A stretch of 26,209 bases of DNA from a virus, in the UHGV virus genome UHGV-0185026; one strand, written 5' to 3'. The position numbers and the translations under genes were made by a program. The notes under the pieces are model-generated. The model was not told where the DNA came from. It made no database searches and saw only the letters and a program-made list of their open reading frames with translations. Below, piece by piece: positions 1 through 26,209 of this stretch. Positions within the stretch are counted from its first letter, which is position 1, and the number at the start of each line of letters is the position of its first letter.

Positions 1-1063
1 CTTCTCCCAAACCAAGGTATGCGAGAAGACCAGCTACATCCTTTCCACTCAAATTAGTCAGCGTATTGTCCAGCGGTTGTTTACCTGCCAGCGCATTAAG
101 CATTGTCGTGGCAAAGTTCGGATCATTCCCCAGTGCCGCCGCCAGTTCGTTCAGTGTATCCAGTGCCGCGGGTGCAGAACCCACCATTGCTGCAATCGCT
201 GATTTCACAAAAGCCGTAGTGGCAATCTGTGTATTGTTGACCGACTGTGCCGCAGTAGGTGCTGTTGGCGTTCCGGTGAGTGCCGGACTCGACAGCGGGG
301 CTTTTAGTGCCAGCGCATTGTTAATGGTGGTACTGAATTTCGGGTCATTGTTAATGGCTGCGGCAATTTCTTTCAGTGTGTCCAGCGTGGCTGGCGCACC
401 ATTAATAAGAGCCATCAGTGCCGCCTGAACAAACGCGGTGGTCGCAACCTGCGTGGTGTTATTCCCCGCCGCTGGCGTTGGCGCTTTGGGTGTCCCGGTA
501 AACGTCGGACTTTCTTTGGGTGCATACTGTGAATGCGGGTCCGGTGCGGCAAGATGTTTTGCCATCAGGTCATCCACGTACACCTTCAGCTCCAGTGCCT
601 CGTCATCCACATACTTGCGGGTTGCCAGCACTACGGCAGGGTCGATTTTCAGGGTGATATTGTCCGTGCTGCTGGTAATCAGCACCATGCGCACGGTCTG
701 GGTGCGCCCGCTGCCTTCAGCCAGTTGCGGCTTGTAGCTTTCCGGGCAGTTGCCCACGGCAATCAATGCCCCGGATTCATCAAACAGGCCCACTTCACGT
801 ATCCACCAACCACCCTCGTTTTCAGGGATCACCTGTTCAGCAATAATCTGGCTGCTGTTCTGCGGGTCGATATAGAGCATATTCAGCGCAGCCCGGCGTT
901 TCTCATTTACCAGTGCAGTCTGCTTTGCGTCTGGCGTCGGCAATGTTCCGCCACCATCGCCCACCGCCATATGGGTAATTTTTAGCGGCACACCGAGCGC
1001 GGCGGCGCTGGCAAGTTTCGCCGCGCCAATATCCGTCAGCAGGGTATAAAATTTTGTGCTCAT
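1..1063 (-). CDS. H: Tail fibre protein (P2 gpH-like), N-terminal part; the gene continues beyond the window start
   Basis: ATG at about 1063 overlaps the stop of gene I (ATGA). Hand translation begins MSTKFYTLLTDIGAAKLASAAA...MAVGDGGG, typical of P2-family tail fibre N-termini. No stop within the window, so it is absent from the ORF track. Confidence 0.75.
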   Translation of the reverse strand, partial: MSTKFYTLLTDIGAAKLASAAALGVPLKITHMAVGDGGGTLPTPDAKQTALVNEKRRAALNMLYIDPQNSSQIIAEQVIPENEGGWWIREVGLFDESGALIAVGNCPESYKPQLAEGSGRTQTVRMVLITSSTDNITLKIDPAVVLATRKYVDDEALELKVYVDDLMAKHLAAPDPHSQYAPKESPTFTGTPKAPTPAAGNNTTQVATTAFVQAALMALINGAPATLDTLKEIAAAINNDPKFSTTINNALALKAPLSSPALTGTPTAPTAAQSVNNTQIATTAFVKSAIAAMVGSAPAALDTLNELAAALGNDPNFATTMLNALAGKQPLDNTLTNLSGKDVAGLLAYLGLGE

Positions 1064-1665
1064 GGATTCACTCTCATTGTGTCAATAACATGGACCGCCC
1101 CGCCTTCATGCGCGGTGCCGCCAGAAATAATTGTTTCGTTGATATACGGATAGATCGTGATTTCTTCGCCAAGATAGCTGGCGGCCCCAACCCAATGCGG
1201 ACCGCTGGTCTGCAGATTGATGGACATGCCGATCATGTGACGGCTACATGGTTTGGCATCGCTTATCAGCCGCTCAAGTTCCAGATAGGTATCTTCAGTG
1301 ATGCCCTGGTCCTGCACGCCGATATCCAGGCGAAACGTGCCCGGTGTTTCTCCGGTCTGCCACCACTCAATAATGCGGATCAGGAATCCGAACGGTTCCA
1401 CCACCCGCCGCACGGCACTGGTGGTTCCTTTATGCTGATGAATATAAAAAGCATCCTTCACTACCTGGCGTTTGACGCTTTCTGTCCAGCCCTCGTCCCA
1501 GCGATCCACAGAGAACGCCCAGGCGAGATAAGGCAGGAAGCTGACCGGACAGGTAGCCGGATTCCACAAGTCACGCAGCGGCACCTGCAAATCAGAAATC
1601 CCGCTACAGGTTTGCGCCAGTCGGCGCTCCAGTGAAGTTGAACCCGGTGGCAGTAGACTATTCAT
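1060..1665 (-). CDS. I: Baseplate assembly protein gpI
   Basis: 201-aa ORF MNSLLPPGSTSLERRLAQ... in the position and with the size expected for P2 gpI, between J and H. Confidence 0.85.
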   Translation of the reverse strand: MNSLLPPGSTSLERRLAQTCSGISDLQVPLRDLWNPATCPVSFLPYLAWAFSVDRWDEGWTESVKRQVVKDAFYIHQHKGTTSAVRRVVEPFGFLIRIIEWWQTGETPGTFRLDIGVQDQGITEDTYLELERLISDAKPCSRHMIGMSINLQTSGPHWVGAASYLGEEITIYPYINETIISGGTAHEGGAVHVIDTMRVNP

Positions 1666-2566
1666 CCGTTCCTCCGTTGGTTACGCTCCACTGCGTACAT
1701 GATGCCGCCTGTGTTTTGTTCAGGACCACATCCGCCAGCGGAGAAGCCAGTTCCACACGTTGAACACCCTCAACATGCAGAGCAGCAAAGATGGCGCTAC
1801 GGCGAATATCCCGACCAAGCCTCGTCTGGCTGGCAATGTACTTCTGCAGACTGGCTTTTGCCGCTGCCATTACCGGCTCTGCTTCCGGTCCCGGATAGAG
1901 AAAAATGGTGGCTTCCACGCGATACGGGATGATTTCTGCGCTGCGAACCGTAAGACGGTCAGCCACCGGGCGGACGTTCTCACTGTTCAGGGCTTTCTCC
2001 ACCACATCCAGCAAGTCTTTTTCTGCTGTTCCGTCGCCTTCACGACTCAGGACAGTCAGTACCACCTCTGCAGGTGCCGGACTGGTTGCACTGGCATCCG
2101 CCACCCGACCGTCGGCGCTTCGGGCATGAAATTCATAAGCGGCAGTTGGCCCCGCAACAGAAAGCCCTTCAAAAGCCGCAGGCACACGCAGGCGTAACGC
2201 TTCATCGCTTTCCATCACAGCCGCAACGGGCGGCACAGCGTCATCATCAGCAGGTGTTACCGTCAGGCGTTTCACGTTGTAATTGGCGGCGATCTGGTCC
2301 AGATCGTCCCCTATGGCATAAGCCACCATCACCGCCTGTGCGGCTTCGTTAATGCGCTGGCGCAGAAGCAACTCACGGTAAGCGTTCTCCTGCAACAATT
2401 TGGTGACGGGTTCAGATTCCAGTTCCAGCGTGCGGATCACTGCTTCCTGCTCATCTTTCGGATGAAGCGCCACAAATTCTGCCTTGCGTTCGGCAAGCAG
2501 CGTCTCAAAGTCCGGCACATCCACAATCTGCGGTGCAGGCAACTGCGAAAGGTCAATCACTGCCAT
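1658..2566 (-). CDS. J: Baseplate assembly protein gpJ
   Basis: ORF 1658..2605; the likely start is the internal Met (MAVIDLSQLPAPQIV...). Position between W and I; start overlaps the end of W. Confidence 0.85.
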   Translation of the reverse strand: MAVIDLSQLPAPQIVDVPDFETLLAERKAEFVALHPKDEQEAVIRTLELESEPVTKLLQENAYRELLLRQRINEAAQAVMVAYAIGDDLDQIAANYNVKRLTVTPADDDAVPPVAAVMESDEALRLRVPAAFEGLSVAGPTAAYEFHARSADGRVADASATSPAPAEVVLTVLSREGDGTAEKDLLDVVEKALNSENVRPVADRLTVRSAEIIPYRVEATIFLYPGPEAEPVMAAAKASLQKYIASQTRLGRDIRRSAIFAALHVEGVQRVELASPLADVVLNKTQAASCTQWSVTNGGTDE

Positions 2567-2912
2567 TCTCTGCTCCTGTTGATACTGAAAGGGACACAGG
2601 CACACCGTTATTCCGCCGCCCGGTCAGCTCCACCACCATTGAACCGTCAAAATTGCTGTTAATAGTGATGGAATCCAGCGTCAGCCGTGGCTCCCAGCGA
2701 CTCAGTGCCACATACACAGCCGACATAACCTGCAGGCGTAACGCCGGATTTTGTGGCTGATCTATCAGTGCCGACAGCAGGGAACCATATTCCCGACGGG
2801 CAATGCGGCTACCCTGCGGCGTCAGCAGAATGTCCCGCACCGACTGGCGCAGATGGTCAATATCAGTAATGGCTTTACCGCTGGTATTGTTCATCCCGCT
2901 ATAAAGCGTCAT
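2553..2912 (-). CDS. W: Baseplate assembly protein gpW
   Basis: 119-aa ORF, with the size and position of P2 gpW between V and J. Confidence 0.85.
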   Translation of the reverse strand: MTLYSGMNNTSGKAITDIDHLRQSVRDILLTPQGSRIARREYGSLLSALIDQPQNPALRLQVMSAVYVALSRWEPRLTLDSITINSNFDGSMVVELTGRRNNGVPVSLSVSTGAENGSD

Positions 2913-3487
2913 ACCGGGCCTCCGGTTGTGTCGCCGCCTTTCAGGACGCCAGTATGCTGATGCGCATCAACCACGATCCCGTTAGAACTCATCGCTCCGC
3001 CGCCCTGGGTAACACCACCATTGATCACCACTTCGCTGTTAATGCGCGTGCGGTCAGCCTCCAGCACAAACTCACTGGTTTTCAGGGTGATATTGTCAGC
3101 GGCCTCAATGACCATTGATTTGATGCCCCTGACATACCAGCGTCCGGTGGCGGGTTCGTATTCAAACCAGCCGCCGTCCGGGTATTCCGTCACGTTGCCG
3201 TCCTCAGAGCCTGAAGGTGGCGGAAACTGGTTTGAGTAGACCGCAGGCAGGGCAAACGCGGTTTCCAGATTGCCGCCAAGGCTGAACAGCACAACCTGCT
3301 CACCCACAGACGGTTTCCACCAGGTGCGCGATTTGCCCGCGCGCAGCGTCAGCCAGCTGATCCAGTTGGTTTCGAGGTCGCCAGTTTTCACCCGACACAG
3401 CCAGTTTGCCCTGTCCACTTCGGTGACTACACCTGTGCGGATCAGGTTGGTGATAAGGCGCATGATTTCGGTTAATTGTGCGTTCAT
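2909..3487 (-). CDS. V: Baseplate spike/assembly protein gpV
   Basis: 192-aa ORF MNAQLTEIMRLITNLIRTG...WKPSVGEQVV..., P2 gpV-like; its stop overlaps the W start. Confidence 0.85.
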   Translation of the reverse strand: MNAQLTEIMRLITNLIRTGVVTEVDRANWLCRVKTGDLETNWISWLTLRAGKSRTWWKPSVGEQVVLFSLGGNLETAFALPAVYSNQFPPPSGSEDGNVTEYPDGGWFEYEPATGRWYVRGIKSMVIEAADNITLKTSEFVLEADRTRINSEVVINGGVTQGGGAMSSNGIVVDAHQHTGVLKGGDTTGGPV

Positions 3488-3532
3488 AGGGAAAGGTTGC
3501 CATCAGGGGAAGAAAGGCGGCAGTGCTGCAAC

Positions 3533-3550
3533 TTGTATCAGTGCTGATAC
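3533..3550. promoter_or_regulatory. Candidate late-activator (Ogr/B-type) binding dyad TGT-N12-ACA upstream of V
   Basis: Perfect palindrome TGTATCAGTGCTGATACA in the S-V intergenic region, where P2-family phages carry the V late promoter. Coordinates approximate. Confidence 0.35.
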
Positions 3551-3555
3551 AAAGA

Positions 3556-4002
3556 TCACCCCGCCAGCCATTGCAGAATCATGTCGCGGGTCATTGCCTC
3601 AACATCATCATTTACACCCAGAAGGCGACGCTCTGCGTAACGGACCTCAGGTCCTTTGCGACTGACGCGATCGCGCAAGCCGTAATGGTGAACACGGGCA
3701 ATGCGCTGCACCTTACCTTCAAACTGCACGCTGGCAGAGTCGGCGCTGGCGGCAGTTTTCAGGTATTTTGTGGTGCGCAGCTTTGTAAACATCTGACGTT
3801 TGATGCGCCCCTTTTTGCTGCGTGCTGTTACTCTGCGCGGCTCATAACTGCCGCCATCTGGATTGCGCTGCATCCTGATGTTCTGCTGCTGTATCCGGCG
3901 CAGTTCCTGCGCCAGCTGGTGCATCATACGGCTTCTTGCGGCTGGCTCCAGATTCGCCAGCAAGGCACTCAACCAGTCGTCCACCTTCTGCAATTCAGCC
4001 AC
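3556..4002 (-). CDS. S: Tail completion protein gpS
   Basis: 148-aa ORF in the P2 S position; start overlaps the end of R. Confidence 0.8.
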   Translation of the reverse strand: MAELQKVDDWLSALLANLEPAARSRMMHQLAQELRRIQQQNIRMQRNPDGGSYEPRRVTARSKKGRIKRQMFTKLRTTKYLKTAASADSASVQFEGKVQRIARVHHYGLRDRVSRKGPEVRYAERRLLGVNDDVEAMTRDMILQWLAG

Positions 4003-4447
4003 GTTTCACCGTCCACATTTCTTCAGGTTCATCGGGTTCCGCTACAGCTTCAACACTCGACACACTGCCATCAGTGCTGACCAGCACACGCTCCGTCAGT
4101 TGCAGGTTCAGGCTGATATCACAGACATCGTTGCGCAGAATATCCACCTCAAAGGTGAATAGTTTTTCCCGTAACGCCGGGTTATTGATGGCATCGGGCT
4201 GGTTATCACGCAGCCACAGCAAAACCGGGGCCATCAGCAGATTCTGGTCGCCGCTGAAATCCTCAATCACCACGTTCAGGGTGTAGCGGTACTCCCATGA
4301 CATGGAGCTGGCCCCCGTGGCAACCAGCGAACCGTTATCCACAAACAGATGCAGTTTGTCCGGGTTATTGCGGACATAAGGCACTGCTTTATTGAGGGCG
4401 TGGCGCAGGGATTGTGGTTTGTTCACTGTTTCGCTCCTGACACGCAA
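3995..4447 (-). CDS. R: Tail completion protein gpR (exact start uncertain)
   Basis: 150-aa ORF; the segment KPQSLRHALNKAVPYVRNNPDKLHLFVDNGS resembles the P2 gpR N-terminus, so the true start may be a few codons inside the ORF. Confidence 0.8.
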   Translation of the reverse strand: MRVRSETVNKPQSLRHALNKAVPYVRNNPDKLHLFVDNGSLVATGASSMSWEYRYTLNVVIEDFSGDQNLLMAPVLLWLRDNQPDAINNPALREKLFTFEVDILRNDVCDISLNLQLTERVLVSTDGSVSSVEAVAEPDEPEEMWTVKRG

Positions 4448-4679
4448 TAATCATGTCCACTTTGTCTGCACAGACCGCCCAGGCGGCCTCCGTTTCATCC
4501 AGCAATGCGTTCAGATCACCGTTATTGTGTGGCGCTGCCTGATCCAGCTGACACGGCGTCACTCGCGGACAACCACTGACGGTAAGCTGCACCTCCGGTG
4601 AGTGCCGGACGTTCCCGCAGCCGGATAATGTCAGCAGGCAAAGGAGTATCAGCCCAGCGGCGTAAATCCTCGTTCTCAC
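4389..4679 (-). CDS. lysC: LysC, Rz1-like outer-membrane spanin lipoprotein, embedded out of frame across the lysB/R junction
   Basis: 96-aa ORF with signal peptide and lipobox (LTLSGC); overlaps the 3' end of lysB and the 5' end of R as in P2. Confidence 0.6.
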   Translation of the reverse strand: MRTRIYAAGLILLCLLTLSGCGNVRHSPEVQLTVSGCPRVTPCQLDQAAPHNNGDLNALLDETEAAWAVCADKVDMIIACQERNSEQTTIPAPRPQ

Positions 4680-4950
4680 GTTTCAGTTCCTCAATCCGAT
4701 GTTGTCGTTGTCTCAGCAGCGCGCTGGTCTGTTCTGCTTCGGCATAGAGCCGCGCCTGCTCTTGGTTATTGGTTTCAGTCAGAATGGACAGGCTGATAAG
4801 CTGGCTGTTGCTCTTTGCCAGTGCCTGGCTTTTGCTCCGCAGCTCGTCTGCCTGCGTGCTGATGGTCTGGCTGGCATCAGCCAGCCGCCACGTCTGCCAG
4901 CCCAGCGACGCCAGTAATAACGCCAGCACAACCAGCAGCAACCGGTTCAT
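4522..4950 (-). CDS. lysB: LysB, Rz-like inner-membrane spanin
   Basis: 142-aa ORF with an N-terminal transmembrane segment followed by a charged, coiled-coil-like region; sits in the lysis cassette downstream of lysA. Confidence 0.7.
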   Translation of the reverse strand: MNRLLLVVLALLLASLGWQTWRLADASQTISTQADELRSKSQALAKSNSQLISLSILTETNNQEQARLYAEAEQTSALLRQRQHRIEELKRENEDLRRWADTPLPADIIRLRERPALTGGAAYRQWLSASDAVSAGSGSATQ

Positions 4951-5324
4951 GCTGCTACCTGTTGCGCCATCTGGTTACGAGTGATCCAGAAGGCAATAAC
5001 GGTCAGCAGATAAAAGACCAGGGTAATGGCCCACCCCGTCCAGGCGAGACTTACGATAATCAGCAATCGCATAACCCAGCTGATAAATACGTTTTCTTTT
5101 CGGGTAATGCTCTTCAGCAAAGATGCCCTCAACTCCTGCCAGAGCGGGCCGTTCTTAATTAACGCAACCAGTGCTACCGGAATTGCCCCCCATGTCAGCA
5201 GGCAGGCTACCCAGACACCGGACGCTGCCAGTACCGGAAAAATCCCCTGCGGATACACCATTGCTGCGATTAACAGCGCCATCCATAACATCAGAAACAG
5301 TCCGCTGATTAATTTCTTTTTCAT
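4947..5324 (-). CDS. lysA: LysA-like membrane protein (lysis timing)
   Basis: ORF 4947..5396; the likely start is MKKKLISGLFLML, one nucleotide after the K stop. Several hydrophobic helices. Confidence 0.6.
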   Translation of the reverse strand: MKKKLISGLFLMLWMALLIAAMVYPQGIFPVLAASGVWVACLLTWGAIPVALVALIKNGPLWQELRASLLKSITRKENVFISWVMRLLIIVSLAWTGWAITLVFYLLTVIAFWITRNQMAQQVAA

Positions 5325-5325
5325 T

Positions 5326-5838
5326 TCAGTTTGCTCCCTGTAAACACCAGGCCATCTCCCGCGCACGGCGGTTATCCAGCCCCTGATTAAACACACCTTT
5401 TACATAAACCCAGCGCGGCAACTGTCGGCACGCATCCGCCCAGCGCCGCTGATTGAGCAATTTCACCAGCGTGGAGCTGCAGGCATTGCCCGTCCCCACG
5501 TTGAAGGCAAACGACACCGTAGCGTCATACACCTTCTGTGGTGGCTGTTGCTTCACACACCTTTCCAGTGCCCGCTCCACACGCAGCACGTTGGAGATCA
5601 GCCCTTCTGCTGCCTGTCGTTCCGTGATTGTTTTGCCGGGAATGACGCCCGATGTATTACCAATGCCGTCGGTCCAGACACCCGCGCTGCACTGATACGG
5701 CTGCAGACGACAGCCTTCGTAATCGGCAATCAGTTTCAGCCCCTCCACGGAGGTGTGAAGCTGCTGAAAACCCGGCAGCGTGGCAGCAATAGCCAGCACA
5801 GCCCCGACAAGGCAGCGTTTAACGATTGATGGATTCAT
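5326..5838 (-). CDS. K: Endolysin (lysozyme, P2 gpK-like) with an N-terminal hydrophobic signal-anchor-like segment
   Basis: 170-aa ORF with a hydrophobic N-terminus (LVGAVLAIAATLPGF) and a lysozyme-like ADYEG...GVWTDGIGNT region. Confidence 0.8.
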   Translation of the reverse strand: MNPSIVKRCLVGAVLAIAATLPGFQQLHTSVEGLKLIADYEGCRLQPYQCSAGVWTDGIGNTSGVIPGKTITERQAAEGLISNVLRVERALERCVKQQPPQKVYDATVSFAFNVGTGNACSSTLVKLLNQRRWADACRQLPRWVYVKGVFNQGLDNRRAREMAWCLQGAN

Positions 5839-6034
5839 AGTCCTCCCGCGAGATCTGCCCGTCGCGCAGAAGCTGGTAGGCTTTGTGTTTGTAGTACCAG
5901 TTGATAGCCAGCATCAGCACACCGATCATCAGGCCGCCCAGCGTTGAGGCATCCTTGATGGACAAATCGCCCAGCCAGGCCAGCACGACGGCGATGCAAT
6001 ACGTGATAAAGGCGCTGATTCGCTCAAGCGTCAT
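5819..6034 (-). CDS. Y: Holin
   Basis: 71-aa protein with two hydrophobic helices and a charged C-terminus, immediately upstream of the endolysin and overlapping its start. Confidence 0.7.
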   Translation of the reverse strand: MTLERISAFITYCIAVVLAWLGDLSIKDASTLGGLMIGVLMLAINWYYKHKAYQLLRDGQISREDYESINR

Positions 6035-6037
6035 AAT

Positions 6038-6241
6038 TCAGTCCCATAGCTGGACGGTCTGCACGGTGGTGGTTGTCGGAATGTCCGGCAGCTCCACCTG
6101 CAGCCCGTGAGGTAAAAAGGGGCCGTATTCGGCAAGCCCCGGATTTGCCTTCAGTACCTGCTCCGTGACACCCTGCGTGCGCCCGTAATGACGCCAGCAA
6201 AGCGCGTCCACCGTGTCATACTGATGCGCACGCACTTTCAT
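6038..6241 (-). CDS. X: Tail protein X (LysM-like)
   Basis: 67-aa ORF MKVRAHQYDTVDALCWRHYGRTQGVTEQVLKANPGLAEYGPFLPHGLQVELPDI..., matching the P2 gpX pattern. Confidence 0.85.
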   Translation of the reverse strand: MKVRAHQYDTVDALCWRHYGRTQGVTEQVLKANPGLAEYGPFLPHGLQVELPDIPTTTTVQTVQLWD

Positions 6242-6705
6242 CAGATAAGCTCCACTGTGCAGTGCGGCGCATCCTGCACCCGACTGATGGCCCAGCGGGC
6301 GTCACGCCACAAATCACCGCTGGATTCCGCCAGTTCCTCGCCCCGCTTCACACCGGATGCCGTGGCGTCATAGTCCTGGTATCGTTCGTTGAGCATGGCG
6401 CGTGCCCAGCAGTAAACCGCGTTGAAATAGTGCTGAATGCGCTCACTTTTGCCGTCCAGCTGTTCCGCCGGAACCTCAGCCAGCGACACATATCCCAGCA
6501 TCTGCTGACGTCTACGAAACTCATACAGCTCTGCGTTGACCTCCGAAATTGCCGACAGGGCAACCTGCTTTAAACGCGGCTGCGTCACCGTGCCGTCAGT
6601 GCGCATCACGCTGCGAAACTCCGACAGGTCCACATCAGGCCAGAACGGCGTATTTCTGATGATTTCCGCCTGTTCCGGTGCCTGTTCTGGCGCAACAAAC
6701 TTCAT
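6241..6705 (-). CDS. L: Head completion/stabilisation protein gpL
   Basis: ORF 6241..6768; start placed at the internal Met (MKFVAPEQ...), which is preceded by an AGGAGA ribosome-binding site. Confidence 0.85.
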   Translation of the reverse strand: MKFVAPEQAPEQAEIIRNTPFWPDVDLSEFRSVMRTDGTVTQPRLKQVALSAISEVNAELYEFRRRQQMLGYVSLAEVPAEQLDGKSERIQHYFNAVYCWARAMLNERYQDYDATASGVKRGEELAESSGDLWRDARWAISRVQDAPHCTVELI

Positions 6706-6800
6706 GCTGCTTTCTCCTGAAATAGAGGGCGGTGGACGGGATTTTGATGTGGCTGTGCCTTTCGCCACCCCGTGCCGCCCGTGCGCGGGGGCACGTTCTG

Positions 6801-7451
6801 TCAGCGGCTGTCATTGCGCAGTCTGCGCTCCAGCTGCTGTTTGTCTTTTTTCACGCCACAGCGGGGATCGAGCTGTAACGCATGGTTGAGATGGTTAAGG
6901 GCAGAAGCCGGATTGCTTTCACTCAGGACAGCGCCAATCGCTTTATGCAGACGCGCCCGTGACTGGTCCGGCATATCCAGACCGTCTGTCAGCTCCAGCG
7001 TCTGCAACAACAGATCGGCATCAAAGCCGGTGGCGGCAAGCATTGCGCTCTGCGCCGCGTCTGCCATTTCCTCTGCCAGCACGGTCTGCACATTGCGGTT
7101 ACCCAGCGGCATCACCCAGCCATGACGCAGGGCATGACGCCCGATCTCCAGCGCCCCGGCATAATCTCCGGCATCAATGCGCCACAGCATCACGTACATC
7201 AGCACGTCATCCTGCTGTGCGCCTCCGGCAGTCAGGACACCCTCTGCCCAGGCGGCGTACTTCGGCAGCAGCTCCACCTTGATTTCCGCTTTTTTGACCG
7301 TGGACTGAACGCCCTTGAGACGGCGGCGGTCTTCCGCCAGTTGCAGCAGCATCAGGTCATAGCCCGACGCGTGGCGAACACTGCCGCCCTCGCGGGCGGC
7401 CTGTTCAGCCTGAACGCGCAGGCGATGCTGCCGTGCGGGACTCAGGCTCAT
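6801..7451 (-). CDS. M: Terminase small (endonuclease) subunit gpM
   Basis: 216-aa ORF downstream of capsid gene N, in the P2 M position. Confidence 0.85.
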   Translation of the reverse strand: MSLSPARQHRLRVQAEQAAREGGSVRHASGYDLMLLQLAEDRRRLKGVQSTVKKAEIKVELLPKYAAWAEGVLTAGGAQQDDVLMYVMLWRIDAGDYAGALEIGRHALRHGWVMPLGNRNVQTVLAEEMADAAQSAMLAATGFDADLLLQTLELTDGLDMPDQSRARLHKAIGAVLSESNPASALNHLNHALQLDPRCGVKKDKQQLERRLRNDSR

Positions 7452-7454
7452 GGT

Positions 7455-8513
7455 TTATGCTCCGGCTTCTGCGGCGGCGGCGCTGAAGTCGCCAATCTGG
7501 ATGTTTTCCACCAGTGCTGCGCAGCGGTAGTCCTCAACCACATAGGCTTCGTTAACGGATTCAAAGTTTTCAATCCGGTCACGTTTCGGGTTGTCGATAA
7601 CCGAACGGCGGCGGGTGTCCTCCTGCCAGTAAATGGACAGGTTATCCAGACGGGTGATCAGCAGCGCATTCGGCGGGAAGAACGGCGCACGCACGGCCTG
7701 CAGACCACCCATGCGTTTCTGACTGATGATCATATCGGCAGCCAGTTTTTCACTGTTTTCCTGCTCTTTGTTGACCAGCGGGAAATACTTGTCAGACAGC
7801 AGCTCACGACCGCAAATCACCACCAGATCGTCATCGTCCTGGTAGACCACGTCGATAAGCTCATTGACCGCATCCATCACCACGGCGTCCAGGTTGGCAT
7901 ATTCGCCACCTTTCCCGACTTTCACCGCACCCGGTATGGTTTCACCGCCCGTGGTGGTGCTGCCCATGACGTGATCCGGTGCATCCTCACGGATTTTCTG
8001 CAGCCAGCCTTTGTTCACATCCTGCAGCAGCGGGTTTTCGCTACGGTTAGAGGTTTTCGCACGCTTCACTCCGTTAAAGCCAATCATGATGCGGTCCAGT
8101 GCCTGACGTTTCACGATGGCGTTACGGATACGCACCTGGAAATCCTGAAACTTCGCCCACAGGTCCAGCTTCGCGTAGGTCAGCACCGTGTCAAAGTTGG
8201 TCTGTTCGCATTTGTATTCCACATCGACCATCAGCGTCGGATCGACAGGTTCACGCTCTTTCGCGGTGGTGTCAGTGGTTCCGGCAATGGTGCTGCCAAC
8301 ACCCAGCCCCAGCAGCTGACCGGACTGCTCAGTCACTGGCGTGACGTTAATCAGCGTCAGGAAAGCGGCGGACTGCTGGATCTGGTCTTCCAGCGTCTGC
8401 TGCACAGACGGCTCTACAGTGAACTTGCTGGACAGTTCTTCAACTGCCACACCGTTCAGACGTGCCAGTTGCTGCAGGTAAGCGTTAAAAGCAAAGCGGG
8501 TATTCTTCTTCAT
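7455..8513 (-). CDS. N: Major capsid protein gpN
   Basis: 352-aa ORF MKKNTRFAFNAYLQQLARLNGV..., with the size and position of the P2 N capsid protein. Confidence 0.9.
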   Translation of the reverse strand: MKKNTRFAFNAYLQQLARLNGVAVEELSSKFTVEPSVQQTLEDQIQQSAAFLTLINVTPVTEQSGQLLGLGVGSTIAGTTDTTAKEREPVDPTLMVDVEYKCEQTNFDTVLTYAKLDLWAKFQDFQVRIRNAIVKRQALDRIMIGFNGVKRAKTSNRSENPLLQDVNKGWLQKIREDAPDHVMGSTTTGGETIPGAVKVGKGGEYANLDAVVMDAVNELIDVVYQDDDDLVVICGRELLSDKYFPLVNKEQENSEKLAADMIISQKRMGGLQAVRAPFFPPNALLITRLDNLSIYWQEDTRRRSVIDNPKRDRIENFESVNEAYVVEDYRCAALVENIQIGDFSAAAAEAGA

Positions 8514-8529
8514 CAGGTTTTGTGCTCCA

Positions 8530-9363
8530 TCAGCAATTGGTCAGAGTGTCAGCGGGGGCGTTACCGCCTGTTGCACGCTGGCGGTAGTCCTGGCGGCTGT
8601 CTTCATGACTCAGCTTATTCACCAGTTCGTTAAAGGCGGTTTGCTGCTCCTGCAGAGCAGTCTCCAGCTCAGACAGGCGTTCTTCCTGCTCAGACAGGGA
8701 TTTTTCGGTGCGTGCGCTCAGGTTCTGCTGCTCAGTGGCGACCAGCTCTACGGCCTTATGCACATCAGAGAACCGGGCGTCATCGGACTGCTCTTTTTTG
8801 GTAAACAGCGCCGTGACACGGGCAAACAGGGACGGCTTGTCCTCCTGGATTTCTTCCAGTTCGATCACCGTTTCCTCTGCAGCGGTAAAAAGATTGGCGG
8901 GATTCTGCTTGCGGTTTGCCAGCGGGTTATGGGTTGCACTGGCGCTGAATGTCAGCATTTCCGTACCCAGACTGGCGGGATCATCAGTGGCAGCCAGGCC
9001 GACCAGGTAGGCTTTACCCGTATCAGCGAACTTCGGGCTGACTTCCATAGAGGTGAATAATTTCTGGCCTTTTTTCACCAGTTCCACCAGGGACTCCGTT
9101 GGCTCAACGTCGGCATACAGCGCCATCTTGCCTGCCAGCGGACCTTCCGTGATTTCTTCAGCAAACAGCGCCGTCACCTTGCCGTAGCGGTTAAAGGTGC
9201 TGTCCGGCAGATAAGACTTGATGTGCTCAAGGTTAATCAGCGCGGTATACACCGCCGGGTTGTAGCTGGCTGCCATCTGTTCCAGCCATTCACGCTGGAT
9301 TTCGCGTCCGTCGGTGGTGGCACCTTCCACCCCGATGCGAAAACGCTTTGCTTTCACTGTCAT
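8530..9363 (-). CDS. O: Capsid scaffolding protein gpO
   Basis: 277-aa ORF MTVKAKRFRIGVEGATTDGREI..., first gene of the rightward late operon, divergent from P. Confidence 0.85.
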   Translation of the reverse strand: MTVKAKRFRIGVEGATTDGREIQREWLEQMAASYNPAVYTALINLEHIKSYLPDSTFNRYGKVTALFAEEITEGPLAGKMALYADVEPTESLVELVKKGQKLFTSMEVSPKFADTGKAYLVGLAATDDPASLGTEMLTFSASATHNPLANRKQNPANLFTAAEETVIELEEIQEDKPSLFARVTALFTKKEQSDDARFSDVHKAVELVATEQQNLSARTEKSLSEQEERLSELETALQEQQTAFNELVNKLSHEDSRQDYRQRATGGNAPADTLTNC

Positions 9364-9441
9364 GAGCCGTGCTCCGTTAGAAAAAACTTACTGGAGCCTT
9401 ATGGTTGCGGTGATGGGGGCAGTGAAACAATGCGCGGTATT

Positions 9442-9459
9442 TGTACCGACAACCACACA
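9442..9459. promoter_or_regulatory. Candidate Ogr/B-type late-activator site (TGT-N12-ACA) in the divergent O/P late promoter region
   Basis: TGTACCGACAACCACACA in the 142-bp intergenic region between the divergent O and P genes. Coordinates approximate. Confidence 0.4.
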
Positions 9460-9505
9460 AACCGCAGGCGGGGAAAGCCTTCATTCAAGGCTGTAGGTTT
9501 GTGCC

Positions 9506-11272
9506 ATGAACACCACACTGACACCCGCAGATCTCGATCCCCGTCGGCAGGCCATGCTGCTGTACTTTCAGGGATACCGCGTAGCCCGCATTGCTGAAAT
9601 GCTGGGCGAGAAAGTTGCAACCGTTCACAGCTGGAAAAAACGCGACAAGTGGGGTGACTATGGGCCGCTGGATCAGATGCAGCTCACCACCGCCGCACGC
9701 TACTGCCAGCTCATTATGAAGGAGCACAAAGAAGGGAAAGATTTCAAAGAGATTGACCTGCTGGCGCGCCAGTCTGAGCGCCACGCGCGGATCGGCAAGT
9801 TTAACAATGGCGGCAACGAAGCCGACTTAAACCCTAACGTCGCCAACCGCAACAAAGGCCCACGCCGTCAGCCGGAAAAGAATGTTTTCACCGATGAACA
9901 GATTGAGAAGCTGGAAGAAATCTTCCATTCCTCCATGTTCAACTACCAGCGCCACTGGTGGGAAGCCGGAAAAACCAACCGCATCCGCAACCTGCTGAAG
10001 TCACGCCAGATCGGCGCGACCTTCTATTTTGCCCGTGAAGCCCTGATTGACGCCCTGCTGACCGGACGTAACCAGATTTTCCTTTCTGCCAGTAAGGCAC
10101 AGGCCCACGTCTTCAAACAGTACATCATCGACTTTGCCAAAGAAGTAGAGGTGGAGCTGAAAGGCGATCCGATGGTGCTTCCCAACGGGGCCACACTGTA
10201 TTTCCTCGGCACCAATGCCCGCACGGCCCAGAGTTATCACGGCAACCTGTATCTGGATGAATATTTCTGGATACCAAAATTCCAGGAGCTGCGCAAAGTG
10301 GCTTCCGGTATGGCTATTCACAAAAAATGGCGACAAACCTATTTTTCCACGCCATCCAGTCTGACACACAGTGCTTATCCGTTCTGGTCCGGTGCGCTGT
10401 TCAACCGTGGGCGCAACAAAGCCGATAAGGTGGACATCGACCTGTCCCACAGCAATCTGGCCCCCGGCCTGCTGTGCGCAGACGGGCAATACCGCCAGAT
10501 AGTCACCGTGGAAGATGCGGTGCGCGGCGGCTGTAACCTGTTCGACCTCGACCAGCTACGCATGGAGTACAGCCCGGACGAATACCAGAACCTGCTGATG
10601 TGCGAGTTTGTGGACGATCTCGCGTCCGTGTTTCCGCTCAGCGAGCTGCAGGCGTGCATGGTGGACAGTTGGGAAGTCTGGACCGACTTTCATGCACTGG
10701 CGCTGCGCCCGTTTGGCTGGCGCGAAGTGTGGATCGGTTATGACCCGGCAAAAGGCACGCAAAACGGCGACAGCGCCGGATGCGTGGTGGTGGCACCGCC
10801 AGCCGTGCCGGGTGGTAAGTTCCGCATTCTTGAGCGTCACCAGTGGCGCGGGATGGACTTCCGCGCCCAGGCTGACGCCATCAAAAAACTGACCGAACAG
10901 TACAACGTGACCTATATCGGTATCGACTCAACCGGCGTTGGTCACGGGGTTTACGAGAACGTGAAAGCGTTTTTTCCTGCCGTCCGGGAGTTTGTCTACA
11001 ACCCCAACGTTAAAAACGCCCTGGTACTCAAGGCCTACGACATTATCAGCCACCGCCGTCTGGAGTTTGACGCCGGACACACCGACATAGCGCAGTCCTT
11101 TATGGCAATACGTCGCGCCACCACCGCCAGTGGCAACCGCCCGACCTATGAAGCCAGCCGCAGCGAAGAAGCCAGCCACGCCGATCTGGCCTGGGCAACG
11201 ATGCACGCACTGTTTAACGAACCGCTGCAGGGCGAATCCGCCAATACCAGCAATATTGTGGAGATTTTTTGA
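9506..11272 (+). CDS. P: Terminase large (ATPase) subunit gpP
   Basis: 588-aa ORF MNTTLTPADLDPRRQAMLLYFQGYRVARIAEMLG...; position and size match P2 gpP. Confidence 0.9.
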   Translation: MNTTLTPADLDPRRQAMLLYFQGYRVARIAEMLGEKVATVHSWKKRDKWGDYGPLDQMQLTTAARYCQLIMKEHKEGKDFKEIDLLARQSERHARIGKFNNGGNEADLNPNVANRNKGPRRQPEKNVFTDEQIEKLEEIFHSSMFNYQRHWWEAGKTNRIRNLLKSRQIGATFYFAREALIDALLTGRNQIFLSASKAQAHVFKQYIIDFAKEVEVELKGDPMVLPNGATLYFLGTNARTAQSYHGNLYLDEYFWIPKFQELRKVASGMAIHKKWRQTYFSTPSSLTHSAYPFWSGALFNRGRNKADKVDIDLSHSNLAPGLLCADGQYRQIVTVEDAVRGGCNLFDLDQLRMEYSPDEYQNLLMCEFVDDLASVFPLSELQACMVDSWEVWTDFHALALRPFGWREVWIGYDPAKGTQNGDSAGCVVVAPPAVPGGKFRILERHQWRGMDFRAQADAIKKLTEQYNVTYIGIDSTGVGHGVYENVKAFFPAVREFVYNPNVKNALVLKAYDIISHRRLEFDAGHTDIAQSFMAIRRATTASGNRPTYEASRSEEASHADLAWATMHALFNEPLQGESANTSNIVEIF

Positions 11273-12297
11273 TGGGAAAGAGTAAGAAGAACCGCACTGC
11301 GGCGACGAATCAGATCCAGCATAAAAACCAGACTTCAGCCGAAGCATTCAGCTTCGGTGATCCCGTTCCAGTACTTGACCGCCGCGAACTGCTGGACTAT
11401 GTGGAATGTGTTCAGACAGATCGCTGGTATGAGCCTCCCGTCAGCTTTGACGGACTGGCGCGCACCTTCCGCGCTGCCGTGCATCATAGTTCCCCGATTG
11501 CAGTAAAGTGCAACATTCTGACCAGTACCTATATCCCTCATCCGCTGCTCAGCCAACAGGCTTTTTCGCGTTTTGTGCAGGACTATCTGGTATTTGGTAA
11601 CGCCTACCTGGAGAAACGCACGAACCGATTCGGTGAAGTTATCGCCCTTGAGCCTGCGCTGGCAAAATACACCCGACGCGGGTTAGACCTGGATACCTAC
11701 TGGTTTGTGCAATACGGTATGACAACCCAGCCGTATCAGTTCACGAAAGGCAGCATTTTTCATCTGATGGAACCGGACATCAACCAGGAGATCTACGGCC
11801 TGCCCGGCTATCTTTCTGCCATTCCATCCGCCCTGCTCAACGAATCCGCCACGCTGTTCCGCCGTAAGTATTACATCAACGGTAGTCATGCAGGCTTCAT
11901 CATGTACATGACCGACGCCGCGCAGAATCAGGAGGATGTGAACAACCTCCGCAACGCGATGAAAAGCGCCAAAGGTCCAGGCAACTTCCGCAATCTGTTT
12001 ATGTACTCGCCTAACGGCAAAAAGGACGGACTTCAGATTATCCCGTTGTCAGAAGTCGCAGCGAAAGATGAATTTCTGAACATCAAGAACGTGAGCCGGG
12101 ACGACATGATGGCTGCACACCGCGTACCGCCTCAGATGATGGGAATTTTGCCGAATAATGTTGGGGGGTTTGGGGATGTGGAGAAGGCTAGTAAGGTATT
12201 TATGCGCAATGAATTGGTGCCCATGCAGAAAAGATTTGATCAATTAAACGACTGGCTTGAAATAGAAATAATTAGATTTAGACCATACGTACTTTGA
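11272..12297 (+). CDS. Q: Portal protein gpQ
   Basis: 342-aa ORF; the ATG overlaps the P stop (TGATG). P2 gpQ-like position downstream of P. Confidence 0.9.
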   Translation: MGKSKKNRTAATNQIQHKNQTSAEAFSFGDPVPVLDRRELLDYVECVQTDRWYEPPVSFDGLARTFRAAVHHSSPIAVKCNILTSTYIPHPLLSQQAFSRFVQDYLVFGNAYLEKRTNRFGEVIALEPALAKYTRRGLDLDTYWFVQYGMTTQPYQFTKGSIFHLMEPDINQEIYGLPGYLSAIPSALLNESATLFRRKYYINGSHAGFIMYMTDAAQNQEDVNNLRNAMKSAKGPGNFRNLFMYSPNGKKDGLQIIPLSEVAAKDEFLNIKNVSRDDMMAAHRVPPQMMGILPNNVGGFGDVEKASKVFMRNELVPMQKRFDQLNDWLEIEIIRFRPYVL

Positions 12298-12326
12298 ACA
12301 AAAACAATAAAGTTCAGACAGTAATT

Positions 12327-12359
12327 TATATGTGGCTACAAAAATAGCAGCCACATATA
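12327..12359. terminator. Perfect 11-bp stem hairpin between convergent Q and the SMC-like ATPase gene (possible bidirectional terminator)
   Basis: TATATGTGGCT...AGCCACATATA inverted repeat lying between the Q stop (12297) and the ATPase stop (12363). No strong U-tract, so rho-independent function is uncertain. Confidence 0.3.
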
Positions 12360-12362
12360 CAA

Positions 12363-14267
12363 TTACTCAATTATTTTCAATGAATAATTATCTGGCGAAT
12401 AATACTCACCAACAATATATTCACTCTCACTGTATTTGGGATTTATTTCAGATGTTGCAAATATCAACTGATAATCATGTTCATAACGTGAGCACTCATC
12501 AATTATTATTTCCTGTAAATTGTGACTCCGTTCTTTTTCCATTCCACCATCGTCGATCCCATCTAACATCATAAATCTTGGAAGTCGCATTGAGTGGTTC
12601 TCTATACTTGCTGAAAGTAGTGCCAAATGGAATATATGCCTTAATACTACAGCTGAACTTTCAGAAAAGTTCTTACTACCATTCACATAAACGCTATTAT
12701 CAGTAAAACTAAACTCCACACTTTCAGGAGACATAAACTCTTTTTGCAAAGGCAAATCTTCTTGTAAAAGCTCTTGTGCTATTGAGCTCACTGAAGCATA
12801 AATTTTATCTTTAAGAACTTCCTCTTTTTCTTCATAAAGTTCAATAAGATCATCAAGTCTATTTTTTTCCGCCTGAAGTTCATCGCGACGCTCTTGAAGT
12901 TCATTAATAACAACAATAAGCTTCTTATCTTCATAAGCTCTTTTTATTTCTTCATCAAGCCGTCCAATTTCCCTATATATTTTACCTACAGCTAACTCTT
13001 GCGGTGAAGACCAATAGTGTGACTCTTTGAAATAATCCTGTTCAAGCCTTTTTAATTCACTCTCAGCTAAAGGAACATCTCGCTTTAATCTTACCAACTC
13101 TTCTTTTCTTCTATCCATTAATTGAAGAGATTCTTTGATTTGAAGAGTTAATTCATTTTTCATTCTTAATAACTGATTTTCAGCTTTATCATCTAATTGT
13201 TCCACTTTACATAGATGACAAACATGATCATTATGAGCCTTATCTATTTTGGAAAGACAACTAGGGCAAAAATCAAAATTCATACTATCAAATATAGCAC
13301 GCGTTTCTCCAGACTGTTCTAAGTTTTTTAGCCGCTCATTTAATTCTGATATAAACATATCAGAATCTGAAATTTCAAAATCCAAAGATTGGATTTTATC
13401 TTTTAGGGAAGATAATTTCCTTTTAGCTTCATTGAGTTCCTCCCTGATAGTACCCATTCGTTTTTCAGAATCAGCCCCTTCTTCATTAGTTATAATAGCT
13501 CTATTTGTTAGTTTTACATTCTCAATAGCTCTCAATTTATTTAGATGCTTTATTTTCTCATCAATACCTTGTAAATCTGGAGCCTGTCCAGATCTACCTA
13601 ATACAGTAAAGATACTTTTTAATTCAGTAACTTTCTTTGTTAGTTCGGTCTCAACATCTCTTAAAGAAAGTTGTGCATTGTACAACTCATCATTATAAAC
13701 ACCACATAAGTATCCACCTACCGTCTCACGGGTAAGAGCATTATCAAATCTGTCAAATCGAAAAATTGGACTATGTAACGACGGCTGATCTGCATACAAG
13801 ACACGTAAAATCTGATGCAATGTCAAATTAGAAGAACCAGCACCTTGTGCCAAGGGCATTGATAATGCATTAAAAATAGCTTGGGTGAAGCTAATTTTAC
13901 TCTCAGTTCTCTTGAATGGGTATAATTCCCATTCGTGTTCCCCAGCATTCAAAGCCTTATCCATCGCTCCCCAATAAATATAAAGAGGTCGCATTTGCTC
14001 AATAGATATCTCTCGTTTAAAGCATGCTTTCTCATTATTGAGAAGCACTTCAACGATTGTTCTAGTGCATTTCAAAGCCTGTGGTTTCCACCTGATATTT
14101 TCAGCTCCCAATGAAAATGCCAGCATATCCATTATTGTAGTTTTACCAGAACTATTTCGCCCACGAATAATGTTAACACCTTTGTGGAATTCACAATCAA
14201 ATGCACGATGTCCGTGTTGAAAAACTGTTAATCTGGTTACAATAAGAGTAGGCTTAATAAGTGTCAT
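12363..14267 (-). CDS. SMC/Rad50-like ABC ATPase with long coiled coil and central Cys4 motif (Lamassu LmuB / ABC-3C-type ATPase candidate)
   Basis: 634 aa. N-terminal Walker A (GRNSSGKTT), C-terminal Walker B/D-loop-like FMMLDGIDDGG, and about 300 residues of heptad-rich E/K/L sequence with CPSC-x13-CHLC near its middle. AT-rich composition. Confidence 0.65.
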   Translation of the reverse strand: MTLIKPTLIVTRLTVFQHGHRAFDCEFHKGVNIIRGRNSSGKTTIMDMLAFSLGAENIRWKPQALKCTRTIVEVLLNNEKACFKREISIEQMRPLYIYWGAMDKALNAGEHEWELYPFKRTESKISFTQAIFNALSMPLAQGAGSSNLTLHQILRVLYADQPSLHSPIFRFDRFDNALTRETVGGYLCGVYNDELYNAQLSLRDVETELTKKVTELKSIFTVLGRSGQAPDLQGIDEKIKHLNKLRAIENVKLTNRAIITNEEGADSEKRMGTIREELNEAKRKLSSLKDKIQSLDFEISDSDMFISELNERLKNLEQSGETRAIFDSMNFDFCPSCLSKIDKAHNDHVCHLCKVEQLDDKAENQLLRMKNELTLQIKESLQLMDRRKEELVRLKRDVPLAESELKRLEQDYFKESHYWSSPQELAVGKIYREIGRLDEEIKRAYEDKKLIVVINELQERRDELQAEKNRLDDLIELYEEKEEVLKDKIYASVSSIAQELLQEDLPLQKEFMSPESVEFSFTDNSVYVNGSKNFSESSAVVLRHIFHLALLSASIENHSMRLPRFMMLDGIDDGGMEKERSHNLQEIIIDECSRYEHDYQLIFATSEINPKYSESEYIVGEYYSPDNYSLKIIE

Positions 14268-14754
14268 ATCTATACTCCATAAGTTTAGTTCTAGCCTTCA
14301 ATCCATCAGGTCCAGTCAGATGAAATTTAGCCATCTTTTGTGTAATGAAAGATGAAAACGGTTCTTTGCGCTCTAAAAAAACGCCCATTTCTAAGGCTAG
14401 GTTCAGTGGTAATTGTTTATTTGTTCTTGAGACAAAACCATTGCTGAAATCATCAGAATCAATATAACCAGTCGCAAGCATACATTTTAGTGCTGCATCC
14501 TGTATTTGACGCATTTCCTTGAAAATAATCCTTGGACTCAATGGATCATGATATTCATTATGATGTAGTTTTGCTGTTTTTTTAATTTTAATAAATTCTC
14601 TCGGCATTTTCACTTCACTTAATAACGCAGGAAATAAAATGTAAAAATCCAATATTTTAAGCTTATCAATCTCAAGCCGATTTGTATTTTCCATAATTGC
14701 CATCATTCTAAATAGACAATGATAGGCATCATATGCTGGATGATAAACTAACAT
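14254..14754 (-). CDS. Hypothetical alpha-helical protein, translationally coupled partner of the SMC-like ATPase
   Basis: 166-aa ORF; its start overlaps the stop of the upstream gene (ATGTTAG) and its stop overlaps the ATPase start by 14 nt. No recognisable catalytic motif. Confidence 0.6.
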   Translation of the reverse strand: MLVYHPAYDAYHCLFRMMAIMENTNRLEIDKLKILDFYILFPALLSEVKMPREFIKIKKTAKLHHNEYHDPLSPRIIFKEMRQIQDAALKCMLATGYIDSDDFSNGFVSRTNKQLPLNLALEMGVFLERKEPFSSFITQKMAKFHLTGPDGLKARTKLMEYRYDTY

Positions 14755-15359
14755 TTATCCCACCTTATATAACAATTTCCGCCTAAAAAATACAACAGTC
14801 CCAAAAGATCCTTTTCGGATAAGTTTAACAAATTATCGCCCAACATTTCACTAATATTTTCTAATACCAATGAAATTTTTTCATCAACAATTACTCGGTC
14901 CTCATCCTTCTGAATAAGAGGTATAATTTTGAGCATAAAATCAGCATGAATTTTATCAAGAATAAACGCATATATTTCTTGTGCGGTTTTGGAAGATTGG
15001 CACTTCATTATCGCCTTGAGGGCTTGCTCTTTAAGAGCAGTTGCAAAGTAAATTAATTCAGTTCTATCACTATCAGTTAGCTTTGTAGCTAAATCTCTTA
15101 TATCTGGATTGGTATCCGAGGCTAAATAGTGCTTTAACTTATCACAAAAATCCTGCCCCCCCATAGTTCCATCTTCTTGAGAGAACTTTTGGTACAAACG
15201 CTCTAAAGTTCGATTACTACTACGAACTATATTGGTAATGTGGTTTGTTTGACTCCCTCCAACAATACTCCCATTTCTTACTCTATTACCTGATTGCTCC
15301 TGTTTACTAAACACACCAATCACTCCCTTAGTGAGAATTAGTCTGATCTCTACCGACAA
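14748..15359 (-). CDS. Hypothetical protein, second gene of the SMC-like ATPase operon; true start probably the in-frame GTG near 15314
   Basis: ORF of 203 codons from a TTG. An AAGGGAG ribosome-binding site overlaps the stop of the upstream small gene, about 8 nt before an in-frame GTG. The N-terminus carries an NGSIVGxxQTN motif. Confidence 0.55.
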   Translation of the reverse strand: MSVEIRLILTKGVIGVFSKQEQSGNRVRNGSIVGGSQTNHITNIVRSSNRTLERLYQKFSQEDGTMGGQDFCDKLKHYLASDTNPDIRDLATKLTDSDRTELIYFATALKEQALKAIMKCQSSKTAQEIYAFILDKIHADFMLKIIPLIQKDEDRVIVDEKISLVLENISEMLGDNLLNLSEKDLLGLLYFLGGNCYIRWDKC

Positions 15360-15510
15360 TGCTTCCGTTTGTCACTGTATTTCCATTTTGAATGGGAGAA
15401 CTTTGGTTCATACAAATTTGCTTTACTTTGTAATTATACACATTGAAAGTAATAGCCCAACTGATACCCGCCCCTGCCAAAAAACTAATGATTTCGCTTA
15501 AGTATTCCAT
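15328..15510 (-). CDS. Small single-pass membrane protein (about 60 aa), first gene of the operon
   Basis: ATG preceded by a GGAGG ribosome-binding site; hydrophobic helix IISFLAGAGISWAITFNV. The C-terminal NGSIVGRDQTN motif is repeated in the next gene. Confidence 0.45.
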   Translation of the reverse strand: MEYLSEIISFLAGAGISWAITFNVYNYKVKQICMNQSSPIQNGNTVTNGSIVGRDQTNSH

Positions 15511-15597
15511 AATGCCTCCAACAGAATGATTTACGGACAATTCTAATTGTGAAACATCATATTTAACAAGTTCTCAAATAAAACCTAATACGCGCGC

Positions 15598-15616
15598 TCG
15601 TATCCCCGCCACGCCT
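15598..15616 (-). other. Candidate cos (cohesive end) site
   Basis: The minus strand reads GGCGTGGCGGGGATACGAG followed by CGCGCG. As recalled, P2/186 cohesive ends are GGCGAGGCGGGGAAAGCAC and GGCGTGGCGGGGAAAGCAT; the first 13 nt match the 186-type end. Orientation points toward Q, as in P2. Confidence 0.3.
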
Positions 15617-15886
15617 GCCCGCTTTATATAGTGGTTTTCATGCACCTGCATGACATAAGCAAAAGCCCGCCATACCTAGCAGGCCCCAACTAGAGCGATC
15701 CTTAAACGATCATGCGGATTCATGCAGTATAGACATGCAGTAGTTACGCCAAACCGTGTAGCGAGGCCACCTGCTAAAAATGTTCACGGAGTAACATTTG
15801 ATCTCCACTGCAAAAAATGAAACTTTCGCTTTCACCAAATATAACAAGAGGTAATCTTTGGTGTTTTACACAGCAAACGGTGAGCC

Positions 15887-16468
15887 ATGAAAGTCAACAT
15901 AAAACAGATTGTTGGAAATTGGGAATTAGGTCTTGCGATGGATAAACACAGCATCCGCAGCATTCCCATTGGTTACGATGAGTGGGGACATATGCGGTTT
16001 GAGACGGAGCGTACTGAGGTAGGCGAATCTCTTTTCCAGCTTAAATACCGTGACGATTGGTCACAAGTTAAGCCTTTAGCCCAATGCCTAGCAGAGCATG
16101 CCTTTCCTCATTTCAGCAATGTCGGGTTTATCGTTCCAATGGCTGCATCTAATCAGCGTGCACGCCAGCCAGTGACCGAAATAGCTCAGGAACTAGCCAA
16201 ACTAGTTGGCAAACCATGCTTCGATGACCTCTTGTTGAAAGCCCCCGGCGGGGCATCGCTAAAGAACCTGAATACAAAAGAAGAGAAAATCACGGCGCTG
16301 GGTAATTCGTTCTCTGTTAATGACAGTATTGAGAATAATGGCAACTGGAATGTCCTTATCATTGACGACCTCTACCATACAGGCGCATCTATGGAGGCTG
16401 CTTGTGCTGTGCTAAACGATTATACTAAGGTTAGAAGCATTTATGTTGCAGCTTTGACTTGGAGATAG
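15887..16468 (+). CDS. Phosphoribosyltransferase (PRTase)-domain protein, ShosT-like candidate
   Basis: 193 aa with the PRPP-binding signature NVLIIDDLYHTGASMEAA near the C-terminus. First gene of a two-gene plus-strand module in the cargo island. Confidence 0.7.
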   Translation: MKVNIKQIVGNWELGLAMDKHSIRSIPIGYDEWGHMRFETERTEVGESLFQLKYRDDWSQVKPLAQCLAEHAFPHFSNVGFIVPMAASNQRARQPVTEIAQELAKLVGKPCFDDLLLKAPGGASLKNLNTKEEKITALGNSFSVNDSIENNGNWNVLIIDDLYHTGASMEAACAVLNDYTKVRSIYVAALTWR

Positions 16469-16470
16469 TG

Positions 16471-17028
16471 ATGACTACGGTATTTGTTGCTGGTTCAATA
16501 ACCATCAAAAACCTTGACACACTCATCGTGGATCGTCTGAAAAAAATTGTTAACTCGCGTTTTCGTATTGTAGTTGGTGATGCCAATGGTGTTGATTCAT
16601 CTGTTCAACGCGTATTGCTAGAACTTGGATGTGAAAAAGCCACAGTATTCAGTAGCTCAGAAAAACCGCGCAATAATCTTGGCTCATGGCCTGTACATGT
16701 AGTAAGTACTAGCCATGCAGCCGGCACTCGCGCGTTTTTCACTGCGAAAGATCTCAAAATGGCAGAAGAAGCCGATTATGGATTAATGGTTTGGGATACG
16801 AAGAGCACGGGTACTCTGAGTAACGTGATTGAGCTTCTTAAACGTAAAAAATACTCTGTCGTTTTTGTTAATAAATACAAAAAGTTCTTTATTATCAAAT
16901 CTCCAGAGCACCTTGACGCTTTGATTAACTGCATGTCACCAGCCTCTTTGGAAAAAGCTGATGAAAAGATCAGATTGCGCGAAAAAATCAACCAACTAAA
17001 AAACGAGCAAATCCAGATGTTTATGTGA
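16471..17028 (+). CDS. DprA/Smf-like (SLOG-type Rossmann) protein, ShosA-like candidate
   Basis: ATG two nucleotides after the PRTase stop, with a GGAGA ribosome-binding site. N-terminal VFVAGS...IVVGDANGVD pattern resembles the DprA Rossmann-fold motifs. Confidence 0.55.
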   Translation: MTTVFVAGSITIKNLDTLIVDRLKKIVNSRFRIVVGDANGVDSSVQRVLLELGCEKATVFSSSEKPRNNLGSWPVHVVSTSHAAGTRAFFTAKDLKMAEEADYGLMVWDTKSTGTLSNVIELLKRKKYSVVFVNKYKKFFIIKSPEHLDALINCMSPASLEKADEKIRLREKINQLKNEQIQMFM

Positions 17029-17117
17029 AATTCTTTGATGATAACACTAACGCCTCGCCCTGCTCGTTGTTCAACCTTGCTGGCTTCAGAATCAAGTACT
17101 GATGCCAGCAACGTTTC

Positions 17118-17351
17118 TTAATGCAGCCAGCTGTCGTCTTCCCACACCTTCTGCATAATTTTCATCACTTGTTTTCTTTCTTCGTCCAGTTGCAGTCCGG
17201 TCAGTTCCACACCGTTAGAGCTACCTTTTCGGATACGAATTACCGTTTTGGGATACAGGGGGCGCAGATTGCGGTAAAGCTCGGATTCAAGGGCGTCCAG
17301 GGTAGACTGGCTAATCTTCTGCTCTTTATCGATCATTATTTCAATGCGCAT
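17118..17351 (-). CDS. DinI-family protein (damage-inducible protein I-like)
   Basis: ORF 17118..17423; start placed at MRIEIMIDKEQ..., preceded by a GAGGTGA ribosome-binding site. The 77-aa product matches the DinI pattern (MRIE..., acidic C-terminus WEDDSWLH). Confidence 0.75.
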   Translation of the reverse strand: MRIEIMIDKEQKISQSTLDALESELYRNLRPLYPKTVIRIRKGSSNGVELTGLQLDEERKQVMKIMQKVWEDDSWLH

Positions 17352-17361
17352 AAAAGTCACC

Positions 17362-17550
17362 TCAACTGATGACATCCATTGAGCGGTTGTATTCGTGAGT
17401 TCTGATTTTTGCCATGAGTTCATCAGTCAATTCAGAAACCCACTGCAGGGCCAGCCCCTTCTCTTCATCACTACACTCACTAGCCGCTACAAGCTTAAGA
17501 AAAAAATCAATGCGCTGGAGCTTCAAAGACTCCAAAAAATAGTCCTGCAT
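17362..17550 (-). CDS. Small protein upstream of the DinI-like gene, possible Tum-like antirepressor
   Basis: 62-aa ORF with a strong AGGAGG ribosome-binding site, about 40 nt downstream of a LexA-box-like palindrome. Its position corresponds to the 186 tum operon downstream of A. Confidence 0.35.
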   Translation of the reverse strand: MQDYFLESLKLQRIDFFLKLVAASECSDEEKGLALQWVSELTDELMAKIRTHEYNRSMDVIS

Positions 17551-17590
17551 CTTTCCTCCTATGACACCAAAGCAATACTGTATACATAAC

Positions 17591-17610
17591 CACTGTTTAT
17601 ATTTACAGTA
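17591..17610. promoter_or_regulatory. LexA (SOS) box CACTGTTTATATTTACAGTA
   Basis: CTGT-N8-ACAG with an AT-rich spacer, matching the LexA consensus at about 17 of 20 positions. Located in the promoter region of the small-protein/DinI-like operon. Confidence 0.6.
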
Positions 17611-17702
17611 TATAATAATCTTACTGATGTAAAACGTTTTTTTACGCTCATCAGCCTGATATGCCTGGTATTATTAAGAGCACGAATTGTTAACCCGCGT
17701 AA

Positions 17703-20117
17703 TTAATACAGGTTTCGCCACTTATCATCTTCCTGCAAACGCTGGTTCCGATAGAAGATACGCAGGCCTGCTCCTGACGGAATACTGCCTCCGCGAAGCA
17801 GTAAATCGACCTCTTTCTCGCTGCCATCAAATCCCCTGGACTTCAGTTCATACACGAGCTGCAGTCGCTGATGGTCTGTAATTCGCTGTTTGTAGTCTTT
17901 ACGCCGTTTCGGTTTCACCAGGCGTAACCTTGCTGCCAGTTCCCGGCGCTCTTTTTTGCTCATACTGTGCAGGTAATCGTGCAACTCCTTGTCATCCATG
18001 CGGGTGATATCCGTTCTGGTATCTCCATCAGCTGATTTGTCTTTCCCTTGTTGGTACAAATTTTCAGCAAGGGGACAGTTATTGCCACGAGTCCAAGGGG
18101 CGCAAGCGCCCTGGTCGGCTGCCGCCTCCTGAACGTCAACGGCTTTACGAACCATTTTCCACTTCACTGCATGAGTGCAGATCTTGCCCTCTGCAATGGG
18201 TGACCAGATGCCATAAATACGAATGCCGTGATCGCCATAGGCGGTCGGCTCTTCGTTGATTTCATAAGCGGTTCTGATGAGGTGATATTTACGGGGAACC
18301 AGTACGCCGCCCTGCTTCATGATGTAGGTGGCAAAACAACCAGCATCAGCAGCAGCCAGAATGGCATCAAGACGCGGGTTATCCAGTACCGGCGCACCTG
18401 CTTTTTTGTCACCCTGTTGCCTTGCCGCCTGACCAGCCAGCAAGCGAAGTTCACGGTAAGCCTGACGCCCCGGAATACCAAAGAAGCGGAATTGCTGAAC
18501 ACGATGCAGAGACGCCCAGGCATTCACGTATTCAGCGTTATCACGCAGAGATTTACCCGTTTCCTTGCTGATCTCGCCAGCCAGACCACGACCGTCAATG
18601 TTCTTACTGATATATTTCGCGATGTAGCTTGTCGGCGTTCCTTTGCGCGGGTTAATCAACTCAGACTTAAAGCGCGGCCCAGTGTTATTGCCCAGCTCCT
18701 CGCGGTCTTCACGGATGGCAAACTTACGCAGTAATGCAGTGATGGCACGGCGGTCTTTTTTGCGCATGAAACACAACAGGTGCCAGTGAACTGTGCCATC
18801 ATGATGCGGCTCAGCCACCCGCACGCCATACCAGCGCAACCCGGCTTTGTGCATCGCCTTACGAAATGCAGCAAACATGCCGACCAGATAATCGCTGCTT
18901 TGTCTTACCGTCGCGTTTGTCCAGGTCGGGTTTGGTCTGCCGTTATTTAGCGTGGAATGGAAACGCGACGGACAGGTGATAGTGTAGAAAACGGCGCAGT
19001 CACCGCGCATTTCCGCGATAAGCTCCAGACCTTTAACACAGGCCATCATCTCATTGCGGCGATGCGCAGGGTTGCTGCTGCTGGCGTTTACCACATCCTC
19101 CATGTCCAGCGTGTCGCCGTCTTCGTTCACCAGTTCATGAGAACGGAAAAACTCCAGCGACTTACGGCGCTGCTCACGTTTATGCATCACGGCTTCATAG
19201 CTGACATAAGGAGATGCTTTTTTGCTGACCAGGCAAACAGCGCGCAACTGCTCTTCCCGCCATTCGCAACGCATCTTCCATAATTTCCGATACCACCAGT
19301 CGGCGCACAACATACGCGCCAGCGAACCCGGAATGAGTTCATAGGGCACGGGTTTACGGCGGTTTCTTTTCCGACGAAGTTTCTCAAACGCAGGCGGGAT
19401 AACATCCAGACGCAGGGTTTCCGCAGCCACCTTTTCCCATGTCTTGCGGATTTCTTCTGGCTTAACGTCATCGGTGGCGTACAAATCACCACAAGCGGCC
19501 TCAAGACACATGCTCATATGCGCTGCTACCAGGGTGGACAGGCGTTTCACCTGATCCTGGCTCATTTCAGGCAGGATCAGCAGCCCCTCCAGTCCTTGAT
19601 GGCTTGCCATAAAACGGAAAGAAACAGATAGCTGACTGTCACGTACACAATCCAGTCGCTCCAGACATGGCTTAATCGTCTCACGCAAATAGCGGGAATA
19701 AGCCTTTGGCCTGCCCAGGCTGCTGAAGTATTCGATACGTTGCATCAGCGGCTTGCTGATATGAGAAGGCTGGGCGCTGACATCTGCCAGAATGACCATG
19801 TCCGGGTTAAAACGCTGCTGCTCATGCGCCAGCTTTGCCCGGCTAATGAGCTTATCCTGCTCCATTTCGCGCTGGACAGGATCACGGGATTCATTAAAGA
19901 AATAACGCTCCCAGACCTGCTCACTCAGTGCCTCGCGGCGCAGTTGTTCCTGCTCGTTATCGGCAGCGTACAGAGTGATCAGGTTTGAAAGTGCAGACTC
20001 CGGCGCAACTTCCGCCGGATCCAGATAAGGGTTAATGGCCTTTTTCGGGCCGTTCCATGAAAATGCTGCGGCAGCCTCGTTAAAGCCGCTAGAGTTGCTC
20101 ATATCGTCATGACTCAT
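17703..20117 (-). CDS. A: Replication initiation endonuclease gpA (rolling-circle initiator)
   Basis: 804-aa ORF containing [12 protein letters not shown] and HHDGTVHWH-type motifs characteristic of P2 gpA-family initiators. Confidence 0.9.
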
Positions 20118-20971
20118 ACACGCACCTCGTACACAGCAAAACTATCCACGCCACGCGAAGGATCAAATCCCATCCAGCAGCGCGACCCGGAAACAGCAAT
20201 GATTTCTGTTGCAGATTTACTCTCGCCAGCTGACACGCCGATGCTGCGTTTTGCCTTGATGTAGTGGTGAGTGAAATTGCGATACAGCGAACGGATCAGG
20301 GATGTGTCACTGTTAGAAACAATGACCGGATGACCTTCTGATGATCGATATTCAAGAACGGATGCCAGGTGATACTGGTCATCTTCAGTGAAGCCGTCAG
20401 TGTGATAACCGGAAAACGTGCCGTCATACGGCGGATCGCAATACACCACATCCCCCGCCTTCAACATCGCCAGCGTTTCATCAAAGCTGGCGCAGATAAA
20501 CGTTGCTCGCTGGGCCTTTTCTGCAAATGCGCGAATTTCTTTTTCAGGGAAATACGGATTTTTATAATTACCGTAGGGAATGTTGAAATGCCCGCTCTTG
20601 TTATAGCGACATAAACCACGGTAACCGTGACGATTGAGATACAGGAAATATACCGCTTTCATGAAATCAGTAATTTCAGTTGAGTAATTAAACTCCTGCC
20701 TTATGTTGTAATAAGCTAGATCACTGTTTGCTTCCTCAAACAAAGTTCTGGTCCGCGATATAAACGCCTCGCAATCAGCGGCAATCTTTTTATAGAGGTT
20801 GATTAAATCAGGATTAATATCCGCAACCAGATAGCTGGGGTAATCCGTCTCCATCATCACAGCACAGGAACCCGCGAAAGGTTCAACCAGTCGCGGGCCA
20901 GCAGGTAGGTATTTTTTCAGTTCGGACATAATTGCGGTTTTATTTCCCGCCCATTTCAGGATGGTGCTCAT
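20114..20971 (-). CDS. dam: DNA adenine methyltransferase (Dam family, GATC-type)
   Basis: ORF 20114..21031; start placed at [11 protein letters not shown]. Contains [33 protein letters not shown] and DPPY motifs, near colinear with E. coli Dam. Its stop overlaps the A start (ATGA). Confidence 0.85.
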
Positions 20972-21195
20972 ACAGCACCTCCGTTGTAATGTTTGCCTTT
21001 CAGCTCTGCGATTTCCTGACAGGTAATGCAAAGCTGCACTCCAGGAATGGCACGGCGGCGTGCTGGCGGAATTGGTGCTTCACATTCAATGCAAAGCACG
21101 CGAGACACGCCCGGTGTTTTGGCACGGGCAGCACGGATATGGCGCTGGCGTTCTTCTTCAACGCGCTGCTGTACGAGATCCATTGCATCAGCCAT
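20968..21195 (-). CDS. TraR/DksA-family C4 zinc-finger protein
   Basis: 75 aa with CIECEAPIP...CITCQ (Cys4); its stop overlaps the Dam start. Confidence 0.7.
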   Translation of the reverse strand: MADAMDLVQQRVEEERQRHIRAARAKTPGVSRVLCIECEAPIPPARRRAIPGVQLCITCQEIAELKGKHYNGGAV

Positions 21196-21434
21196 TAGTG
21201 GATCTCCTGCGCTTCGTTCTGGATTGCTTCAGCGGTCACACGCAGCAGTTCTGCTGCTTCGACGTGGTTTAGCTGGCGGGATGTGATATGACACGCCAGG
21301 CTATCAAGGCGGGCAGCCATTGCCTCAGCCCTTGCCCGACGTTCTTCAAGTCGGGCCTCTGTCAGTAAAAGATTAAGACCTGCATCATCCGGTCCGGTTT
21401 TAGTCGTGAGGGTTTCAATATTACGCATAATCAA
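21195..21434 (-). CDS. Hypothetical early-region protein
   Basis: 79-aa ORF whose stop overlaps the start of the TraR-like gene by one nucleotide (TAATG); small charged helical protein. Confidence 0.5.
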   Translation of the reverse strand: MIMRNIETLTTKTGPDDAGLNLLLTEARLEERRARAEAMAARLDSLACHITSRQLNHVEAAELLRVTAEAIQNEAQEIH

Positions 21435-21495
21435 TTCTCCTGAATTTAGATAAAGGGATGCCCGGCGGGTTTACGCCATGAATTTTATTTATTGG

Positions 21496-21837
21496 TTAAT
21501 TCGGCATGGTTAGCCGTCTGGGAAATAAGCTCACCACTGCACGAAAATGATTCATTGCTTTAATCAACTCCCGCTTTTCGTCAGTGGTCAGCTCATTAAT
21601 GCTGATGCTATGACGTTCAGCTGGAATTTTTGCCATAAAGAATATGGCAGCCAGTGCTCGTTTATTTTGTTCGTTATTGATATCCCGTGGATCACGCATA
21701 TCTTTAATAAACCGCTCAAGCTCTGACTCAATATTCAGGCCAAATACTTTCGCCCTTAACTCCGCAATGTGATTAAGTCCATTCAGGCGTTCACCGGGGC
21801 TTAATGGAACAGTCGCCGCAGCGCCATTAATTGCCAT
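21496..21837 (-). CDS. Hypothetical early-region protein
   Basis: 113-aa ORF in the early leftward operon between cII and A; no recognisable motif. Confidence 0.45.
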   Translation of the reverse strand: MAINGAAATVPLSPGERLNGLNHIAELRAKVFGLNIESELERFIKDMRDPRDINNEQNKRALAAIFFMAKIPAERHSISINELTTDEKRELIKAMNHFRAVVSLFPRRLTMPN

Positions 21838-21859
21838 AATTCATATCCCCAAAACGCAA

Positions 21860-22084
21860 CTATCGTTCTTTGTTCTTACGGTAACGTTCAAGAGGAGATA
21901 CATTTTTTCGTATCGTTTCTTTAACCTGCTCTCCCCGTAAAAACGTCCCATCCCTTAGCGTGAAAAAGTAACTGCCATGGCCCGACAACGACGGATAACA
22001 ACAGAGCAAATCATCTTCAGGTACTGAATAACTCTCCCCTCTGTAACGAAACTGATAAACCACTTCACTTTCCGCTGCATACAT
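21860..22084 (-). CDS. Hypothetical small early protein (competes with the overlapping alternative ORF 21955..22281)
   Basis: 74-aa ORF with an ATG start; it overlaps a 108-aa ORF in another frame, so only one of the two is likely real. Confidence 0.3.
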   Translation of the reverse strand: MYAAESEVVYQFRYRGESYSVPEDDLLCCYPSLSGHGSYFFTLRDGTFLRGEQVKETIRKNVSPLERYRKNKER

Positions 22085-22258
22085 TTTGACTTTCTCCGTT
22101 TCCTCGTGGTCAATTCAGACAGCAATTCATCTTGTGAATGACATGGATGCCAGCGTTTACCATCCTCACCCATGATCCAGCCGTGACCGTAGTGCATTGC
22201 CGGGCTTTGTTTTACCAGCAGCGATGCAAATGATGGTTCTTTCGTCAGCATAAGCACC

Positions 22259-22774
22259 TCACAGCAAACCGAATGAAGCACCGAGGCCAGTCACGGTATC
22301 AACTGCACTCGCCATCGCAGGATTAGCCTGTAAACGGGCCTGCAATGAAACAGCAGCCAACGCCATCAGTCGTGTAACAGAGTTAATGCTGCTGATCGCA
22401 TCACGACGGCCTGCACTGGTTTTTACATCGCCAGATACCGCACCTGCAGCAACACGCCCGATCTCTGCGGTTGCACTCATGACGTAATGTGGCAGTTTCT
22501 CTTTTGCCACCTCATTAATCGGTACACATGGCAGACAATGAATCTGTGCCAGAAAACCATCTACCAGCGTTGAATCTTCAGTCAGATCGGTAAGCAGCCA
22601 GATTTCTGGTGCGGTTAATAAATGAGGTTGAGCTGGGTTCAGCTTGTTCCGCAGAATCTGCACATTCATGCCAGCACGTTCTGCCAGTTGCACCAGGTTG
22701 TGGCGCAATGCGAATGCACGACAGGCTTCATCAAAATGTGGATGTTTGGAAACTTGGTAATCAAACATGGTCAA
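22259..22774 (-). CDS. cII: CII-like lysogeny-establishment regulator (phage 186 CII family)
   Basis: 171-aa [29 protein letters not shown]...[25 protein letters not shown]...GASFGLL, which I recognise as closely resembling the 186 CII pattern. Confidence 0.75.
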
Positions 22775-22800
22775 TGCCTCTGATGTATCTCAGAATCGAA

Positions 22801-23022
22801 CTAATTAAGGTTTAGATTGCATTCTGAAAGCGCATCAACGGTCATTGCTGCTATGTTGATCATCACTTTTTCGCGTTTTTTATCTTTGCGCAGACGGTGA
22901 CGGATAAGGCGTCCATCAGCCAACATGTCATTGATGGTATCGATGGATAGCCCTGTCAGCTCGCTATAGCGTTCAATAGTCACATGAGGCGTGGTAAGAG
23001 TGATTGAAATGTTAGGTCTCAT
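22801..23022 (-). CDS. apl: Apl/Cox-type excisionase and lytic-switch regulator
   Basis: 73-aa helix-turn-helix protein, first gene of the leftward early operon, divergent from cI. Confidence 0.55.
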
Positions 23023-23147
23023 GATGCAACATTCCTCGTTTAATGATGATTAATCAGGACGAATACGGATCGTTTGTATTTTGTGAACACCATAAACATA
23101 CGATCGCACAGTGAAATCGTCAAGATAAAAGTTCACTTGGAGTGACC
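23023..23147. promoter_or_regulatory. Lysis-lysogeny switch region between divergent apl and cI (expected face-to-face promoters and operators)
   Basis: 125-bp intergenic region between the divergent regulators; contains short repeated ATACGGATCG/ATACGATCGC elements with GATC sites. Individual promoter hexamers were not resolved. Confidence 0.5.
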
Positions 23148-23717
23148 ATGAATTTGGAGAAAGGCGGACGAGGCGCTATAGAGCGCATGGTAGAAGCTTA
23201 TGGATTCAAGACTCGACAGGCGTTGTGCGATCATTTAGGAATCTCTAAAAGTACACTCGCCACACGCTACATGCGTGACTCATTCCCAGCAGAATGGGTA
23301 ATCCAGTGCGCCCTTGAAACAGGCACCTCGCTTAATTGGCTCACAACCGGGCATGGTTCAAAGCAAACTTCAGGTAATACAAATACTATGGAAGTTGCTA
23401 AATATGTATTATCTGATGGGGCCTTGTGTGAAGACGGTTTTTATATTTTCGATAGAGAATTTCTACCGTCGACATTCAAGAATCTTTTTGTAATCACAGA
23501 TAATAATTCTGAATTTATTTGTGATAAGGAATTTGATGATATACGTGATGGTAAATGGGTAATAAGTATTGATGGCGAAATAACGATCCGTGACATTACT
23601 CGTTTACCCGGTGGAAGAATCTTCGTCGAGGGTGGAAACAGAGCCTTCGAATGCAAGATAGAAGACATTGAAATAATTGGTAAAATTATAAGTTTAACAG
23701 TCAAGTATGTTAAATAG
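23148..23717 (+). CDS. cI: CI-like immunity repressor (186 CI family)
   Basis: ORF 23142..23717; ATG at 23148 preceded by a GGAG ribosome-binding site. N-terminal helix-turn-helix (LCDHLGISKSTLATRYMR) and the ALETGTSLNWLTTGHG segment match the 186 CI pattern. Confidence 0.8.
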   Translation: MNLEKGGRGAIERMVEAYGFKTRQALCDHLGISKSTLATRYMRDSFPAEWVIQCALETGTSLNWLTTGHGSKQTSGNTNTMEVAKYVLSDGALCEDGFYIFDREFLPSTFKNLFVITDNNSEFICDKEFDDIRDGKWVISIDGEITIRDITRLPGGRIFVEGGNRAFECKIEDIEIIGKIISLTVKYVK

Positions 23718-23732
23718 TACCGGGAGGAAATT

Positions 23733-23924
23733 ATGCTTGGTAAGGTATTTTTTGTGGTTTTGTCATGTTCTTTGTTATTAAACCCACTAGCTACCTATGC
23801 TAGAAATTATCCCTGCTCAGGGAAAAAGGGAGGTGTTTCTCACTGTACCTCTGATGGCAAATTCGTTTGCAATGATGGAACTATTAGTAAATCCAAAAAA
23901 ATCTGTACTAAAAACTCACGATAA
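23733..23924 (+). CDS. Small secreted or lipid-anchored Cys/Lys-rich protein (candidate lysogenic-conversion moron)
   Basis: 63-aa ORF with a strong GGGAGGA ribosome-binding site, an N-terminal signal peptide ([18 protein letters not shown]) and a mature part with four Cys and many Lys. Lies between cI and int. Confidence 0.5.
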
Positions 23925-24112
23925 CTTTTGCTTTTATATCTGCGCCTAAAATAAAAATGAGCCACAGGTTAACCGCAAAAGTTACATGCTCACATAGCAA
24001 AAAGAATAGCCTACTTCATTATGGCTTCAGTGAGATGTATGGTCGCAGGATTTCATACATTGACACTGGTTATACATACAGTAAAAATGCTCTCTATTGG
24101 AGGGCATTTTTT

Positions 24113-25144
24113 ATGGCTGTACGAAAACTCACCACAGGAAAATGGCTTTGCGAATGTTACCCCGCCGGACGTAGTGGGCGTCGTGTGCGTAAACAATTCG
24201 CCACCAAAGGCGAAGCACTGGCTTTTGAGCGTCACACGATGGAAGAAACCGAAGCAAAGCCCTGGCTGGGTGAATCAGTGGATCGTCGAACACTGAAAGA
24301 CGTGGTTGAGCTATGGTTCAAACTACATGGTAAATCACTGACTGCTGGGCAGCATGTCTATGACAAATTGCTGCTGATGGTTGACGCTCTGGGCAATCCC
24401 CTTGCAACTGATCTCACATCTAAAATGTTTGCCCACTATCGAGATAAACGCCTGACAGGTGAGATCTACTTCAGCGAGAAATGGAAGAAAGGAGCAAGCC
24501 CGGTCACCATTAACCTGGAGCAAAGCTATCTAAGTAGTGTTTTTAGCGAACTATCCCGCCTGGGCGAATGGTCGTATCCGAACCCACTGGAGAACATGCG
24601 AAAATTCACCATCGCAGAAAAAGAGATGGCATGGCTTACCCATGAGCAGATTGTTGAATTGCTGGCTGATTGCAAACGACAGGACCCAATTCTGGCACTG
24701 GTAGTTAAGATATGCTTAAGCACAGGCGCACGTTGGCGTGAAGCCGTAAATCTTACCCGCTCACAGGTGACCAAATACCGAATTACCTTTGTAAGAACGA
24801 AGGGGAAGAAAAACAGAAGCATCCCTATCAGTAAAGAGCTTTACGAAGAGATCATGGCGCTTGATGGGTTCAATTTCTTTACAGACTGCTATTTTCAATT
24901 TTTATCCGTGATGGAAAAAACGTCTATCGTGCTCCCTCGCGGTCAACTGACACACGTTCTGCGCCATACGTTTGCGGCGCACTTCATGATGTCGGGTGGA
25001 AATATCCTGGCCTTACAAAAAATTCTCGGGCATCACGATATAAAAATGACTATGCGTTACGCACATCTGGCACCGGATCACCTGGAAACTGCATTACGGT
25101 TTAATCCGCTGGCAACACTACCAACATCAATAGCAAGTTTTTGA
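24113..25144 (+). CDS. int: Tyrosine integrase (P2/186 Int family)
   Basis: ORF 23957..25144; start placed at MAVRKLTTGKW with a GGAGGG ribosome-binding site. C-terminal catalytic region HVLRHTFAAHFMMSGGNILALQKILGHHDIKMTMRYAHL. Confidence 0.9.
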   Translation: MAVRKLTTGKWLCECYPAGRSGRRVRKQFATKGEALAFERHTMEETEAKPWLGESVDRRTLKDVVELWFKLHGKSLTAGQHVYDKLLLMVDALGNPLATDLTSKMFAHYRDKRLTGEIYFSEKWKKGASPVTINLEQSYLSSVFSELSRLGEWSYPNPLENMRKFTIAEKEMAWLTHEQIVELLADCKRQDPILALVVKICLSTGARWREAVNLTRSQVTKYRITFVRTKGKKNRSIPISKELYEEIMALDGFNFFTDCYFQFLSVMEKTSIVLPRGQLTHVLRHTFAAHFMMSGGNILALQKILGHHDIKMTMRYAHLAPDHLETALRFNPLATLPTSIASF

Positions 25145-25202
25145 AAATGCGTATTTTGCCCTGTTGAGCTAATATTCTTTTTTTTCACATGGAGCACTAT
25201 CA

Positions 25203-25472
25203 ATGAATAAGTTTCAGCATCAGGGAGCGGAATTGCGCAACAGAGCCAAAGAATTGGCTTTATCCGTACTTAAAACTCACCCAGATGCCCAAAAAAACGG
25301 CAACGGCGTTAAGCAAGCTGAGGTATTTCGTCTAAGCGGCCTCGATTGGGGAGAAAAACGGAAAGCAACAAGTTCGAACCAACAATATTGGGTTGTTGCA
25401 CTATTGCGTGAACTAGAAGAGGAGGGGTTAGTCGAACAGATTGAAGATAGAGGCCCCTGGCGTCTAAGGTAA
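25203..25472 (+). CDS. Hypothetical small protein (possible winged-helix) at the prophage-host junction; phage or host origin unresolved
   Basis: 89-aa ORF with a GGAG ribosome-binding site, followed by a terminator hairpin. Confidence 0.4.
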   Translation: MNKFQHQGAELRNRAKELALSVLKTHPDAQKNGNGVKQAEVFRLSGLDWGEKRKATSSNQQYWVVALLRELEEEGLVEQIEDRGPWRLR

Positions 25473-25541
25473 AACAAGTGGCGACAAAGTGGCGGCAGCG
25501 GTTGGCATTACCCCGTAATAACCACCACTGACCACCAACCC

Positions 25542-25573
25542 AACTTATTGTTTTTACTCTAACTTATTGTTTT
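25542..25573. repeat. Two direct copies of AACTTATTGTTTT, 19 bp apart (possible att or Int arm-site region)
   Basis: Direct repeat seen between the int-side genes and the host TetR gene. Coordinates approximate. Confidence 0.3.
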
Positions 25574-25577
25574 CATT

Positions 25578-25606
25578 AACCCATTTACATAAATGGGTTT
25601 TTTGTT
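25578..25606 (+). terminator. Rho-independent terminator
   Basis: Perfect hairpin AACCCATTTAC-ATAAATGGGTT followed by a T-run on the plus strand. Confidence 0.5.
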
Positions 25607-25622
25607 ATCTAAAATTTATCTA

Positions 25623-26189
25623 CTACCCTGCAACCCTCTCAACCATCCTCAAAATCTCCTCGCGCGATAGCGGCTTACGGTCGGTGACAAAATGCAGCGT
25701 CATCCCCTCAATAAACGCATCAAGCGCGCGGGCGGTTCCGGGTTCAAACCATTGTTCGAGCGTTTGCTGACTGCGCTGCATCCAGTTTTGCATTACCGTT
25801 TTTAATAGCGGTTTTCGGCTAGCCAGCGCGTAGAGCTGGTACATCAGCTCCATGTTATCCGGCGTTGCAACCTGTGAGCTGTAGATCATATCGGTGATAG
25901 CCTGGCATGCGCCTTGAGCATCACTAACATCGCTAAAAAATGCCTGATATTGCCGGGACATAATCTCAGTAAAACTGCTGAACGCCTCCAGCAACAACTC
26001 ATCAATTCCTGAAAAATAGTAGGTCATCGATCCCAACGGTACCTCGGCAAGGGTAGCAATTTTGCGGTGCGTAACAGCATGTATTCCGTAAAGTTTCACC
26101 GCCTCCAGCGTGGCCTGGATAATTTTTTCTCGCCGTTGCGGATCGTTAGCGCGACGCATGTCATTTCCTCTGTCTGCAATTGTGTACAA
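25623..26189 (-). CDS. TetR/AcrR-family transcriptional regulator (host gene flanking the prophage)
   Basis: 188 aa with an N-terminal TetR-type helix-turn-helix ([40 protein letters not shown]); composition differs from the adjacent phage DNA. Confidence 0.8.
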
Positions 26190-26209
26190 ATGTACACAAC
26201 CTTGCTAAT

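What the first reader, a model, noticed from the sequence alone, without database searches (positions are those of the whole stretch)
12298..17702. AT-rich cargo island between portal Q and replication gene A, apparently split by cos
Everything between the Q stop and the A stop is markedly more AT-rich than the flanking phage genes and contains no P2 core genes apart from a tum/DinI-like module. If the cos assignment near 15600 is right, cargo sits on both sides of cos: the SMC-like operon between cos and Q, and the PRTase/DprA pair between cos and A. Two different candidate defence systems stacked around the packaging site of one prophage is notable and would be co-mobilised with the phage.
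Basis: partly seen in the sequence, partly recalled or inferred. Interest (0 to 1): 0.6.

Follow-up and report, generated by a model that had tools for sequence, protein, structure and literature searches.

The report
Known P2-phage defence hotspot, two slots
This AT-rich stretch is the well-known anti-phage "defence hotspot" beside the DNA-packaging site of a P2/186-like E. coli prophage. It holds two swappable gene cassettes, so it is an ordinary example of a known thing, with two small new details inside it.

Summary
GC falls from about 0.56 (structural genes) to 0.34 at 12298-15590 and 0.43 at 15753-17117. A P2-type cos site lies at 15597-15615, inside a 150-bp conserved core (15591-15739).

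Nine related E. coli prophages match the window only up to the 3' end of Q, at the cos core, and from 17044-17108 onward. They carry different genes on both sides of cos. So there are two independent cargo slots.

This is the gpA-gpQ, cos-adjacent defence hotspot of Rousset et al. 2022, not a new phenomenon. The DinI/tum-like gene, orf62 and their LexA box are conserved lineage core, not cargo.

- **Q-side slot:** a short Lamassu (LmuB, LmuC/MC5, and an LmuA that is only a CTD9 domain with no effector). It also has a 60-aa membrane peptide gene that I found directly upstream of such short LmuA genes in 47 of 50 loci.
- **A-side slot:** a ComF-like PRTase plus a 185-aa DprA/SLOG-fold protein. 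They are adjacent in all 25 loci with a close SLOG homologue (52% identity or more) and upstream DNA. The pair resembles ShosTA but lacks its extra domains and its sequence similarity.

Defence activity is inferred, not shown.

The parts
11269..12297 (+). Portal gene Q, the left anchor of the hotspot. Homology to relatives ends at 12188-12287, so the cassette brings its own AT-rich C-terminal codons of Q.
   Evidence: ORF table; annotated as portal in relatives; junction positions from blastn.
12320..12367 (.). Strong hairpin between the convergent Q and lmuB genes; probable bidirectional terminator.
   Evidence: RNA fold -20 kcal/mol, z = -7.8, 0 of 200 shuffles as good. Function is inferred.
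12363..14267 (-). LmuB: short SMC/Rad50-like ABC ATPase, 634 aa. Walker A is GRNSSGKTT; there are two CxxC zinc-hook motifs (CPSC, CHLC).
   Evidence: PADLOC LmuB 4.5e-43; Pfam AAA_23/SMC_N; phrog_1637 1.8e-204; motifs read from the translation.
14254..14754 (-). LmuC: ABC-3C middle component 5, 166 aa.
   Evidence: Pfam MC5 2e-57; phrog_13252 5e-69.
14748..15314 (-). Short LmuA, 188 aa from the GTG at 15314, with AGGGAG 8 nt upstream. It has an N-terminal motif QSGNRVRNGSIVGGSQTN and a CTD9 domain, but no effector domain.
   Evidence: Pfam CTD9 5.2e-30. All 30 homologue clusters are 171-208 aa. Alignment; start and ribosome-binding site read.
15328..15510 (-). 60-aa single-pass membrane peptide gene, first gene of the Lamassu operon. 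Its C-terminal tail GNTVTNGSIVGRDQTN repeats the LmuA N-terminal motif, and its stop codon overlaps the LmuA ribosome-binding site.
   Evidence: phrog_17975 6.8e-9. A profile of the peptide hits directly upstream of short LmuA in 47/50 loci.
15591..15739 (.). Conserved cos core separating the two cargo slots. It contains five CATGC(A/G) repeats on the A side.
   Evidence: Invariant block in 4 prophages. Present in 1249 of 5426 complete E. coli genomes. It is the only homology between the Q and DinI anchors in 7 of 9 relatives; the other two share one of the window's cassettes. Repeats: 5 observed against 0.18 expected.
15597..15615 (-). Putative 19-nt cohesive end, GGCGTGGCGGGGATACGAG.
   Evidence: Colinear alignment with the P2 and APEC O1 cos, 14/19 identical to GGCGAGGCGGGGAAAGCAC. 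Cleavage was not tested.
15887..16468 (+). ComF-like type I phosphoribosyltransferase, 193 aa. PRPP loop is NVLIIDDLYHTGAS. Candidate toxin/effector.
   Evidence: PADLOC ShosT 1.3e-8 and PsyrT 1.5e-7; NCBIfam ComF 3.6e-5. AF2 pLDDT 88; Foldseek top hit H. pylori ComF 7p0h, E 2.5e-6; ShosT 8zvd at rank 17. Invariant D160, T165, G166 and nearly invariant D161.
16471..17028 (+). 185-aa SLOG/DprA-fold protein; candidate antitoxin or sensor.
   Evidence: AF2 pLDDT 94. Foldseek PDB top hit ShosA 8zva, E 9.3e-5, TM 0.54, then DprA, MCP, ThsA SLOG and LOG. More than 1500 homologues, all about 185 aa and without a Pfam domain. The PRTase lies directly upstream in 23/23 viral loci and 2 Neisseria loci.
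17118..17351 (-). DinI-like (186 tum-type) gene. Conserved lineage core, not cargo.
   Evidence: Pfam DinI 1.3e-22. Annotated in 8 of the 9 relatives; absent in L012. DNA homology resumes at 17044-17108 in 8 relatives and at 15590 in D2, which shares the A-side cassette.
17362..17550 (-). orf62, a conserved small gene upstream of the DinI-like gene.
   Evidence: phrog_698 3.6e-38; annotated in all nine relatives.
17591..17610 (.). LexA box CACTGTTTATATTTACAGTA upstream of orf62 and the DinI-like gene.
   Evidence: 1 mismatch to TACTGT-N8-ACAGTA. At up to 2 mismatches the whole window has 3 sites against 0.5 expected; only this one has a single mismatch.
17703..20117 (-). Replication gene A, the right anchor of the hotspot.
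   Evidence: ORF table; annotated as replication endonuclease in relatives.

Best explanation
The region is the accessory-gene (defence) hotspot that P2-family phages keep between portal gene Q and replication gene A, next to cos. Here it sits in a 186/Fels-2-like prophage of E. coli integrated beside rcdA.

It consists of two independently exchangeable slots separated by a 150-bp cos core. Three conserved anchors flank the slots: the 3' end of Q, the cos core, and the DinI/tum module. These probably serve as homology arms, so cassettes are swapped by recombination between related prophages.

Slot 1 (Q to cos) holds a four-gene short Lamassu. By analogy with characterised Lamassu systems, LmuB2-LmuC senses DNA ends or replication intermediates of an invader and releases LmuA. 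In this clade LmuA has no enzymatic domain. I infer that it recruits or nucleates the co-encoded 60-aa membrane peptide through the GNxVxGGxIVGGD motif that both proteins carry, and that this damages the membrane and aborts infection.

Slot 2 (cos to DinI) holds a minimal ShosTA-like pair. The ComF-type PRTase would be the PRPP-dependent toxin, and the DprA/SLOG-fold protein its antitoxin or sensor.

Both cassettes lie inside the packaged genome and would travel with the phage.

Shown: composition, gene families, folds, cos homology, slot boundaries, independent assortment, and strict gene pairing. Inferred: recombination at the anchors, every step of both mechanisms, and anti-phage activity.
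For: - Composition and GC3 contrast.
- Family assignments.
- Slot boundaries: homology to 9 relatives is confined to three anchors.
- Different cargo on both sides of cos in MEI005, D2, 813R9 and 6 sampled prophages: DUF4145/'ValRS'-annotated 203-aa protein, PIN/HNH, P-loop NTPase/HsdR-N, DUF6953/hypothetical, retron Ec67/DUF8087, IS30/P-loop NTPase.
- Independent assortment: 4 genomes carry this Lamassu with other A-side cargo, 16 carry this PRTase pair with other Q-side cargo, and none of 5426 carries both. The breakpoint is at 15590/15591.
- cos homology to P2; the core is present in 1249 genomes.
- Literature: the gpA-gpQ hotspot, and a validated DprA+PRTase system there (PMC9122126). The proteins WP_024219116/7 and WP_032193094 are already listed in its Table S5.
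- Lamassu sensing of DNA ends, and a clade that 'seemingly lost the effector domain' (PMC12663957).
- ShosT/ShosA mechanism (PMC11961720, PMC12961424).
- Small peptide conserved in 47/50 loci. The one informative exception has an alpha/beta-hydrolase fused to CTD9 instead.
- PRTase-SLOG adjacency in 25/25 loci.
Against: - No experiment here shows defence, toxicity or cos cleavage.
- PADLOC v2 gives no LmuA hit and only a marginal LmuC hit (8.7e-4), so standard tools might not call this a complete Lamassu.
- The LmuB Walker B reads FMMLDG, not the hhhhD[QSTE] reported for short Lamassu.
- A Lamassu variant without a known effector, taken from P4, gave no protection in one published panel (PMC13586616).
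- The SLOG protein has no detectable sequence similarity to the validated ShosA or to any PDB sequence. The PRTase's nearest solved fold is ComF, not ShosT.
- 11 of the 47 small-peptide hits were seeds of the profile.
- The six-prophage sample is small.
Confidence: 0.8

Rival explanations
1. The AT-rich genes are ordinary conserved content of this phage lineage and merely have unusual composition. They are not exchangeable cargo.
For: The DinI-like gene, orf62 and the early region are also below the GC of the structural genes (0.43-0.47), yet they are conserved.
Against: Nine prophages whose flanks are 94-98% identical carry unrelated genes in both slots. Only 4 and 16 of 5426 genomes hold each cassette.
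Confidence: 0.02
2. The two cassettes are not immune systems. The Lamassu is a decayed remnant that lost its effector. The PRTase/SLOG pair is a plain addiction module or a nucleotide-metabolism accessory gene that stabilises the prophage.
For: LmuA has no effector domain. An effector-less Lamassu from P4 gave no protection in one panel. ShosTA itself is a toxin-antitoxin system.
Against: The short LmuA, LmuC, LmuB and the small peptide gene are intact and syntenic in 47 loci spanning Gamma-, Beta- and Alphaproteobacteria and beyond, which argues for selection rather than decay. The NAR 2026 paper states that a similar Lamassu variant was shown to be anti-phage. Both modules sit in a locus where more than a third of cloned systems were active. 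The PRTase pair recurs in prophages of several kinds, including next to Q in a distant P2-like contig.
Confidence: 0.15
3. The conserved 150-bp block is not cos but some other conserved regulatory element, such as a promoter/terminator or a small RNA. The island would then be one slot rather than two.
For: A search for the exact P2 cos with up to 3 mismatches found nothing. No phage record in the collection opens at this site to give an experimental anchor. A weak terminator-like site overlaps 15619-15634.
Against: The block aligns colinearly with the experimentally defined P2 cos, including 14/19 of the cohesive end and both flanks. It lies at the position expected from P2 synteny and in the right orientation relative to Q. 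The same sequence precedes the systems cloned from the hotspot in Rousset Table S2. Whatever the block is, cargo assorts independently on its two sides.
Confidence: 0.05

Closest known systems
P2-like phage gpA-gpQ (cos-proximal, old/tin) defence hotspot; Rousset et al. 2022, Cell Host Microbe (PMC9122126); Moura de Sousa et al. 2026, NAR (PMC13586616)
   Same: Same position (between Q and A, next to cos). Same behaviour (highly variable cargo, often more than one system). Some of the very same proteins are listed in Table S5 of that paper.
   Different: The parts of those papers I read define the hotspot by its flanking core genes and treat it as one locus. Here it resolves into two slots split by the non-coding cos core. 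In this 186/Fels-2-like lineage the Q-side slot is occupied, whereas in P2 itself only about 230 bp separate Q from cos and all cargo (old, tin, orf91) lies on the A side.
[quoted passage not shown] 2025, PMC12663957)
   Same: LmuB of about 634 aa with zinc hooks, LmuC (MC5), and an LmuA reduced to its C-terminal domain (CTD9).
   Different: A fourth gene, a 50-70-aa single-pass membrane peptide that shares a motif with the LmuA N-terminus, is conserved directly upstream. The word 'transmembrane' does not occur in the main text of that paper. I could not confirm that this family is clade O. I also could not read Krishnan et al. 2020, where it might be described.
ShosTA (the 'DprA + PRTase' system of E. 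coli APEC O1, from the same P2 hotspot)
   Same: A two-gene PRTase plus DprA-fold pair. ShosA is the best solved-structure match of the 185-aa protein. The PADLOC ShosT profile hits the PRTase. Same hotspot and same side of cos.
   Different: The gene order is reversed. The PRTase is 193 aa and lacks the N-terminal pyrophosphatase domain that occupies residues 1-164 of the 424-residue ShosT. The partner is 185 aa against 327 aa, with no BLASTP, Pfam or PADLOC similarity to ShosA. The closest fold of the PRTase is ComF.
Coliphage 186 tum (DinI-like antirepressor under a LexA-controlled promoter); from my own knowledge of 186
   Same: A DinI-domain gene preceded by a LexA box, located between A and cos.
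   Different: Antirepressor activity was not tested. The gene is 77-101 aa, depending on which start is used.

Membership tests
P2-family gpA-gpQ defence hotspot | Lies between portal gene Q and replication gene A of a P2-like prophage | tested here: met
   ORFs and annotated relatives.
P2-family gpA-gpQ defence hotspot | Adjacent to the cos packaging site | tested here: met
   cos homology at 15597-15615 inside a conserved core.
P2-family gpA-gpQ defence hotspot | Gene content varies between otherwise closely related prophages | tested here: met
   Nine relatives carry different cargo.
P2-family gpA-gpQ defence hotspot | Cargo confers anti-phage protection | not testable with these tools
   Needs plaque assays.
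P2-type cos | 19-nt cohesive-end sequence and flanks homologous to P2 cos | tested here: met
   14/19 identical, with a colinear flank alignment. An exact-pattern search with up to 3 mismatches failed.
P2-type cos | Cleaved by terminase to give the virion ends | not testable with these tools
   No phage record in the collection opens at this site.
Lamassu (short type) | LmuB: SMC/Rad50-like ABC ATPase of about 600 aa with Walker A and a coiled coil, with or without a CxxC zinc hook | tested here: met
   PADLOC LmuB 4.5e-43 over residues 5-572. GRNSSGKTT, CPSC and CHLC read in the translation.
Lamassu (short type) | Walker B of the form hhhhD[Q/S/T/E] | tested here: inconclusive
   The sequence reads FMMLDG. 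I made no alignment of LmuB homologues.
Lamassu (short type) | LmuC middle component | tested here: met
   Pfam MC5 2e-57.
Lamassu (short type) | LmuA carrying the conserved C-terminal domain | tested here: met
   Pfam CTD9 5.2e-30.
Lamassu (short type) | LmuA N-terminal effector domain (nuclease, lipase, Sir2, protease and so on) | tested here: not met
   188 aa, with only an 18-aa motif plus a linker before CTD9. All homologues are 171-208 aa. This matches the published effector-less clade rather than canonical Lamassu.
ShosTA | Toxin with a PRTase domain and an intact PRPP loop | tested here: met
   PADLOC ShosT 1.3e-8. PRTase fold, with ShosT at TM 0.52. DD-x3-TG conserved in the PRPP loop: D160, T165, G166 invariant, D161 nearly invariant.
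ShosTA | N-terminal pyrophosphatase (HAD-like) domain fused to the PRTase | tested here: not met
   The protein is 193 aa, one domain plus a short beta-meander. ShosT has 164 extra residues.
ShosTA | Antitoxin with a DprA-like Rossmann (SLOG) fold | tested here: met
   Foldseek top hit ShosA 8zva, E 9.3e-5, followed by DprA structures.
ShosTA | Antitoxin recognisable as DprA family by sequence (PF02481 or the PADLOC ShosA model) | tested here: not met
   PF02481 E = 0.21; no PADLOC hit; no BLASTP alignment to the APEC O1 ShosA.
ShosTA | Toxin-antitoxin behaviour, ssDNA/RecA binding, anti-phage activity | not testable with these tools
   Needs expression and binding assays.
186 tum-type SOS module | DinI-domain protein with a LexA box in its promoter region | tested here: met
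   Pfam DinI 1.3e-22. LexA box at 17591-17610 with 1 mismatch.

The most novel reading that the evidence does not exclude
The 'effector-less' short Lamassu clade is not effector-less. Its effector is a separately encoded 50-70-aa single-pass membrane peptide. This peptide is coupled to the CTD9-only LmuA through a short motif (GNxVxGGxIVGGD) present at the peptide's C-terminus and at LmuA's N-terminus. That would be a trans-effector architecture not described for Lamassu in the papers I could read.

In addition, the ComF-type PRTase + 185-aa SLOG pair is a widespread, strictly coupled, minimal relative of ShosTA. It is absent from PADLOC v2 and would be a defence or toxin-antitoxin system in its own right.
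Probability: 0.4. Interest if true: 0.55.

Novelty: new member of a known kind. Interest (0 to 1): 0.35.

Why it matters
As a whole the finding adds nothing conceptually new. It is one more P2-family prophage using its cos-proximal hotspot to carry immune cargo.

Three refinements may be useful.

1. In the 186/Fels-2-like lineage the hotspot is really two slots separated by the cos core, with three short conserved anchors. This gives a simple picture of how cassettes are shuffled, and a cleaner way to delimit them in censuses. Gene-based delimitation lumps both slots together with the conserved DinI module.

2. A Lamassu clade described as having lost its effector carries a conserved membrane-peptide gene. 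This gives a testable answer to how that clade could kill or arrest the cell.

3. A minimal PRTase/SLOG pair offers a stripped-down model for the ShosTA class of systems.

Tried and rejected
- A search for the exact P2 cohesive end with up to 3 mismatches found nothing. cos was then found by reading the sequence and aligning it.
- A DNA direct-repeat search around 15200-15560, meant to explain the shared peptide motif as a recent duplication, found none. The similarity exists at the protein level only.
- Sequence searches of the PDB with the SLOG profile and with the PRTase gave only chance-level hits. Fold comparison was needed.
- BLASTP of the 185-aa protein against the validated APEC O1 DprA/ShosA gave no alignment. 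I therefore do not file the pair as ShosTA.
- Searching the Lamassu slot DNA against 50,697 phage records in distant mode gave no match, although PHROG families exist for all four genes.
- Searching the cos core in phage records for a genome opened at cos gave no such record.
- A literature search for the RefSeq accessions found no paper text; they appear only in a supplementary table.
- Krishnan et al. 2020 (ABC-3C) could not be read.
- My first regex and hydrophobicity filter for the small peptide was too strict (13 of 45 loci). I replaced it with an HMM scan of all six frames.
- I considered that the small ORF and LmuA were one frameshifted gene, and rejected it. They are separate, adjacent ORFs in all 47 loci, and LmuA has its own ribosome-binding site and start.

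Full report
**What the window is.** The window is most of a P2-family prophage.
- It encodes terminase P (9506-11272), portal Q (11269-12297) and replication gene A (17703-20117, minus strand).
- Beyond A it encodes a Dam methylase, DUF2732, DUF5347, a 186-type CII, a 186-type CI repressor and an integrase, followed by the host gene rcdA.
- The host is E. coli. The last 1 kb matches 5423 of 5426 complete E. coli genomes.
- The closest phage records are Peduoviridae from Escherichia, Klebsiella, Salmonella (Fels-2, SopEPhi) and Yersinia.

**Checking the observation.** The composition contrast is real and large.
- GC is 0.559 over 1-12297 and 0.53 in A. It is 0.342 over 12298-15590 and 0.43 over 15753-17117.
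- Third-position GC is 0.24-0.36 for the four minus-strand genes, 0.46 and 0.37 for the two plus-strand genes, and 0.57-0.69 for O, P, Q and A.
- The two halves differ from each other as well as from the phage, which fits separate origins.

**cos.** A search for the exact P2 cohesive end failed. However, the minus strand at 15597-15615 reads GGCGTGGCGGGGATACGAG.
- Aligned with the P2 and APEC O1 hotspot sequences printed in Table S2 of Rousset et al. 2022, this matches 14/19 of the P2 cohesive end.
- Both flanks align colinearly (CGCGC on the Q side; GCCCGCTT...GGTTTT.ATGCACCT on the A side). The orientation relative to Q is the expected one.
- The site lies in a block, 15591-15739, that is nearly invariant in four related prophages. 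At 80% coverage or more, this block is present in 1241 of 5426 complete E. coli genomes.
- On its A side the block holds five CATGC(A/G) repeats, where 0.18 are expected. I take these to be terminase-binding elements, but that is inference.
- Cleavage itself could not be tested. No phage record in the collection opens at this site.

**Cargo or core?** I compared the window with nine related E. coli prophages whose flanks are 94-98% identical. Three came from the first searches and six were taken at even steps through the 1253 cos-core matches.
- Homology ends at 12188-12287, inside the last codons of Q.
- In the seven relatives that share neither cassette, it reappears only at 15591-15739.
- It then resumes at 17044-17108, just upstream of the DinI-like gene.
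- Between these anchors each prophage carries something different, and all six sampled prophages have cargo on both sides of cos.

| Prophage | Q-side cargo | A-side cargo |
|---|---|---|
| MEI005 | this Lamassu | DUF6236 |
| D2 | 778-aa AAA ATPase | this PRTase pair |
| 813R9 | Hypoth_Ymh | none |
| CUVET24-CCU25 | DUF4145 | 203-aa protein annotated as 'valyl-tRNA synthetase' |
| 2452 | PIN | HNH |
| CPEC80 | P-loop NTPase | HsdR-N |
| EC5502 | DUF6953 + hypothetical | hypothetical |
| JNEC-KY202 | retron Ec67 | DUF8087 |
| MS20659 | IS30 + hypothetical | P-loop NTPase |

- It is met for 17047-17702. The DinI-like gene, orf62 and a LexA box (CACTGTTTATATTTACAGTA, 1 mismatch) are conserved lineage core of the 186 tum type, not cargo.

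**Two slots, not one island.** Among 5426 complete E. coli genomes:
- four carry this Lamassu module with other A-side cargo;
- sixteen carry this PRTase pair, at 98.8-100% identity, with other Q-side cargo;
- none carries both;
- the homology breakpoint in those sixteen falls at window 15590/15591, the edge of the cos core.

In P2 itself, Q is separated from cos by only about 230 bp, and old, tin and orf91 all lie on the A side. The occupied Q-side slot is therefore a feature of this sub-lineage.

**Literature.** This is the published hotspot.
- Rousset et al. [quoted passage not shown] They found 1,650 gene arrangements in 18,150 loci and noted that many hotspots hold more than one system. 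They also validated several systems, including a DprA + PRTase pair.
- The RefSeq proteins of both window cassettes (WP_024219116/WP_024219117 and WP_032193094) are already listed in their Table S5, as 'hypothetical' or 'AAA_23'.
- A 2026 study of 1511 P2 elements reaches the same picture and defines hotspots by the flanking core genes.
- In the parts I read, neither paper separates the locus at cos. That is a refinement, not a discovery.

**Slot 1: a four-gene short Lamassu.**
- The 634-aa protein matches PADLOC LmuB (4.5e-43). It has a Walker A motif and two CxxC zinc hooks.
- The 166-aa protein is Pfam MC5 (2e-57).
- The next protein is Pfam CTD9 (5.2e-30) and nothing else. Its likely start is the GTG at 15314, behind an AGGGAG ribosome-binding site, which gives 188 aa. 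All 30 homologue clusters are 171-208 aa.
- This resembles the short Lamassu clade that Haudiquet et al. [quoted passage not shown] I did not place this LmuB in their phylogeny.
- Directly upstream lies a 60-aa ORF (15510-15328) with a GGAGG ribosome-binding site and one hydrophobic helix. Its C-terminal tail, GNTVTNGSIVGRDQTN, repeats the N-terminal motif of LmuA, SGNRVRNGSIVGGSQTN. It matches phrog_17975.

I fetched 46 loci encoding relatives of this LmuA from one-genome-per-species contigs. I then scanned all six frames of these loci, three further loci and the window with a profile of the peptide.
- A full-length hit lies immediately upstream of LmuA, on the same strand, in 47 of 50 loci. 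It occurs nowhere else in them, apart from a partial hit to the LmuA N-terminus itself.
- Two of the three misses are at contig edges.
- The third, L059, has a 446-aa CTD9 protein with an N-terminal alpha/beta-hydrolase and no peptide gene.
- Eleven of the hits were profile seeds. The other 36 are independent, with E-values of 1e-11 to 1e-27.
- The taxa span Gamma-, Beta- and Alphaproteobacteria, plus a Bacteroidota and a Firestonebacteria MAG.

I infer that the peptide is the missing effector, acting in trans and coupled through the shared motif. This has not been shown.

**Slot 2: a minimal ShosTA-like pair.**
- The 193-aa protein has a PRPP loop (NVLIIDDLYHTGAS) and weak ComF, ShosT and PsyrT profile hits.
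- Its AlphaFold model (pLDDT 88) matches H. pylori ComF best (E 2.5e-6). ShosT is at rank 17.
- The 185-aa protein has no Pfam, NCBIfam or PADLOC family. It has more than 1500 homologues of uniform length.
- Its model (pLDDT 94) matches ShosA of E. coli APEC O1 best (E 9.3e-5, TM 0.54). The next matches are DprA, the molybdenum-cofactor carrier protein, the ThsA SLOG domain and LOG.
- The two genes are adjacent, 5-15 nt apart, in 23 of 23 viral contigs that have a SLOG homologue of at least 52% identity and upstream sequence. They are also adjacent in a chromosomal islet of Neisseria dentiae, at 55% and 63% identity. In one distant P2-like contig the pair again sits next to Q.
- The pair differs from characterised ShosTA in four ways: reversed gene order; no pyrophosphatase domain on the toxin; a partner about half the size; and no sequence similarity to ShosA.
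- I therefore describe it as working like ShosTA, with a PRPP-dependent toxin held in check by a DprA-fold partner. I do not file it as a member.

**Verdict.** The particular cargo combination was not seen in any of 5426 complete E. coli genomes, as expected for freely reassorting slots. What is worth keeping is the two-slot anatomy with its three anchors, the conserved membrane-peptide gene of the effector-less Lamassu clade, and the strictly coupled minimal PRTase/SLOG pair. All functional statements are inferences from homology, fold and gene context.

Noticed in passing
window 15328-15510 (-) and 14748-15314 (-); loci L007-L009, L016-L061: A 50-70-aa single-pass membrane peptide gene sits directly upstream of CTD9-only (effector-less) LmuA in 47/50 loci. 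Its C-terminal tail shares the motif GNxVxGGxIVGGD with the LmuA N-terminus. The only informative exception, L059, has an alpha/beta-hydrolase fused to CTD9 and no peptide gene.
   Followed up: yes
window 12188-12297: Homology to related prophages ends 10-110 bp before the Q stop codon, and the last codons of Q are AT-rich. The Q-side cassette therefore seems to bring its own C-terminal tail of the portal protein.
   Followed up: partly
window 15639-15739: Five CATGC(A/G) repeats lie on the A side of the putative nick site, where 0.18 are expected. ATGCA repeats also follow cos in the P2 and APEC O1 sequences. They may be terminase-binding elements.
   Followed up: partly
window 17591-17610: A LexA box with one mismatch lies upstream of orf62 and the DinI-like gene, as in the SOS-inducible tum module of phage 186. 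This suggests the prophage is SOS-inducible.
   Followed up: partly
window 19997-21031; L001, L002: Homology to MEI005 and D2 stops at 19997, inside the 5' end of A. Those prophages carry a different 273-aa hypothetical protein (WP_001420002.1) where the window and most relatives have a Dam methylase (PADLOC orphan MTase 5e-110; GC 0.47). This is probably another small variable slot.
   Followed up: partly
window 22750-24250: A second GC trough (0.35-0.42) covers the CI repressor and the region upstream of the integrase. This is the immunity region. I did not examine it for cargo.
   Followed up: no
L004 3387-5561 (Neisseria dentiae); phrog_289: In Neisseria a 314-aa MMR_HSR1 GTPase gene directly precedes the PRTase-SLOG pair. 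The SLOG protein also matches the first 170 positions of a 500-aa PHROG annotated 'GTP-binding domain'. This hints at three-gene or fused SLOG-GTPase variants.
   Followed up: no
L082 3478-6545: In a distant P2-like viral contig (Q 50% identical) the PRTase-SLOG pair again lies next to Q and P. The same cassette type therefore recurs in the equivalent hotspot of a divergent lineage.
   Followed up: partly
window 12363-14267 (-), LmuB residues about 575-585: The Walker B region reads FMMLDGIDDGG. This differs from the hhhhD[Q/S/T/E] reported for short LmuB and the hhhhDD reported for long LmuB. I did not check it against homologues.
   Followed up: no
window 12320-12367: A very stable hairpin (-20 kcal/mol, z = -7.8) lies between the convergent Q and lmuB genes and overlaps the lmuB stop codon. 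It is probably a bidirectional terminator that insulates the cassette from late transcription.
   Followed up: partly
L012 (CPEC80), L002 (D2), L015 (MS20659): Several prophages carrying this cos core are degraded: a truncated terminase fused to tail remnants, an IS30 insertion, and a capsid gene with an internal stop. They still keep hotspot cargo, so the cargo can outlive the phage.
   Followed up: no

Follow-up and report, generated by a model that had tools for sequence, protein, structure and literature searches.

A four-gene operon in the viral genome UHGV-0185026 (26,209 nucleotides, hereafter the window) is, by its profile matches, a member of the Lamassu/ABC-3C family. Its first gene encodes a 60-aa membrane peptide which, judging from related loci, is a conserved fourth component sharing a co-evolving motif with the N-terminus of the adjacent LmuA. 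LmuA itself has no recognisable enzymatic effector domain. On balance, the operon probably encodes a short Lamassu (ABC-3C) system, carried by the prophage, that aborts infection by means of a split effector acting at the membrane and linked to LmuA through the homotypic, possibly amyloid-like, motif. The peptide gene appears to be the new element.

Lamassu systems are found in roughly 10-15% of prokaryotic genomes. The coupling of their many effectors to an SMC-like sensor is only now being solved.

Operon structure and cargo slot

All four open reading frames are present on the minus strand (Table 1), and the genes are co-transcribed. The tight coupling predicted from the letters alone is confirmed at each junction. 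The LmuA and MC5 genes overlap by 7 nt (ATGTTAG) and the MC5 and ATPase genes by 14 nt; the TAA stop of the peptide gene is followed directly by GGGAG and, after 6 nt, by the GTG of LmuA. The predicted protein sizes also hold, at 634, 166, 188 and 60 aa. The longest reading frame for LmuA would give 203 aa from a TTG start. The GTG start is the one used by RefSeq/PGAP in a 99% identical E. coli locus, where the PGAP product is named 'ABC-three component system protein'. For the peptide gene the longest frame is 70 aa (TTG start, 15328-15540); the ATG start is preceded by GGAGG.

Table 1. Features of the operon and its borders in the window
Feature	Position	Strand	Basis
LmuB, short SMC/Rad50-like ABC ATPase, 634 aa	12363..14267	-	PADLOC, Pfam and PHROGs matches
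LmuC, middle component of MC5 type, 166 aa	14254..14754	-	Pfam MC5
LmuA-type adaptor, 188 aa, GTG start	14748..15314	-	Pfam CTD9
60-aa peptide, ATG start, proposed split effector	15328..15510	-	ORF and conservation
Candidate sigma-70 promoter (TTGTTA, 18-nt spacer, TAGAAT), 5' of the peptide gene	15540..15569	-	consensus scan only
Inverted repeat ATATGTGGCTGC / GTAGCCACATAT, 7-nt loop, between the convergent LmuB and portal stop codons	12328..12358	.	read off the sequence
cos-like core GGCGTGGCGGGGA, boundary of the cargo slot	15603..15615	-	sequence present at this position

The candidate promoter is weak evidence, because such matches are no commoner in this region than in shuffled sequence. 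The inverted repeat at the other end of the operon may be a terminator hairpin; it was not reported by the terminator scan because no T-run follows the stem.

The operon occupies an AT-rich cargo slot of a P2/186-like prophage. Both its AT-richness relative to the phage backbone and its cos-proximal position were anticipated in the original prediction, and both are borne out. The G+C content is 0.30-0.39 over positions 12001-15500 versus 0.52-0.64 in the structural genes, and the slot is bounded by the portal gene (11269-12297) on one side and, on the other, by the cos-like core, which we take to be the P2/186 cohesive-end sequence. The surroundings of this core (~15566-15742) match ~1,250 E. 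coli records at 80-90% identity; the operon itself is rare in this species, being found in 4 of 5,426 complete genomes. Different cargo occupies the same slot in another prophage. The operon is located at the cos-proximal P2 site, which is an established defence hotspot (Rousset 2022, PMC9122126).

The Lamassu core proteins

The ATPase matches three PADLOC LmuB profiles over nearly its full length (E=4.5e-43, 2.8e-42 and 6.9e-38; the best match covers residues 5-572). It belongs to phrog_1637 in PHROGs (E=1.8e-204) and has weak matches to Pfam AAA_23, SMC_N and AAA_15. The Walker A, coiled coil and Walker B/D-loop attributed to it earlier are confirmed. Its motifs are Walker A (GRNSSGKTT, G36-T44 with K42; 14136-14162), the Q-loop YADQ, a Walker B/D-loop (FMMLDGIDDGG, 565-575; 12543-12575) and, midway along the coiled-coil region, two CxxC motifs (CPSC, 334-337, 13257-13268; CHLC, 350-353, 13209-13220). 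The motifs are conserved across 54 homologues. In Walker B the residue that follows the Asp is not acidic (hhhLDG-I-[DE]-D), so ATP may be hydrolysed slowly or in an atypical way.

The 166-aa protein is a full-length member of Pfam PF20291 (MC5, 'ABC-3C middle component 5'; E=2e-57, 194 bits against a cut-off of 25). It also matches PADLOC LmuC (E=8.7e-4) and belongs to phrog_13252; its gene is in the middle position, overlapping those for LmuA and LmuB. The 188-aa protein matches Pfam PF20285 (CTD9, 'C-terminal domain 9 of ABC-3C systems'; E=5e-30, 104.7 bits against a cut-off of 27.9). Both of these small partners are named in RefSeq as ABC-three component system proteins. CTD9 and MC5 were reportedly defined by Krishnan et al. 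in 2020, in a paper where the small gene may already be mentioned.

After its N-terminal motif, EQSGNRVRNGSIVGGSQTNH (aa 6-25; 15240-15299), LmuA continues as a helical region that has CTD9 at its end; both motif and CTD are conserved in an 18-sequence alignment. In the AlphaFold2 model, residues 1-33 have a pLDDT <50 (predicted disordered) and the remainder is helical. There are 568 LmuA-like representatives at E<=1e-3, and nearly all of the best 150 are 180-200 aa in length. Searches of Pfam, PADLOC and NCBIfam found no effector domain (nuclease, Sir2, protease or other) in any partner, in line with the original reading. In the same searches no domain was found in LmuA residues 1-73 and no family match for the peptide, and LmuA matches no PADLOC LmuA profile.

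The LmuB, LmuC and LmuA parts are unambiguously of Lamassu/ABC-3C type, and the operon therefore belongs to a known family. The order LmuA-LmuC-LmuB is kept in 57/57 related loci. The architecture proposed at the outset, a Lamassu/ABC-3C ATPase with small partners, is thus supported by the PADLOC LmuB, Pfam MC5 and Pfam CTD9 matches. The further suggestion of an undescribed variant or a distinct system is upheld in part: the operon is not a distinct system, and the membrane protein stands as a conserved extra component.

It is very improbable that the locus is a degenerate, non-functional Lamassu remnant with an irrelevant small ORF, or that the ATPase is a housekeeping repair enzyme of the SbcC/Rad50 type. 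The missing effector domain and the rarity of the operon in E. coli would suit such a reading. So would a screen, which tells against the split effector too, in which none of 28 phages was held off by a 'Lamassu missing a known effector' carried by P4 (PMC13586616); that system may lie outside the present clade, and its clone may have lacked the small ORF. However, the four genes are intact, conserved across several phyla and under strong purifying selection; the short-LmuA family has 442 representatives at E<=1e-10, and the operon sits in a swappable phage cargo slot. An SbcD-like partner had been named beforehand as the mark of a repair protein. There is no SbcD/Mre11-like nuclease partner in the operon and the partners present are of ABC-3C-specific families, which, together with the defence hotspot, argues against the repair assignment.

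The membrane peptide and the motif shared with LmuA

The peptide has one hydrophobic helix (aa 7-25; 15436-15492) and an N/G/Q-rich C-terminal motif, QNGNTVTNGSIVGRDQTNSH (aa 41-60; 15331-15390). In enterobacterial peptides the helix is only moderately hydrophobic (mean Kyte-Doolittle ~1.5 over 17 residues). The AlphaFold2 model has a helix over residues 2-37 and then an unstructured tail. Models of LmuA and the peptide are of low confidence (mean pLDDT 58 and 66, respectively), and a fold search found nothing.

The peptide is left unannotated by RefSeq; in PHROGs it belongs to phrog_17975 (E=5e-9), where its function is unknown. Its gene is directly 5' of a short LmuA in 53 of 55 evaluable loci with a complete reading frame and in the other 2 with a partial one. 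The pair of peptide and LmuA-like protein recurs in Gamma-, Beta- and Alphaproteobacteria, in a Bacteroidota MAG and in a Firestonebacteria MAG. All four sampled members of the peptide family are encoded directly 5' of a CTD9-MC5-ATPase set. Enterobacterial orthologues have pN values of 0.08-0.22 and pS values of 0.59-0.77, the latter close to saturation; dS is computable for 4 of 6 pairs, and these have dN/dS ratios of 0.05-0.17. The peptide ORF is a genuine gene under purifying selection and not a chance ORF. One sampled locus, L056, encodes a CTD9 protein with a DUF676 esterase domain and lacks the peptide gene. Among the sampled loci, none combines the peptide with an N-terminal effector domain; this mutual exclusion suggests that the peptide replaces the effector function.

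The same arrangement of motifs, at the peptide C-terminus and at the LmuA N-terminus of the adjacent gene, is found in the 43 locus pairs compared. The mean local-alignment score between tail and N-terminus is 57.5 for cognate pairs and 39.2 for non-cognate ones; in 20,000 permutations the cognate value was never reached. Cognate partners also resemble each other more than orthologous peptide tails (mean 49.0) or orthologous LmuA N-termini (41.3) do. In the window, QNGNTVTNGSIVGRDQTNSH and EQSGNRVRNGSIVGGSQTNH are identical at 12 of 19 residues, 10 of which use different codons. This indicates constraint on the protein and rules out recent gene conversion as the source of the likeness. Compared with average proteins the motif is enriched in N (x3.2), G (x2.7), Q (x1.5), V (x1.2) and I (x1.2), with P absent and L at x0.05; Lys is not depleted. 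A similar composition bias is reported for BASS amyloid signalling motifs, but in these Lys is depleted (10.1101/2020.01.06.895854). The AlphaFold2 models show no secondary structure in either motif region, and pLDDT is low in both. The N-terminal MEYLS resembles the 'MEPIS' motif; this is only a lead.

Given that the peptide bears the same tag as the start of LmuA, and that the usual enzyme is missing, it is probably a killing device switched on by the DNA sensor. Lamassu senses DNA ends, and LmuA tetramerises via its CTD once it is released from the complex (PMC12663957). By extension from the solved Vibrio Lamassu, an LmuB2-LmuC complex would hold one LmuA via its CTD. Release of LmuA would follow the binding of DNA ends or of intermediates of phage replication, along with a slow turnover of ATP, and the freed protein would oligomerise via its CTD. 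The peptide is predicted to span the inner membrane, the N-terminus outside and the C-terminus inside, because acidic residues precede the helix and Lys/Arg follow it; in this topology the motif would face the cytoplasm. The LmuA oligomer would gather several N-terminal motifs, and these would pair with the matching peptide tails by homotypic beta-interactions, possibly with amyloid-like templating as in Bab/Agp and HET-S/NWD2. Clustering of the transmembrane helices would then permeabilise or depolarise the membrane and abort the infection.

A stronger version of this model is offered only tentatively. It would have the 'effector-less' clade keep its weapon as a separate, routinely unannotated membrane peptide of 45-70 aa, switched on by an SMC/Rad50-type DNA sensor via prion-like (amyloid) templating between the 20-residue motif of the LmuA N-terminus and its copy on the peptide tail. 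It should be noted that a discrete beta-hairpin heterocomplex accounts for the co-variation of the motifs equally well.

The peptide is unlikely to be a membrane tether instead of a toxin. As a tether it would anchor the LmuABC sensor at the inner membrane via the shared motif, for example near the site of phage DNA entry; defence would come from LmuB-LmuC, which would bind the ends of phage DNA and block them, or from an effector whose gene lies elsewhere. The conserved peptide, the co-varying motif and the predicted cytoplasmic tail fit this arrangement as they fit the split effector, and the reported sensing of DNA ends and an operon with no enzymatic domain agree with it as well. However, every other Lamassu subtype has a cell-killing effector at the position now held by the motif, the mutual exclusion exemplified by L056 suggests effector replacement, and a tether has no obvious need for cognate-specific co-evolution of ~20 residues.

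An inverted logic, resembling that of toxin-antitoxin systems, is also improbable. Here the peptide would be a constitutive membrane toxin whose tail is neutralised by the motif of LmuA parked on LmuB2-LmuC, and activation, by releasing or degrading this hold, would let the peptide form pores. Peptides that are small and hydrophobic commonly act as toxins; the peptide gene is the first of the operon, its translation is apparently coupled to that of LmuA, and the motifs are matched and co-evolving. Against this, activation of the solved Lamassu yields free LmuA oligomers and not destruction of LmuA, and the one LmuA in each LmuB2C would have to keep in check a peptide whose translation is no less efficient than its own.

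For the split effector, the consequences are both practical and conceptual. An overlooked peptide with a co-evolving motif would provide the 'effector-less' clade with a mechanism of killing that can be tested. It would also account for the incomplete calls that automated tools make at such loci, and cloned "three-gene" versions may be without their effector. Should the coupling prove amyloid-like, amyloid signalling would extend from NLR-type receptors to DNA-sensing SMC machines, and the operon would offer a sensor-to-membrane switch that is both portable and very small. No earlier case of an amyloid-type relay acting downstream of an SMC-family sensor is known, and the system would stand as a minimal counterpart, in bacteria, of HET-S/NWD2 and of necroptosis signalling of the RIPK type.

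Comparison with known systems

The closest characterised relatives are the short (type II) Lamassu systems, such as Vibrio cholerae DdmABC (Vc-Cap4) and the E. coli Ec-Lipase Lamassu. They have the same three-part core in the same gene order: an LmuA with a C-terminal docking domain, an LmuC middle component and an LmuB of ~600 aa with Walker A and a CxxC hook. They also share the location in a defence hotspot. The operon described here differs in several respects. LmuA carries an N-terminal motif of only ~25 residues, without Cap4, lipase, Sir2, protease or similar domains; a fourth gene encodes the membrane peptide; and Walker B reads hhhLDG instead of hhhhD[Q/S/T/E]. Sequence comparison with the solved Lamassu chains gave no match to any of them.

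Haudiquet et al. 2025 (PNAS, PMC12663957) describe a short-Lamassu 'Clade O' of >100 sequences from >40 species, in which LmuC and LmuB are not truncated and LmuA has 'seemingly lost the effector domain'. The operon fits this account, the likeness being one of description only. As the effector-less clade is already counted as Lamassu, an LmuA effector domain is typical of the family but not obligatory. The text of the Clade O paper (PMC12663957) mentions no fourth small gene, transmembrane peptide or shared motif. Locus L056 (Azospirillum tabaci), which has a lipase/esterase-type LmuA, is a useful contrast. It shares the CTD9 docking domain (E=6.5e-29), and MC5-like and LmuB-like genes come next, but its LmuA begins with a DUF676 serine-esterase domain, and both the motif and the upstream peptide are absent.

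Outside Lamassu, the nearest parallels to the paired motifs are Bab/Agp (BASS11), Bell/BASS-NLR and HET-S/NWD2. The two proteins of Bab/Agp, which defends E. coli against phages, have a terminal amyloid motif in common, and the executioner targets the membrane (10.1101/2024.11.07.622273). In the present operon the place of an NLR/STAND or TPR partner is taken by the adaptor of an SMC-like DNA sensor. The proposed executioner is just 60 aa long, with a single predicted helix and no Bell/Babybell helical sheath, and the amyloid analogy is therefore partial. What is common to these systems and the operon is a pair of adjacent genes, of which one encodes a small executioner with an N-terminal hydrophobic helix and a C-terminal motif of ~20 residues, and the other a partner with the same motif at its N-terminus. 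The motif likewise contains much N, Q, G, V and I but no Pro, and the setting is again a prophage defence hotspot.

Operon layout and family assignment

Four tightly coupled minus-strand genes, as described in the original prediction, are flanked by the portal gene and a cos-like sequence. In order of transcription they are a peptide gene and the genes for an LmuA-like adaptor, an LmuC protein and an LmuB ATPase. The junctions include 7-nt and 14-nt overlaps, and the peptide stop codon (TAA) is followed by GGGAG, 6 nt and GTG. The predicted AT-richness is also evident, with a G+C content of 0.30-0.39 across the operon vs 0.52-0.64 in the structural genes. Promoter and terminator scans gave matches no commoner than in shuffled sequence. 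An inverted repeat (window 12328-12358; 12 bp, one mismatch, 7-nt loop) is found between the convergent LmuB and portal stop codons and may be a bidirectional terminator; it has no T-run after it and hence was not reported by the terminator scan.

Features of the prophage, the operon and the cos region
Feature	Coordinates	Strand	Basis
Terminase	9506-11272	+	
Portal	11269-12297	+	
LmuB ATPase, 634 aa	12363-14267	-	ORF call
LmuC / MC5 protein, 166 aa	14254-14754	-	ORF call
LmuA-like CTD9 protein, 188 aa, GTG start	14748-15314	-	PGAP start identical in 99% identical E. coli locus
Peptide, 60 aa, ATG start after GGAGG	15328-15510	-	ORF call
cos-like core GGCGTGGCGGGGA	15603-15615	-	
DinI-like	17118-17423		
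Replication protein gpA	17703-20117	-	
Dam methylase	20114-21031	-	
CI repressor	23142-23717		
Integrase	23957-25144		
TetR-family gene	25623-26189		

Several PADLOC LmuB profiles align with the ATPase over nearly its whole length (best E=4.5e-43); generic models (SMC_N, AAA_23 and Rad50) match it only weakly. The 166-aa protein belongs to Pfam MC5 ('ABC-three component system middle component 5', E=2e-57) and also matches PADLOC LmuC (E=8.7e-4). The C-terminal part of the 188-aa protein (residues 74-185) is Pfam CTD9 ('C-terminal domain 9 of ABC-3C systems', E=5e-30). RefSeq product names of these two small proteins agree with the ABC-3C families. Lamassu and ABC-3C form one superfamily (PMC10586767), and the matches thus define a short Lamassu with the canonical order LmuA-LmuC-LmuB; that the operon is a Lamassu is almost certain. 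Of the two options originally raised, the Lamassu/ABC-3C architecture is upheld and a distinct system is not, because these families are known and already annotated. Rst_3HP and the other hotspot systems of Rousset et al. were rejected, since PADLOC matches of the four proteins are to Lamassu parts only. Sequence searches of PDB chains with the ATPase, the MC5 protein and an LmuA profile gave nothing significant. An SbcD-like partner had been named as the mark of a housekeeping repair ATPase; the operon holds no SbcD/Mre11-type partner for the ATPase, its partners being of the MC5 and CTD9 families, so that such a role is not indicated.

In an alignment of 54 LmuB homologues, the Walker A motif (GxNSSGK[TS]T; K42 in the window protein), the Q-loop, two CxxC motifs (CPSC 334-337 and CHLC 350-353) and an unusual Walker B/D-loop (hhhLD[GN]-I-[ED]-D-[GK]-GM) are conserved; the Walker A and Walker B/D-loop named in the original prediction are both present in the window protein. 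Walker B, at window 12543-12575 (aa 565-575), reads hhhLD, then Gly (Asn in a distant clade), then I-[ED]-D. Short Lamassu are reported to have hhhhD[Q/S/T/E], whereas LmuB and its homologues have hhhLD[GN], where the residue that follows the Asp is not acidic. With this atypical sequence, ATP hydrolysis may be very slow or the catalytic base shifted.

Prophage context and cargo slots

The window is a P2/186-like prophage, which also encodes DUF5347 and CII/CP76 (CII-like) proteins; its remainder (17118-26189) is of the 186 type. The TetR-family gene is probably host DNA, and the attachment site should therefore lie near 25150-25620. The cos-like core, which we take to be the P2/186 cohesive-end sequence, falls in a conserved non-coding region (window ~15566-15742). 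Counterparts with 80-90% identity exist in about 1,250 E. coli records and in P2-like phages of Klebsiella, Salmonella and Yersinia; megablast matches of the window in phages are confined to this region. Of 5,426 complete E. coli genomes, only 4 have the operon at ≥99% identity, and a tblastn search of 50,697 phage records with the LmuA-like protein gave no match.

Across cos (window 15887-17028, + strand) is a second cargo, comprising a gene for a 193-aa ComF-like phosphoribosyltransferase which overlaps one for a 189-aa protein. The former matches PADLOC ShosT (E=1.3e-8) and PsyrT (E=1.5e-7) and NCBIfam ComF (E=3.6e-5); the latter has a weak PsyrA match (E=0.019) and a GDANGVD Rossmann-like motif. 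By sequence, the pair looks like a DprA-PRTase (Shosta-like) system; Rousset et al. (PMC9122126) validated such a system from the P2 hotspot. The pair is present in many E. coli prophages which lack the Lamassu operon.

E. coli MEI005 also has the operon between portal and cos, with a different gene (DUF6236) beyond cos; in E. coli D2 the portal-cos slot is filled by an unrelated 778-aa AAA ATPase, and the pair beyond cos is as in the window. These arrangements show that two cargo slots flank cos and are exchanged independently. They correspond to the gpA-gpQ hotspot of Rousset et al. (PMC9122126), and the operon thus occupies a cos-proximal P2-like cargo site, as had been proposed. Orthologous operons are found in the portal-cos slot of Pantoea and Edwardsiella P2-like prophages.

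LmuA and the upstream peptide

Searches of the four proteins with PADLOC, Pfam and NCBIfam found no nuclease, Sir2, TIR, protease or lipase domain, in line with the earlier view that the partners carry no recognisable effector; PADLOC LmuA profiles did not match the 188-aa protein. In an AlphaFold2 model of LmuA built from an 18-sequence alignment (low confidence, mean pLDDT 58), residues 1-33 are disordered and the rest is helical; Foldseek of this low-confidence model against PDB gave no match at E<=0.001. The LmuA-like family has 568 representatives (50% identity) at E<=1e-3 and 442 at E<=1e-10. Because the family is large and almost all of its top 150 representatives have 180-200 aa, the short LmuA is, as judged from sequence, a stable architecture and not a truncation. 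Longer matches are either over-called starts or carriers of other N-terminal domains. One homologue (P0130, 349 aa) has an extra N-terminal ~170 residues without a Pfam match. At the Azospirillum tabaci locus L056 (3969-5366), the CTD9 protein has 465 aa and an N-terminal DUF676 serine-esterase domain; MC5-like and LmuB-like genes come after it. These exceptions indicate that CTD9 serves classical effector-bearing LmuA proteins too, and L056 may represent the ancestral enzyme-bearing state of the present Lamassu lineage.

The tiny single-pass membrane protein of the original prediction corresponds to a 60-aa ORF with one predicted hydrophobic helix. The ORF has no RefSeq annotation and its product no Pfam, PADLOC or NCBIfam match, including HeLo/Bell-type Pfam families at E<=0.1. 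It is called only rarely, as 'hypothetical', in a collection of 5.8 billion proteins, and is listed in PHROGs as phrog_17975, function unknown. Among enterobacterial orthologues pN is 0.08-0.22 vs a pS of 0.59-0.77, with synonymous sites near saturation; dN/dS is 0.05-0.17 in four of six orthologue pairs, those with computable dS. Distinct LmuA-like loci were collected (57 in total: the window, 3 via homologous proteins and 53 from a one-genome-per-species scan), and all keep the gene order LmuA-MC5-LmuB. Of the 55 evaluable short-LmuA loci, 53 have an ORF of 45-70 aa immediately 5' of LmuA; in the other two the peptide is partly visible, one lying at a contig edge and one being probably frameshifted. 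Among evaluable loci (L038 left out), the peptide is absent solely from the esterase-bearing L056; peptide and N-terminal enzymatic domain are mutually exclusive in the sampled loci. Conversely, all 4 sampled members of the peptide family are encoded directly upstream of CTD9-MC5-ATPase. The peptide is very probably a genuine fourth component. A degenerate system, or one with a housekeeping role, is unlikely in view of this conservation, the ABC-3C-specific partners and the cargo-slot context.

Frame breaks were seen at two related loci. L027 (4751-4936) has the hydrophobic stretch of its peptide in another frame, and in L047 (4922-5143) the motif-bearing LmuA start does not share the frame of the CTD9 part; frameshifts, errors of assembly or decay of these copies may be the cause.

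The peptide has three constant parts: an acidic N-terminus (M-[ED]-...), a hydrophobic helix then Lys/Arg (M[ED][YW]L[ST]xIxxF[LI]xGLxxGW..K, or an Ala/Ile-rich variant), and a motif-ending tail (for example SQKNNxAGGDIVGGD or GDIAGRDI, and NGSIVGRDQTN in Enterobacterales). AlphaFold2 places a helix at residues 2-37 (pLDDT 75-81 at 1-30) and leaves the tail unstructured. The charge distribution suggests an N-out, C-in orientation, which would make the motif cytoplasmic. Residues 1-15 (window 15466-15510) read MEYLSEIISFLAGAG; homologues have MEHLSEILSFLGGL or MDYLSELVSFL. The likeness of this N-terminus to 'MEPIS', a helix motif that published work describes at the N-terminus of Bab, Bell/Hell domains and certain antiphage NLRs, is taken as a lead only.

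A shared motif and its possible role

A motif of about 20 residues is common to the peptide C-terminus (QNGNTVTNGSIVGRDQTNSH) and the LmuA N-terminus (EQSGNRVRNGSIVGGSQTNH), and is conserved in all LmuA-like homologues. In the window pair 12 of 19 residues are identical; 10 of these 12 have different codons, which rules out recent duplication or gene conversion as the source of the similarity. A frameshifted single gene (TM-motif-CTD9) was also rejected, since the LmuA-like protein, ~188 aa long, stands alone in 30 database clusters and in almost every one of the top 150 representatives; no natural fusion of this kind was seen among LmuA-like representatives. Across 43 locus pairs, the mean local-alignment score of the motifs is 57.5 for cognate vs 39.2 for non-cognate pairs, a cognate mean reached in 0 of 20,000 permutations. 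It also exceeds the means for orthologous peptide tails (49.0) and orthologous LmuA N-termini (41.3). Paralogous motifs evolving independently after an ancient duplication would not show clade-specific shared states, so the signal is one of co-evolution; at the sequence level, this indicates that peptide tail and LmuA N-terminus co-evolve. The motif is enriched in N (3.2-fold), G (2.7-fold) and Q (1.5-fold), with no Pro and almost no Leu. This bias is close to that reported for bacterial amyloid signalling sequences (rich in Q/N/G/V/I, poor in P/L; 10.1101/2020.01.06.895854).

In Vibrio Lamassu, LmuB2-LmuC sequesters one LmuA via its CTD; DNA ends and phage replication origins are the triggers, and free LmuA tetramerises via the CTD, which activates the N-terminal domain (PMC12663957). 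For the present system, the somewhat favoured reading is a peptide effector which acts on the membrane and is coupled to LmuA by the shared motif. CTD9-mediated oligomerisation of LmuA would gather several N-terminal motifs, which could engage the cytoplasmic peptide tails via homotypic beta-interactions (amyloid-like or a discrete beta-complex). Clustering of the transmembrane helices would then cost membrane integrity and abort the infection. Amyloid templating as the form of the coupling is a tentative proposal. The shared motif could also be read in two other ways: the peptide might tether the sensor to the membrane, or be a toxin which is restrained, not activated, by the LmuA motif. A P4-borne Lamassu variant with no known effector, which may or may not be of the present clade and whose clone may or may not have included a small upstream ORF, did not protect against any of 28 phages (PMC13586616).

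Membership of the Lamassu family (annotated) and the existence of an effector-less clade (literature) are already known. A literature search found no paper linking Lamassu to a transmembrane peptide or to amyloid/homotypic motif signalling; a mention by Krishnan et al. 2020, reportedly the founding ABC-3C paper which defined MC5 and CTD9, is possible. The peptide is a concrete, testable candidate for the effector of the present Lamassu clade, and amyloid-type signalling may reach to SMC-family sensors.

By description alone, the system fits the clade of Haudiquet et al. in which LmuA seems to have lost its effector domain; over 100 sequences from over 40 species belong to that clade, with LmuB and LmuC intact (PMC12663957). 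In the Bab/Agp, HET-S/NWD2 and Bell/BASS-NLR pairs, an amyloid motif templates activation of a membrane-targeting protein (10.1101/2024.11.07.622273). The gene arrangement in the window is like that of HET-S/NWD2, Bell/BASS-NLR and the E. coli Bab/Agp antiphage pairs, where the C-terminal motif of the executioner is the N-terminal motif of the neighbouring receptor.

Follow-up and report, generated by a model that had tools for sequence, protein, structure and literature searches.

A conserved four-cysteine motif at the coiled-coil tip of a prophage-encoded Lamassu LmuB ATPase, a probable intra-chain zinc ribbon

Results

The ATPase gene and its neighbours

The DNA analysed here, referred to as the window, is a 26,209-nucleotide stretch of the UHGV virus genome UHGV-0185026. 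Its minus strand carries a gene for a 634-aa ATPase, with MC5 and CTD9 genes directly upstream on the same strand and in overlapping reading frames (lmuC overlaps the start of lmuB by 14 nt), preceded by a small ORF.

12363 to 14267, minus strand: lmuB, a 634-aa SMC/Rad50-like ABC ATPase with a coiled-coil insertion (ORF, PADLOC, Pfam, Foldseek, PHROGs)
14254 to 14754, minus strand: lmuC, ABC-3C middle component 5 (MC5), 166 aa (Pfam MC5 2e-57, PADLOC LmuC 8.7e-4, phrog_13252)
14748 to 15314, minus strand: lmuA-like gene with a GTG start, 188 aa, CTD9 in the C-terminal half (Pfam CTD9 5.2e-30, RefSeq (PGAP), phrog_13193)
15328 to 15510, minus strand: small ORF of 60 aa, ATG at 15510 with GGAGG upstream, a candidate effector (kept upstream of the CTD9 gene)

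The 634-aa protein is LmuB, which serves a short Lamassu (ABC-3C) anti-phage system as its Rad50/SbcC-like sensor; one family goes under the three names ABC-3C, DdmABC and Lamassu. The identification follows from the PADLOC LmuB matches, the fold matches to solved LmuB proteins, the adjoining MC5 and CTD9 genes and the RefSeq designation "ABC-three component system". The PADLOC LmuB models PDLC03862 (4.5e-43), PDLC03859 (2.8e-42) and PDLC03863 (6.9e-38) match over nearly the full length, and the Pfam matches are AAA_23/SMC_N/AAA_15. In the AF2 full-length monomer model (mean pLDDT 81.5) the ABC head is split by an antiparallel coiled coil, and when this model was compared with the PDB by Foldseek the top matches were LmuB chains (9hqu_A at 4.8e-19, then 9uxh_F, 9hqx_B, 9nyg_B and 9ux7_A), with Rad50, SMC and JetC ranking below them. 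The protein therefore falls in the same family as the LmuB of Lamassu/DdmABC, represented by Salmonella LmuACB (PDB 9hqu/9hqx), with an identity to the solved LmuB chains of only 12-15% (Foldseek); unlike Foldseek, a PDB sequence search with the single protein and with a 65-sequence profile found no LmuB chain. In PHROGs the lmuB product is phrog_1637 (1.8e-204), and the LmuB, LmuC and LmuA-like proteins all belong there to families of unknown function. The first-pass annotation had called the product simply an ATPase, which missed its identity as Lamassu LmuB and the fact that the hook, two-CxxC variants included, is already in the literature.

The nucleotide-binding motifs are recognizable at both ends of the protein.

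14136 to 14162, minus strand: Walker A, G36-RNSSGKT-T44 (GRNSSGKTT), from the sequence, with G41/K42 invariant in both alignments
12549 to 12578, minus strand: deviant Walker B/D-loop, RFMMLD569-G-I-D-D573, from the alignments, with D569 invariant

The C-terminal part contains a signature-like FSESS and the Walker B FMMLD, in which S537 and D569, respectively, are invariant. At the catalytic-Glu position that follows D569 this protein has Gly, and most relatives have Asn. The Walker B of short Lamassu LmuBs is given as a deviant hhhhD[Q/S/T/E] in a recent survey (PMC12663957), and the Gly/Asn found here lies outside that Q/S/T/E set; it fits the slow-ATPase, switch-like behaviour published for LmuB.

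The order of the lmuB, MC5 and CTD9 genes is repeated in Burkholderia, Agrobacterium and Elusimicrobia. CTD9 is paired with an LmuB of this clade in 26/26 loci examined, and MC5 is present as a Pfam call or a readable ORF among the loci listed in full; this constant company would suit an interface that has co-adapted. No Pfam match was obtained for the 88 residues that precede CTD9, nor any in NCBIfam or PADLOC for the whole 188-203-aa LmuA-like protein. [quoted passage not shown] For the conserved His/Cys at the N-terminus of MC5, metal binding was weighed and rejected, the Cys not being conserved in Elusimicrobia or Agrobacterium.

A locus 99.8% identical to this one is present in four E. 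coli chromosomes (4/5,426 complete E. coli genomes), where RefSeq reads [quoted passage not shown]. It is part of a P2-like prophage, with the portal gene on one side and the replication endonuclease on the other, and a ShosT-like gene adjoins the cassette in this cargo region. The cassette has a GC content of 30-38%, against 52-60% in the phage core, a low value typical of acquired cargo, and no match to the cassette came up when the phage collection was searched by megablast. The P2-like cargo site, the ShosT-like neighbour and the low GC content support an anti-phage role of the cassette indirectly.

The four cysteines lie in the apex loop of the coiled coil

The first-pass annotation had pointed to CPSC-x13-CHLC in the coiled-coil region of the ATPase. 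All four cysteines are there, within the interval of 13200-13300 that it gave, with a spacer of 12 rather than 13 residues. The stretch of the ORF that bears them is FCPSCLSKIDKAHNDHVCHLCK, and the cysteine codons are at 13266-13268 (C334), 13257-13259 (C337), 13218-13220 (C350) and 13209-13211 (C353).

13287 to 13691, minus strand: ascending arm, residues 193-327, with helices 193-223, 233-252 and 267-327 (AF2)
13194 to 13286, minus strand: apex loop, residues 328-358, between two long helices (DSSP of AF2 models)
13209 to 13268, minus strand: Cys4 motif, C334-P-S-C337-x12-C350-H-L-C353 (ORF translation; invariant in both alignments)
13257 to 13268, minus strand: first knuckle, CPSC, consensus phi-x-F-x-[FY]-C-P-x-C-[LFY]-x-x-phi (counts over 145 representatives; AF2 beta-bridges 333, 340)
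13209 to 13220, minus strand: second knuckle, CHLC, consensus C-x-L-C-[KG] (Leu in 130/145; AF2 beta-bridges 349, 356)
12762 to 13193, minus strand: descending arm, residues 359-502, with helices 359-416 and 422-502 (AF2)

The arms are alike in length in the full-length AF2 model, the ascending one, from about residue 190, being about 143 and the descending one, to about residue 503, about 149 residues long. By DSSP, residues 267-327 and 359-416 are helical and residues 328-358 are not, and this is the sole long loop between long antiparallel helices. Since the Cys4 motif sits in this loop, it is at the coiled-coil apex, as had been proposed from the sequence. The comparison with the Rad50 zinc hook that was drawn at the same time is also borne out: the motif of this Rad50/SMC-like ABC ATPase occupies the region that is called the zinc hook in LmuB and Rad50, and, as in the Rad50/SbcC hook, a CxxC (CPSC, 334-337) is found in the inter-helix loop at the apex. 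An antisense ORF overlying the motif (13249 to 13698, plus strand, 149 aa) was set aside; it lies wholly within the strongly conserved gene and is of low complexity by eye.

Conservation of the four cysteines

Both CxxC pairs are kept in 264/266 full-length homologues checked, down to 27% identity. These comprise 120/120 close homologues among the matches listed (53-100% identity) and 144/146 full-length proteins from the best 150 of 340 cluster representatives (27-52% identity), the representatives having been collected in an exhaustive HMMER scan at E <= 1e-30. The two exceptions have lost only the fourth Cys, their first CxxC and third Cys being spaced as in the others; the persistence of these three cysteines with unchanged spacing agrees with a single, shared metal site. 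The spacer between the CxxC pairs is 11-13 residues long in 254/264 proteins, and the family consensus reads phi-x-F-x-[FY]-C-P-x-C-[LFY]-x-x-phi-(6-8)-C-x-L-C-[KG]. An alignment of 54 sequences with a mean column identity of 40% has 24 invariant columns, which include C334, P335, C337, C350 and C353 and, among the others, G41/K42 of Walker A, S537 of the signature and D569 of Walker B. Judged by these alignments, conservation of the four cysteines equals that of the catalytic residues of the ATPase.

Could the cysteines have come together by chance and be without function? A single CxxC pair is common, arising in 10.9% of random placements of the protein's 9 Cys over 634 positions, and nothing else speaks for such clustering. 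The pattern CxxC-x5..25-CxxC is expected in 2.3e-4 of the placements, and the retention of Cys4 in 264 of the 266 homologues, which come from several phyla, refutes a chance origin, to which we give practically no weight.

Structural predictions for the Cys4 loop

Conserved hydrophobic positions flank both knuckles, and a near-invariant Leu lies inside the second. In an AF2 prediction of residues 300-390 from a more diverse, 57-sequence alignment, isolated beta-bridges form at 333/340 and 349/356, which predicts two rubredoxin-type knuckles. When ten hook fragments of the family were compared with Pfam, sub-threshold zinc-ribbon matches spanned both knuckles (DZR_2 in four fragments, DZR in two, also Zn_ribbon_3 and Zn_Ribbon_TF). 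The Rad50_zn_hook profile of Pfam did not match the 634-aa protein and reached E 0.039, far below the cut-off, in one of the ten fragments. A Foldseek search with the apex fragment 300-390 returned nothing significant. The hook is the least confident region of the monomer models, with a pLDDT of 46-56 in the full-length protein and 63-73 in the fragment.

A small membrane peptide shares a motif with the LmuA-like protein

The small ORF lies 13 nt upstream of the lmuA-like gene. Its product has a hydrophobic, membrane-helix-like N-terminal segment and a C-terminal motif, QNGNTVTNGSIVGRDQTN, and the N-terminus of the LmuA-like protein has a G/N-rich motif, QSGNRVRNGSIVGGSQTN, that is matched by this tail. 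A small ORF of 51-69 aa precedes the CTD9 gene in 25/26 loci examined, and such loci were found in Enterobacteria, Pseudomonas, Burkholderia, Acinetobacter, Agrobacterium and Elusimicrobia. Aligning the tail motif with the head motif gives a score of 52 when both come from one locus, 35 when they come from different loci and 19.5 +/- 4.4 with shuffled tails, and when partners were permuted, 0/20,000 permutations reached the observed total score.

Discussion

The Cys4 cluster is the already described LmuB zinc hook. In the PNAS 2025 survey, hook copies across the LmuB tree number none, one or two (PMC12663957), and the two-CxxC state is thus already catalogued. We found in the literature no structural or mutational study of a two-CxxC LmuB hook. 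The structurally studied LmuBs differ from the present one in having a single CxxC (Bacillus, 285-CQYC-288) or none (Vibrio). The Salmonella LmuB has a zinc hook, mutation of which abolishes defence, with the zinc density unresolved, and LmuC and the LmuA C-terminal domain adjoin the hook in the LmuACB structures (10.1101/2025.03.14.643221). The protein from the window shares with these LmuBs the placement of the hook at the end of a short coiled coil, away from the heads, and an operon with LmuC and an LmuA C-terminal domain. According to the same survey, the Vibrio LmuB dimerises and has no hook, and short LmuBs "may employ divergent dimerization strategies" (PMC12663957). The hookless Vibrio dimer and the variation between zero, one and two CxxC copies together mean that zinc-bridged dimerisation is dispensable in the LmuB family.

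How, then, are four cysteines at one tip used? Probably, the two CxxC knuckles of each chain jointly hold one Zn2+ in a mini zinc ribbon. In the Rad50/SbcC hook (PF04423; PDB 1L8D, 5GOX) each chain has a single CxxC and the tetrahedral site is completed by a second chain, whereas here each chain brings four cysteines within a 31-residue loop, with both CxxC invariant in the alignments. Also unlike Rad50/SbcC, the coiled-coil arms are much shorter, and there is no gene for an Mre11/SbcD partner, the neighbours being MC5, CTD9 and the small membrane peptide. The presence of four ligands per chain, the flanking hydrophobic residues, the predicted knuckles and the recurrent, sub-threshold zinc-ribbon matches in Pfam favour a small folded module. 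We infer that the Cys4 module binds zinc, that it does so within one chain and that it has a docking role.

We favour this intramolecular ribbon over a reinforced Rad50 hook in which the CxxC motifs of one chain pair with those of the other (1-1' plus 2-2', or swapped 1-2'), so that two bridging zinc ions would be held per LmuB dimer and dimerisation would be the main role; such a double hook is possible, at a clearly lower probability. The canonical Rad50/SbcC hook is, after all, intermolecular, and 1l8d is among the non-significant Foldseek matches of the fragment (TM 0.45-0.58). In the literature each CxxC of an LmuB counts as one "zinc-hook copy" and is regarded as a putative module for dimerisation (PMC12663957). 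In the solved hook-bearing LmuB dimers the two hooks are closely juxtaposed, and the low pLDDT of the hook in the monomer models would be expected if the site formed only in the dimer. The first CxxC has the canonical CPxC form, but it is flanked by conserved, beta-strand-like hydrophobic residues, and the near-invariant, buried-type Leu in the second knuckle suggests one folded module. The spacer is held at the 11-13 residues typical of minimal zinc ribbons, the exceptions have lost the fourth Cys alone, and Vibrio LmuB dimers form without any hook, all of which argues against two bridging zinc ions.

The ribbon might instead bind nucleic acid, with the tip contacting DNA or RNA as an additional sensing site remote from the heads, which we consider improbable. 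JGI gives two homologues (P0109 and P0120) the name "predicted nucleic acid-binding Zn-ribbon protein", but these names are automatic annotation, and the module has few conserved basic residues except one Lys after the second knuckle. For a nucleic-acid contact there is also a weak similarity of our protein to MSMEG_4306 (PDB 5Y05/5Y06), a coiled-coil hairpin with a C4 zinc ribbon; it is largely driven by the coiled coil. Proteins of the MSMEG_4306 family carry the ribbon after the second helix, at the hairpin base, and not between the helices, and unlike LmuB MSMEG_4306 is without an ATPase head. Engagement of DNA at the arm tip, raised as one option in the first-pass annotation, finds no support in the published Lamassu-DNA complexes, which hold DNA at the head end, at the LmuB heads and LmuC, and whose tip carries LmuC/LmuA; engagement of a partner, the other option, fits the LmuACB structures, in which the hook has LmuC and the C-terminal domain of LmuA beside it. 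Cys4 knuckle pairs are able to bind Fe or to serve as redox switches, and a rubredoxin-like Fe/Zn site whose oxidation or loss of metal opened the arms and triggered the system can therefore be imagined; the related SMC-like defence protein RloC is called "zinc-responsive" in the title of a paper. A switch of this kind is even less likely than a nucleic-acid contact, because neither the sequence nor the context gives any sign of redox chemistry and the published Lamassu trigger is DNA ends or replication intermediates.

With an intra-chain ribbon as the preferred reading, the following sequence of events can be proposed. The ribbon, of about 30 residues and with a small core formed by F331/F333/L338/I341/L352, would cap the turn between the coiled-coil helices. 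By homology with the solved LmuACB complexes, two LmuB chains would run alongside each other and meet at their tips, and the rigid, metal-stapled Cys4 cap may help to juxtapose the two arms and offer a docking surface. In the resting state, LmuC (MC5) and the CTD9 domain would form a complex with the tip that sequesters the LmuA-like protein. Binding of DNA ends or replication intermediates at the ATPase heads would remodel the geometry of the arms, and the LmuA-like protein would then be released and oligomerise.

The arrangement of the small peptide and the LmuA-like protein is reminiscent of the Bab/Agp (BASS11) Abi system from E. coli prophage hotspots (10.1101/2024.11.07.622273). There too, a small protein combines an N-terminal hydrophobic helix with a C-terminal G/N-rich motif, the motif recurs at the N-terminus of the adjoining sensor-side protein, and the genes occupy a prophage defence hotspot. 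Unlike in Bab/Agp, the partner here is a Lamassu CTD9 adaptor and not a TPR-PIN protein, and the small protein, at 51-69 aa, is without a Bell-like helical domain. The layout of tail and head motifs is that of amyloid-signalling pairs such as Bab/Agp, and an amyloid nature of the motifs is putative. The Bab/Agp preprint (10.1101/2024.11.07.622273) makes no mention of Lamassu, and the PNAS survey (PMC12663957) is silent on a membrane protein.

A more speculative and, taken as a whole, rather unlikely scenario could be viewed as follows. The clade would have converted an ancestral inter-chain hook of the Rad50 type into an intra-chain Cys4 ribbon, which would no longer bridge the dimer and would act as a clade-specific docking knob for MC5/CTD9. 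In this Lamassu subtype, killing would be carried out not by an enzyme but by the 51-69-aa membrane peptide, triggered through the G/N-rich motif that it shares with the released LmuA-like adaptor, by an amyloid-like templating as in Bab/Agp or HET-S/NWD2.

The prophage's unnamed "AAA family ATPase" is now identified as the sensor of a Lamassu defence system, and its four-cysteine tip is a hallmark of a large LmuB clade (340 representatives at E <= 1e-30; the tip is kept in 264/266 full-length homologues checked). The choice between an intra-chain and a bridging role of the cysteines matters for our picture of dimerisation and effector retention in short SMC-like sensors. The small peptide and the motif it shares with the LmuA-like protein matter more than the Cys4 finding itself, which changes little.

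Acquisition and genomic setting of the Lamassu cassette

Across the defence cassette (window 12300-15500) GC is 30-38%, whereas the phage genes on either side (9000-12000 and 18000-20000) have 52-60%. Among 5,426 complete E. coli genomes just 4 carry the cassette, and no record in the phage collection matched it at megablast level. Together, this GC contrast and sparse distribution indicate that the cassette was acquired recently by horizontal transfer. In other bacteria, this four-gene cassette is placed inside defence islands, where its neighbours are GmrSD-like, AAA_15/AAA_21 ATPase, Fic, UvrD-like helicase, HNH and type I restriction genes (6017-7507 and 7548-8663 in homologous loci L005/L006; 1050-3272 and 8297-9469 in L002; coordinates of each locus).

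What else does the prophage carry beside the cassette?

15601-15615, (-): GGCGTGGCGGGGATA, cos-like sequence
15887-16468, (+): phosphoribosyltransferase-like protein, 193 aa (PADLOC, NCBIfam)
16459-17028, (+): weakly DprA-like protein, 189 aa (Pfam, phrog_289)

The 193-aa protein matches PADLOC ShosT (1.3e-8) and PsyrT (1.5e-7) and NCBIfam ComF (3.6e-5), and its gene overlaps that of the 189-aa protein, which is weakly similar to DprA (Pfam DNA_processg_A, 0.21; phrog_289, 3.9e-10); the pair is therefore Shosta-like, and is a candidate second defence pair within the Lamassu-bearing cargo region. The otherwise near-identical prophage of strain PK8568 is without this pair and has a different 141-aa gene at that site. 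GGCGTGGCGGGGATA occurs once in the window, with 0.01 occurrences expected by chance, and resembles the beginning of the cohesive-end sequence of P2/186. Should this be the cos site, the Lamassu cassette would be bounded by the portal gene and cos, with the Shosta-like pair beyond cos on the other side.

The LmuB ATPase and a candidate effector

12549-12578, (-): LmuB Walker B, residues 564-573, reading FMMLD-G-IDD
14748-15314, (-): enzyme-less CTD9 (LmuA-like) gene, N-terminus bearing the small-ORF motif
15328-15510, (-): small ORF, membrane-helix-like N-terminus and G/N-rich C-terminal motif

The catalytic glutamate position of the LmuB Walker B is glycine here and asparagine in most relatives, and neither residue belongs to the published short-Lamassu set, D[Q/S/T/E] (PMC12663957). 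These replacements suggest that LmuB would bind ATP and hydrolyze it very slowly.

Directly upstream of the CTD9 gene, the small ORF is conserved at 51-69 aa (with the CTD9 gene, L002 3757-4520, L006 2790-3508 and L007 2739-3502; upstream of the match in L011-L032). Its C-terminus and the LmuA-like N-terminus have a G/N-rich motif in common (QNGNTVTNGSIVGRDQTN and QSGNRVRNGSIVGGSQTN, respectively, in the E. coli pair). The best motif-pair matches are same-locus pairs, scoring 52 within a locus, 35 between loci and 19.5 when shuffled (0 of 20,000 permutations of the partners gave as high a total). This layout is reminiscent of amyloid-signalling effector/sensor pairs such as Bab/Agp (10.1101/2024.11.07.622273). 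A 2025 PNAS survey described a Lamassu clade in which the LmuA effector domain has seemingly been lost (PMC12663957), and the small ORF may be the missing effector of that clade.

Follow-up and report, generated by a model that had tools for sequence, protein, structure and literature searches.

The closest characterized relatives of the gene pair described here, ShosTA and the phosphoribosyltransferase (PRTase) effectors of retrons, are defensive. ShosT is a 424-aa protein in which a pyrophosphatase domain precedes the PRTase domain, and in ShosA, of about 328 aa, a DprA (PF02481) domain comes after a SAM domain (PMC11961720, PMC12961424); the two proteins do not bind each other. Toxicity of ShosT requires residues D331/D332 (PMC11961720). 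The ssDNA-binding arginines of ShosA comprise the essential R139 and R234 together with R261, R139 being required for both ssDNA binding and antitoxin activity. In type III retrons (Retron-Eco11) and in the PRTase + NADAR system 'NADR', the PRTase is the presumed toxic effector restrained by its partner (PMC12746101, PMC13092281), and for the PRTase + NADAR pair a defense function has been validated (PMC13092281). A branch of the YpsA family coupled to PRTases has also been noted among nucleotide-centered conflict systems (PMC6459960). In transformation, ComFC is an ssDNA-binding protein with DprA as its partner (PMC9005727), and the NAD-salvage PRTases known from phages belong to another, TIM-barrel type (PMC9503650). 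[quoted passage not shown]

Here, we analyzed a two-gene PRTase–SLOG locus in virus genome UHGV-0185026, using as window the whole 26,209-nt stretch of DNA. At a probability of roughly 55%, we read this pair as a self-contained cargo of a P2/186-like prophage that constitutes a toxin–antitoxin-type abortive-infection or defense system of a minimal ShosTA/PsyrTA kind.

Organization of the locus within a P2/186-like prophage

The genes for gpP, gpQ, gpA, CI, CII, and the integrase were all identified in the P2/186-like prophage. We take GGCGTGGCGGGGA, at positions 15603–15615 on the minus strand, to be the P2/186-type cos core, following the consensus of Ziermann and Calendar (1990; cited in PMC9122126); it is the only match, versus 0.01 expected, and it separates the two cargo slots of the hotspot, itself lying outside the module. 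The segment around it (15591–15739) recurs in conserved form in P2-like phages and in 1253 E. coli records. On the other side, gpA maps to 17703–20117 (PF05840, 8e-128), separated from the pair by a DinI-like gene and a small phrog_698 gene. The pair thus lies between the cos core and gpA, just where the original prediction had placed it in assigning it a P2 cargo position between A and cos, and qualifies as hotspot cargo, which in P2-like prophages consists of the variable genes that flank cos in the gpA–gpQ interval. Its transcription is convergent to the phage early operon, and its GC content is 40–46% versus 52–60% in the phage backbone.

Two co-directional ORFs separated by 2 nt are indeed present, as first proposed: ORF1, encoding the PRTase (15887–16468, plus strand; ATG start, 193 aa), and ORF2, encoding the SLOG protein (16471–17028, plus strand; ATG start, 185 aa). 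The motifs then quoted were also recovered, VLIIDDLYHTGAS as residues 156–168 of ORF1, and VAGS and VVGDANGVD in ORF2. Since each protein has homologs numbering in the hundreds to thousands (about 55–90% identity) and a high-confidence AF2 model, this arrangement is more than a chance pair of reading frames. The ORF listing starts ORF2 at a TTG at 16459 (16459–17028); the ATG at 16471 follows the ORF1 TAG by 2 nt and has a GGAGA 5 nt upstream, read from the sequence as the Shine-Dalgarno of ORF2 (16461–16465, plus strand). Because this element lies within the 3' end of ORF1 and the stop-to-start gap is so short, translational coupling of both genes is suggested. The intergenic region between the cos segment and ORF1 (15740–15886, plus strand) presumably contains the promoter; our scan matched the sigma-70 consensus nowhere ahead of ORF1 and gave no convincing operon promoter. 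Downstream, where ORF2 and the DinI-like gene converge, an inverted repeat at 17073–17115 (17-nt arms with 88% complementarity and a 9-nt loop) is a candidate bidirectional terminator, at which a consensus terminator scan made no call.

The exact proteins of the pair correspond to system #98 (33 loci) in Table S5 of Rousset et al. 2022 (PMC9122126), where ShosTA (#9) is kept as a distinct system. That table assigns PRTase_3/Pribosyltran to ORF1 and LDcluster4/DNA_processg_A to ORF2. The pair is absent from the set tested in that study and, as checked by accession, from the DefensePredictor supplements, and in the literature we found no report that it had been tested experimentally.

ORF1 is a ComF/ShosT-type phosphoribosyltransferase

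ORF1 is a type I PRTase of the ComF/ShosT type that has neither a zinc finger nor a pyrophosphatase domain. PADLOC models for ShosT (1.3e-8) and PsyrT (1.5e-7) both matched the protein, which RefSeq labels 'ComF family protein' (WP_024219116). The AF2 model (pLDDT 91.6) begins with four short beta strands (residues 1–43), and its top Foldseek matches in the PDB were HpComFC (7p0h, 8.9e-6) and then ShosT (8zvd, 4.8e-5, TM 0.55). The Pfam family to which the original prediction had looked for confirmation, PF00156, was matched marginally (E = 0.01, 15.6 bits), below its gathering cut-off of 26.3 bits; in a family-wide Pfam scan, 36 of 65 ORF1 homologs reached it at 0.01 or better. Pfam gave no HAD match for ORF1. 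The catalytic motif is conserved, with D160 invariant and D161 present in at least 90% of the homologs, and these residues align with the D331/D332 pair of ShosT. ORF1 is therewith a ComF-like PRTase with an intact PRPP-binding DD motif, and we predict it to be the effector, that is, the toxin of the pair.

A true ComFC identity was discarded, since the 4-Cys zinc finger is absent from ORF1 and the match to TIGR00201 comF (3.6e-5, 23.8 bits) falls far under the cut-off of 233.55. Likewise, 56 of 65 homologs have no Cys in their first 50 residues.

ORF2 is a SLOG-superfamily protein

ORF2 is a SLOG-superfamily Rossmannoid protein (residues 1–135) extended at its C terminus by three helices and a hydrophobic tail. 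Its AF2 model (pLDDT 94.7) has strand 1 of the Rossmann fold at its very start, and the protein displays the Gly-rich loop after this strand, the GxD-type motif and the SxGT-type loop expected of SLOG members. Invariant residues lie in these loop motifs (after strand 1, GDAxGxD, and WDxxSxGT), which in the sequence alignment fall at the usual ligand-binding loops of the family. ShosA was the best Foldseek match in the PDB, and the SLOG domain of ThsA (7uxs) also matched structurally. Membership in the DprA family PF02481 (DNA_processg_A), as first envisaged, did not hold, Pfam yielding no ORF2 match at E ≤ 0.1. The PADLOC ShosA model did not match ORF2 either and was reached by 5 of 68 members of the wider family (best E 4e-4), while the Pfam models YAcAr, DNA_processg_A, or Nuc_deoxyrib_tr touched only 3–4 of the 68. 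In relatives of ORF2, the SLOG domain is fused to the conflict-system effectors Abi_alpha, HEPN_AbiU2, and NADAR, and also to DUF4326. We predict ORF2 to be the antitoxin or regulator.

At the profile level, hhalign of the ORF2 and ShosA families returned an insignificant probability of 0.2%, and alignments of the family profiles to the ShosA and ShosT sequences and to the ShosA-family profile were colinear and statistically insignificant; sequence and profile searches of PDB sequences retrieved neither ShosT nor ShosA. Given these insignificant alignments, the putative homology of ORF2 to ShosA rests on modeled structure, not on sequence. In the low-confidence colinear alignment, the position of ShosA R139 is occupied by I or M in 63/63 close ORF2 homologs (I10 in ORF2) and by R in 48/68 of the wider family, with R234 and R261 corresponding to the invariant K93 and to I120, respectively. 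Because R139 appears to be replaced in every close homolog, the ShosA-RecA-ssDNA mechanism may not be transferable to ORF2.

These features bear on the alternative that survives best, although we consider it unlikely: the PRTase would phosphoribosylate a base or macromolecule, or make an unusual nucleotide, and the SLOG protein would act on the product through its nucleotide pocket instead of via ssDNA/RecA. It would either hydrolyze the product, as a LOG-like phosphoribohydrolase that chemically reverses the PRTase reaction, or sense it. We hold slightly more doubtful its strictly self-contained version, a writer/eraser or signal/sensor couple in which the SLOG protein may bind or remove a PRPP-derived adduct directly, rather than being a DNA-repair-type antitoxin. 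DarT/DarG is the natural analogy, and the minimal architecture of the pair would be compatible with such a couple. The invariant residues at putative ligand-binding loops, the apparent loss of the DprA/ShosA DNA-binding arginine R139 in the ORF2 clade, the fusions to NADAR and DUF4326, a single-chain PRTase–SLOG fusion (P0382), the validated PRTase + NADAR defense pair, and the PRTase-coupled YpsA-family branch all speak for this alternative. However, ShosA is the top structural match of ORF2, whose basic character (pI 9.5) is equally apt for nucleic-acid binding. Moreover, LOG enzymes share the catalytic motif PGGxGTxxE, and in a by-eye comparison with this motif, its Glu appears as the invariant Asn118 of ORF2 and the LOG Arg as Lys93. 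On the strength of the apparent Glu replacement, we rejected a canonical LOG hydrolase as a candidate for ORF2.

Linkage, distribution and mobility of the pair

The pair occurs in about 374 species genomes at ~55–60% identity, spanning Proteobacteria, Acidobacteria, and other phyla. In searches anchored on the PRTase, the SLOG gene was directly downstream in all 96 informative loci (18/18 from IMG/VR and 78/78 from metagenomes), so that no PRTase without its partner was seen. Conversely, the SLOG-anchored search placed a PRTase directly upstream in 69 of 80 species genomes, both genes being adjacent and co-directional in these 69 loci with small gaps or overlaps, and revealed none in the other 11, in one of which an IS1-type element replaces it. 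This asymmetry, with a PRTase that is never alone and a SLOG gene that sometimes is, fits the pattern of toxin–antitoxin pairs and agrees with the roles of toxin and antitoxin originally given to the PRTase and its partner (0/96 versus 11/80 unaccompanied genes).

The pair moves between sites. It is found in E. coli D2 with other neighboring cargo, a variant at 57–63% identity sits between gpD and ogr of another P2-like prophage, and many loci map to non-prophage chromosomal spots. At other loci, the genes directly beside the pair encode, among others, retron-type RTs, RloB/AbiLii, integrases, and transposases, defense genes being a minority of these neighbors (about 10 of 150).

Linkage and location together weigh on a clearly less probable alternative, namely, that the pair benefits the phage outside defense, whether as a moron with an anti-defense or metabolic role (one that might couple PRPP-dependent nucleotide salvage to a SLOG protein that soaks up or processes the signaling nucleotides of host immunity) or as a ComFC–DprA-like ssDNA accessory for prophage replication or recombination. 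Such roles would accord with the structural match to the ThsA SLOG domain, a binder of cADPR isomers, with ComFC, the ssDNA-binding partner of DprA, as the best structural match of ORF1, and with the existence of orphan SLOG genes. Against them stand the convergent orientation to the phage early operon, the many chromosomal locations outside prophages, the obligate linkage of the PRTase to its partner, the missing ComFC zinc finger, and the different, TIM-barrel type of the phage NAD-salvage PRTases. Least likely of all is plain addiction, a toxin–antitoxin pair for post-segregational stabilization that retains the prophage or island with no role in phage defense, which would show the same linkage asymmetry and suit mobile elements beside integrases and transposases, but sits poorly with a hotspot so rich in defensive systems and with the defensive ShosTA and retron PRTase effectors.

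Proposed mechanism and significance

In the toxin–antitoxin-type defense system that we favor, ORF1 would bind PRPP by means of three loops, namely an intact PRPP loop (D160-D161...T165-G166), a long PPi loop, and a flexible loop that is likewise long, and we infer that it would act as a growth-arresting effector, either by consuming PRPP or by generating an aberrant phosphoribosyl product. ORF2, presumably translationally coupled to ORF1, would neutralize this toxicity and keep ORF1 harmless until infection. Phage infection would then remove or divert ORF2, for instance by proteolysis via its hydrophobic C-terminal tail or, alternatively, by its binding of phage-derived nucleic acid or nucleotide, and the ensuing arrest would protect against phages. 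This interpretation draws on the relationship of ORF1 to ShosT, PsyrT, and ComF with its conserved DD pair, the SLOG fold of ORF2, the asymmetric linkage, the hotspot location, the retron, RloB/AbiLii, integrase, and transposase neighbors, and the SLOG fusions to conflict-system effectors. Points against it are the missing pyrophosphatase domain of ShosT and SAM domain of ShosA, the lack of a match of ORF2 to PF02481 and the ShosA models, the apparent replacement of R139, the natural PRTase–SLOG fusion, an operon promoter that was not recognized, and the few defense neighbors.

What is already catalogued as system #98 is thus probably a toxin–antitoxin/abortive-infection module. We know of no acceptor substrate for ShosT, PsyrT/RqlH, the retron PRTase effectors, or ComFC, and how ComF-type PRTases kill cells is a question that this pair strips to a bare PRTase and a bare SLOG protein of ~21 kDa each. 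With its minimal domains, broad conservation, and natural fused form, it offers a simpler model in which to ask what the PRTase produces, whether DNA/RecA or a nucleotide ligand is the target of the SLOG protein, and which parts of ShosTA are dispensable. Were the writer/eraser alternative true, the pair would expose the acceptor substrate that has long been sought for PRTases of the ShosT, PsyrT, retron, and ComF types. If defensive, it adds a system missed by current PADLOC models and probably also by DefenseFinder. Canonical ShosTA already sets a precedent, and the conceptual surprise is therefore moderate.

Comparison with known systems

Likened by description, the YpsA-family SLOG–PRTase pairs (Burroughs et al. 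2015; Brzozowski et al. 2019) also combine a small SLOG protein with a PRTase. ORF2 has the GxD motif of that family (G40-x-D42), but no match to Pfam YpsA (PF06908), and the related YAcAr model touched only 4 of 68 members. Retrons and NADR differ in the partner, which is an RT plus msDNA or NADAR, and in a 343-aa, uracil-PRTase-like PRTase. The ComFC–DprA couple resembles the pair in the structural (7p0h) and comF matches of ORF1, but here we deal with prophage cargo rather than a competence locus, and ORF2 is not a PF02481 DprA. PsyrTA/RqlHI is closer in joining a ComF-type PRTase to a DprA-like SLOG partner, although the PsyrA HMM matched the pair weakly (E = 0.018). In PsyrT/RqlH, a large RecQ-like helicase precedes the PRTase (profile length 689), whereas ORF1 matches only the C-terminal PRTase part of PsyrT (positions 538–681) and the pair includes no helicase.

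ShosTA of E. coli APEC O1 ('DprA+PRTase' in Rousset 2022; Millman 2022; 8ZVA/8ZVB/8ZVD) likewise consists of two genes, for a PRTase and a SLOG-fold protein. It shares with the pair the P2 gpA–cos–gpQ hotspot, a ComF-like PRTase with the conserved DD of the PRPP loop, and a long PPi loop, and the crystal structures of ShosT and ShosA rank within the top two Foldseek matches of ORF1 and ORF2, respectively. The ShosTA-like pairing put forward in the original prediction thus stands at the level of folds, and fails for both accessory domains. The HAD-like pyrophosphatase domain at the N terminus of ShosT (residues 1–164) has no counterpart in ORF1, whose ShosT profile match covers only positions 81–208 of 237. 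ShosA has an N-terminal SAM domain, helix alpha14, and a bona fide PF02481 domain, the latter found in all 120 ShosA homologs listed, whereas ORF2 has neither the SAM domain nor this DprA signature. For these reasons, the pair is not canonical ShosTA as experimentally defined. Finally, ShosT and ShosA are non-binding partners, whereas the fusion P0382, one representative of the family described here, points to direct physical coupling of PRTase and SLOG.

A PRTase–SLOG gene pair forms the gpA-side cargo of the prophage

The two genes lie on the plus strand, ORF1, encoding the phosphoribosyltransferase (PRTase), at 15887..16468 (193 aa) and ORF2, encoding the SLOG-fold protein, likely at 16471-17028. 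The ORF listing begins ORF2 at a TTG (16459), but the ATG at 16471 is the likely start, since it is located 2 nt past the ORF1 TAG and 5 nt past a GGAGA. The positions and the 2-nt gap of the original prediction were thus recovered, and the motifs it quoted are found in both ORFs. A promoter scan recognised no consensus promoter 5' of ORF1; an inverted repeat with 17-nt arms (17073-17115) lies between the pair and the convergent DinI-like gene.

The window is a P2/186-like prophage with genes for terminase gpP (9506-11272), portal gpQ (11269-12297) and gpA (17703-20117), as well as CII, CI and integrase; a host TetR-family gene (25623-26189) corresponds in position to rcdA of strain D2. Directly 3' of gpA, in the early operon, a Dam-type methylase gene (D12-class N6-adenine DNA methyltransferase; 20114-21031, minus strand; PF02086, 8e-76) possibly serves an anti-restriction or epigenetic role for this 186-like prophage. 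The stretch at 15603-15615, GGCGTGGCGGGGA, which we take to be the P2/186-type cos core, is enclosed in a conserved segment, found both in 1253 E. coli records and in P2-like phages, and splits the gpA–cos–gpQ hotspot into a gpQ-side and a gpA-side cargo block. As anticipated, the pair maps between A and cos, as gpA-side cargo transcribed convergently with the DinI-like gene and gpA, and over 12-17.5 kb the GC content is 30-46%, below the 52-60% of the backbone. Between gpA and the pair (17118-17550, minus strand), the DinI-like gene (PF06183, 1.3e-22), whose longest ORF of 101 aa reaches upstream of the 77-aa RefSeq annotation, is overlapped by a 62-aa phrog_698 gene; both are conserved alongside a wide variety of hotspot cargos in Rousset's Table S5.

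The gpQ-side cargo is a Lamassu/ABC-3C-like trio (12363-15359, minus strand) of a 634-aa SMC-like ATPase (PADLOC LmuB, 4.5e-43), an MC5 middle component (PF20291, 2e-57) and a 203-aa protein with an ABC-3C CTD9 domain (PF20285, 5e-30); the block (12363-15540) also holds a 70-aa ORF on that strand matching phrog_17975. This low-GC cargo (30-38%) is identical to system #88 'AAA_23' (39 loci) in Table S5 of Rousset et al. 2022.

The pair is a discrete, mobile module, present at ≥99.3% identity in 16 of 5426 complete E. coli genomes, where it is annotated as 'ComF family protein' and 'hypothetical protein'. Strain D2 carries the same pair with another gpQ-side cargo, a 778-aa AAA ATPase, and 8 of the 5426 genomes harbour a variant pair (195 + 185 aa; 57% PRTase and 63% SLOG identity; related loci L003-L007, locus coordinates 7411-8558) flanked by gpD and ogr in a different P2-like prophage, a third cargo position among P2-like phages. 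That prophage adjoins pheST/ihfA, with a hok-like gene close by. The pair is not new as a catalogue entry, since it is already system #98 of Table S5 of Rousset et al. (ORF1 identical, ORF2 one residue different); the #98 sequences are not among the tested systems tabulated there, and we found no later experimental test in the literature searched.

The PRTase gene is invariably linked to a SLOG gene

Homologues of ORF1 (n=741) and ORF2 (n=1813), at ~55-90% identity, occur in Gamma-, Beta- and Alphaproteobacteria, Acidobacteria and others, and a profile search gathered 2086 SLOG-family clusters at 50% identity. A SLOG-anchored search with one genome per species returned 374 species with a relative; among 80 loci fetched, the PRTase gene was immediately upstream on the same strand in 69, and 11 were SLOG orphans, one with an IS1-type element in the PRTase's place. 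Conversely, anchoring on the PRTase placed a SLOG gene directly downstream in 18/18 IMG/VR and 78/80 metagenome loci, the two exceptions being contigs that end at the PRTase; no PRTase lacking its SLOG gene was seen in these loci. A PRTase never without SLOG, and SLOG sometimes alone, is the pattern expected if ORF1 were harmful without ORF2. Pseudomonas SLOG orphans (loci L054, L060, L072 and L074-L081; locus coordinates about 5900-6560) recur at a spot with a Bro-N-domain gene on one side and a gene for an amino-acid permease or aldehyde dehydrogenase on the other, and some adjoin an AAA-ATPase and RloB pair; they may provide immunity against incoming PRTases or be remnants.

In one representative protein, P0382 (404 aa), PRTase and SLOG are fused into a single chain, with the domains in gene order (29% identity at 1e-26, 36% identity at 8e-33). 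Other fused relatives (P0276, P0289, P0342, P0362 and P0343) join the SLOG domain to NADAR, DUF4326, Abi_alpha, HEPN_AbiU2 or an HI1420-type antidote domain, pointing to a sensor or regulator domain that conflict systems may reuse. Among immediate neighbours elsewhere, known defence proteins make up a minority (~10/150); retron-type RTs, RloB/AbiLii, integrases, resolvases and transposases all occur there.

ORF1 retains the catalytic motif of PRTase toxins

The proposed PF00156 assignment of ORF1 proved marginal (E=0.01; 15.6 bits vs a 26.3-bit cut-off), covering only the PRPP loop, while the PADLOC models of ShosT (1.3e-8) and PsyrT (1.5e-7) matched, and TIGR00201 comF (3.6e-5) fell far under its family cut-off. 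The confident AF2 model (pLDDT 91.6) best matched H. pylori ComFC (7p0h, 8.9e-6) and ShosT (8zvd, 4.8e-5), with APRTs ranking next. Conservation is complete at D160 and reaches ≥90% at D161, T165 and G166; D160/D161 align with ShosT D331/D332, mutation of which abolishes toxicity (PMC11961720). Like ComFC and ShosT (PMC9005727, PMC12961424), ORF1 has a long PPi loop (~85-94; R91, R93, Q94 and P95 invariant) and a long flexible loop (~119-141, of lower confidence in the model); the ComFC zinc finger is absent.

ORF2 has a SLOG fold and no PF02481 match

ORF2 did not match PF02481, the DprA family originally proposed, nor did Pfam scans cover its family at sequence level; its matches were phrog_289 (6.7e-10) and, weakly, PsyrA (PADLOC, 0.018). 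The confident AF2 model (pLDDT 94.7) is unambiguously of SLOG fold, and does not single out DprA, since the top Foldseek match, ShosA (8zva, 2.8e-5, TM 0.56), is followed by H. pylori DprA, a MoCo-carrier protein, the ThsA SLOG domain, LOG and YpsA.

PF02481 is present in every ShosA homologue among the matches listed, and the PADLOC ShosA model touched 5 of 68 diverse ORF2-family members (best E 4e-4). Profile–profile alignment of the two families was insignificant (Prob 0.2%), yet colinear across 130 columns. In this insignificant alignment, GS(R/I), GDAxGxD and WDxKSxGT correspond to GTR, GLAxGID and WxxKSGT, and, among the ssDNA-binding residues of ShosA (R139 and R234, both essential, and R261; PMC12961424), R139 becomes I/M in 63/63 close ORF2 homologues, although 48/68 members of the wider family have R at this position; the counterpart of R234 is the invariant K93, and that of R261 is I120. 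ORF2 is basic (pI 9.5), and its homologues mostly end in three hydrophobic residues (MFA, LFA, ALI, LSF, LLL), resembling non-polar C-terminal protease tags; by analogy with the C-terminus-mediated instability of ShosA (PMC11961720), this tail might be a degron rendering the putative antitoxin labile.

A candidate minimal relative of ShosTA and PsyrTA

We favour, with a probability of about 0.55, a minimal ShosTA/PsyrTA-type toxin–antitoxin or abortive-infection module, in which a PRPP-dependent, potentially toxic PRTase effector (ORF1) would be held back by its translationally coupled SLOG partner (ORF2) until triggered, and which, carried as prophage cargo, would exclude other phages. Folds, catalytic-motif conservation, linkage, hotspot location and mobility are demonstrated here; toxicity, neutralisation, trigger and phage protection are predictions. 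ShosA acts through ssDNA/RecA without contacting the toxin; apparent loss of the R139 equivalent, absence of a SAM domain and existence of the fusion weaken such a route for ORF2. The SLOG protein might instead act directly on the PRTase or its product via its nucleotide pocket, the main alternative but a less probable one. This reading agrees with the prediction that SLOG proteins serve in nucleotide-centred systems and with YpsA–PRTase pairs already described (PMC6459960), and echoes a validated PRTase + NADAR system (PMC13092281 supplement). Lower in probability, even taken together, are an anti-defence or metabolic function and ComFC–DprA-like ssDNA handling. A pure addiction module, with which the linkage pattern would also agree, appears unlikelier still.

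A PRTase–SLOG pair in the P2 hotspot would not surprise a specialist; what makes it valuable is how stripped-down and widely conserved it is, which, with the natural fusion, offers a way into the chemistry of ComF-type PRTase toxins. As originally proposed, the pair would work most like ShosTA, but ORF1 lacks the 164-residue pyrophosphatase domain of ShosT and ORF2 the PF02481 DprA and SAM domains of ShosA, which makes it a variant rather than a member of ShosTA.

Follow-up and report, generated by a model that had tools for sequence, protein, structure and literature searches.

Does the short operon that follows the replication gene A of a P2/186-like prophage switch that prophage into lytic growth when the DNA of the host is damaged, and if so, which of its two products acts on the repressor? 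The DNA analysed here (UHGV-0185026, 26,209 nt, referred to as the window) comes from an E. coli prophage of the P2/186-like (Peduoviridae) group. On its minus strand, downstream of gene A, lie a gene for a 62-aa protein and a gene for a 77-aa DinI-like protein, separated from A by a 152-nt intergenic region (Table 1). A reading made from the sequence alone had placed a LexA-controlled operon here and had likened it to the SOS-inducible tum operon of phage 186.

Layout of the operon

The two-gene minus-strand operon of the sequence-only reading is borne out: the 62-aa ORF is preceded by AGGAGG, the second product belongs to the DinI family (Pfam PF06183), and the Phage_GPA gene, after which the operon had been said to follow directly, ends at 17703 on the same strand. 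The interval given for the module, 17118-17620, does hold both genes and the LexA boxes, but it leaves out the -35 hexamer at 17633..17628. The order of gene A followed by the operon is common to phage 186, PSP3, Fels-2, and the P2-like prophage of E. coli HS (HS prophage).

Table 1. Features of the operon and of the genes discussed with it; positions are those of the window.
Feature	Position	Strand	Basis
Replication gene A	17703..20117	-	Pfam Phage_GPA, E 8.4e-128; immediately upstream of the operon
Putative -35 hexamer TTTACA of the SOS promoter	17628..17633	-	Layout as in annotated 186 p95
Putative -10 hexamer TACTGT, inside LexA box 1	17605..17610	-	Identical to the annotated -10 of 186 p95
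Predicted LexA box 1, TACTGTAAATATAAACAGTG	17591..17610	-	Includes CTGT-N8-ACAG; half-sites invariant in 7 phages
Predicted LexA box 2, CAGTGGTTATGTATACAGTA	17576..17595	-	5-nt overlap with box 1; colicin-type second box
Shine-Dalgarno AGGAGG of the 62-aa gene	17555..17560	-	5 nt upstream of the ATG
tumA-type gene, 62 aa, predicted two-helix hairpin, presumed CI antirepressor	17362..17550	-	Profile homology to 186 Tum
tumB-type gene, 77-aa DinI-like protein	17118..17351	-	Pfam DinI, E 6.6e-23
186-type CI immunity repressor, presumed target of the 62-aa protein	23148..23717	+	Phage_CI_repr and Phage_CI_C

The DinI-like gene starts 10 nt past the TGA stop of the 62-aa gene, its likely start being the ATG at 17351 (77 aa, MRIEI...). 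A 101-aa ORF from 17423 was set aside as the DinI-like gene, being an upstream extension that overlaps the 62-aa gene. Also rejected was a terminator-like regulatory hairpin at the junction of the two genes (17373..17356), as the stability of the RNA equals that of shuffled sequences (z = -0.04).

The operator and promoter

The window contains a single CTGT-N8-ACAG, CTGTTTATATTTACAG, at 17593-17608. Taken by itself this bare motif is common by chance, with 0.37 expected per window and at least one in 35 of 100 shuffles. It is the fuller context that is significant. A 20-mer compared with the LexA consensus TACTGTATATATATACAGTA has 3 mismatches, for which the shuffles give an expectation of 0, and the 35-nt composite TACTGT-N8-ACAGTGG-N8-ACAGTA, present on the minus strand as TACTGTAAATATAAACAGTGGTTATGTATACAGTA (17610..17576), likewise has an expectation of 0 in the shuffles, even when 2 mismatches are tolerated. 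The composite corresponds to two 20-nt LexA boxes that are offset by 15 nt, overlap by 5 nt, and lie downstream of the -35 hexamer, which is the layout of a colicin-type double operator. The near-consensus operator noticed earlier is indeed there, but as predicted from its sequence it is an overlapping double LexA box of the colicin type rather than a single one. One half-site of box 2 departs from the consensus (CAC instead of CAG, + strand). By analogy, LexA would occupy both boxes, with the occupancy of box 2 taken from colicin operators.

The putative promoter consists of TTTACA, a spacer of 17 nt, and TACTGT. Its relation to box 1 is that seen in the p95 promoter of phage 186, annotated as TTGCCA, 18 nt, and TACTGT, with the -10 element within the LexA box. 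According to the annotation of the 186 record, p95 is experimentally defined, and the promoter in the window is assigned by analogy with it. A generic sigma-70 scan found no promoter at the operon because the -10 element matches just 3 of 6 positions.

Promoters of seven phages were aligned: the window, E. coli HS, Fels-2, 813R9, two Klebsiella phages, and SopEPhi. The segments TTTTACA, TACTGTA, CAGTGG, and TACAGT are invariant in all seven, and the box spacers and the flanks diverge while the half-sites stay constant. This pattern reads as a phylogenetic footprint of the -35 element and of both LexA boxes. In phage 186, PSP3, ESSI-2, and one Yersinia phage the corresponding position holds a single LexA box.

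The DinI-like protein

The 77-aa protein matches Pfam DinI with 81.3 bits, well above the cut-off of 24.2. Against the equivalog model of the chromosomal E. coli DinI (NCBIfam PRK10597) it scores 42.7 bits, below the cut-off of 111, so that by these models it is a phage DinI-like protein and not an orthologue of host DinI. It is identical to the E. coli HS protein (77/77), 78% identical to PSP3 TumB, and 41% identical to residues 71-146 of 186 Tum. The 186 record also annotates nested Tum products from internal starts, down to a DinI-like piece of 76 aa, which are said to 'modulate SOS induction'. Together, the DinI-like character of residues 71-146 and the nested products indicate that in the 146-aa Tum of phage 186 an N-terminal module is fused to a DinI-like one.

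The 62-aa protein as the N-terminal half of Tum

The 62-aa protein had appeared too short to be a Tum protein, a doubt that does not survive comparison with the 186 fusion. The DinI-like half is the C-terminal part of 186 Tum, and since the two halves are separate here, the length of the 62-aa antirepressor is explained. An alignment to 186 Tum, which had been proposed as a check, does yield similarity, although only when profiles are used. Pairwise BLASTP gave no alignment of the 62-aa protein with either 186 Tum or PSP3 TumA, nor of PSP3 TumA with 186 Tum. Pairwise methods are too weak for such 60-aa proteins, and the homology to Tum therefore rests on profiles.

HMMER, run exhaustively on 1.84 billion representatives, gave 66 relatives, down to 36% identity, and 35 diverse members were used for a family profile. 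In a single comparison by hmmsearch, this profile matches residues 6-48 of 186 Tum with 34.7 bits (E 7.6e-13). HHalign of the 62-aa family against the 186 Tum-N family gives a probability of 96.7% (E 3.4e-10), with an ungapped alignment of 4-43 to 4-43 in which the conserved Cys26 and an (L/I)A(L/I) motif are in register. A first HHalign with close relatives only (>80% identical) had given a probability of 14.5% (E 0.0019); the success of the later one was due to the inclusion of diverse representatives, close relatives alone being insufficient. Against PSP3 TumA the 62-aa profile reaches E 0.002 only. Within the family, residues D3, E7, R13, I14, C26, A34, W37, E40, and L41 are nearly invariant. 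The profile comparisons thus identify the 62-aa protein as a homologue of the N-terminal (non-DinI) half of 186 Tum.

Pfam, NCBIfam, and PADLOC have no family for this protein, and in PHROGs it corresponds only to phrog_698, labelled 'unknown function'. The AlphaFold2 model is a confident hairpin of two helices (pLDDT 86.7) whose turn contains Cys26. No relative emerged when PDB sequences were searched with a profile, and Foldseek of the model against viral models gave no match at E <= 0.001; the predicted fold is too simple to be informative.

The N-domain of the type found in phage 186 (L001:7083-7523) also occurs by itself in many genomes, as a 'Tum protein' of 63-78 aa (for example, P0153, P0156, P0169, P0184, and P0192). 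Fusion and split forms are therefore both found within the 186-type subfamily.

Split and fused forms of tum

The p95-tum locus of phage 186 resembles the window in several ways: it follows gene A on the same strand, its LexA box overlies a TACTGT -10 element, its phage has a 186-type CI, and it encodes a homologous antirepressor N-domain together with a DinI-like moiety. It differs in that the moieties are fused in the 146-aa protein with internal starts, the LexA box is single, and orf97 comes next; in the window there are two genes behind a double box, and orf97 is absent. Identity is only about 20% between the N-domains and 33% between the CI proteins. The likeness to 186 that was first proposed thus holds for a tum-type, LexA-controlled module, but not for a separate DinI-like ORF in 186, where that part is the C-terminal half of Tum.

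Closer in organisation are PSP3 and Fels-2, in which tumA/tumB and STM2728/STM2726.1, respectively, form a two-gene split tum like that of the window. In PSP3, tumA is annotated as 'similar to 5' end of 186 tum; UV induction of prophage' and tumB as DinI-like. PSP3 TumA is very divergent from the 62-aa protein and its LexA box is single. The Fels-2 protein STM2728 is 98.4% identical to the 62-aa protein and the double box is present, but the CI of Fels-2 as a whole shares only about 43% identity with that of the window. Lemire et al. (2011, PMC3121763) described the second half of Tum as DinI-like and noted that tum is split by a stop codon in Fels-2 and PSP3; they also cited, as a personal communication and thus second-hand, that the PSP3 antirepressor is the upstream gene. 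A paper on the Salmonella SOS regulon (PMC8072944) does not have the Fels-2 gene among those it lists. A split tumA/tumB is already known from PSP3, Fels-2, and the HS prophage, and the module in the window is of this kind.

The Gifsy phages have a comparable arrangement, in which one LexA-repressed promoter drives a small antirepressor (GfoA/GftA) together with a DinI homologue, and no cleavage of the repressor takes place (PMC3121763). There, unlike in the window, dinI comes first and the repressor belongs to another family. ESSI-2 (L005:7971-8190) and ESSI2_ev015 (L012:7001-7213) have a tumA homologue, 37-49% identical, behind a single LexA box and with no annotated DinI-like gene after it. 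The record of ESSI-2 leaves its tumA homologue unannotated.

Evidence from the HS prophage

The nearest relative with genetic data is the HS prophage, whose TumA is identical to that of the window at 61 of 62 positions (T51S) and whose CI is identical at 188 of 189. The two share the attachment site beside rcdA, and RcdA in the host flank is 99% identical, but the cargo between the DinI-like gene and the portal gene Q differs. In HS, deletion of 'tum' abolished both the lysis and the virion foci induced by mitomycin C, and a lexA(Ind-) allele likewise abolished both (Phollow preprint, PMC11195241). The primers used for the 'tum' deletion have perfect matches in the window, at 17548-17562 and 17342-17364; the in-frame deletion joins the start and stop codons of the ORF that corresponds to 17550..17362. 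This phenotype does not formally separate tumA from the DinI-like product, because an in-frame tumA deletion could disturb the translation of the tightly linked DinI-like gene.

The start ATG of CI in the window was adopted from the HS annotation. The protein contains Phage_CI_repr (E 2.8e-33) and Phage_CI_C (E 2.5e-27) and aligns with 186 CI over its full length, and its domain content assigns it to the 186 CI family. For phage 186 itself, biochemical work credited to Shearwin 1998 showed that Tum binds CI and blocks its binding to the operator; for the subfamily of the window the evidence is genetic and comes from the HS prophage and PSP3.

Induction of the prophage

Together, these observations make it highly probable, at roughly 0.9, that the operon is an SOS induction module of a P2/186-like prophage in its 'split tum' form, and that the 62-aa product acts on CI. 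In an undamaged cell, LexA bound to the two overlapping operators would cover the -10 element and the start region of the putative sigma-70 promoter, and the operon would stay silent. After DNA damage, activated RecA would promote self-cleavage of LexA and the operon would be transcribed. The 62-aa hairpin would then bind the 186-type CI and release the lytic promoter, so that lytic growth could begin without cleavage of the repressor. The DinI-like product would probably modulate RecA filaments, and hence the strength or duration of the SOS response, rather than act on CI. The requirement for tumA and for a cleavable LexA is taken from the literature on near-identical and related phages; we infer the direct binding of TumA to CI, the delayed timing discussed below, and the role of the DinI-like protein. 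The earlier suggestion that the prophage is induced through an antirepressor rather than by repressor cleavage accords with the homology to Tum-N, with a 186-type CI that has no Peptidase_S24 match above threshold, and with the HS deletion (PMC11195241).

In principle the DinI-like protein could be the true SOS effector, and the 62-aa ORF a leader, or a coupling ORF, that does not act on CI. The gap of 10 nt between the genes means that loss of the first could affect the second, and in the 186 annotation a modulation of SOS induction is ascribed to the shortened, DinI-like forms of Tum. We give this reading little credence. The 62-aa protein is homologous to precisely the non-DinI half of 186 Tum, its family is conserved with residues that hardly vary, and in PSP3 the antirepressor is reportedly the upstream gene (PMC3121763). 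Moreover, deletions of the dinI homologues in Gifsy phages had no effect on induction (PMC3121763), and phages of the ESSI-2 type keep a tumA homologue and a LexA box with no annotated DinI gene adjacent.

A lambda-style induction, in which RecA would stimulate self-cleavage of CI and the LexA-controlled operon would be accessory SOS cargo, deserves still less weight. Its one point of support is a faint match of the C-terminal part of CI to Peptidase_S24 (E 0.008), which at 16.3 bits is under the Pfam cut-off of 23.3 and no stretch of which passes on its own; the protein is of the 186 family, and in the HS prophage, with a CI that is 99% identical, induction requires tum (PMC11195241). Least credible of all is that the LexA-like sequence is a chance AT-rich palindrome in an intergenic region and that the operon is constitutive or otherwise controlled. 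That would suit the bare motif, present in 35% of shuffles, but not the composite and the 3-mismatch 20-mer, which are absent from every shuffle, nor half-sites that stay fixed in seven phages while the spacers drift. A LexA box also stands at the equivalent position in 186, PSP3, ESSI-2, and the Yersinia phage, and the composite follows the pattern of bacteriocin SOS operators.

Double boxes in bacteriocin promoters

When the Fels-2 version of the operator was used as a 38-nt query, it matched more than 1000 plasmids, mostly small and mobilizable, at about 92% over 37 nt. Two of the matches were inspected, one in Y. pestis pPCP1 and one in a Klebsiella plasmid. In pPCP1 the composite is directly upstream of the pesticin gene, in the Klebsiella plasmid it is upstream of a gene for a cloacin-like bacteriocin (a colicin-like tRNase), and in both the boxes are offset by 15 nt as in the window. 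The SOS promoters of colicins, pesticin, and cloacin thus share with the window the form TACTGT-N8-(A/C)CAGTGG-N8-(T)ACAGTA. They differ from it in the gene downstream, which encodes a bacteriocin there and a phage antirepressor here, and in the flanking sequence, which is dissimilar.

Colicin promoters have two SOS boxes that bind two LexA dimers, and they are induced late (PMC4482635); much of this delay, however, is caused in colicin systems by extra repressors, IscR and AsnC. By analogy, the double box of the window would probably repress more tightly than one box and fire later, lysis then following only on sustained damage. On the same grounds, this subfamily of prophages may reasonably be expected to have a higher damage threshold.

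Pairing of TumA with CI

TumA and CI were compared among 11 phages (loci L002, L004, and L009-L012, among others, against the window CI at 23148-23717); the pairs are not independent, and p-values are not meaningful. The identity of TumA tracks that of the N-terminal HTH domain of CI (Spearman rho 0.78) and not that of the C-terminal domain (rho 0.17). In phage 813R9, TumA is identical to that of the window and CI merely 53% identical. Among phages with a window-type TumA (84-100% identical), CI is 65-79% identical to that of the window in its N-terminal domain and 24-41% in its C-terminal domain, and the CI/apl switch regions align poorly outside the promoter hexamers. This pattern suggests domain-level mosaicism of CI and a contact of TumA with the N-terminal DNA-binding domain. 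It is conceivable, at somewhat worse than even odds, that TumA of the Fels-2/HS type is a broad-spectrum antirepressor that recognises the conserved N-terminal domain of many CI proteins with dissimilar C-terminal domains and operators. A single SOS pulse could then cross-induce several heteroimmune P2-like prophages within one cell, with the double operator, borrowed from colicins, setting a high damage threshold.

The function of the module will be familiar to specialists on 186 and P2, and yet the 62-aa gene is still a 'hypothetical protein' in RefSeq; the practical value of an evidence-backed annotation as a TumA-type antirepressor is to fill that gap. Similar sequence is found in 1125 of 5426 complete E. 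coli genomes. For a prophage type very common in E. coli, Salmonella, and Klebsiella, the module decides whether the host lyses after DNA damage, such as that caused by quinolones or mitomycin, and the double operator and the covariation of TumA with the DNA-binding domain of CI bear on the thresholds of phage induction and on cross-talk.

Neighbouring genes

Between the portal gene Q and the SOS operon, three minus-strand genes (12363-15359) form a defence system of the Lamassu/ABC-3C type. They encode a 634-aa SMC-like ATPase (PADLOC LmuB, E 4.5e-43), a 166-aa middle component, MC5 (Pfam, E 2e-57), and a protein of 203 aa that carries ABC-3C CTD9 (E 5e-30). These genes occupy the variable-cargo position of P2-like phages, and related phages carry different cargo there. 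On the plus strand, two overlapping genes (15887-17028) run towards the DinI-like gene. The product of the first, a protein of 193 aa, is weakly similar to ShosT/PsyrT phosphoribosyltransferase toxins (PADLOC, E 1.3e-8), and that of the second, 189 aa long, has no family match; the pair may be a two-gene defence or toxin-antitoxin system like Shosta/PsyrTA.

Upstream of gene A, on the minus strand, are genes for a Dam-type N6-adenine methyltransferase (20114-21031) and a TraR/DksA zinc-finger protein (20968-21195), which are likewise placed in Fels-2 and in the HS prophage. [quoted passage not shown] It adjoins the prophage integrase gene (23957-25144), and the chromosomal site is therefore the same as that of the HS P2-like prophage.

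Follow-up and report, generated by a model that had tools for sequence, protein, structure and literature searches.

The DNA analysed here (the window) is a stretch of 26,209 nucleotides from the virus genome UHGV-0185026, and it holds a 186-like (P2/186-type) prophage inserted beside rcdA. In the present study, we examined a small open reading frame (ORF) of this prophage, which starts with ATG, encodes 63 aa and lies between the immunity repressor gene cI and the integrase gene int; the features of the region are collected in Table 1. The stop codon of cI (23715-23717) leaves a gap of 15 nt before the small ORF. A first-pass annotation had claimed a strong ribosome-binding site for this ORF, and the GGGAGG found just ahead of its ATG agrees with that claim.

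Table 1. Features of the lysogenic operon and its surroundings, with positions in the window
Feature	Position	Strand	Basis
Putative pL-equivalent promoter, TTGAAA-17 nt-CAACAT	23004..23032	+	Column-for-column alignment with the annotated 186 pL -35/-10 (TTGCGA / CATGAT)
cI, 186-type immunity repressor, first cistron	23148..23717	+	Phage_CI_repr 2.8e-33, Phage_CI_C 2.5e-27; RefSeq 'phage repressor protein CI'
Shine-Dalgarno GGGAGG of the small ORF	23722..23727	+	Sequence reading; 5 nt 5' of ATG
Small ORF, 63 aa	23733..23924	+	ATG start; identical coordinates in RefSeq
Predicted signal-peptide coding part, residues 1-23, predicted cleavage between TYA and RN	23733..23801	+	Hydrophobic core, small-x-A motif
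Mature YdcA domain, 40 aa, four invariant Cys, plus stop codon	23802..23924	+	NF007463, PHROG 6000, PF27300, invariant residues, pN/pS
AT-rich non-coding spacer before int	23925..24112	+	GC 0.37
Sigma70-like site ahead of int, TTGACA-17-AAAAAT	24060-24088	+	Matches 10/12 positions
int, P2/186-type tyrosine integrase	24113..25144	+	Int_N 3e-32, Phage_integrase 6.8e-22, PHROG 1 8.7e-75; RefSeq coordinates agree
89-aa ORF, last cistron, position of 186 orf69	25203..25472	+	RefSeq hypothetical
Terminator-like hairpin ending the lysogenic operon, beside the attachment site	25578..25607	+	9-bp stem, then TTTTTGTTATC
Host rcdA	starts 25623	-	RefSeq

The pL-equivalent was not picked up by a simple consensus promoter scan, and its function as a promoter is suggested by the alignment with the annotated pL of phage 186. 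No terminator was found on the + strand in the cI-int interval, the spacer included, and the terminator-like hairpin beside the attachment site has a counterpart in phage 186, where a lysogenic-operon terminator is predicted at the same relative place. The arrangement strongly supports the small ORF as the second cistron of a predicted operon consisting of pL, cI, the ydcA-like gene, int, orf89 and the terminator. Given the homology of this layout to the mapped operon of 186, the small ORF should be made whenever the repressor is, i.e. in the lysogen. The first-pass annotation had placed the ORF in the lysogenic transcript between the repressor and the integrase, and the alignment of pL with that of 186 and the uninterrupted cI-int interval uphold this placement. 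The last cistron gave no family match in Pfam, NCBIfam, PHROG or PADLOC searches, and we rejected it as a relative of 186 Orf69 for want of similarity. A scan of 22700-25700 against Rfam on both strands, with E values up to 1, returned no match, therefore no RNA element explains this region. A mosaic junction lies at ~24053: the similarity of the int module begins at window positions 24049-24055 (query 908-914) and extends from there onward to Klebsiella and E. coli phages and to ~500 E. coli genomes whose immunity modules are different.

The product of the small ORF belongs to a family that has already been catalogued. It matches the NCBIfam model NF007463 (PRK10040.1-2) over profile positions 1-58/58 with an E value of 1.3e-33 and 114.6 bits against a cut-off of 93, and PHROG 6000 with an E value of 3.1e-34; precomputed annotation assigns PF27300 ("YdcA") to the identical protein and to all close homologues. 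As YdcA models we counted PF27300 and the NCBIfam PRK10040 models NF007462/NF007463/NF007464. In alignments of 28 and 96 members the invariant residues are P, C, S, KGG, C, F, C, DG, S, SK and C, all of which are present in the ORF product, and it has the architecture of the family, namely a signal peptide and one domain of ~35 aa with four invariant Cys and the motifs KGG, F-x-C-x-DG and S-x-SK. These results strongly support the small ORF as a genuine YdcA-family gene (PF27300, PRK10040.1-2, PHROG 6000), and "YdcA family protein" is already the name in some RefSeq records. A Pfam scan with a model set without PF27300 gave a sole sub-threshold match, GULLO2-like with an E value of 0.076, which we rejected as chance. 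The ORF is thus no orphan; it is a member of a catalogued family in which no member has a known function. The first-pass annotation treated the peptide as an unknown, and overlooked both the family and the chromosomal E. coli paralogue ydcA. Relatives occur in alpha-, beta- and gamma-proteobacteria, on plasmids and in one type IV secretion system (T4SS), and the domain falls into 465 clusters at 50% identity. The motif may resemble a circular permutation of DUF3761. A literature search under the RefSeq accession or the family names gave no functional information.

The predicted signal peptide has 23 residues with one Lys and a 12-residue hydrophobic core (GRAVY 1.57), and T-Y-A stands before the cut. 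In the alignment of 28 homologues the small-x-A motif at the cut site is conserved and is followed by a conserved N-[YT]-P-C. The earlier annotation had named lipoprotein predictors as a check, and VLSC would be the possible lipobox. A lipoprotein was excluded: Cys12 is absent from most of the 28 homologues, and the conserved cleavage site lies ~11 residues beyond it. Since this Cys within the signal peptide is not conserved, the product is no lipoprotein, and it does not possess the lipobox with a conserved acylated Cys that marks receptor-blocking lipoproteins of the Llp / Cor kind. A precursor with a predicted Sec/SPase I signal peptide is therefore the strongly supported form. After release the product is predicted to be periplasmic, and its cysteines would pair as two disulfides. 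The mature peptide of 40 aa contains 4 Cys, 7 Lys, 2 Arg and 2 Asp (pI 9.7, net +7), and the AF2 model of this part contains a beta-hairpin and has a pLDDT of 80. Hence, the N-terminal signal peptide first read from the sequence is borne out by the hydrophobic core and the conserved cut site, as is the mature peptide of ~35-40 residues with four Cys and many Lys. Taken together, the identity, the export signal and the operon placement of the small ORF can be stated with high confidence.

Diverged alleles were compared over the mature core, where synonymous sites are saturated (pS 0.85-0.96) and non-synonymous sites are nearly unchanged (pN 0.02-0.03), with differences at 17.5-20 of ~21 synonymous sites versus 1.5-2.5 of 75 non-synonymous sites. 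Homologues differ widely in the signal-peptide region (pN 0.5-0.6), which retains the cleavage-site pattern. As judged from these substitution patterns, the mature peptide is under extreme purifying, not diversifying, selection. The module is carried by 590-670 of 5426 complete E. coli genomes (~11%, about one in nine), E. coli B included, and a further count of the same genomes gave 628. All prophages sampled with the same cI also have the ORF (22/22 rows), so the absence from close prophages that was named beforehand as grounds for giving up the proposal was not encountered. In IMG/VR, 481 contigs encode a relative, with 80 identical E. coli prophage copies among the matches listed. Among P2-like prophages, those of E. 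coli, Klebsiella, Enterobacter, Yersinia and Haemophilus HP2/S2 carry diverged alleles directly downstream of the repressor; the HP2/S2 copy is unannotated and the HP2 gene overlaps the cI stop. The Enterobacter gene lies 53 nt 3' of cI and 2 nt 5' of int, and in beta-proteobacterial P2-like prophages the YdcA gene is found two genes downstream of an HTH repressor. Prophage lysogeny modules hold only ~10 of the 76 species-level family loci, the other neighbourhoods being heterogeneous except for SNase associations, and among these 76 loci no single conserved operon partner was found. A review of the regulatory region of P2-like phages does not mention the small ORF (PMC3448106).

An invariant peptide despite scrambled codons, this frequency among genomes and the recurring slot indicate that the small ORF likely does something useful for lysogens. 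It is barely credible that the ORF has no function of its own, being a hitch-hiking remnant or a spacer that affects the translation or expression of int. The segment is an AT-rich mosaic with a ~189-nt non-coding spacer, and 186 and ESSI2_ev129 manage without the ORF, as such a view would have it; but dN/dS effectively refutes it, the synonymous sites being saturated while the peptide is nearly invariant. Moreover, the strong Shine-Dalgarno is kept, the ORF is present in every sampled prophage with the same cI, and the domain is conserved from alpha- to gamma-proteobacteria across its many clusters. The same selection bears on the toxin option of the first-pass annotation. Such a cationic antimicrobial or toxin-like peptide would act against competitors once lysing or induced cells set it free, or it would be toxic to the host envelope. 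The product is small, cationic and, by prediction, disulfide-rich in a defensin-like manner, and in Pseudomonas protegens, a YdcA-family gene was flagged among those that only antimicrobial-positive strains possess (PMC13541209). However, a Sec signal alone delivers the peptide only as far as the periplasm and provides no route across the outer membrane, and an adjacent immunity, maturation or export gene is absent. The selection is purifying and the chromosomal paralogue is harmless, while the predicted constitutive co-expression with the repressor in healthy lysogens, in a sizeable part of E. coli genomes, also speaks against it, and we regard such a peptide as very improbable.

The slot between cI and int is empty in 186 and ESSI2_ev129. 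In sister prophages with the same integrase and the same rcdA attachment site, it holds PD-Lambda-1 (E 3e-120) or a KAP NTPase that matches PDC-S20 (E 1e-171). The YdcA-like gene and the KAP NTPase are not strict alternatives, as both can be present together. Rousset et al described a cI-int hotspot in K139-like phages in 2022 (PMC9122126). The slot is thus known as a place for cargo and defence genes, as shown by the systems in the sister prophages and by Glo in the same slot of phage K139. Neither the small ORF nor the 89-aa ORF was recognised by any PADLOC defence model.

Among the readings considered, we tentatively put forward a lysogen-expressed periplasmic binding module giving envelope-level protection, by analogy with K139 Glo, although we hold it with less than even confidence. 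The YdcA domain would be a small periplasmic binding module. Because it is nearly invariant among phages and hosts, it may dock onto an equally invariant ligand of the envelope and not onto a phage protein that evolves fast. Candidates for this ligand are a polyanion, e.g. DNA, and a structure close to the outer membrane. The free domain encoded in the immunity operon might then protect the lysogen at the envelope by hindering the entry of foreign DNA, which would be superinfection exclusion in a broad sense. The domain recurs in fusion with, or beside, secreted nucleases that have three unrelated folds, and Dis2, its likely relative with a solved structure, is placed beneath the outer membrane on lipoprotein partners.

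Most of the family lies outside phages, an observation that weighs against a reading as phage defence. For chromosomal ydcA, the only reported phenotypes are the sensitivity of an E. coli W deletion to 3-hydroxypropionate and induction by acid, also given as acid/YdcI induction (PMC7642389), and they point to general envelope physiology rather than phage defence. Accordingly, the prophage copy could be host-fitness cargo that does the periplasmic stress or envelope-homeostasis job of chromosomal YdcA (e.g. acid or organic-acid tolerance), and the lysogen would benefit without any action on other phages or DNA. Over residues 27-59 the mature part shares ~79% identity with the chromosomal YdcA of E. 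coli, the majority of the family are chromosomal orphans in varied contexts, and a conserved host target fits the extreme purifying selection. The rydC-ydcA intergenic region has also been listed among the constitutive promoters of the stationary-phase sigma factor RpoS (PMC5493296). On the other hand, most E. coli hosts probably have ydcA already, in which case the prophage copy would contribute little beyond an effect of dosage or timing. A phage-centred reason is needed for the tight linkage to the repressor gene, which recurs in P2-like prophages of several orders. Moreover, the other cargo of the slot is anti-phage, and the published phenotypes are indirect and come from a single study. 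We consider this role a possibility, on the whole rather unlikely.

Among solved structures, the best match by profile was Dis2 of Legionella pneumophila (Lpg0823; PDB 7MUC/7MUD), of borderline significance, with an E value of 1.8e-4 when the signal peptide was included and 0.0097-0.09 for the domain only. Dis2 was also the top match by Foldseek (TM 0.62, 36-39% identity), a Dis2-like protein carries a PF27300 match, and the two Dis2 lobes are matched in the same order along two-domain members of the YdcA family. When a Dis2 fragment served as the query, two truncated Dis2-like proteins were the only matches, and Foldseek against the BFVD viral structures gave no significant match. Dis2 is a subunit of the Dot/Icm T4SS outer-membrane cap located near the outer membrane, where it contacts DotC, DotD and DotK (PMC8486379, PMC12716638), and the literature describes it as without homologues outside Legionellales. 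In our analysis, Dis2 is probably a relative of the YdcA domain and the only one with a solved structure. This likeness would suit a Dis2-like protein-protein adaptor, which docks on outer-membrane lipoprotein or secretin-type complexes (T4SS, T2SS, T6SS, pili or OmpA-like proteins) and alters a surface machine, e.g. so that pilus- or conjugation-dependent invaders are blocked or the envelope is stabilised. The partners of Dis2 beneath the outer membrane are lipoproteins, one family member lies inside a T6SS cluster and another is fused to VasL, and a UniRef cluster is labelled 'Conjugal transfer protein'. Nevertheless, no secretion-system genes lie near the ORF in the prophage or its allelic variants, T4SS genes being absent from the flanking genes, and an adaptor leaves the strong positive charge and the nuclease fusions unexplained. 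As the similarity is borderline and Dis2 itself is dispensable (PMC12716638), such an adaptor seems unlikely.

The nuclease associations are of two kinds. In 6 of the best 149 family representatives, the domain is joined as an N-terminal fusion to a nuclease (Endonuclease_NS in three, SNase in two and a PLD-type enzyme in one), and secreted SNase genes are adjacent or overlapping in 6/76 species-level loci and on one Rhizobium plasmid. The mean net charge of the domain across the family is +3. A narrower form of the binding-module reading is that YdcA is a periplasmic polyanion- or DNA-binding mini-domain, which prophages use in free form to capture or obstruct incoming periplasmic DNA. This DNA could come from superinfecting phages, transformation or conjugation, and the view would cover P2/HP1-type prophages of E. 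coli, Haemophilus, Moraxella and Acinetobacter. Binding of DNA or another polyanion would explain the recruitment of the domain by three unrelated families of secreted nucleases and the neighbouring SNase operons. The nuclease link could equally mean anchoring at the envelope. Dis2 is acidic, protein-binding and dispensable for T4SS assembly (PMC12716638), and it therefore lends no support to DNA binding. We consider DNA capture in this specific form decidedly doubtful, a shade more so than the adaptor.

The function of the small ORF, once known, would annotate several hundred protein clusters, the y-gene ydcA included, explain an accessory domain of secreted nucleases and probably place the Dot/Icm subunit Dis2 in a wider family. 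If exclusion at the envelope level is true, the defences of the cI-int hotspot would gain a soluble periplasmic mechanism. If DNA capture is true, it would be a new, sequence-independent principle of exclusion, and it would open the first way into the function of E. coli YdcA and of Dis2. If the peptide serves ordinary envelope housekeeping, the gene would be a routine moron.

Several known systems can be compared with this gene. E. coli YdcA (b1419), whose function is not known and which is predicted to be periplasmic (PMC11340327), likewise consists of a signal peptide and a ~35-aa domain with four invariant Cys in the pattern PCSGxKGG(V/I)xxC...F(V/I)CxDGxxSxSKxxC. The ORF product is more basic, and it belongs to the prophage subfamily (NF007463, PHROG 6000) and not to the chromosomal ydcA equivalog, its NF007462 score of 68.5 bits being below the cut-off of 118. 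Furthermore, ydcA sits in the rydC-ydcA-hokB locus, whereas the small ORF is in a phage lysogenic operon. Dis2 resembles the product in being exported with small disulfide-pinned domains, which are predicted on the side of the ORF; but Dis2 has two tandem lobes with five disulfides and is encoded in a Dot/Icm T4SS genome, and the ORF product has a single domain with four Cys. PD-Lambda-1 and the KAP NTPase / PDC-S20 occupy the identical slot position, yet they are large cytoplasmic ATPase-type systems and the YdcA-like gene is tiny and its product predicted to be exported. Genes of the Ltp/Sie2009 type lie between int and the repressor gene. Ltp of TP-J34 and Sie2009-type proteins are small exported proteins of the lysogeny module, which are expressed in the prophage state and block DNA injection (PMC3952083). 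They differ in that they are lipid- or membrane-anchored, work in Gram-positive hosts, bind variable phage tape-measure proteins and have no sequence relation to the ORF product, while the YdcA-like peptide is soluble, invariant and no lipoprotein. Measured against exclusion proteins of the Glo, Ltp and Sie kind, the ORF product shares the placement in the lysogenic operon and, as a prediction, the export to the envelope. Homology to the characterised Glo of Vibrio cholerae phage K139 was rejected (hhalign probability 0.15%), and Glo is longer (137 aa) with few cysteines. Nevertheless, glo stands in the same slot, in a lysogenic operon related to that of P2 (cI, orf2, glo, int), and its product is soluble, periplasmic and made with a signal peptide; the K139 record annotates it as 'periplasmic protein; involved in phage exclusion', and this role rests on published experiments (PMC3952083).

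The lysogeny region of a 186-like (P2-family) prophage occupies the right end of the window; the prophage insertion adjoins host rcdA and ybjJ. The 63-codon gene under study lies here exactly as the first-pass annotation had placed it, between cI and int with a strong ribosome-binding site: GGGAGG stands 5 nt before the ATG, and 15 nt separate the ORF from the cI stop. In phage 186, the lysogenic operon consists of pL, cI, int, orf69 and a terminator, and nothing lies between cI and int because the two genes overlap. Since the pL-like promoter aligns with that of 186, no plus-strand terminator was found between cI and int of the window, and a terminator-like hairpin comes after the final ORF, matching the layout of 186, we infer on good grounds that the YdcA-like ORF would be co-transcribed with cI in the lysogen. 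The sigma70-like site before int could be a separate int promoter. The 89-aa ORF occupies the position of 186 orf69 but is unrelated to it; it was without match in Pfam, NCBIfam, PHROG and PADLOC and gave only faint winged-helix-like matches. A scan of the lysogeny region for RNA families found none. The stretch 23400-24100 (cI C-terminal domain, YdcA-like ORF and spacer) is AT-rich, with a GC of 0.32-0.37.

Features of the lysogeny region (window coordinates)
Feature	Position	Strand	Remark
CII gene		-	Phage_CP76, E 3.4e-42
73-aa gene		-	in Apl/Cox position
pL-like promoter	23004-23032		TTGAAA-17-CAACAT, aligned with annotated -35/-10 of 186 pL
cI	23148-23717	+	
YdcA-like ORF	23733-23924	+	
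sigma70-like site	24060-24088		TTGACA-17-AAAAAT, directly 5' of int
int	24113-25144	+	
89-aa ORF	25203-25472	+	between int and operon terminator; RefSeq: hypothetical
Terminator-like hairpin and T-run	25578-25607		after last ORF
Host rcdA	start 25623		

The signal peptide and the Cys/Lys-rich mature peptide that had been noticed in the product also agree with the sequence. The predicted leader (residues 1-23) contains a single Lys and a hydrophobic core, with T-Y-A ahead of the predicted cut, and the predicted mature part of 40 residues has four Cys, seven Lys, two Arg and only two acidic residues (pI 9.7). A lipoprotein was excluded because Cys12 is not conserved in alignments of 28 and 96 members. 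The protein scored 114.6 bits against NF007463 (PRK10040.1-2; curated cut-off 93) and matched PHROG 6000 with E 3e-34; close homologues carry precomputed PF27300 (YdcA), and newer RefSeq annotation names the gene product "YdcA family protein". It is firmly supported that this gene of the lysogeny operon specifies a basic mini-protein of the YdcA domain family, predicted to be exported by Sec to the periplasm and to be disulfide-rich. Averaged over the family, the domain is basic (+3); the copy in the prophage, at +7, is extreme. A toxin or antimicrobial role for such a peptide is, in our judgment, very improbable.

Searched by profile, 1.84 billion cluster representatives yielded 465 clusters at E <=1e-3 and 267 at <=1e-10, from alpha-, beta- and gamma-proteobacteria, plasmids of Acinetobacter and Rhizobium, and temperate phages of Moraxella, Acinetobacter, Pseudomonas and Haemophilus. 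In the same two alignments, P-C-S, K-G-G, C, F-x-C-x-D-G, S-x-S-K and C are invariant, and the leaders vary in sequence with a small-x-A end. Beta-proteobacterial members (P0056-P0062; L049, L054, L097) reach 101-128 aa with a second, C-terminal Cys-rich module, CxCx5CTGPRGGxYCx7-8Y; two members gave weak PBCV_basic_adap matches. The chromosomal ydcA of E. coli, which adjoins hokB and rydC, encodes a 57-aa product that has a signal sequence and has been described as "a small protein (57 aa) of unknown function" (PMC11340327). Deletion of ydcA causes 3-hydroxypropionate sensitivity in E. coli W, and the gene is described as induced by acid/YdcI (PMC7642389). As one of the two main alternatives to the role favoured below, the prophage protein might serve a general envelope or stress function, as chromosomal YdcA may; we rate this ordinary housekeeping role as unlikely, yet a realistic possibility.

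The ORF is a genuine gene, and its constraint is extreme. The cluster headed by the identical protein holds 355 sequences, and the representative sequence occurs on at least 1000 contigs. Among 5426 complete E. coli genomes, an ORF-centred 471-nt probe was found in 670 (at least 80% covered in 590), and the complete cI-ORF-int block in 628. Absence of the ORF from closely related prophages, which the first-pass annotation had listed among refuting observations, was not seen: all 22 sampled cI-bearing genomes carried it with cI, IS elements breaking the module in two and a KAP NTPase gene lying 3' of the ORF in one. For comparison with the window allele, one diverged prophage allele each was taken from E. 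coli (L010), Klebsiella (L014) and Enterobacter (L016). In the 32-codon mature core, 17.5-20 of about 21 synonymous sites differed, as against 1.5-2.5 of 75 non-synonymous sites, and the signal-peptide codons changed freely (pN 0.5-0.6). This pattern fits a cleaved leader without functional constraint followed by a tightly constrained mature peptide. A passenger without function is effectively excluded by these selection data. The module was also seen at 96% identity in E. coli strain B (H111, NZ_CP115178.1). A 3-kb contig of a 'Bacillota bacterium' MAG (L021, JAEWTL010000113.1) encodes a 100% identical mature peptide in the E. coli prophage order apl-cI-ydcA-int; its Bacillota assignment is almost certainly binning contamination.

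Linkage to the repressor extends to other phages. In Enterobacter prophages the YdcA-like gene lies 53 nt 3' of cI and 2 nt 5' of int, and Yersinia species keep the same order. In HP2 and S2 of Haemophilus, an unannotated YdcA-like ORF of 60 aa begins with an ATG that overlaps the cI stop, and orf1(S) and int come after it. In P2-like prophages of beta- and gamma-proteobacteria (Comamonas, Aquabacterium, Hydrogenophilales, Stutzerimonas), an HTH repressor gene and one unknown gene are followed by the YdcA-domain gene, near tail gene D and in one case with an MBOAT acyltransferase gene after it. Moraxella phages (Mcat17, L002:3935-4114) have their copy among hypothetical genes between coat and tail genes, and Acinetobacter phage Ab11510-phi has an unannotated one among unnamed hypothetical genes (L003:4001-4099). 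Because these copies stand outside the lysogeny module, the gene is regarded as independent mobile cargo. That the peptide hardly changes among phages of different immunity types and hosts speaks for a ligand that is itself invariant, rather than a co-evolving phage protein.

Gene neighbourhoods in a survey of 76 species-level loci were heterogeneous, with two recurrent associations. The prophage lysogeny module accounts for five Enterobacterales-type loci (including the one contig in the Bacillota MAG, probably a contaminant) and about 5-6 beta/gamma-proteobacterial ones. Six alpha-proteobacterial loci have a secreted SNase gene beside the YdcA gene, and in four of them the two overlap; the pairing was also seen on a Rhizobium plasmid. 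Furthermore, six of the 149 best cluster representatives consist of a signal peptide, a YdcA domain and a nuclease of one of three unrelated folds (Endonuclease_NS in three, SNase in two, PLD-type in one). Fusion proteins include P0173, P0164, P0114, P0219 and P0182, and nuclease association was seen at L048, L063, L064, L070, L075, L098 and L009/L100. Other architectures were fusions to VasL or DUF4124 and two or three tandem YdcA copies. On Citrobacter plasmid NZ_CP053574.1, a 133-aa YdcA-domain protein (L008:4926-5327) is encoded inside a T6SS cluster in the order tssE, YdcA-domain gene, GIY-YIG nuclease, VasL-domain gene. Judging from the nuclease fusions and the charge, the domain may bind a polyanion (DNA, for example) or serve as an envelope anchor.

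The AlphaFold2 model of the mature part (pLDDT 80) is a small knot centred on a beta-hairpin. Its top Foldseek match among 350,542 chains was Dis2 (Lpg0823), a subunit of the Legionella Dot/Icm T4SS (chain AN of 7MUC/7MUD), with TM 0.62, identity 36-39% and E 0.36. Dis2 was also the top PDB match by sequence profile, with E 1.8e-4 when leaders were included and, for the domain only, 0.09 with a shallow and 0.0097 with a 96-sequence profile; both Dis2 lobes match. In addition, a Dis2-like protein carries a PF27300 match, and two-domain KMGG-variant family members (bridging members P0078, P0079, P0082, P0083) align with Dis2 collinearly across both lobes at pairwise E 2e-5. Homology of the YdcA domain to Dis2 is likely but not proven, and Dis2 looks like a tandem YdcA-domain protein. 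Dis2 has two lobes and five disulfides, lies on the outer-membrane side of the cap, touches DotC, DotD and DotK and is dispensable for assembly; it has been published as species-specific, without structural homologues and said to lack homologues outside Legionellales (PMC8486379, PMC12716638). By analogy, the likeness points to possible docking under the outer membrane. The other main alternative, that the prophage product is a Dis2-like protein adaptor working on an outer-membrane machine, seems improbable to us.

Relatives differ in what the cI-int slot itself contains. ESSI2_ev129 has nothing there; in vB_EcoM-813R9, which shares the integrase and rcdA site of the window prophage, the slot is filled by a 558-aa ATPase matching PD-Lambda-1 (E 3e-120); and other alleles have YdcA and, after it, a KAP NTPase that matches PADLOC candidate PDC-S20 (E 1e-171). 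An Enterobacter prophage has a HEC-04-like ATPase just 3' of int. Coordinates for this cargo of sister prophages are L006:804-2480, L010:4198-5529 and L018:5281-6843. Given these genes, the lysogeny end of 186-like prophages acts as a hotspot for defence. Resemblance to foreign int modules starts only at about 24053, a mosaic junction that lies with the sigma70-like site in 24049-24088; cI, ydcA and some 130 nt of spacer therefore move together as a single mosaic unit.

We tentatively believe that the most plausible role of the YdcA-like mini-protein would be to protect the lysogen at the envelope level against incoming DNA, because it belongs to the immunity operon and fills a slot otherwise holding defence genes or, in K139, a periplasmic exclusion protein. 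This mechanism is a proposal; biologically, the signal is a clean one, and testing the hypotheses would cost little. Since the gene has its own NCBIfam equivalog and PHROG, it is already catalogued and not a new entity. Four points appear to be absent from the searchable literature: that linkage to the repressor is systematic across Proteobacteria, that HP2 and S2 carry the gene unannotated, the YdcA-nuclease association, and the probable Dis2-YdcA kinship. Rousset et al. 2022 (PMC9122126) noted that in K139-like Vibrio phages the space between cI and int is a hotspot for defence genes. In K139 itself it is occupied by glo, whose annotation reads "periplasmic protein; involved in phage exclusion" (record; PMC3952083). 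Glo and the YdcA-like product occupy the same slot and are periplasmic (by prediction for the latter) but are not homologous; as an exported lysogeny-module protein, the YdcA-like product is a further, non-homologous example beside those already known.
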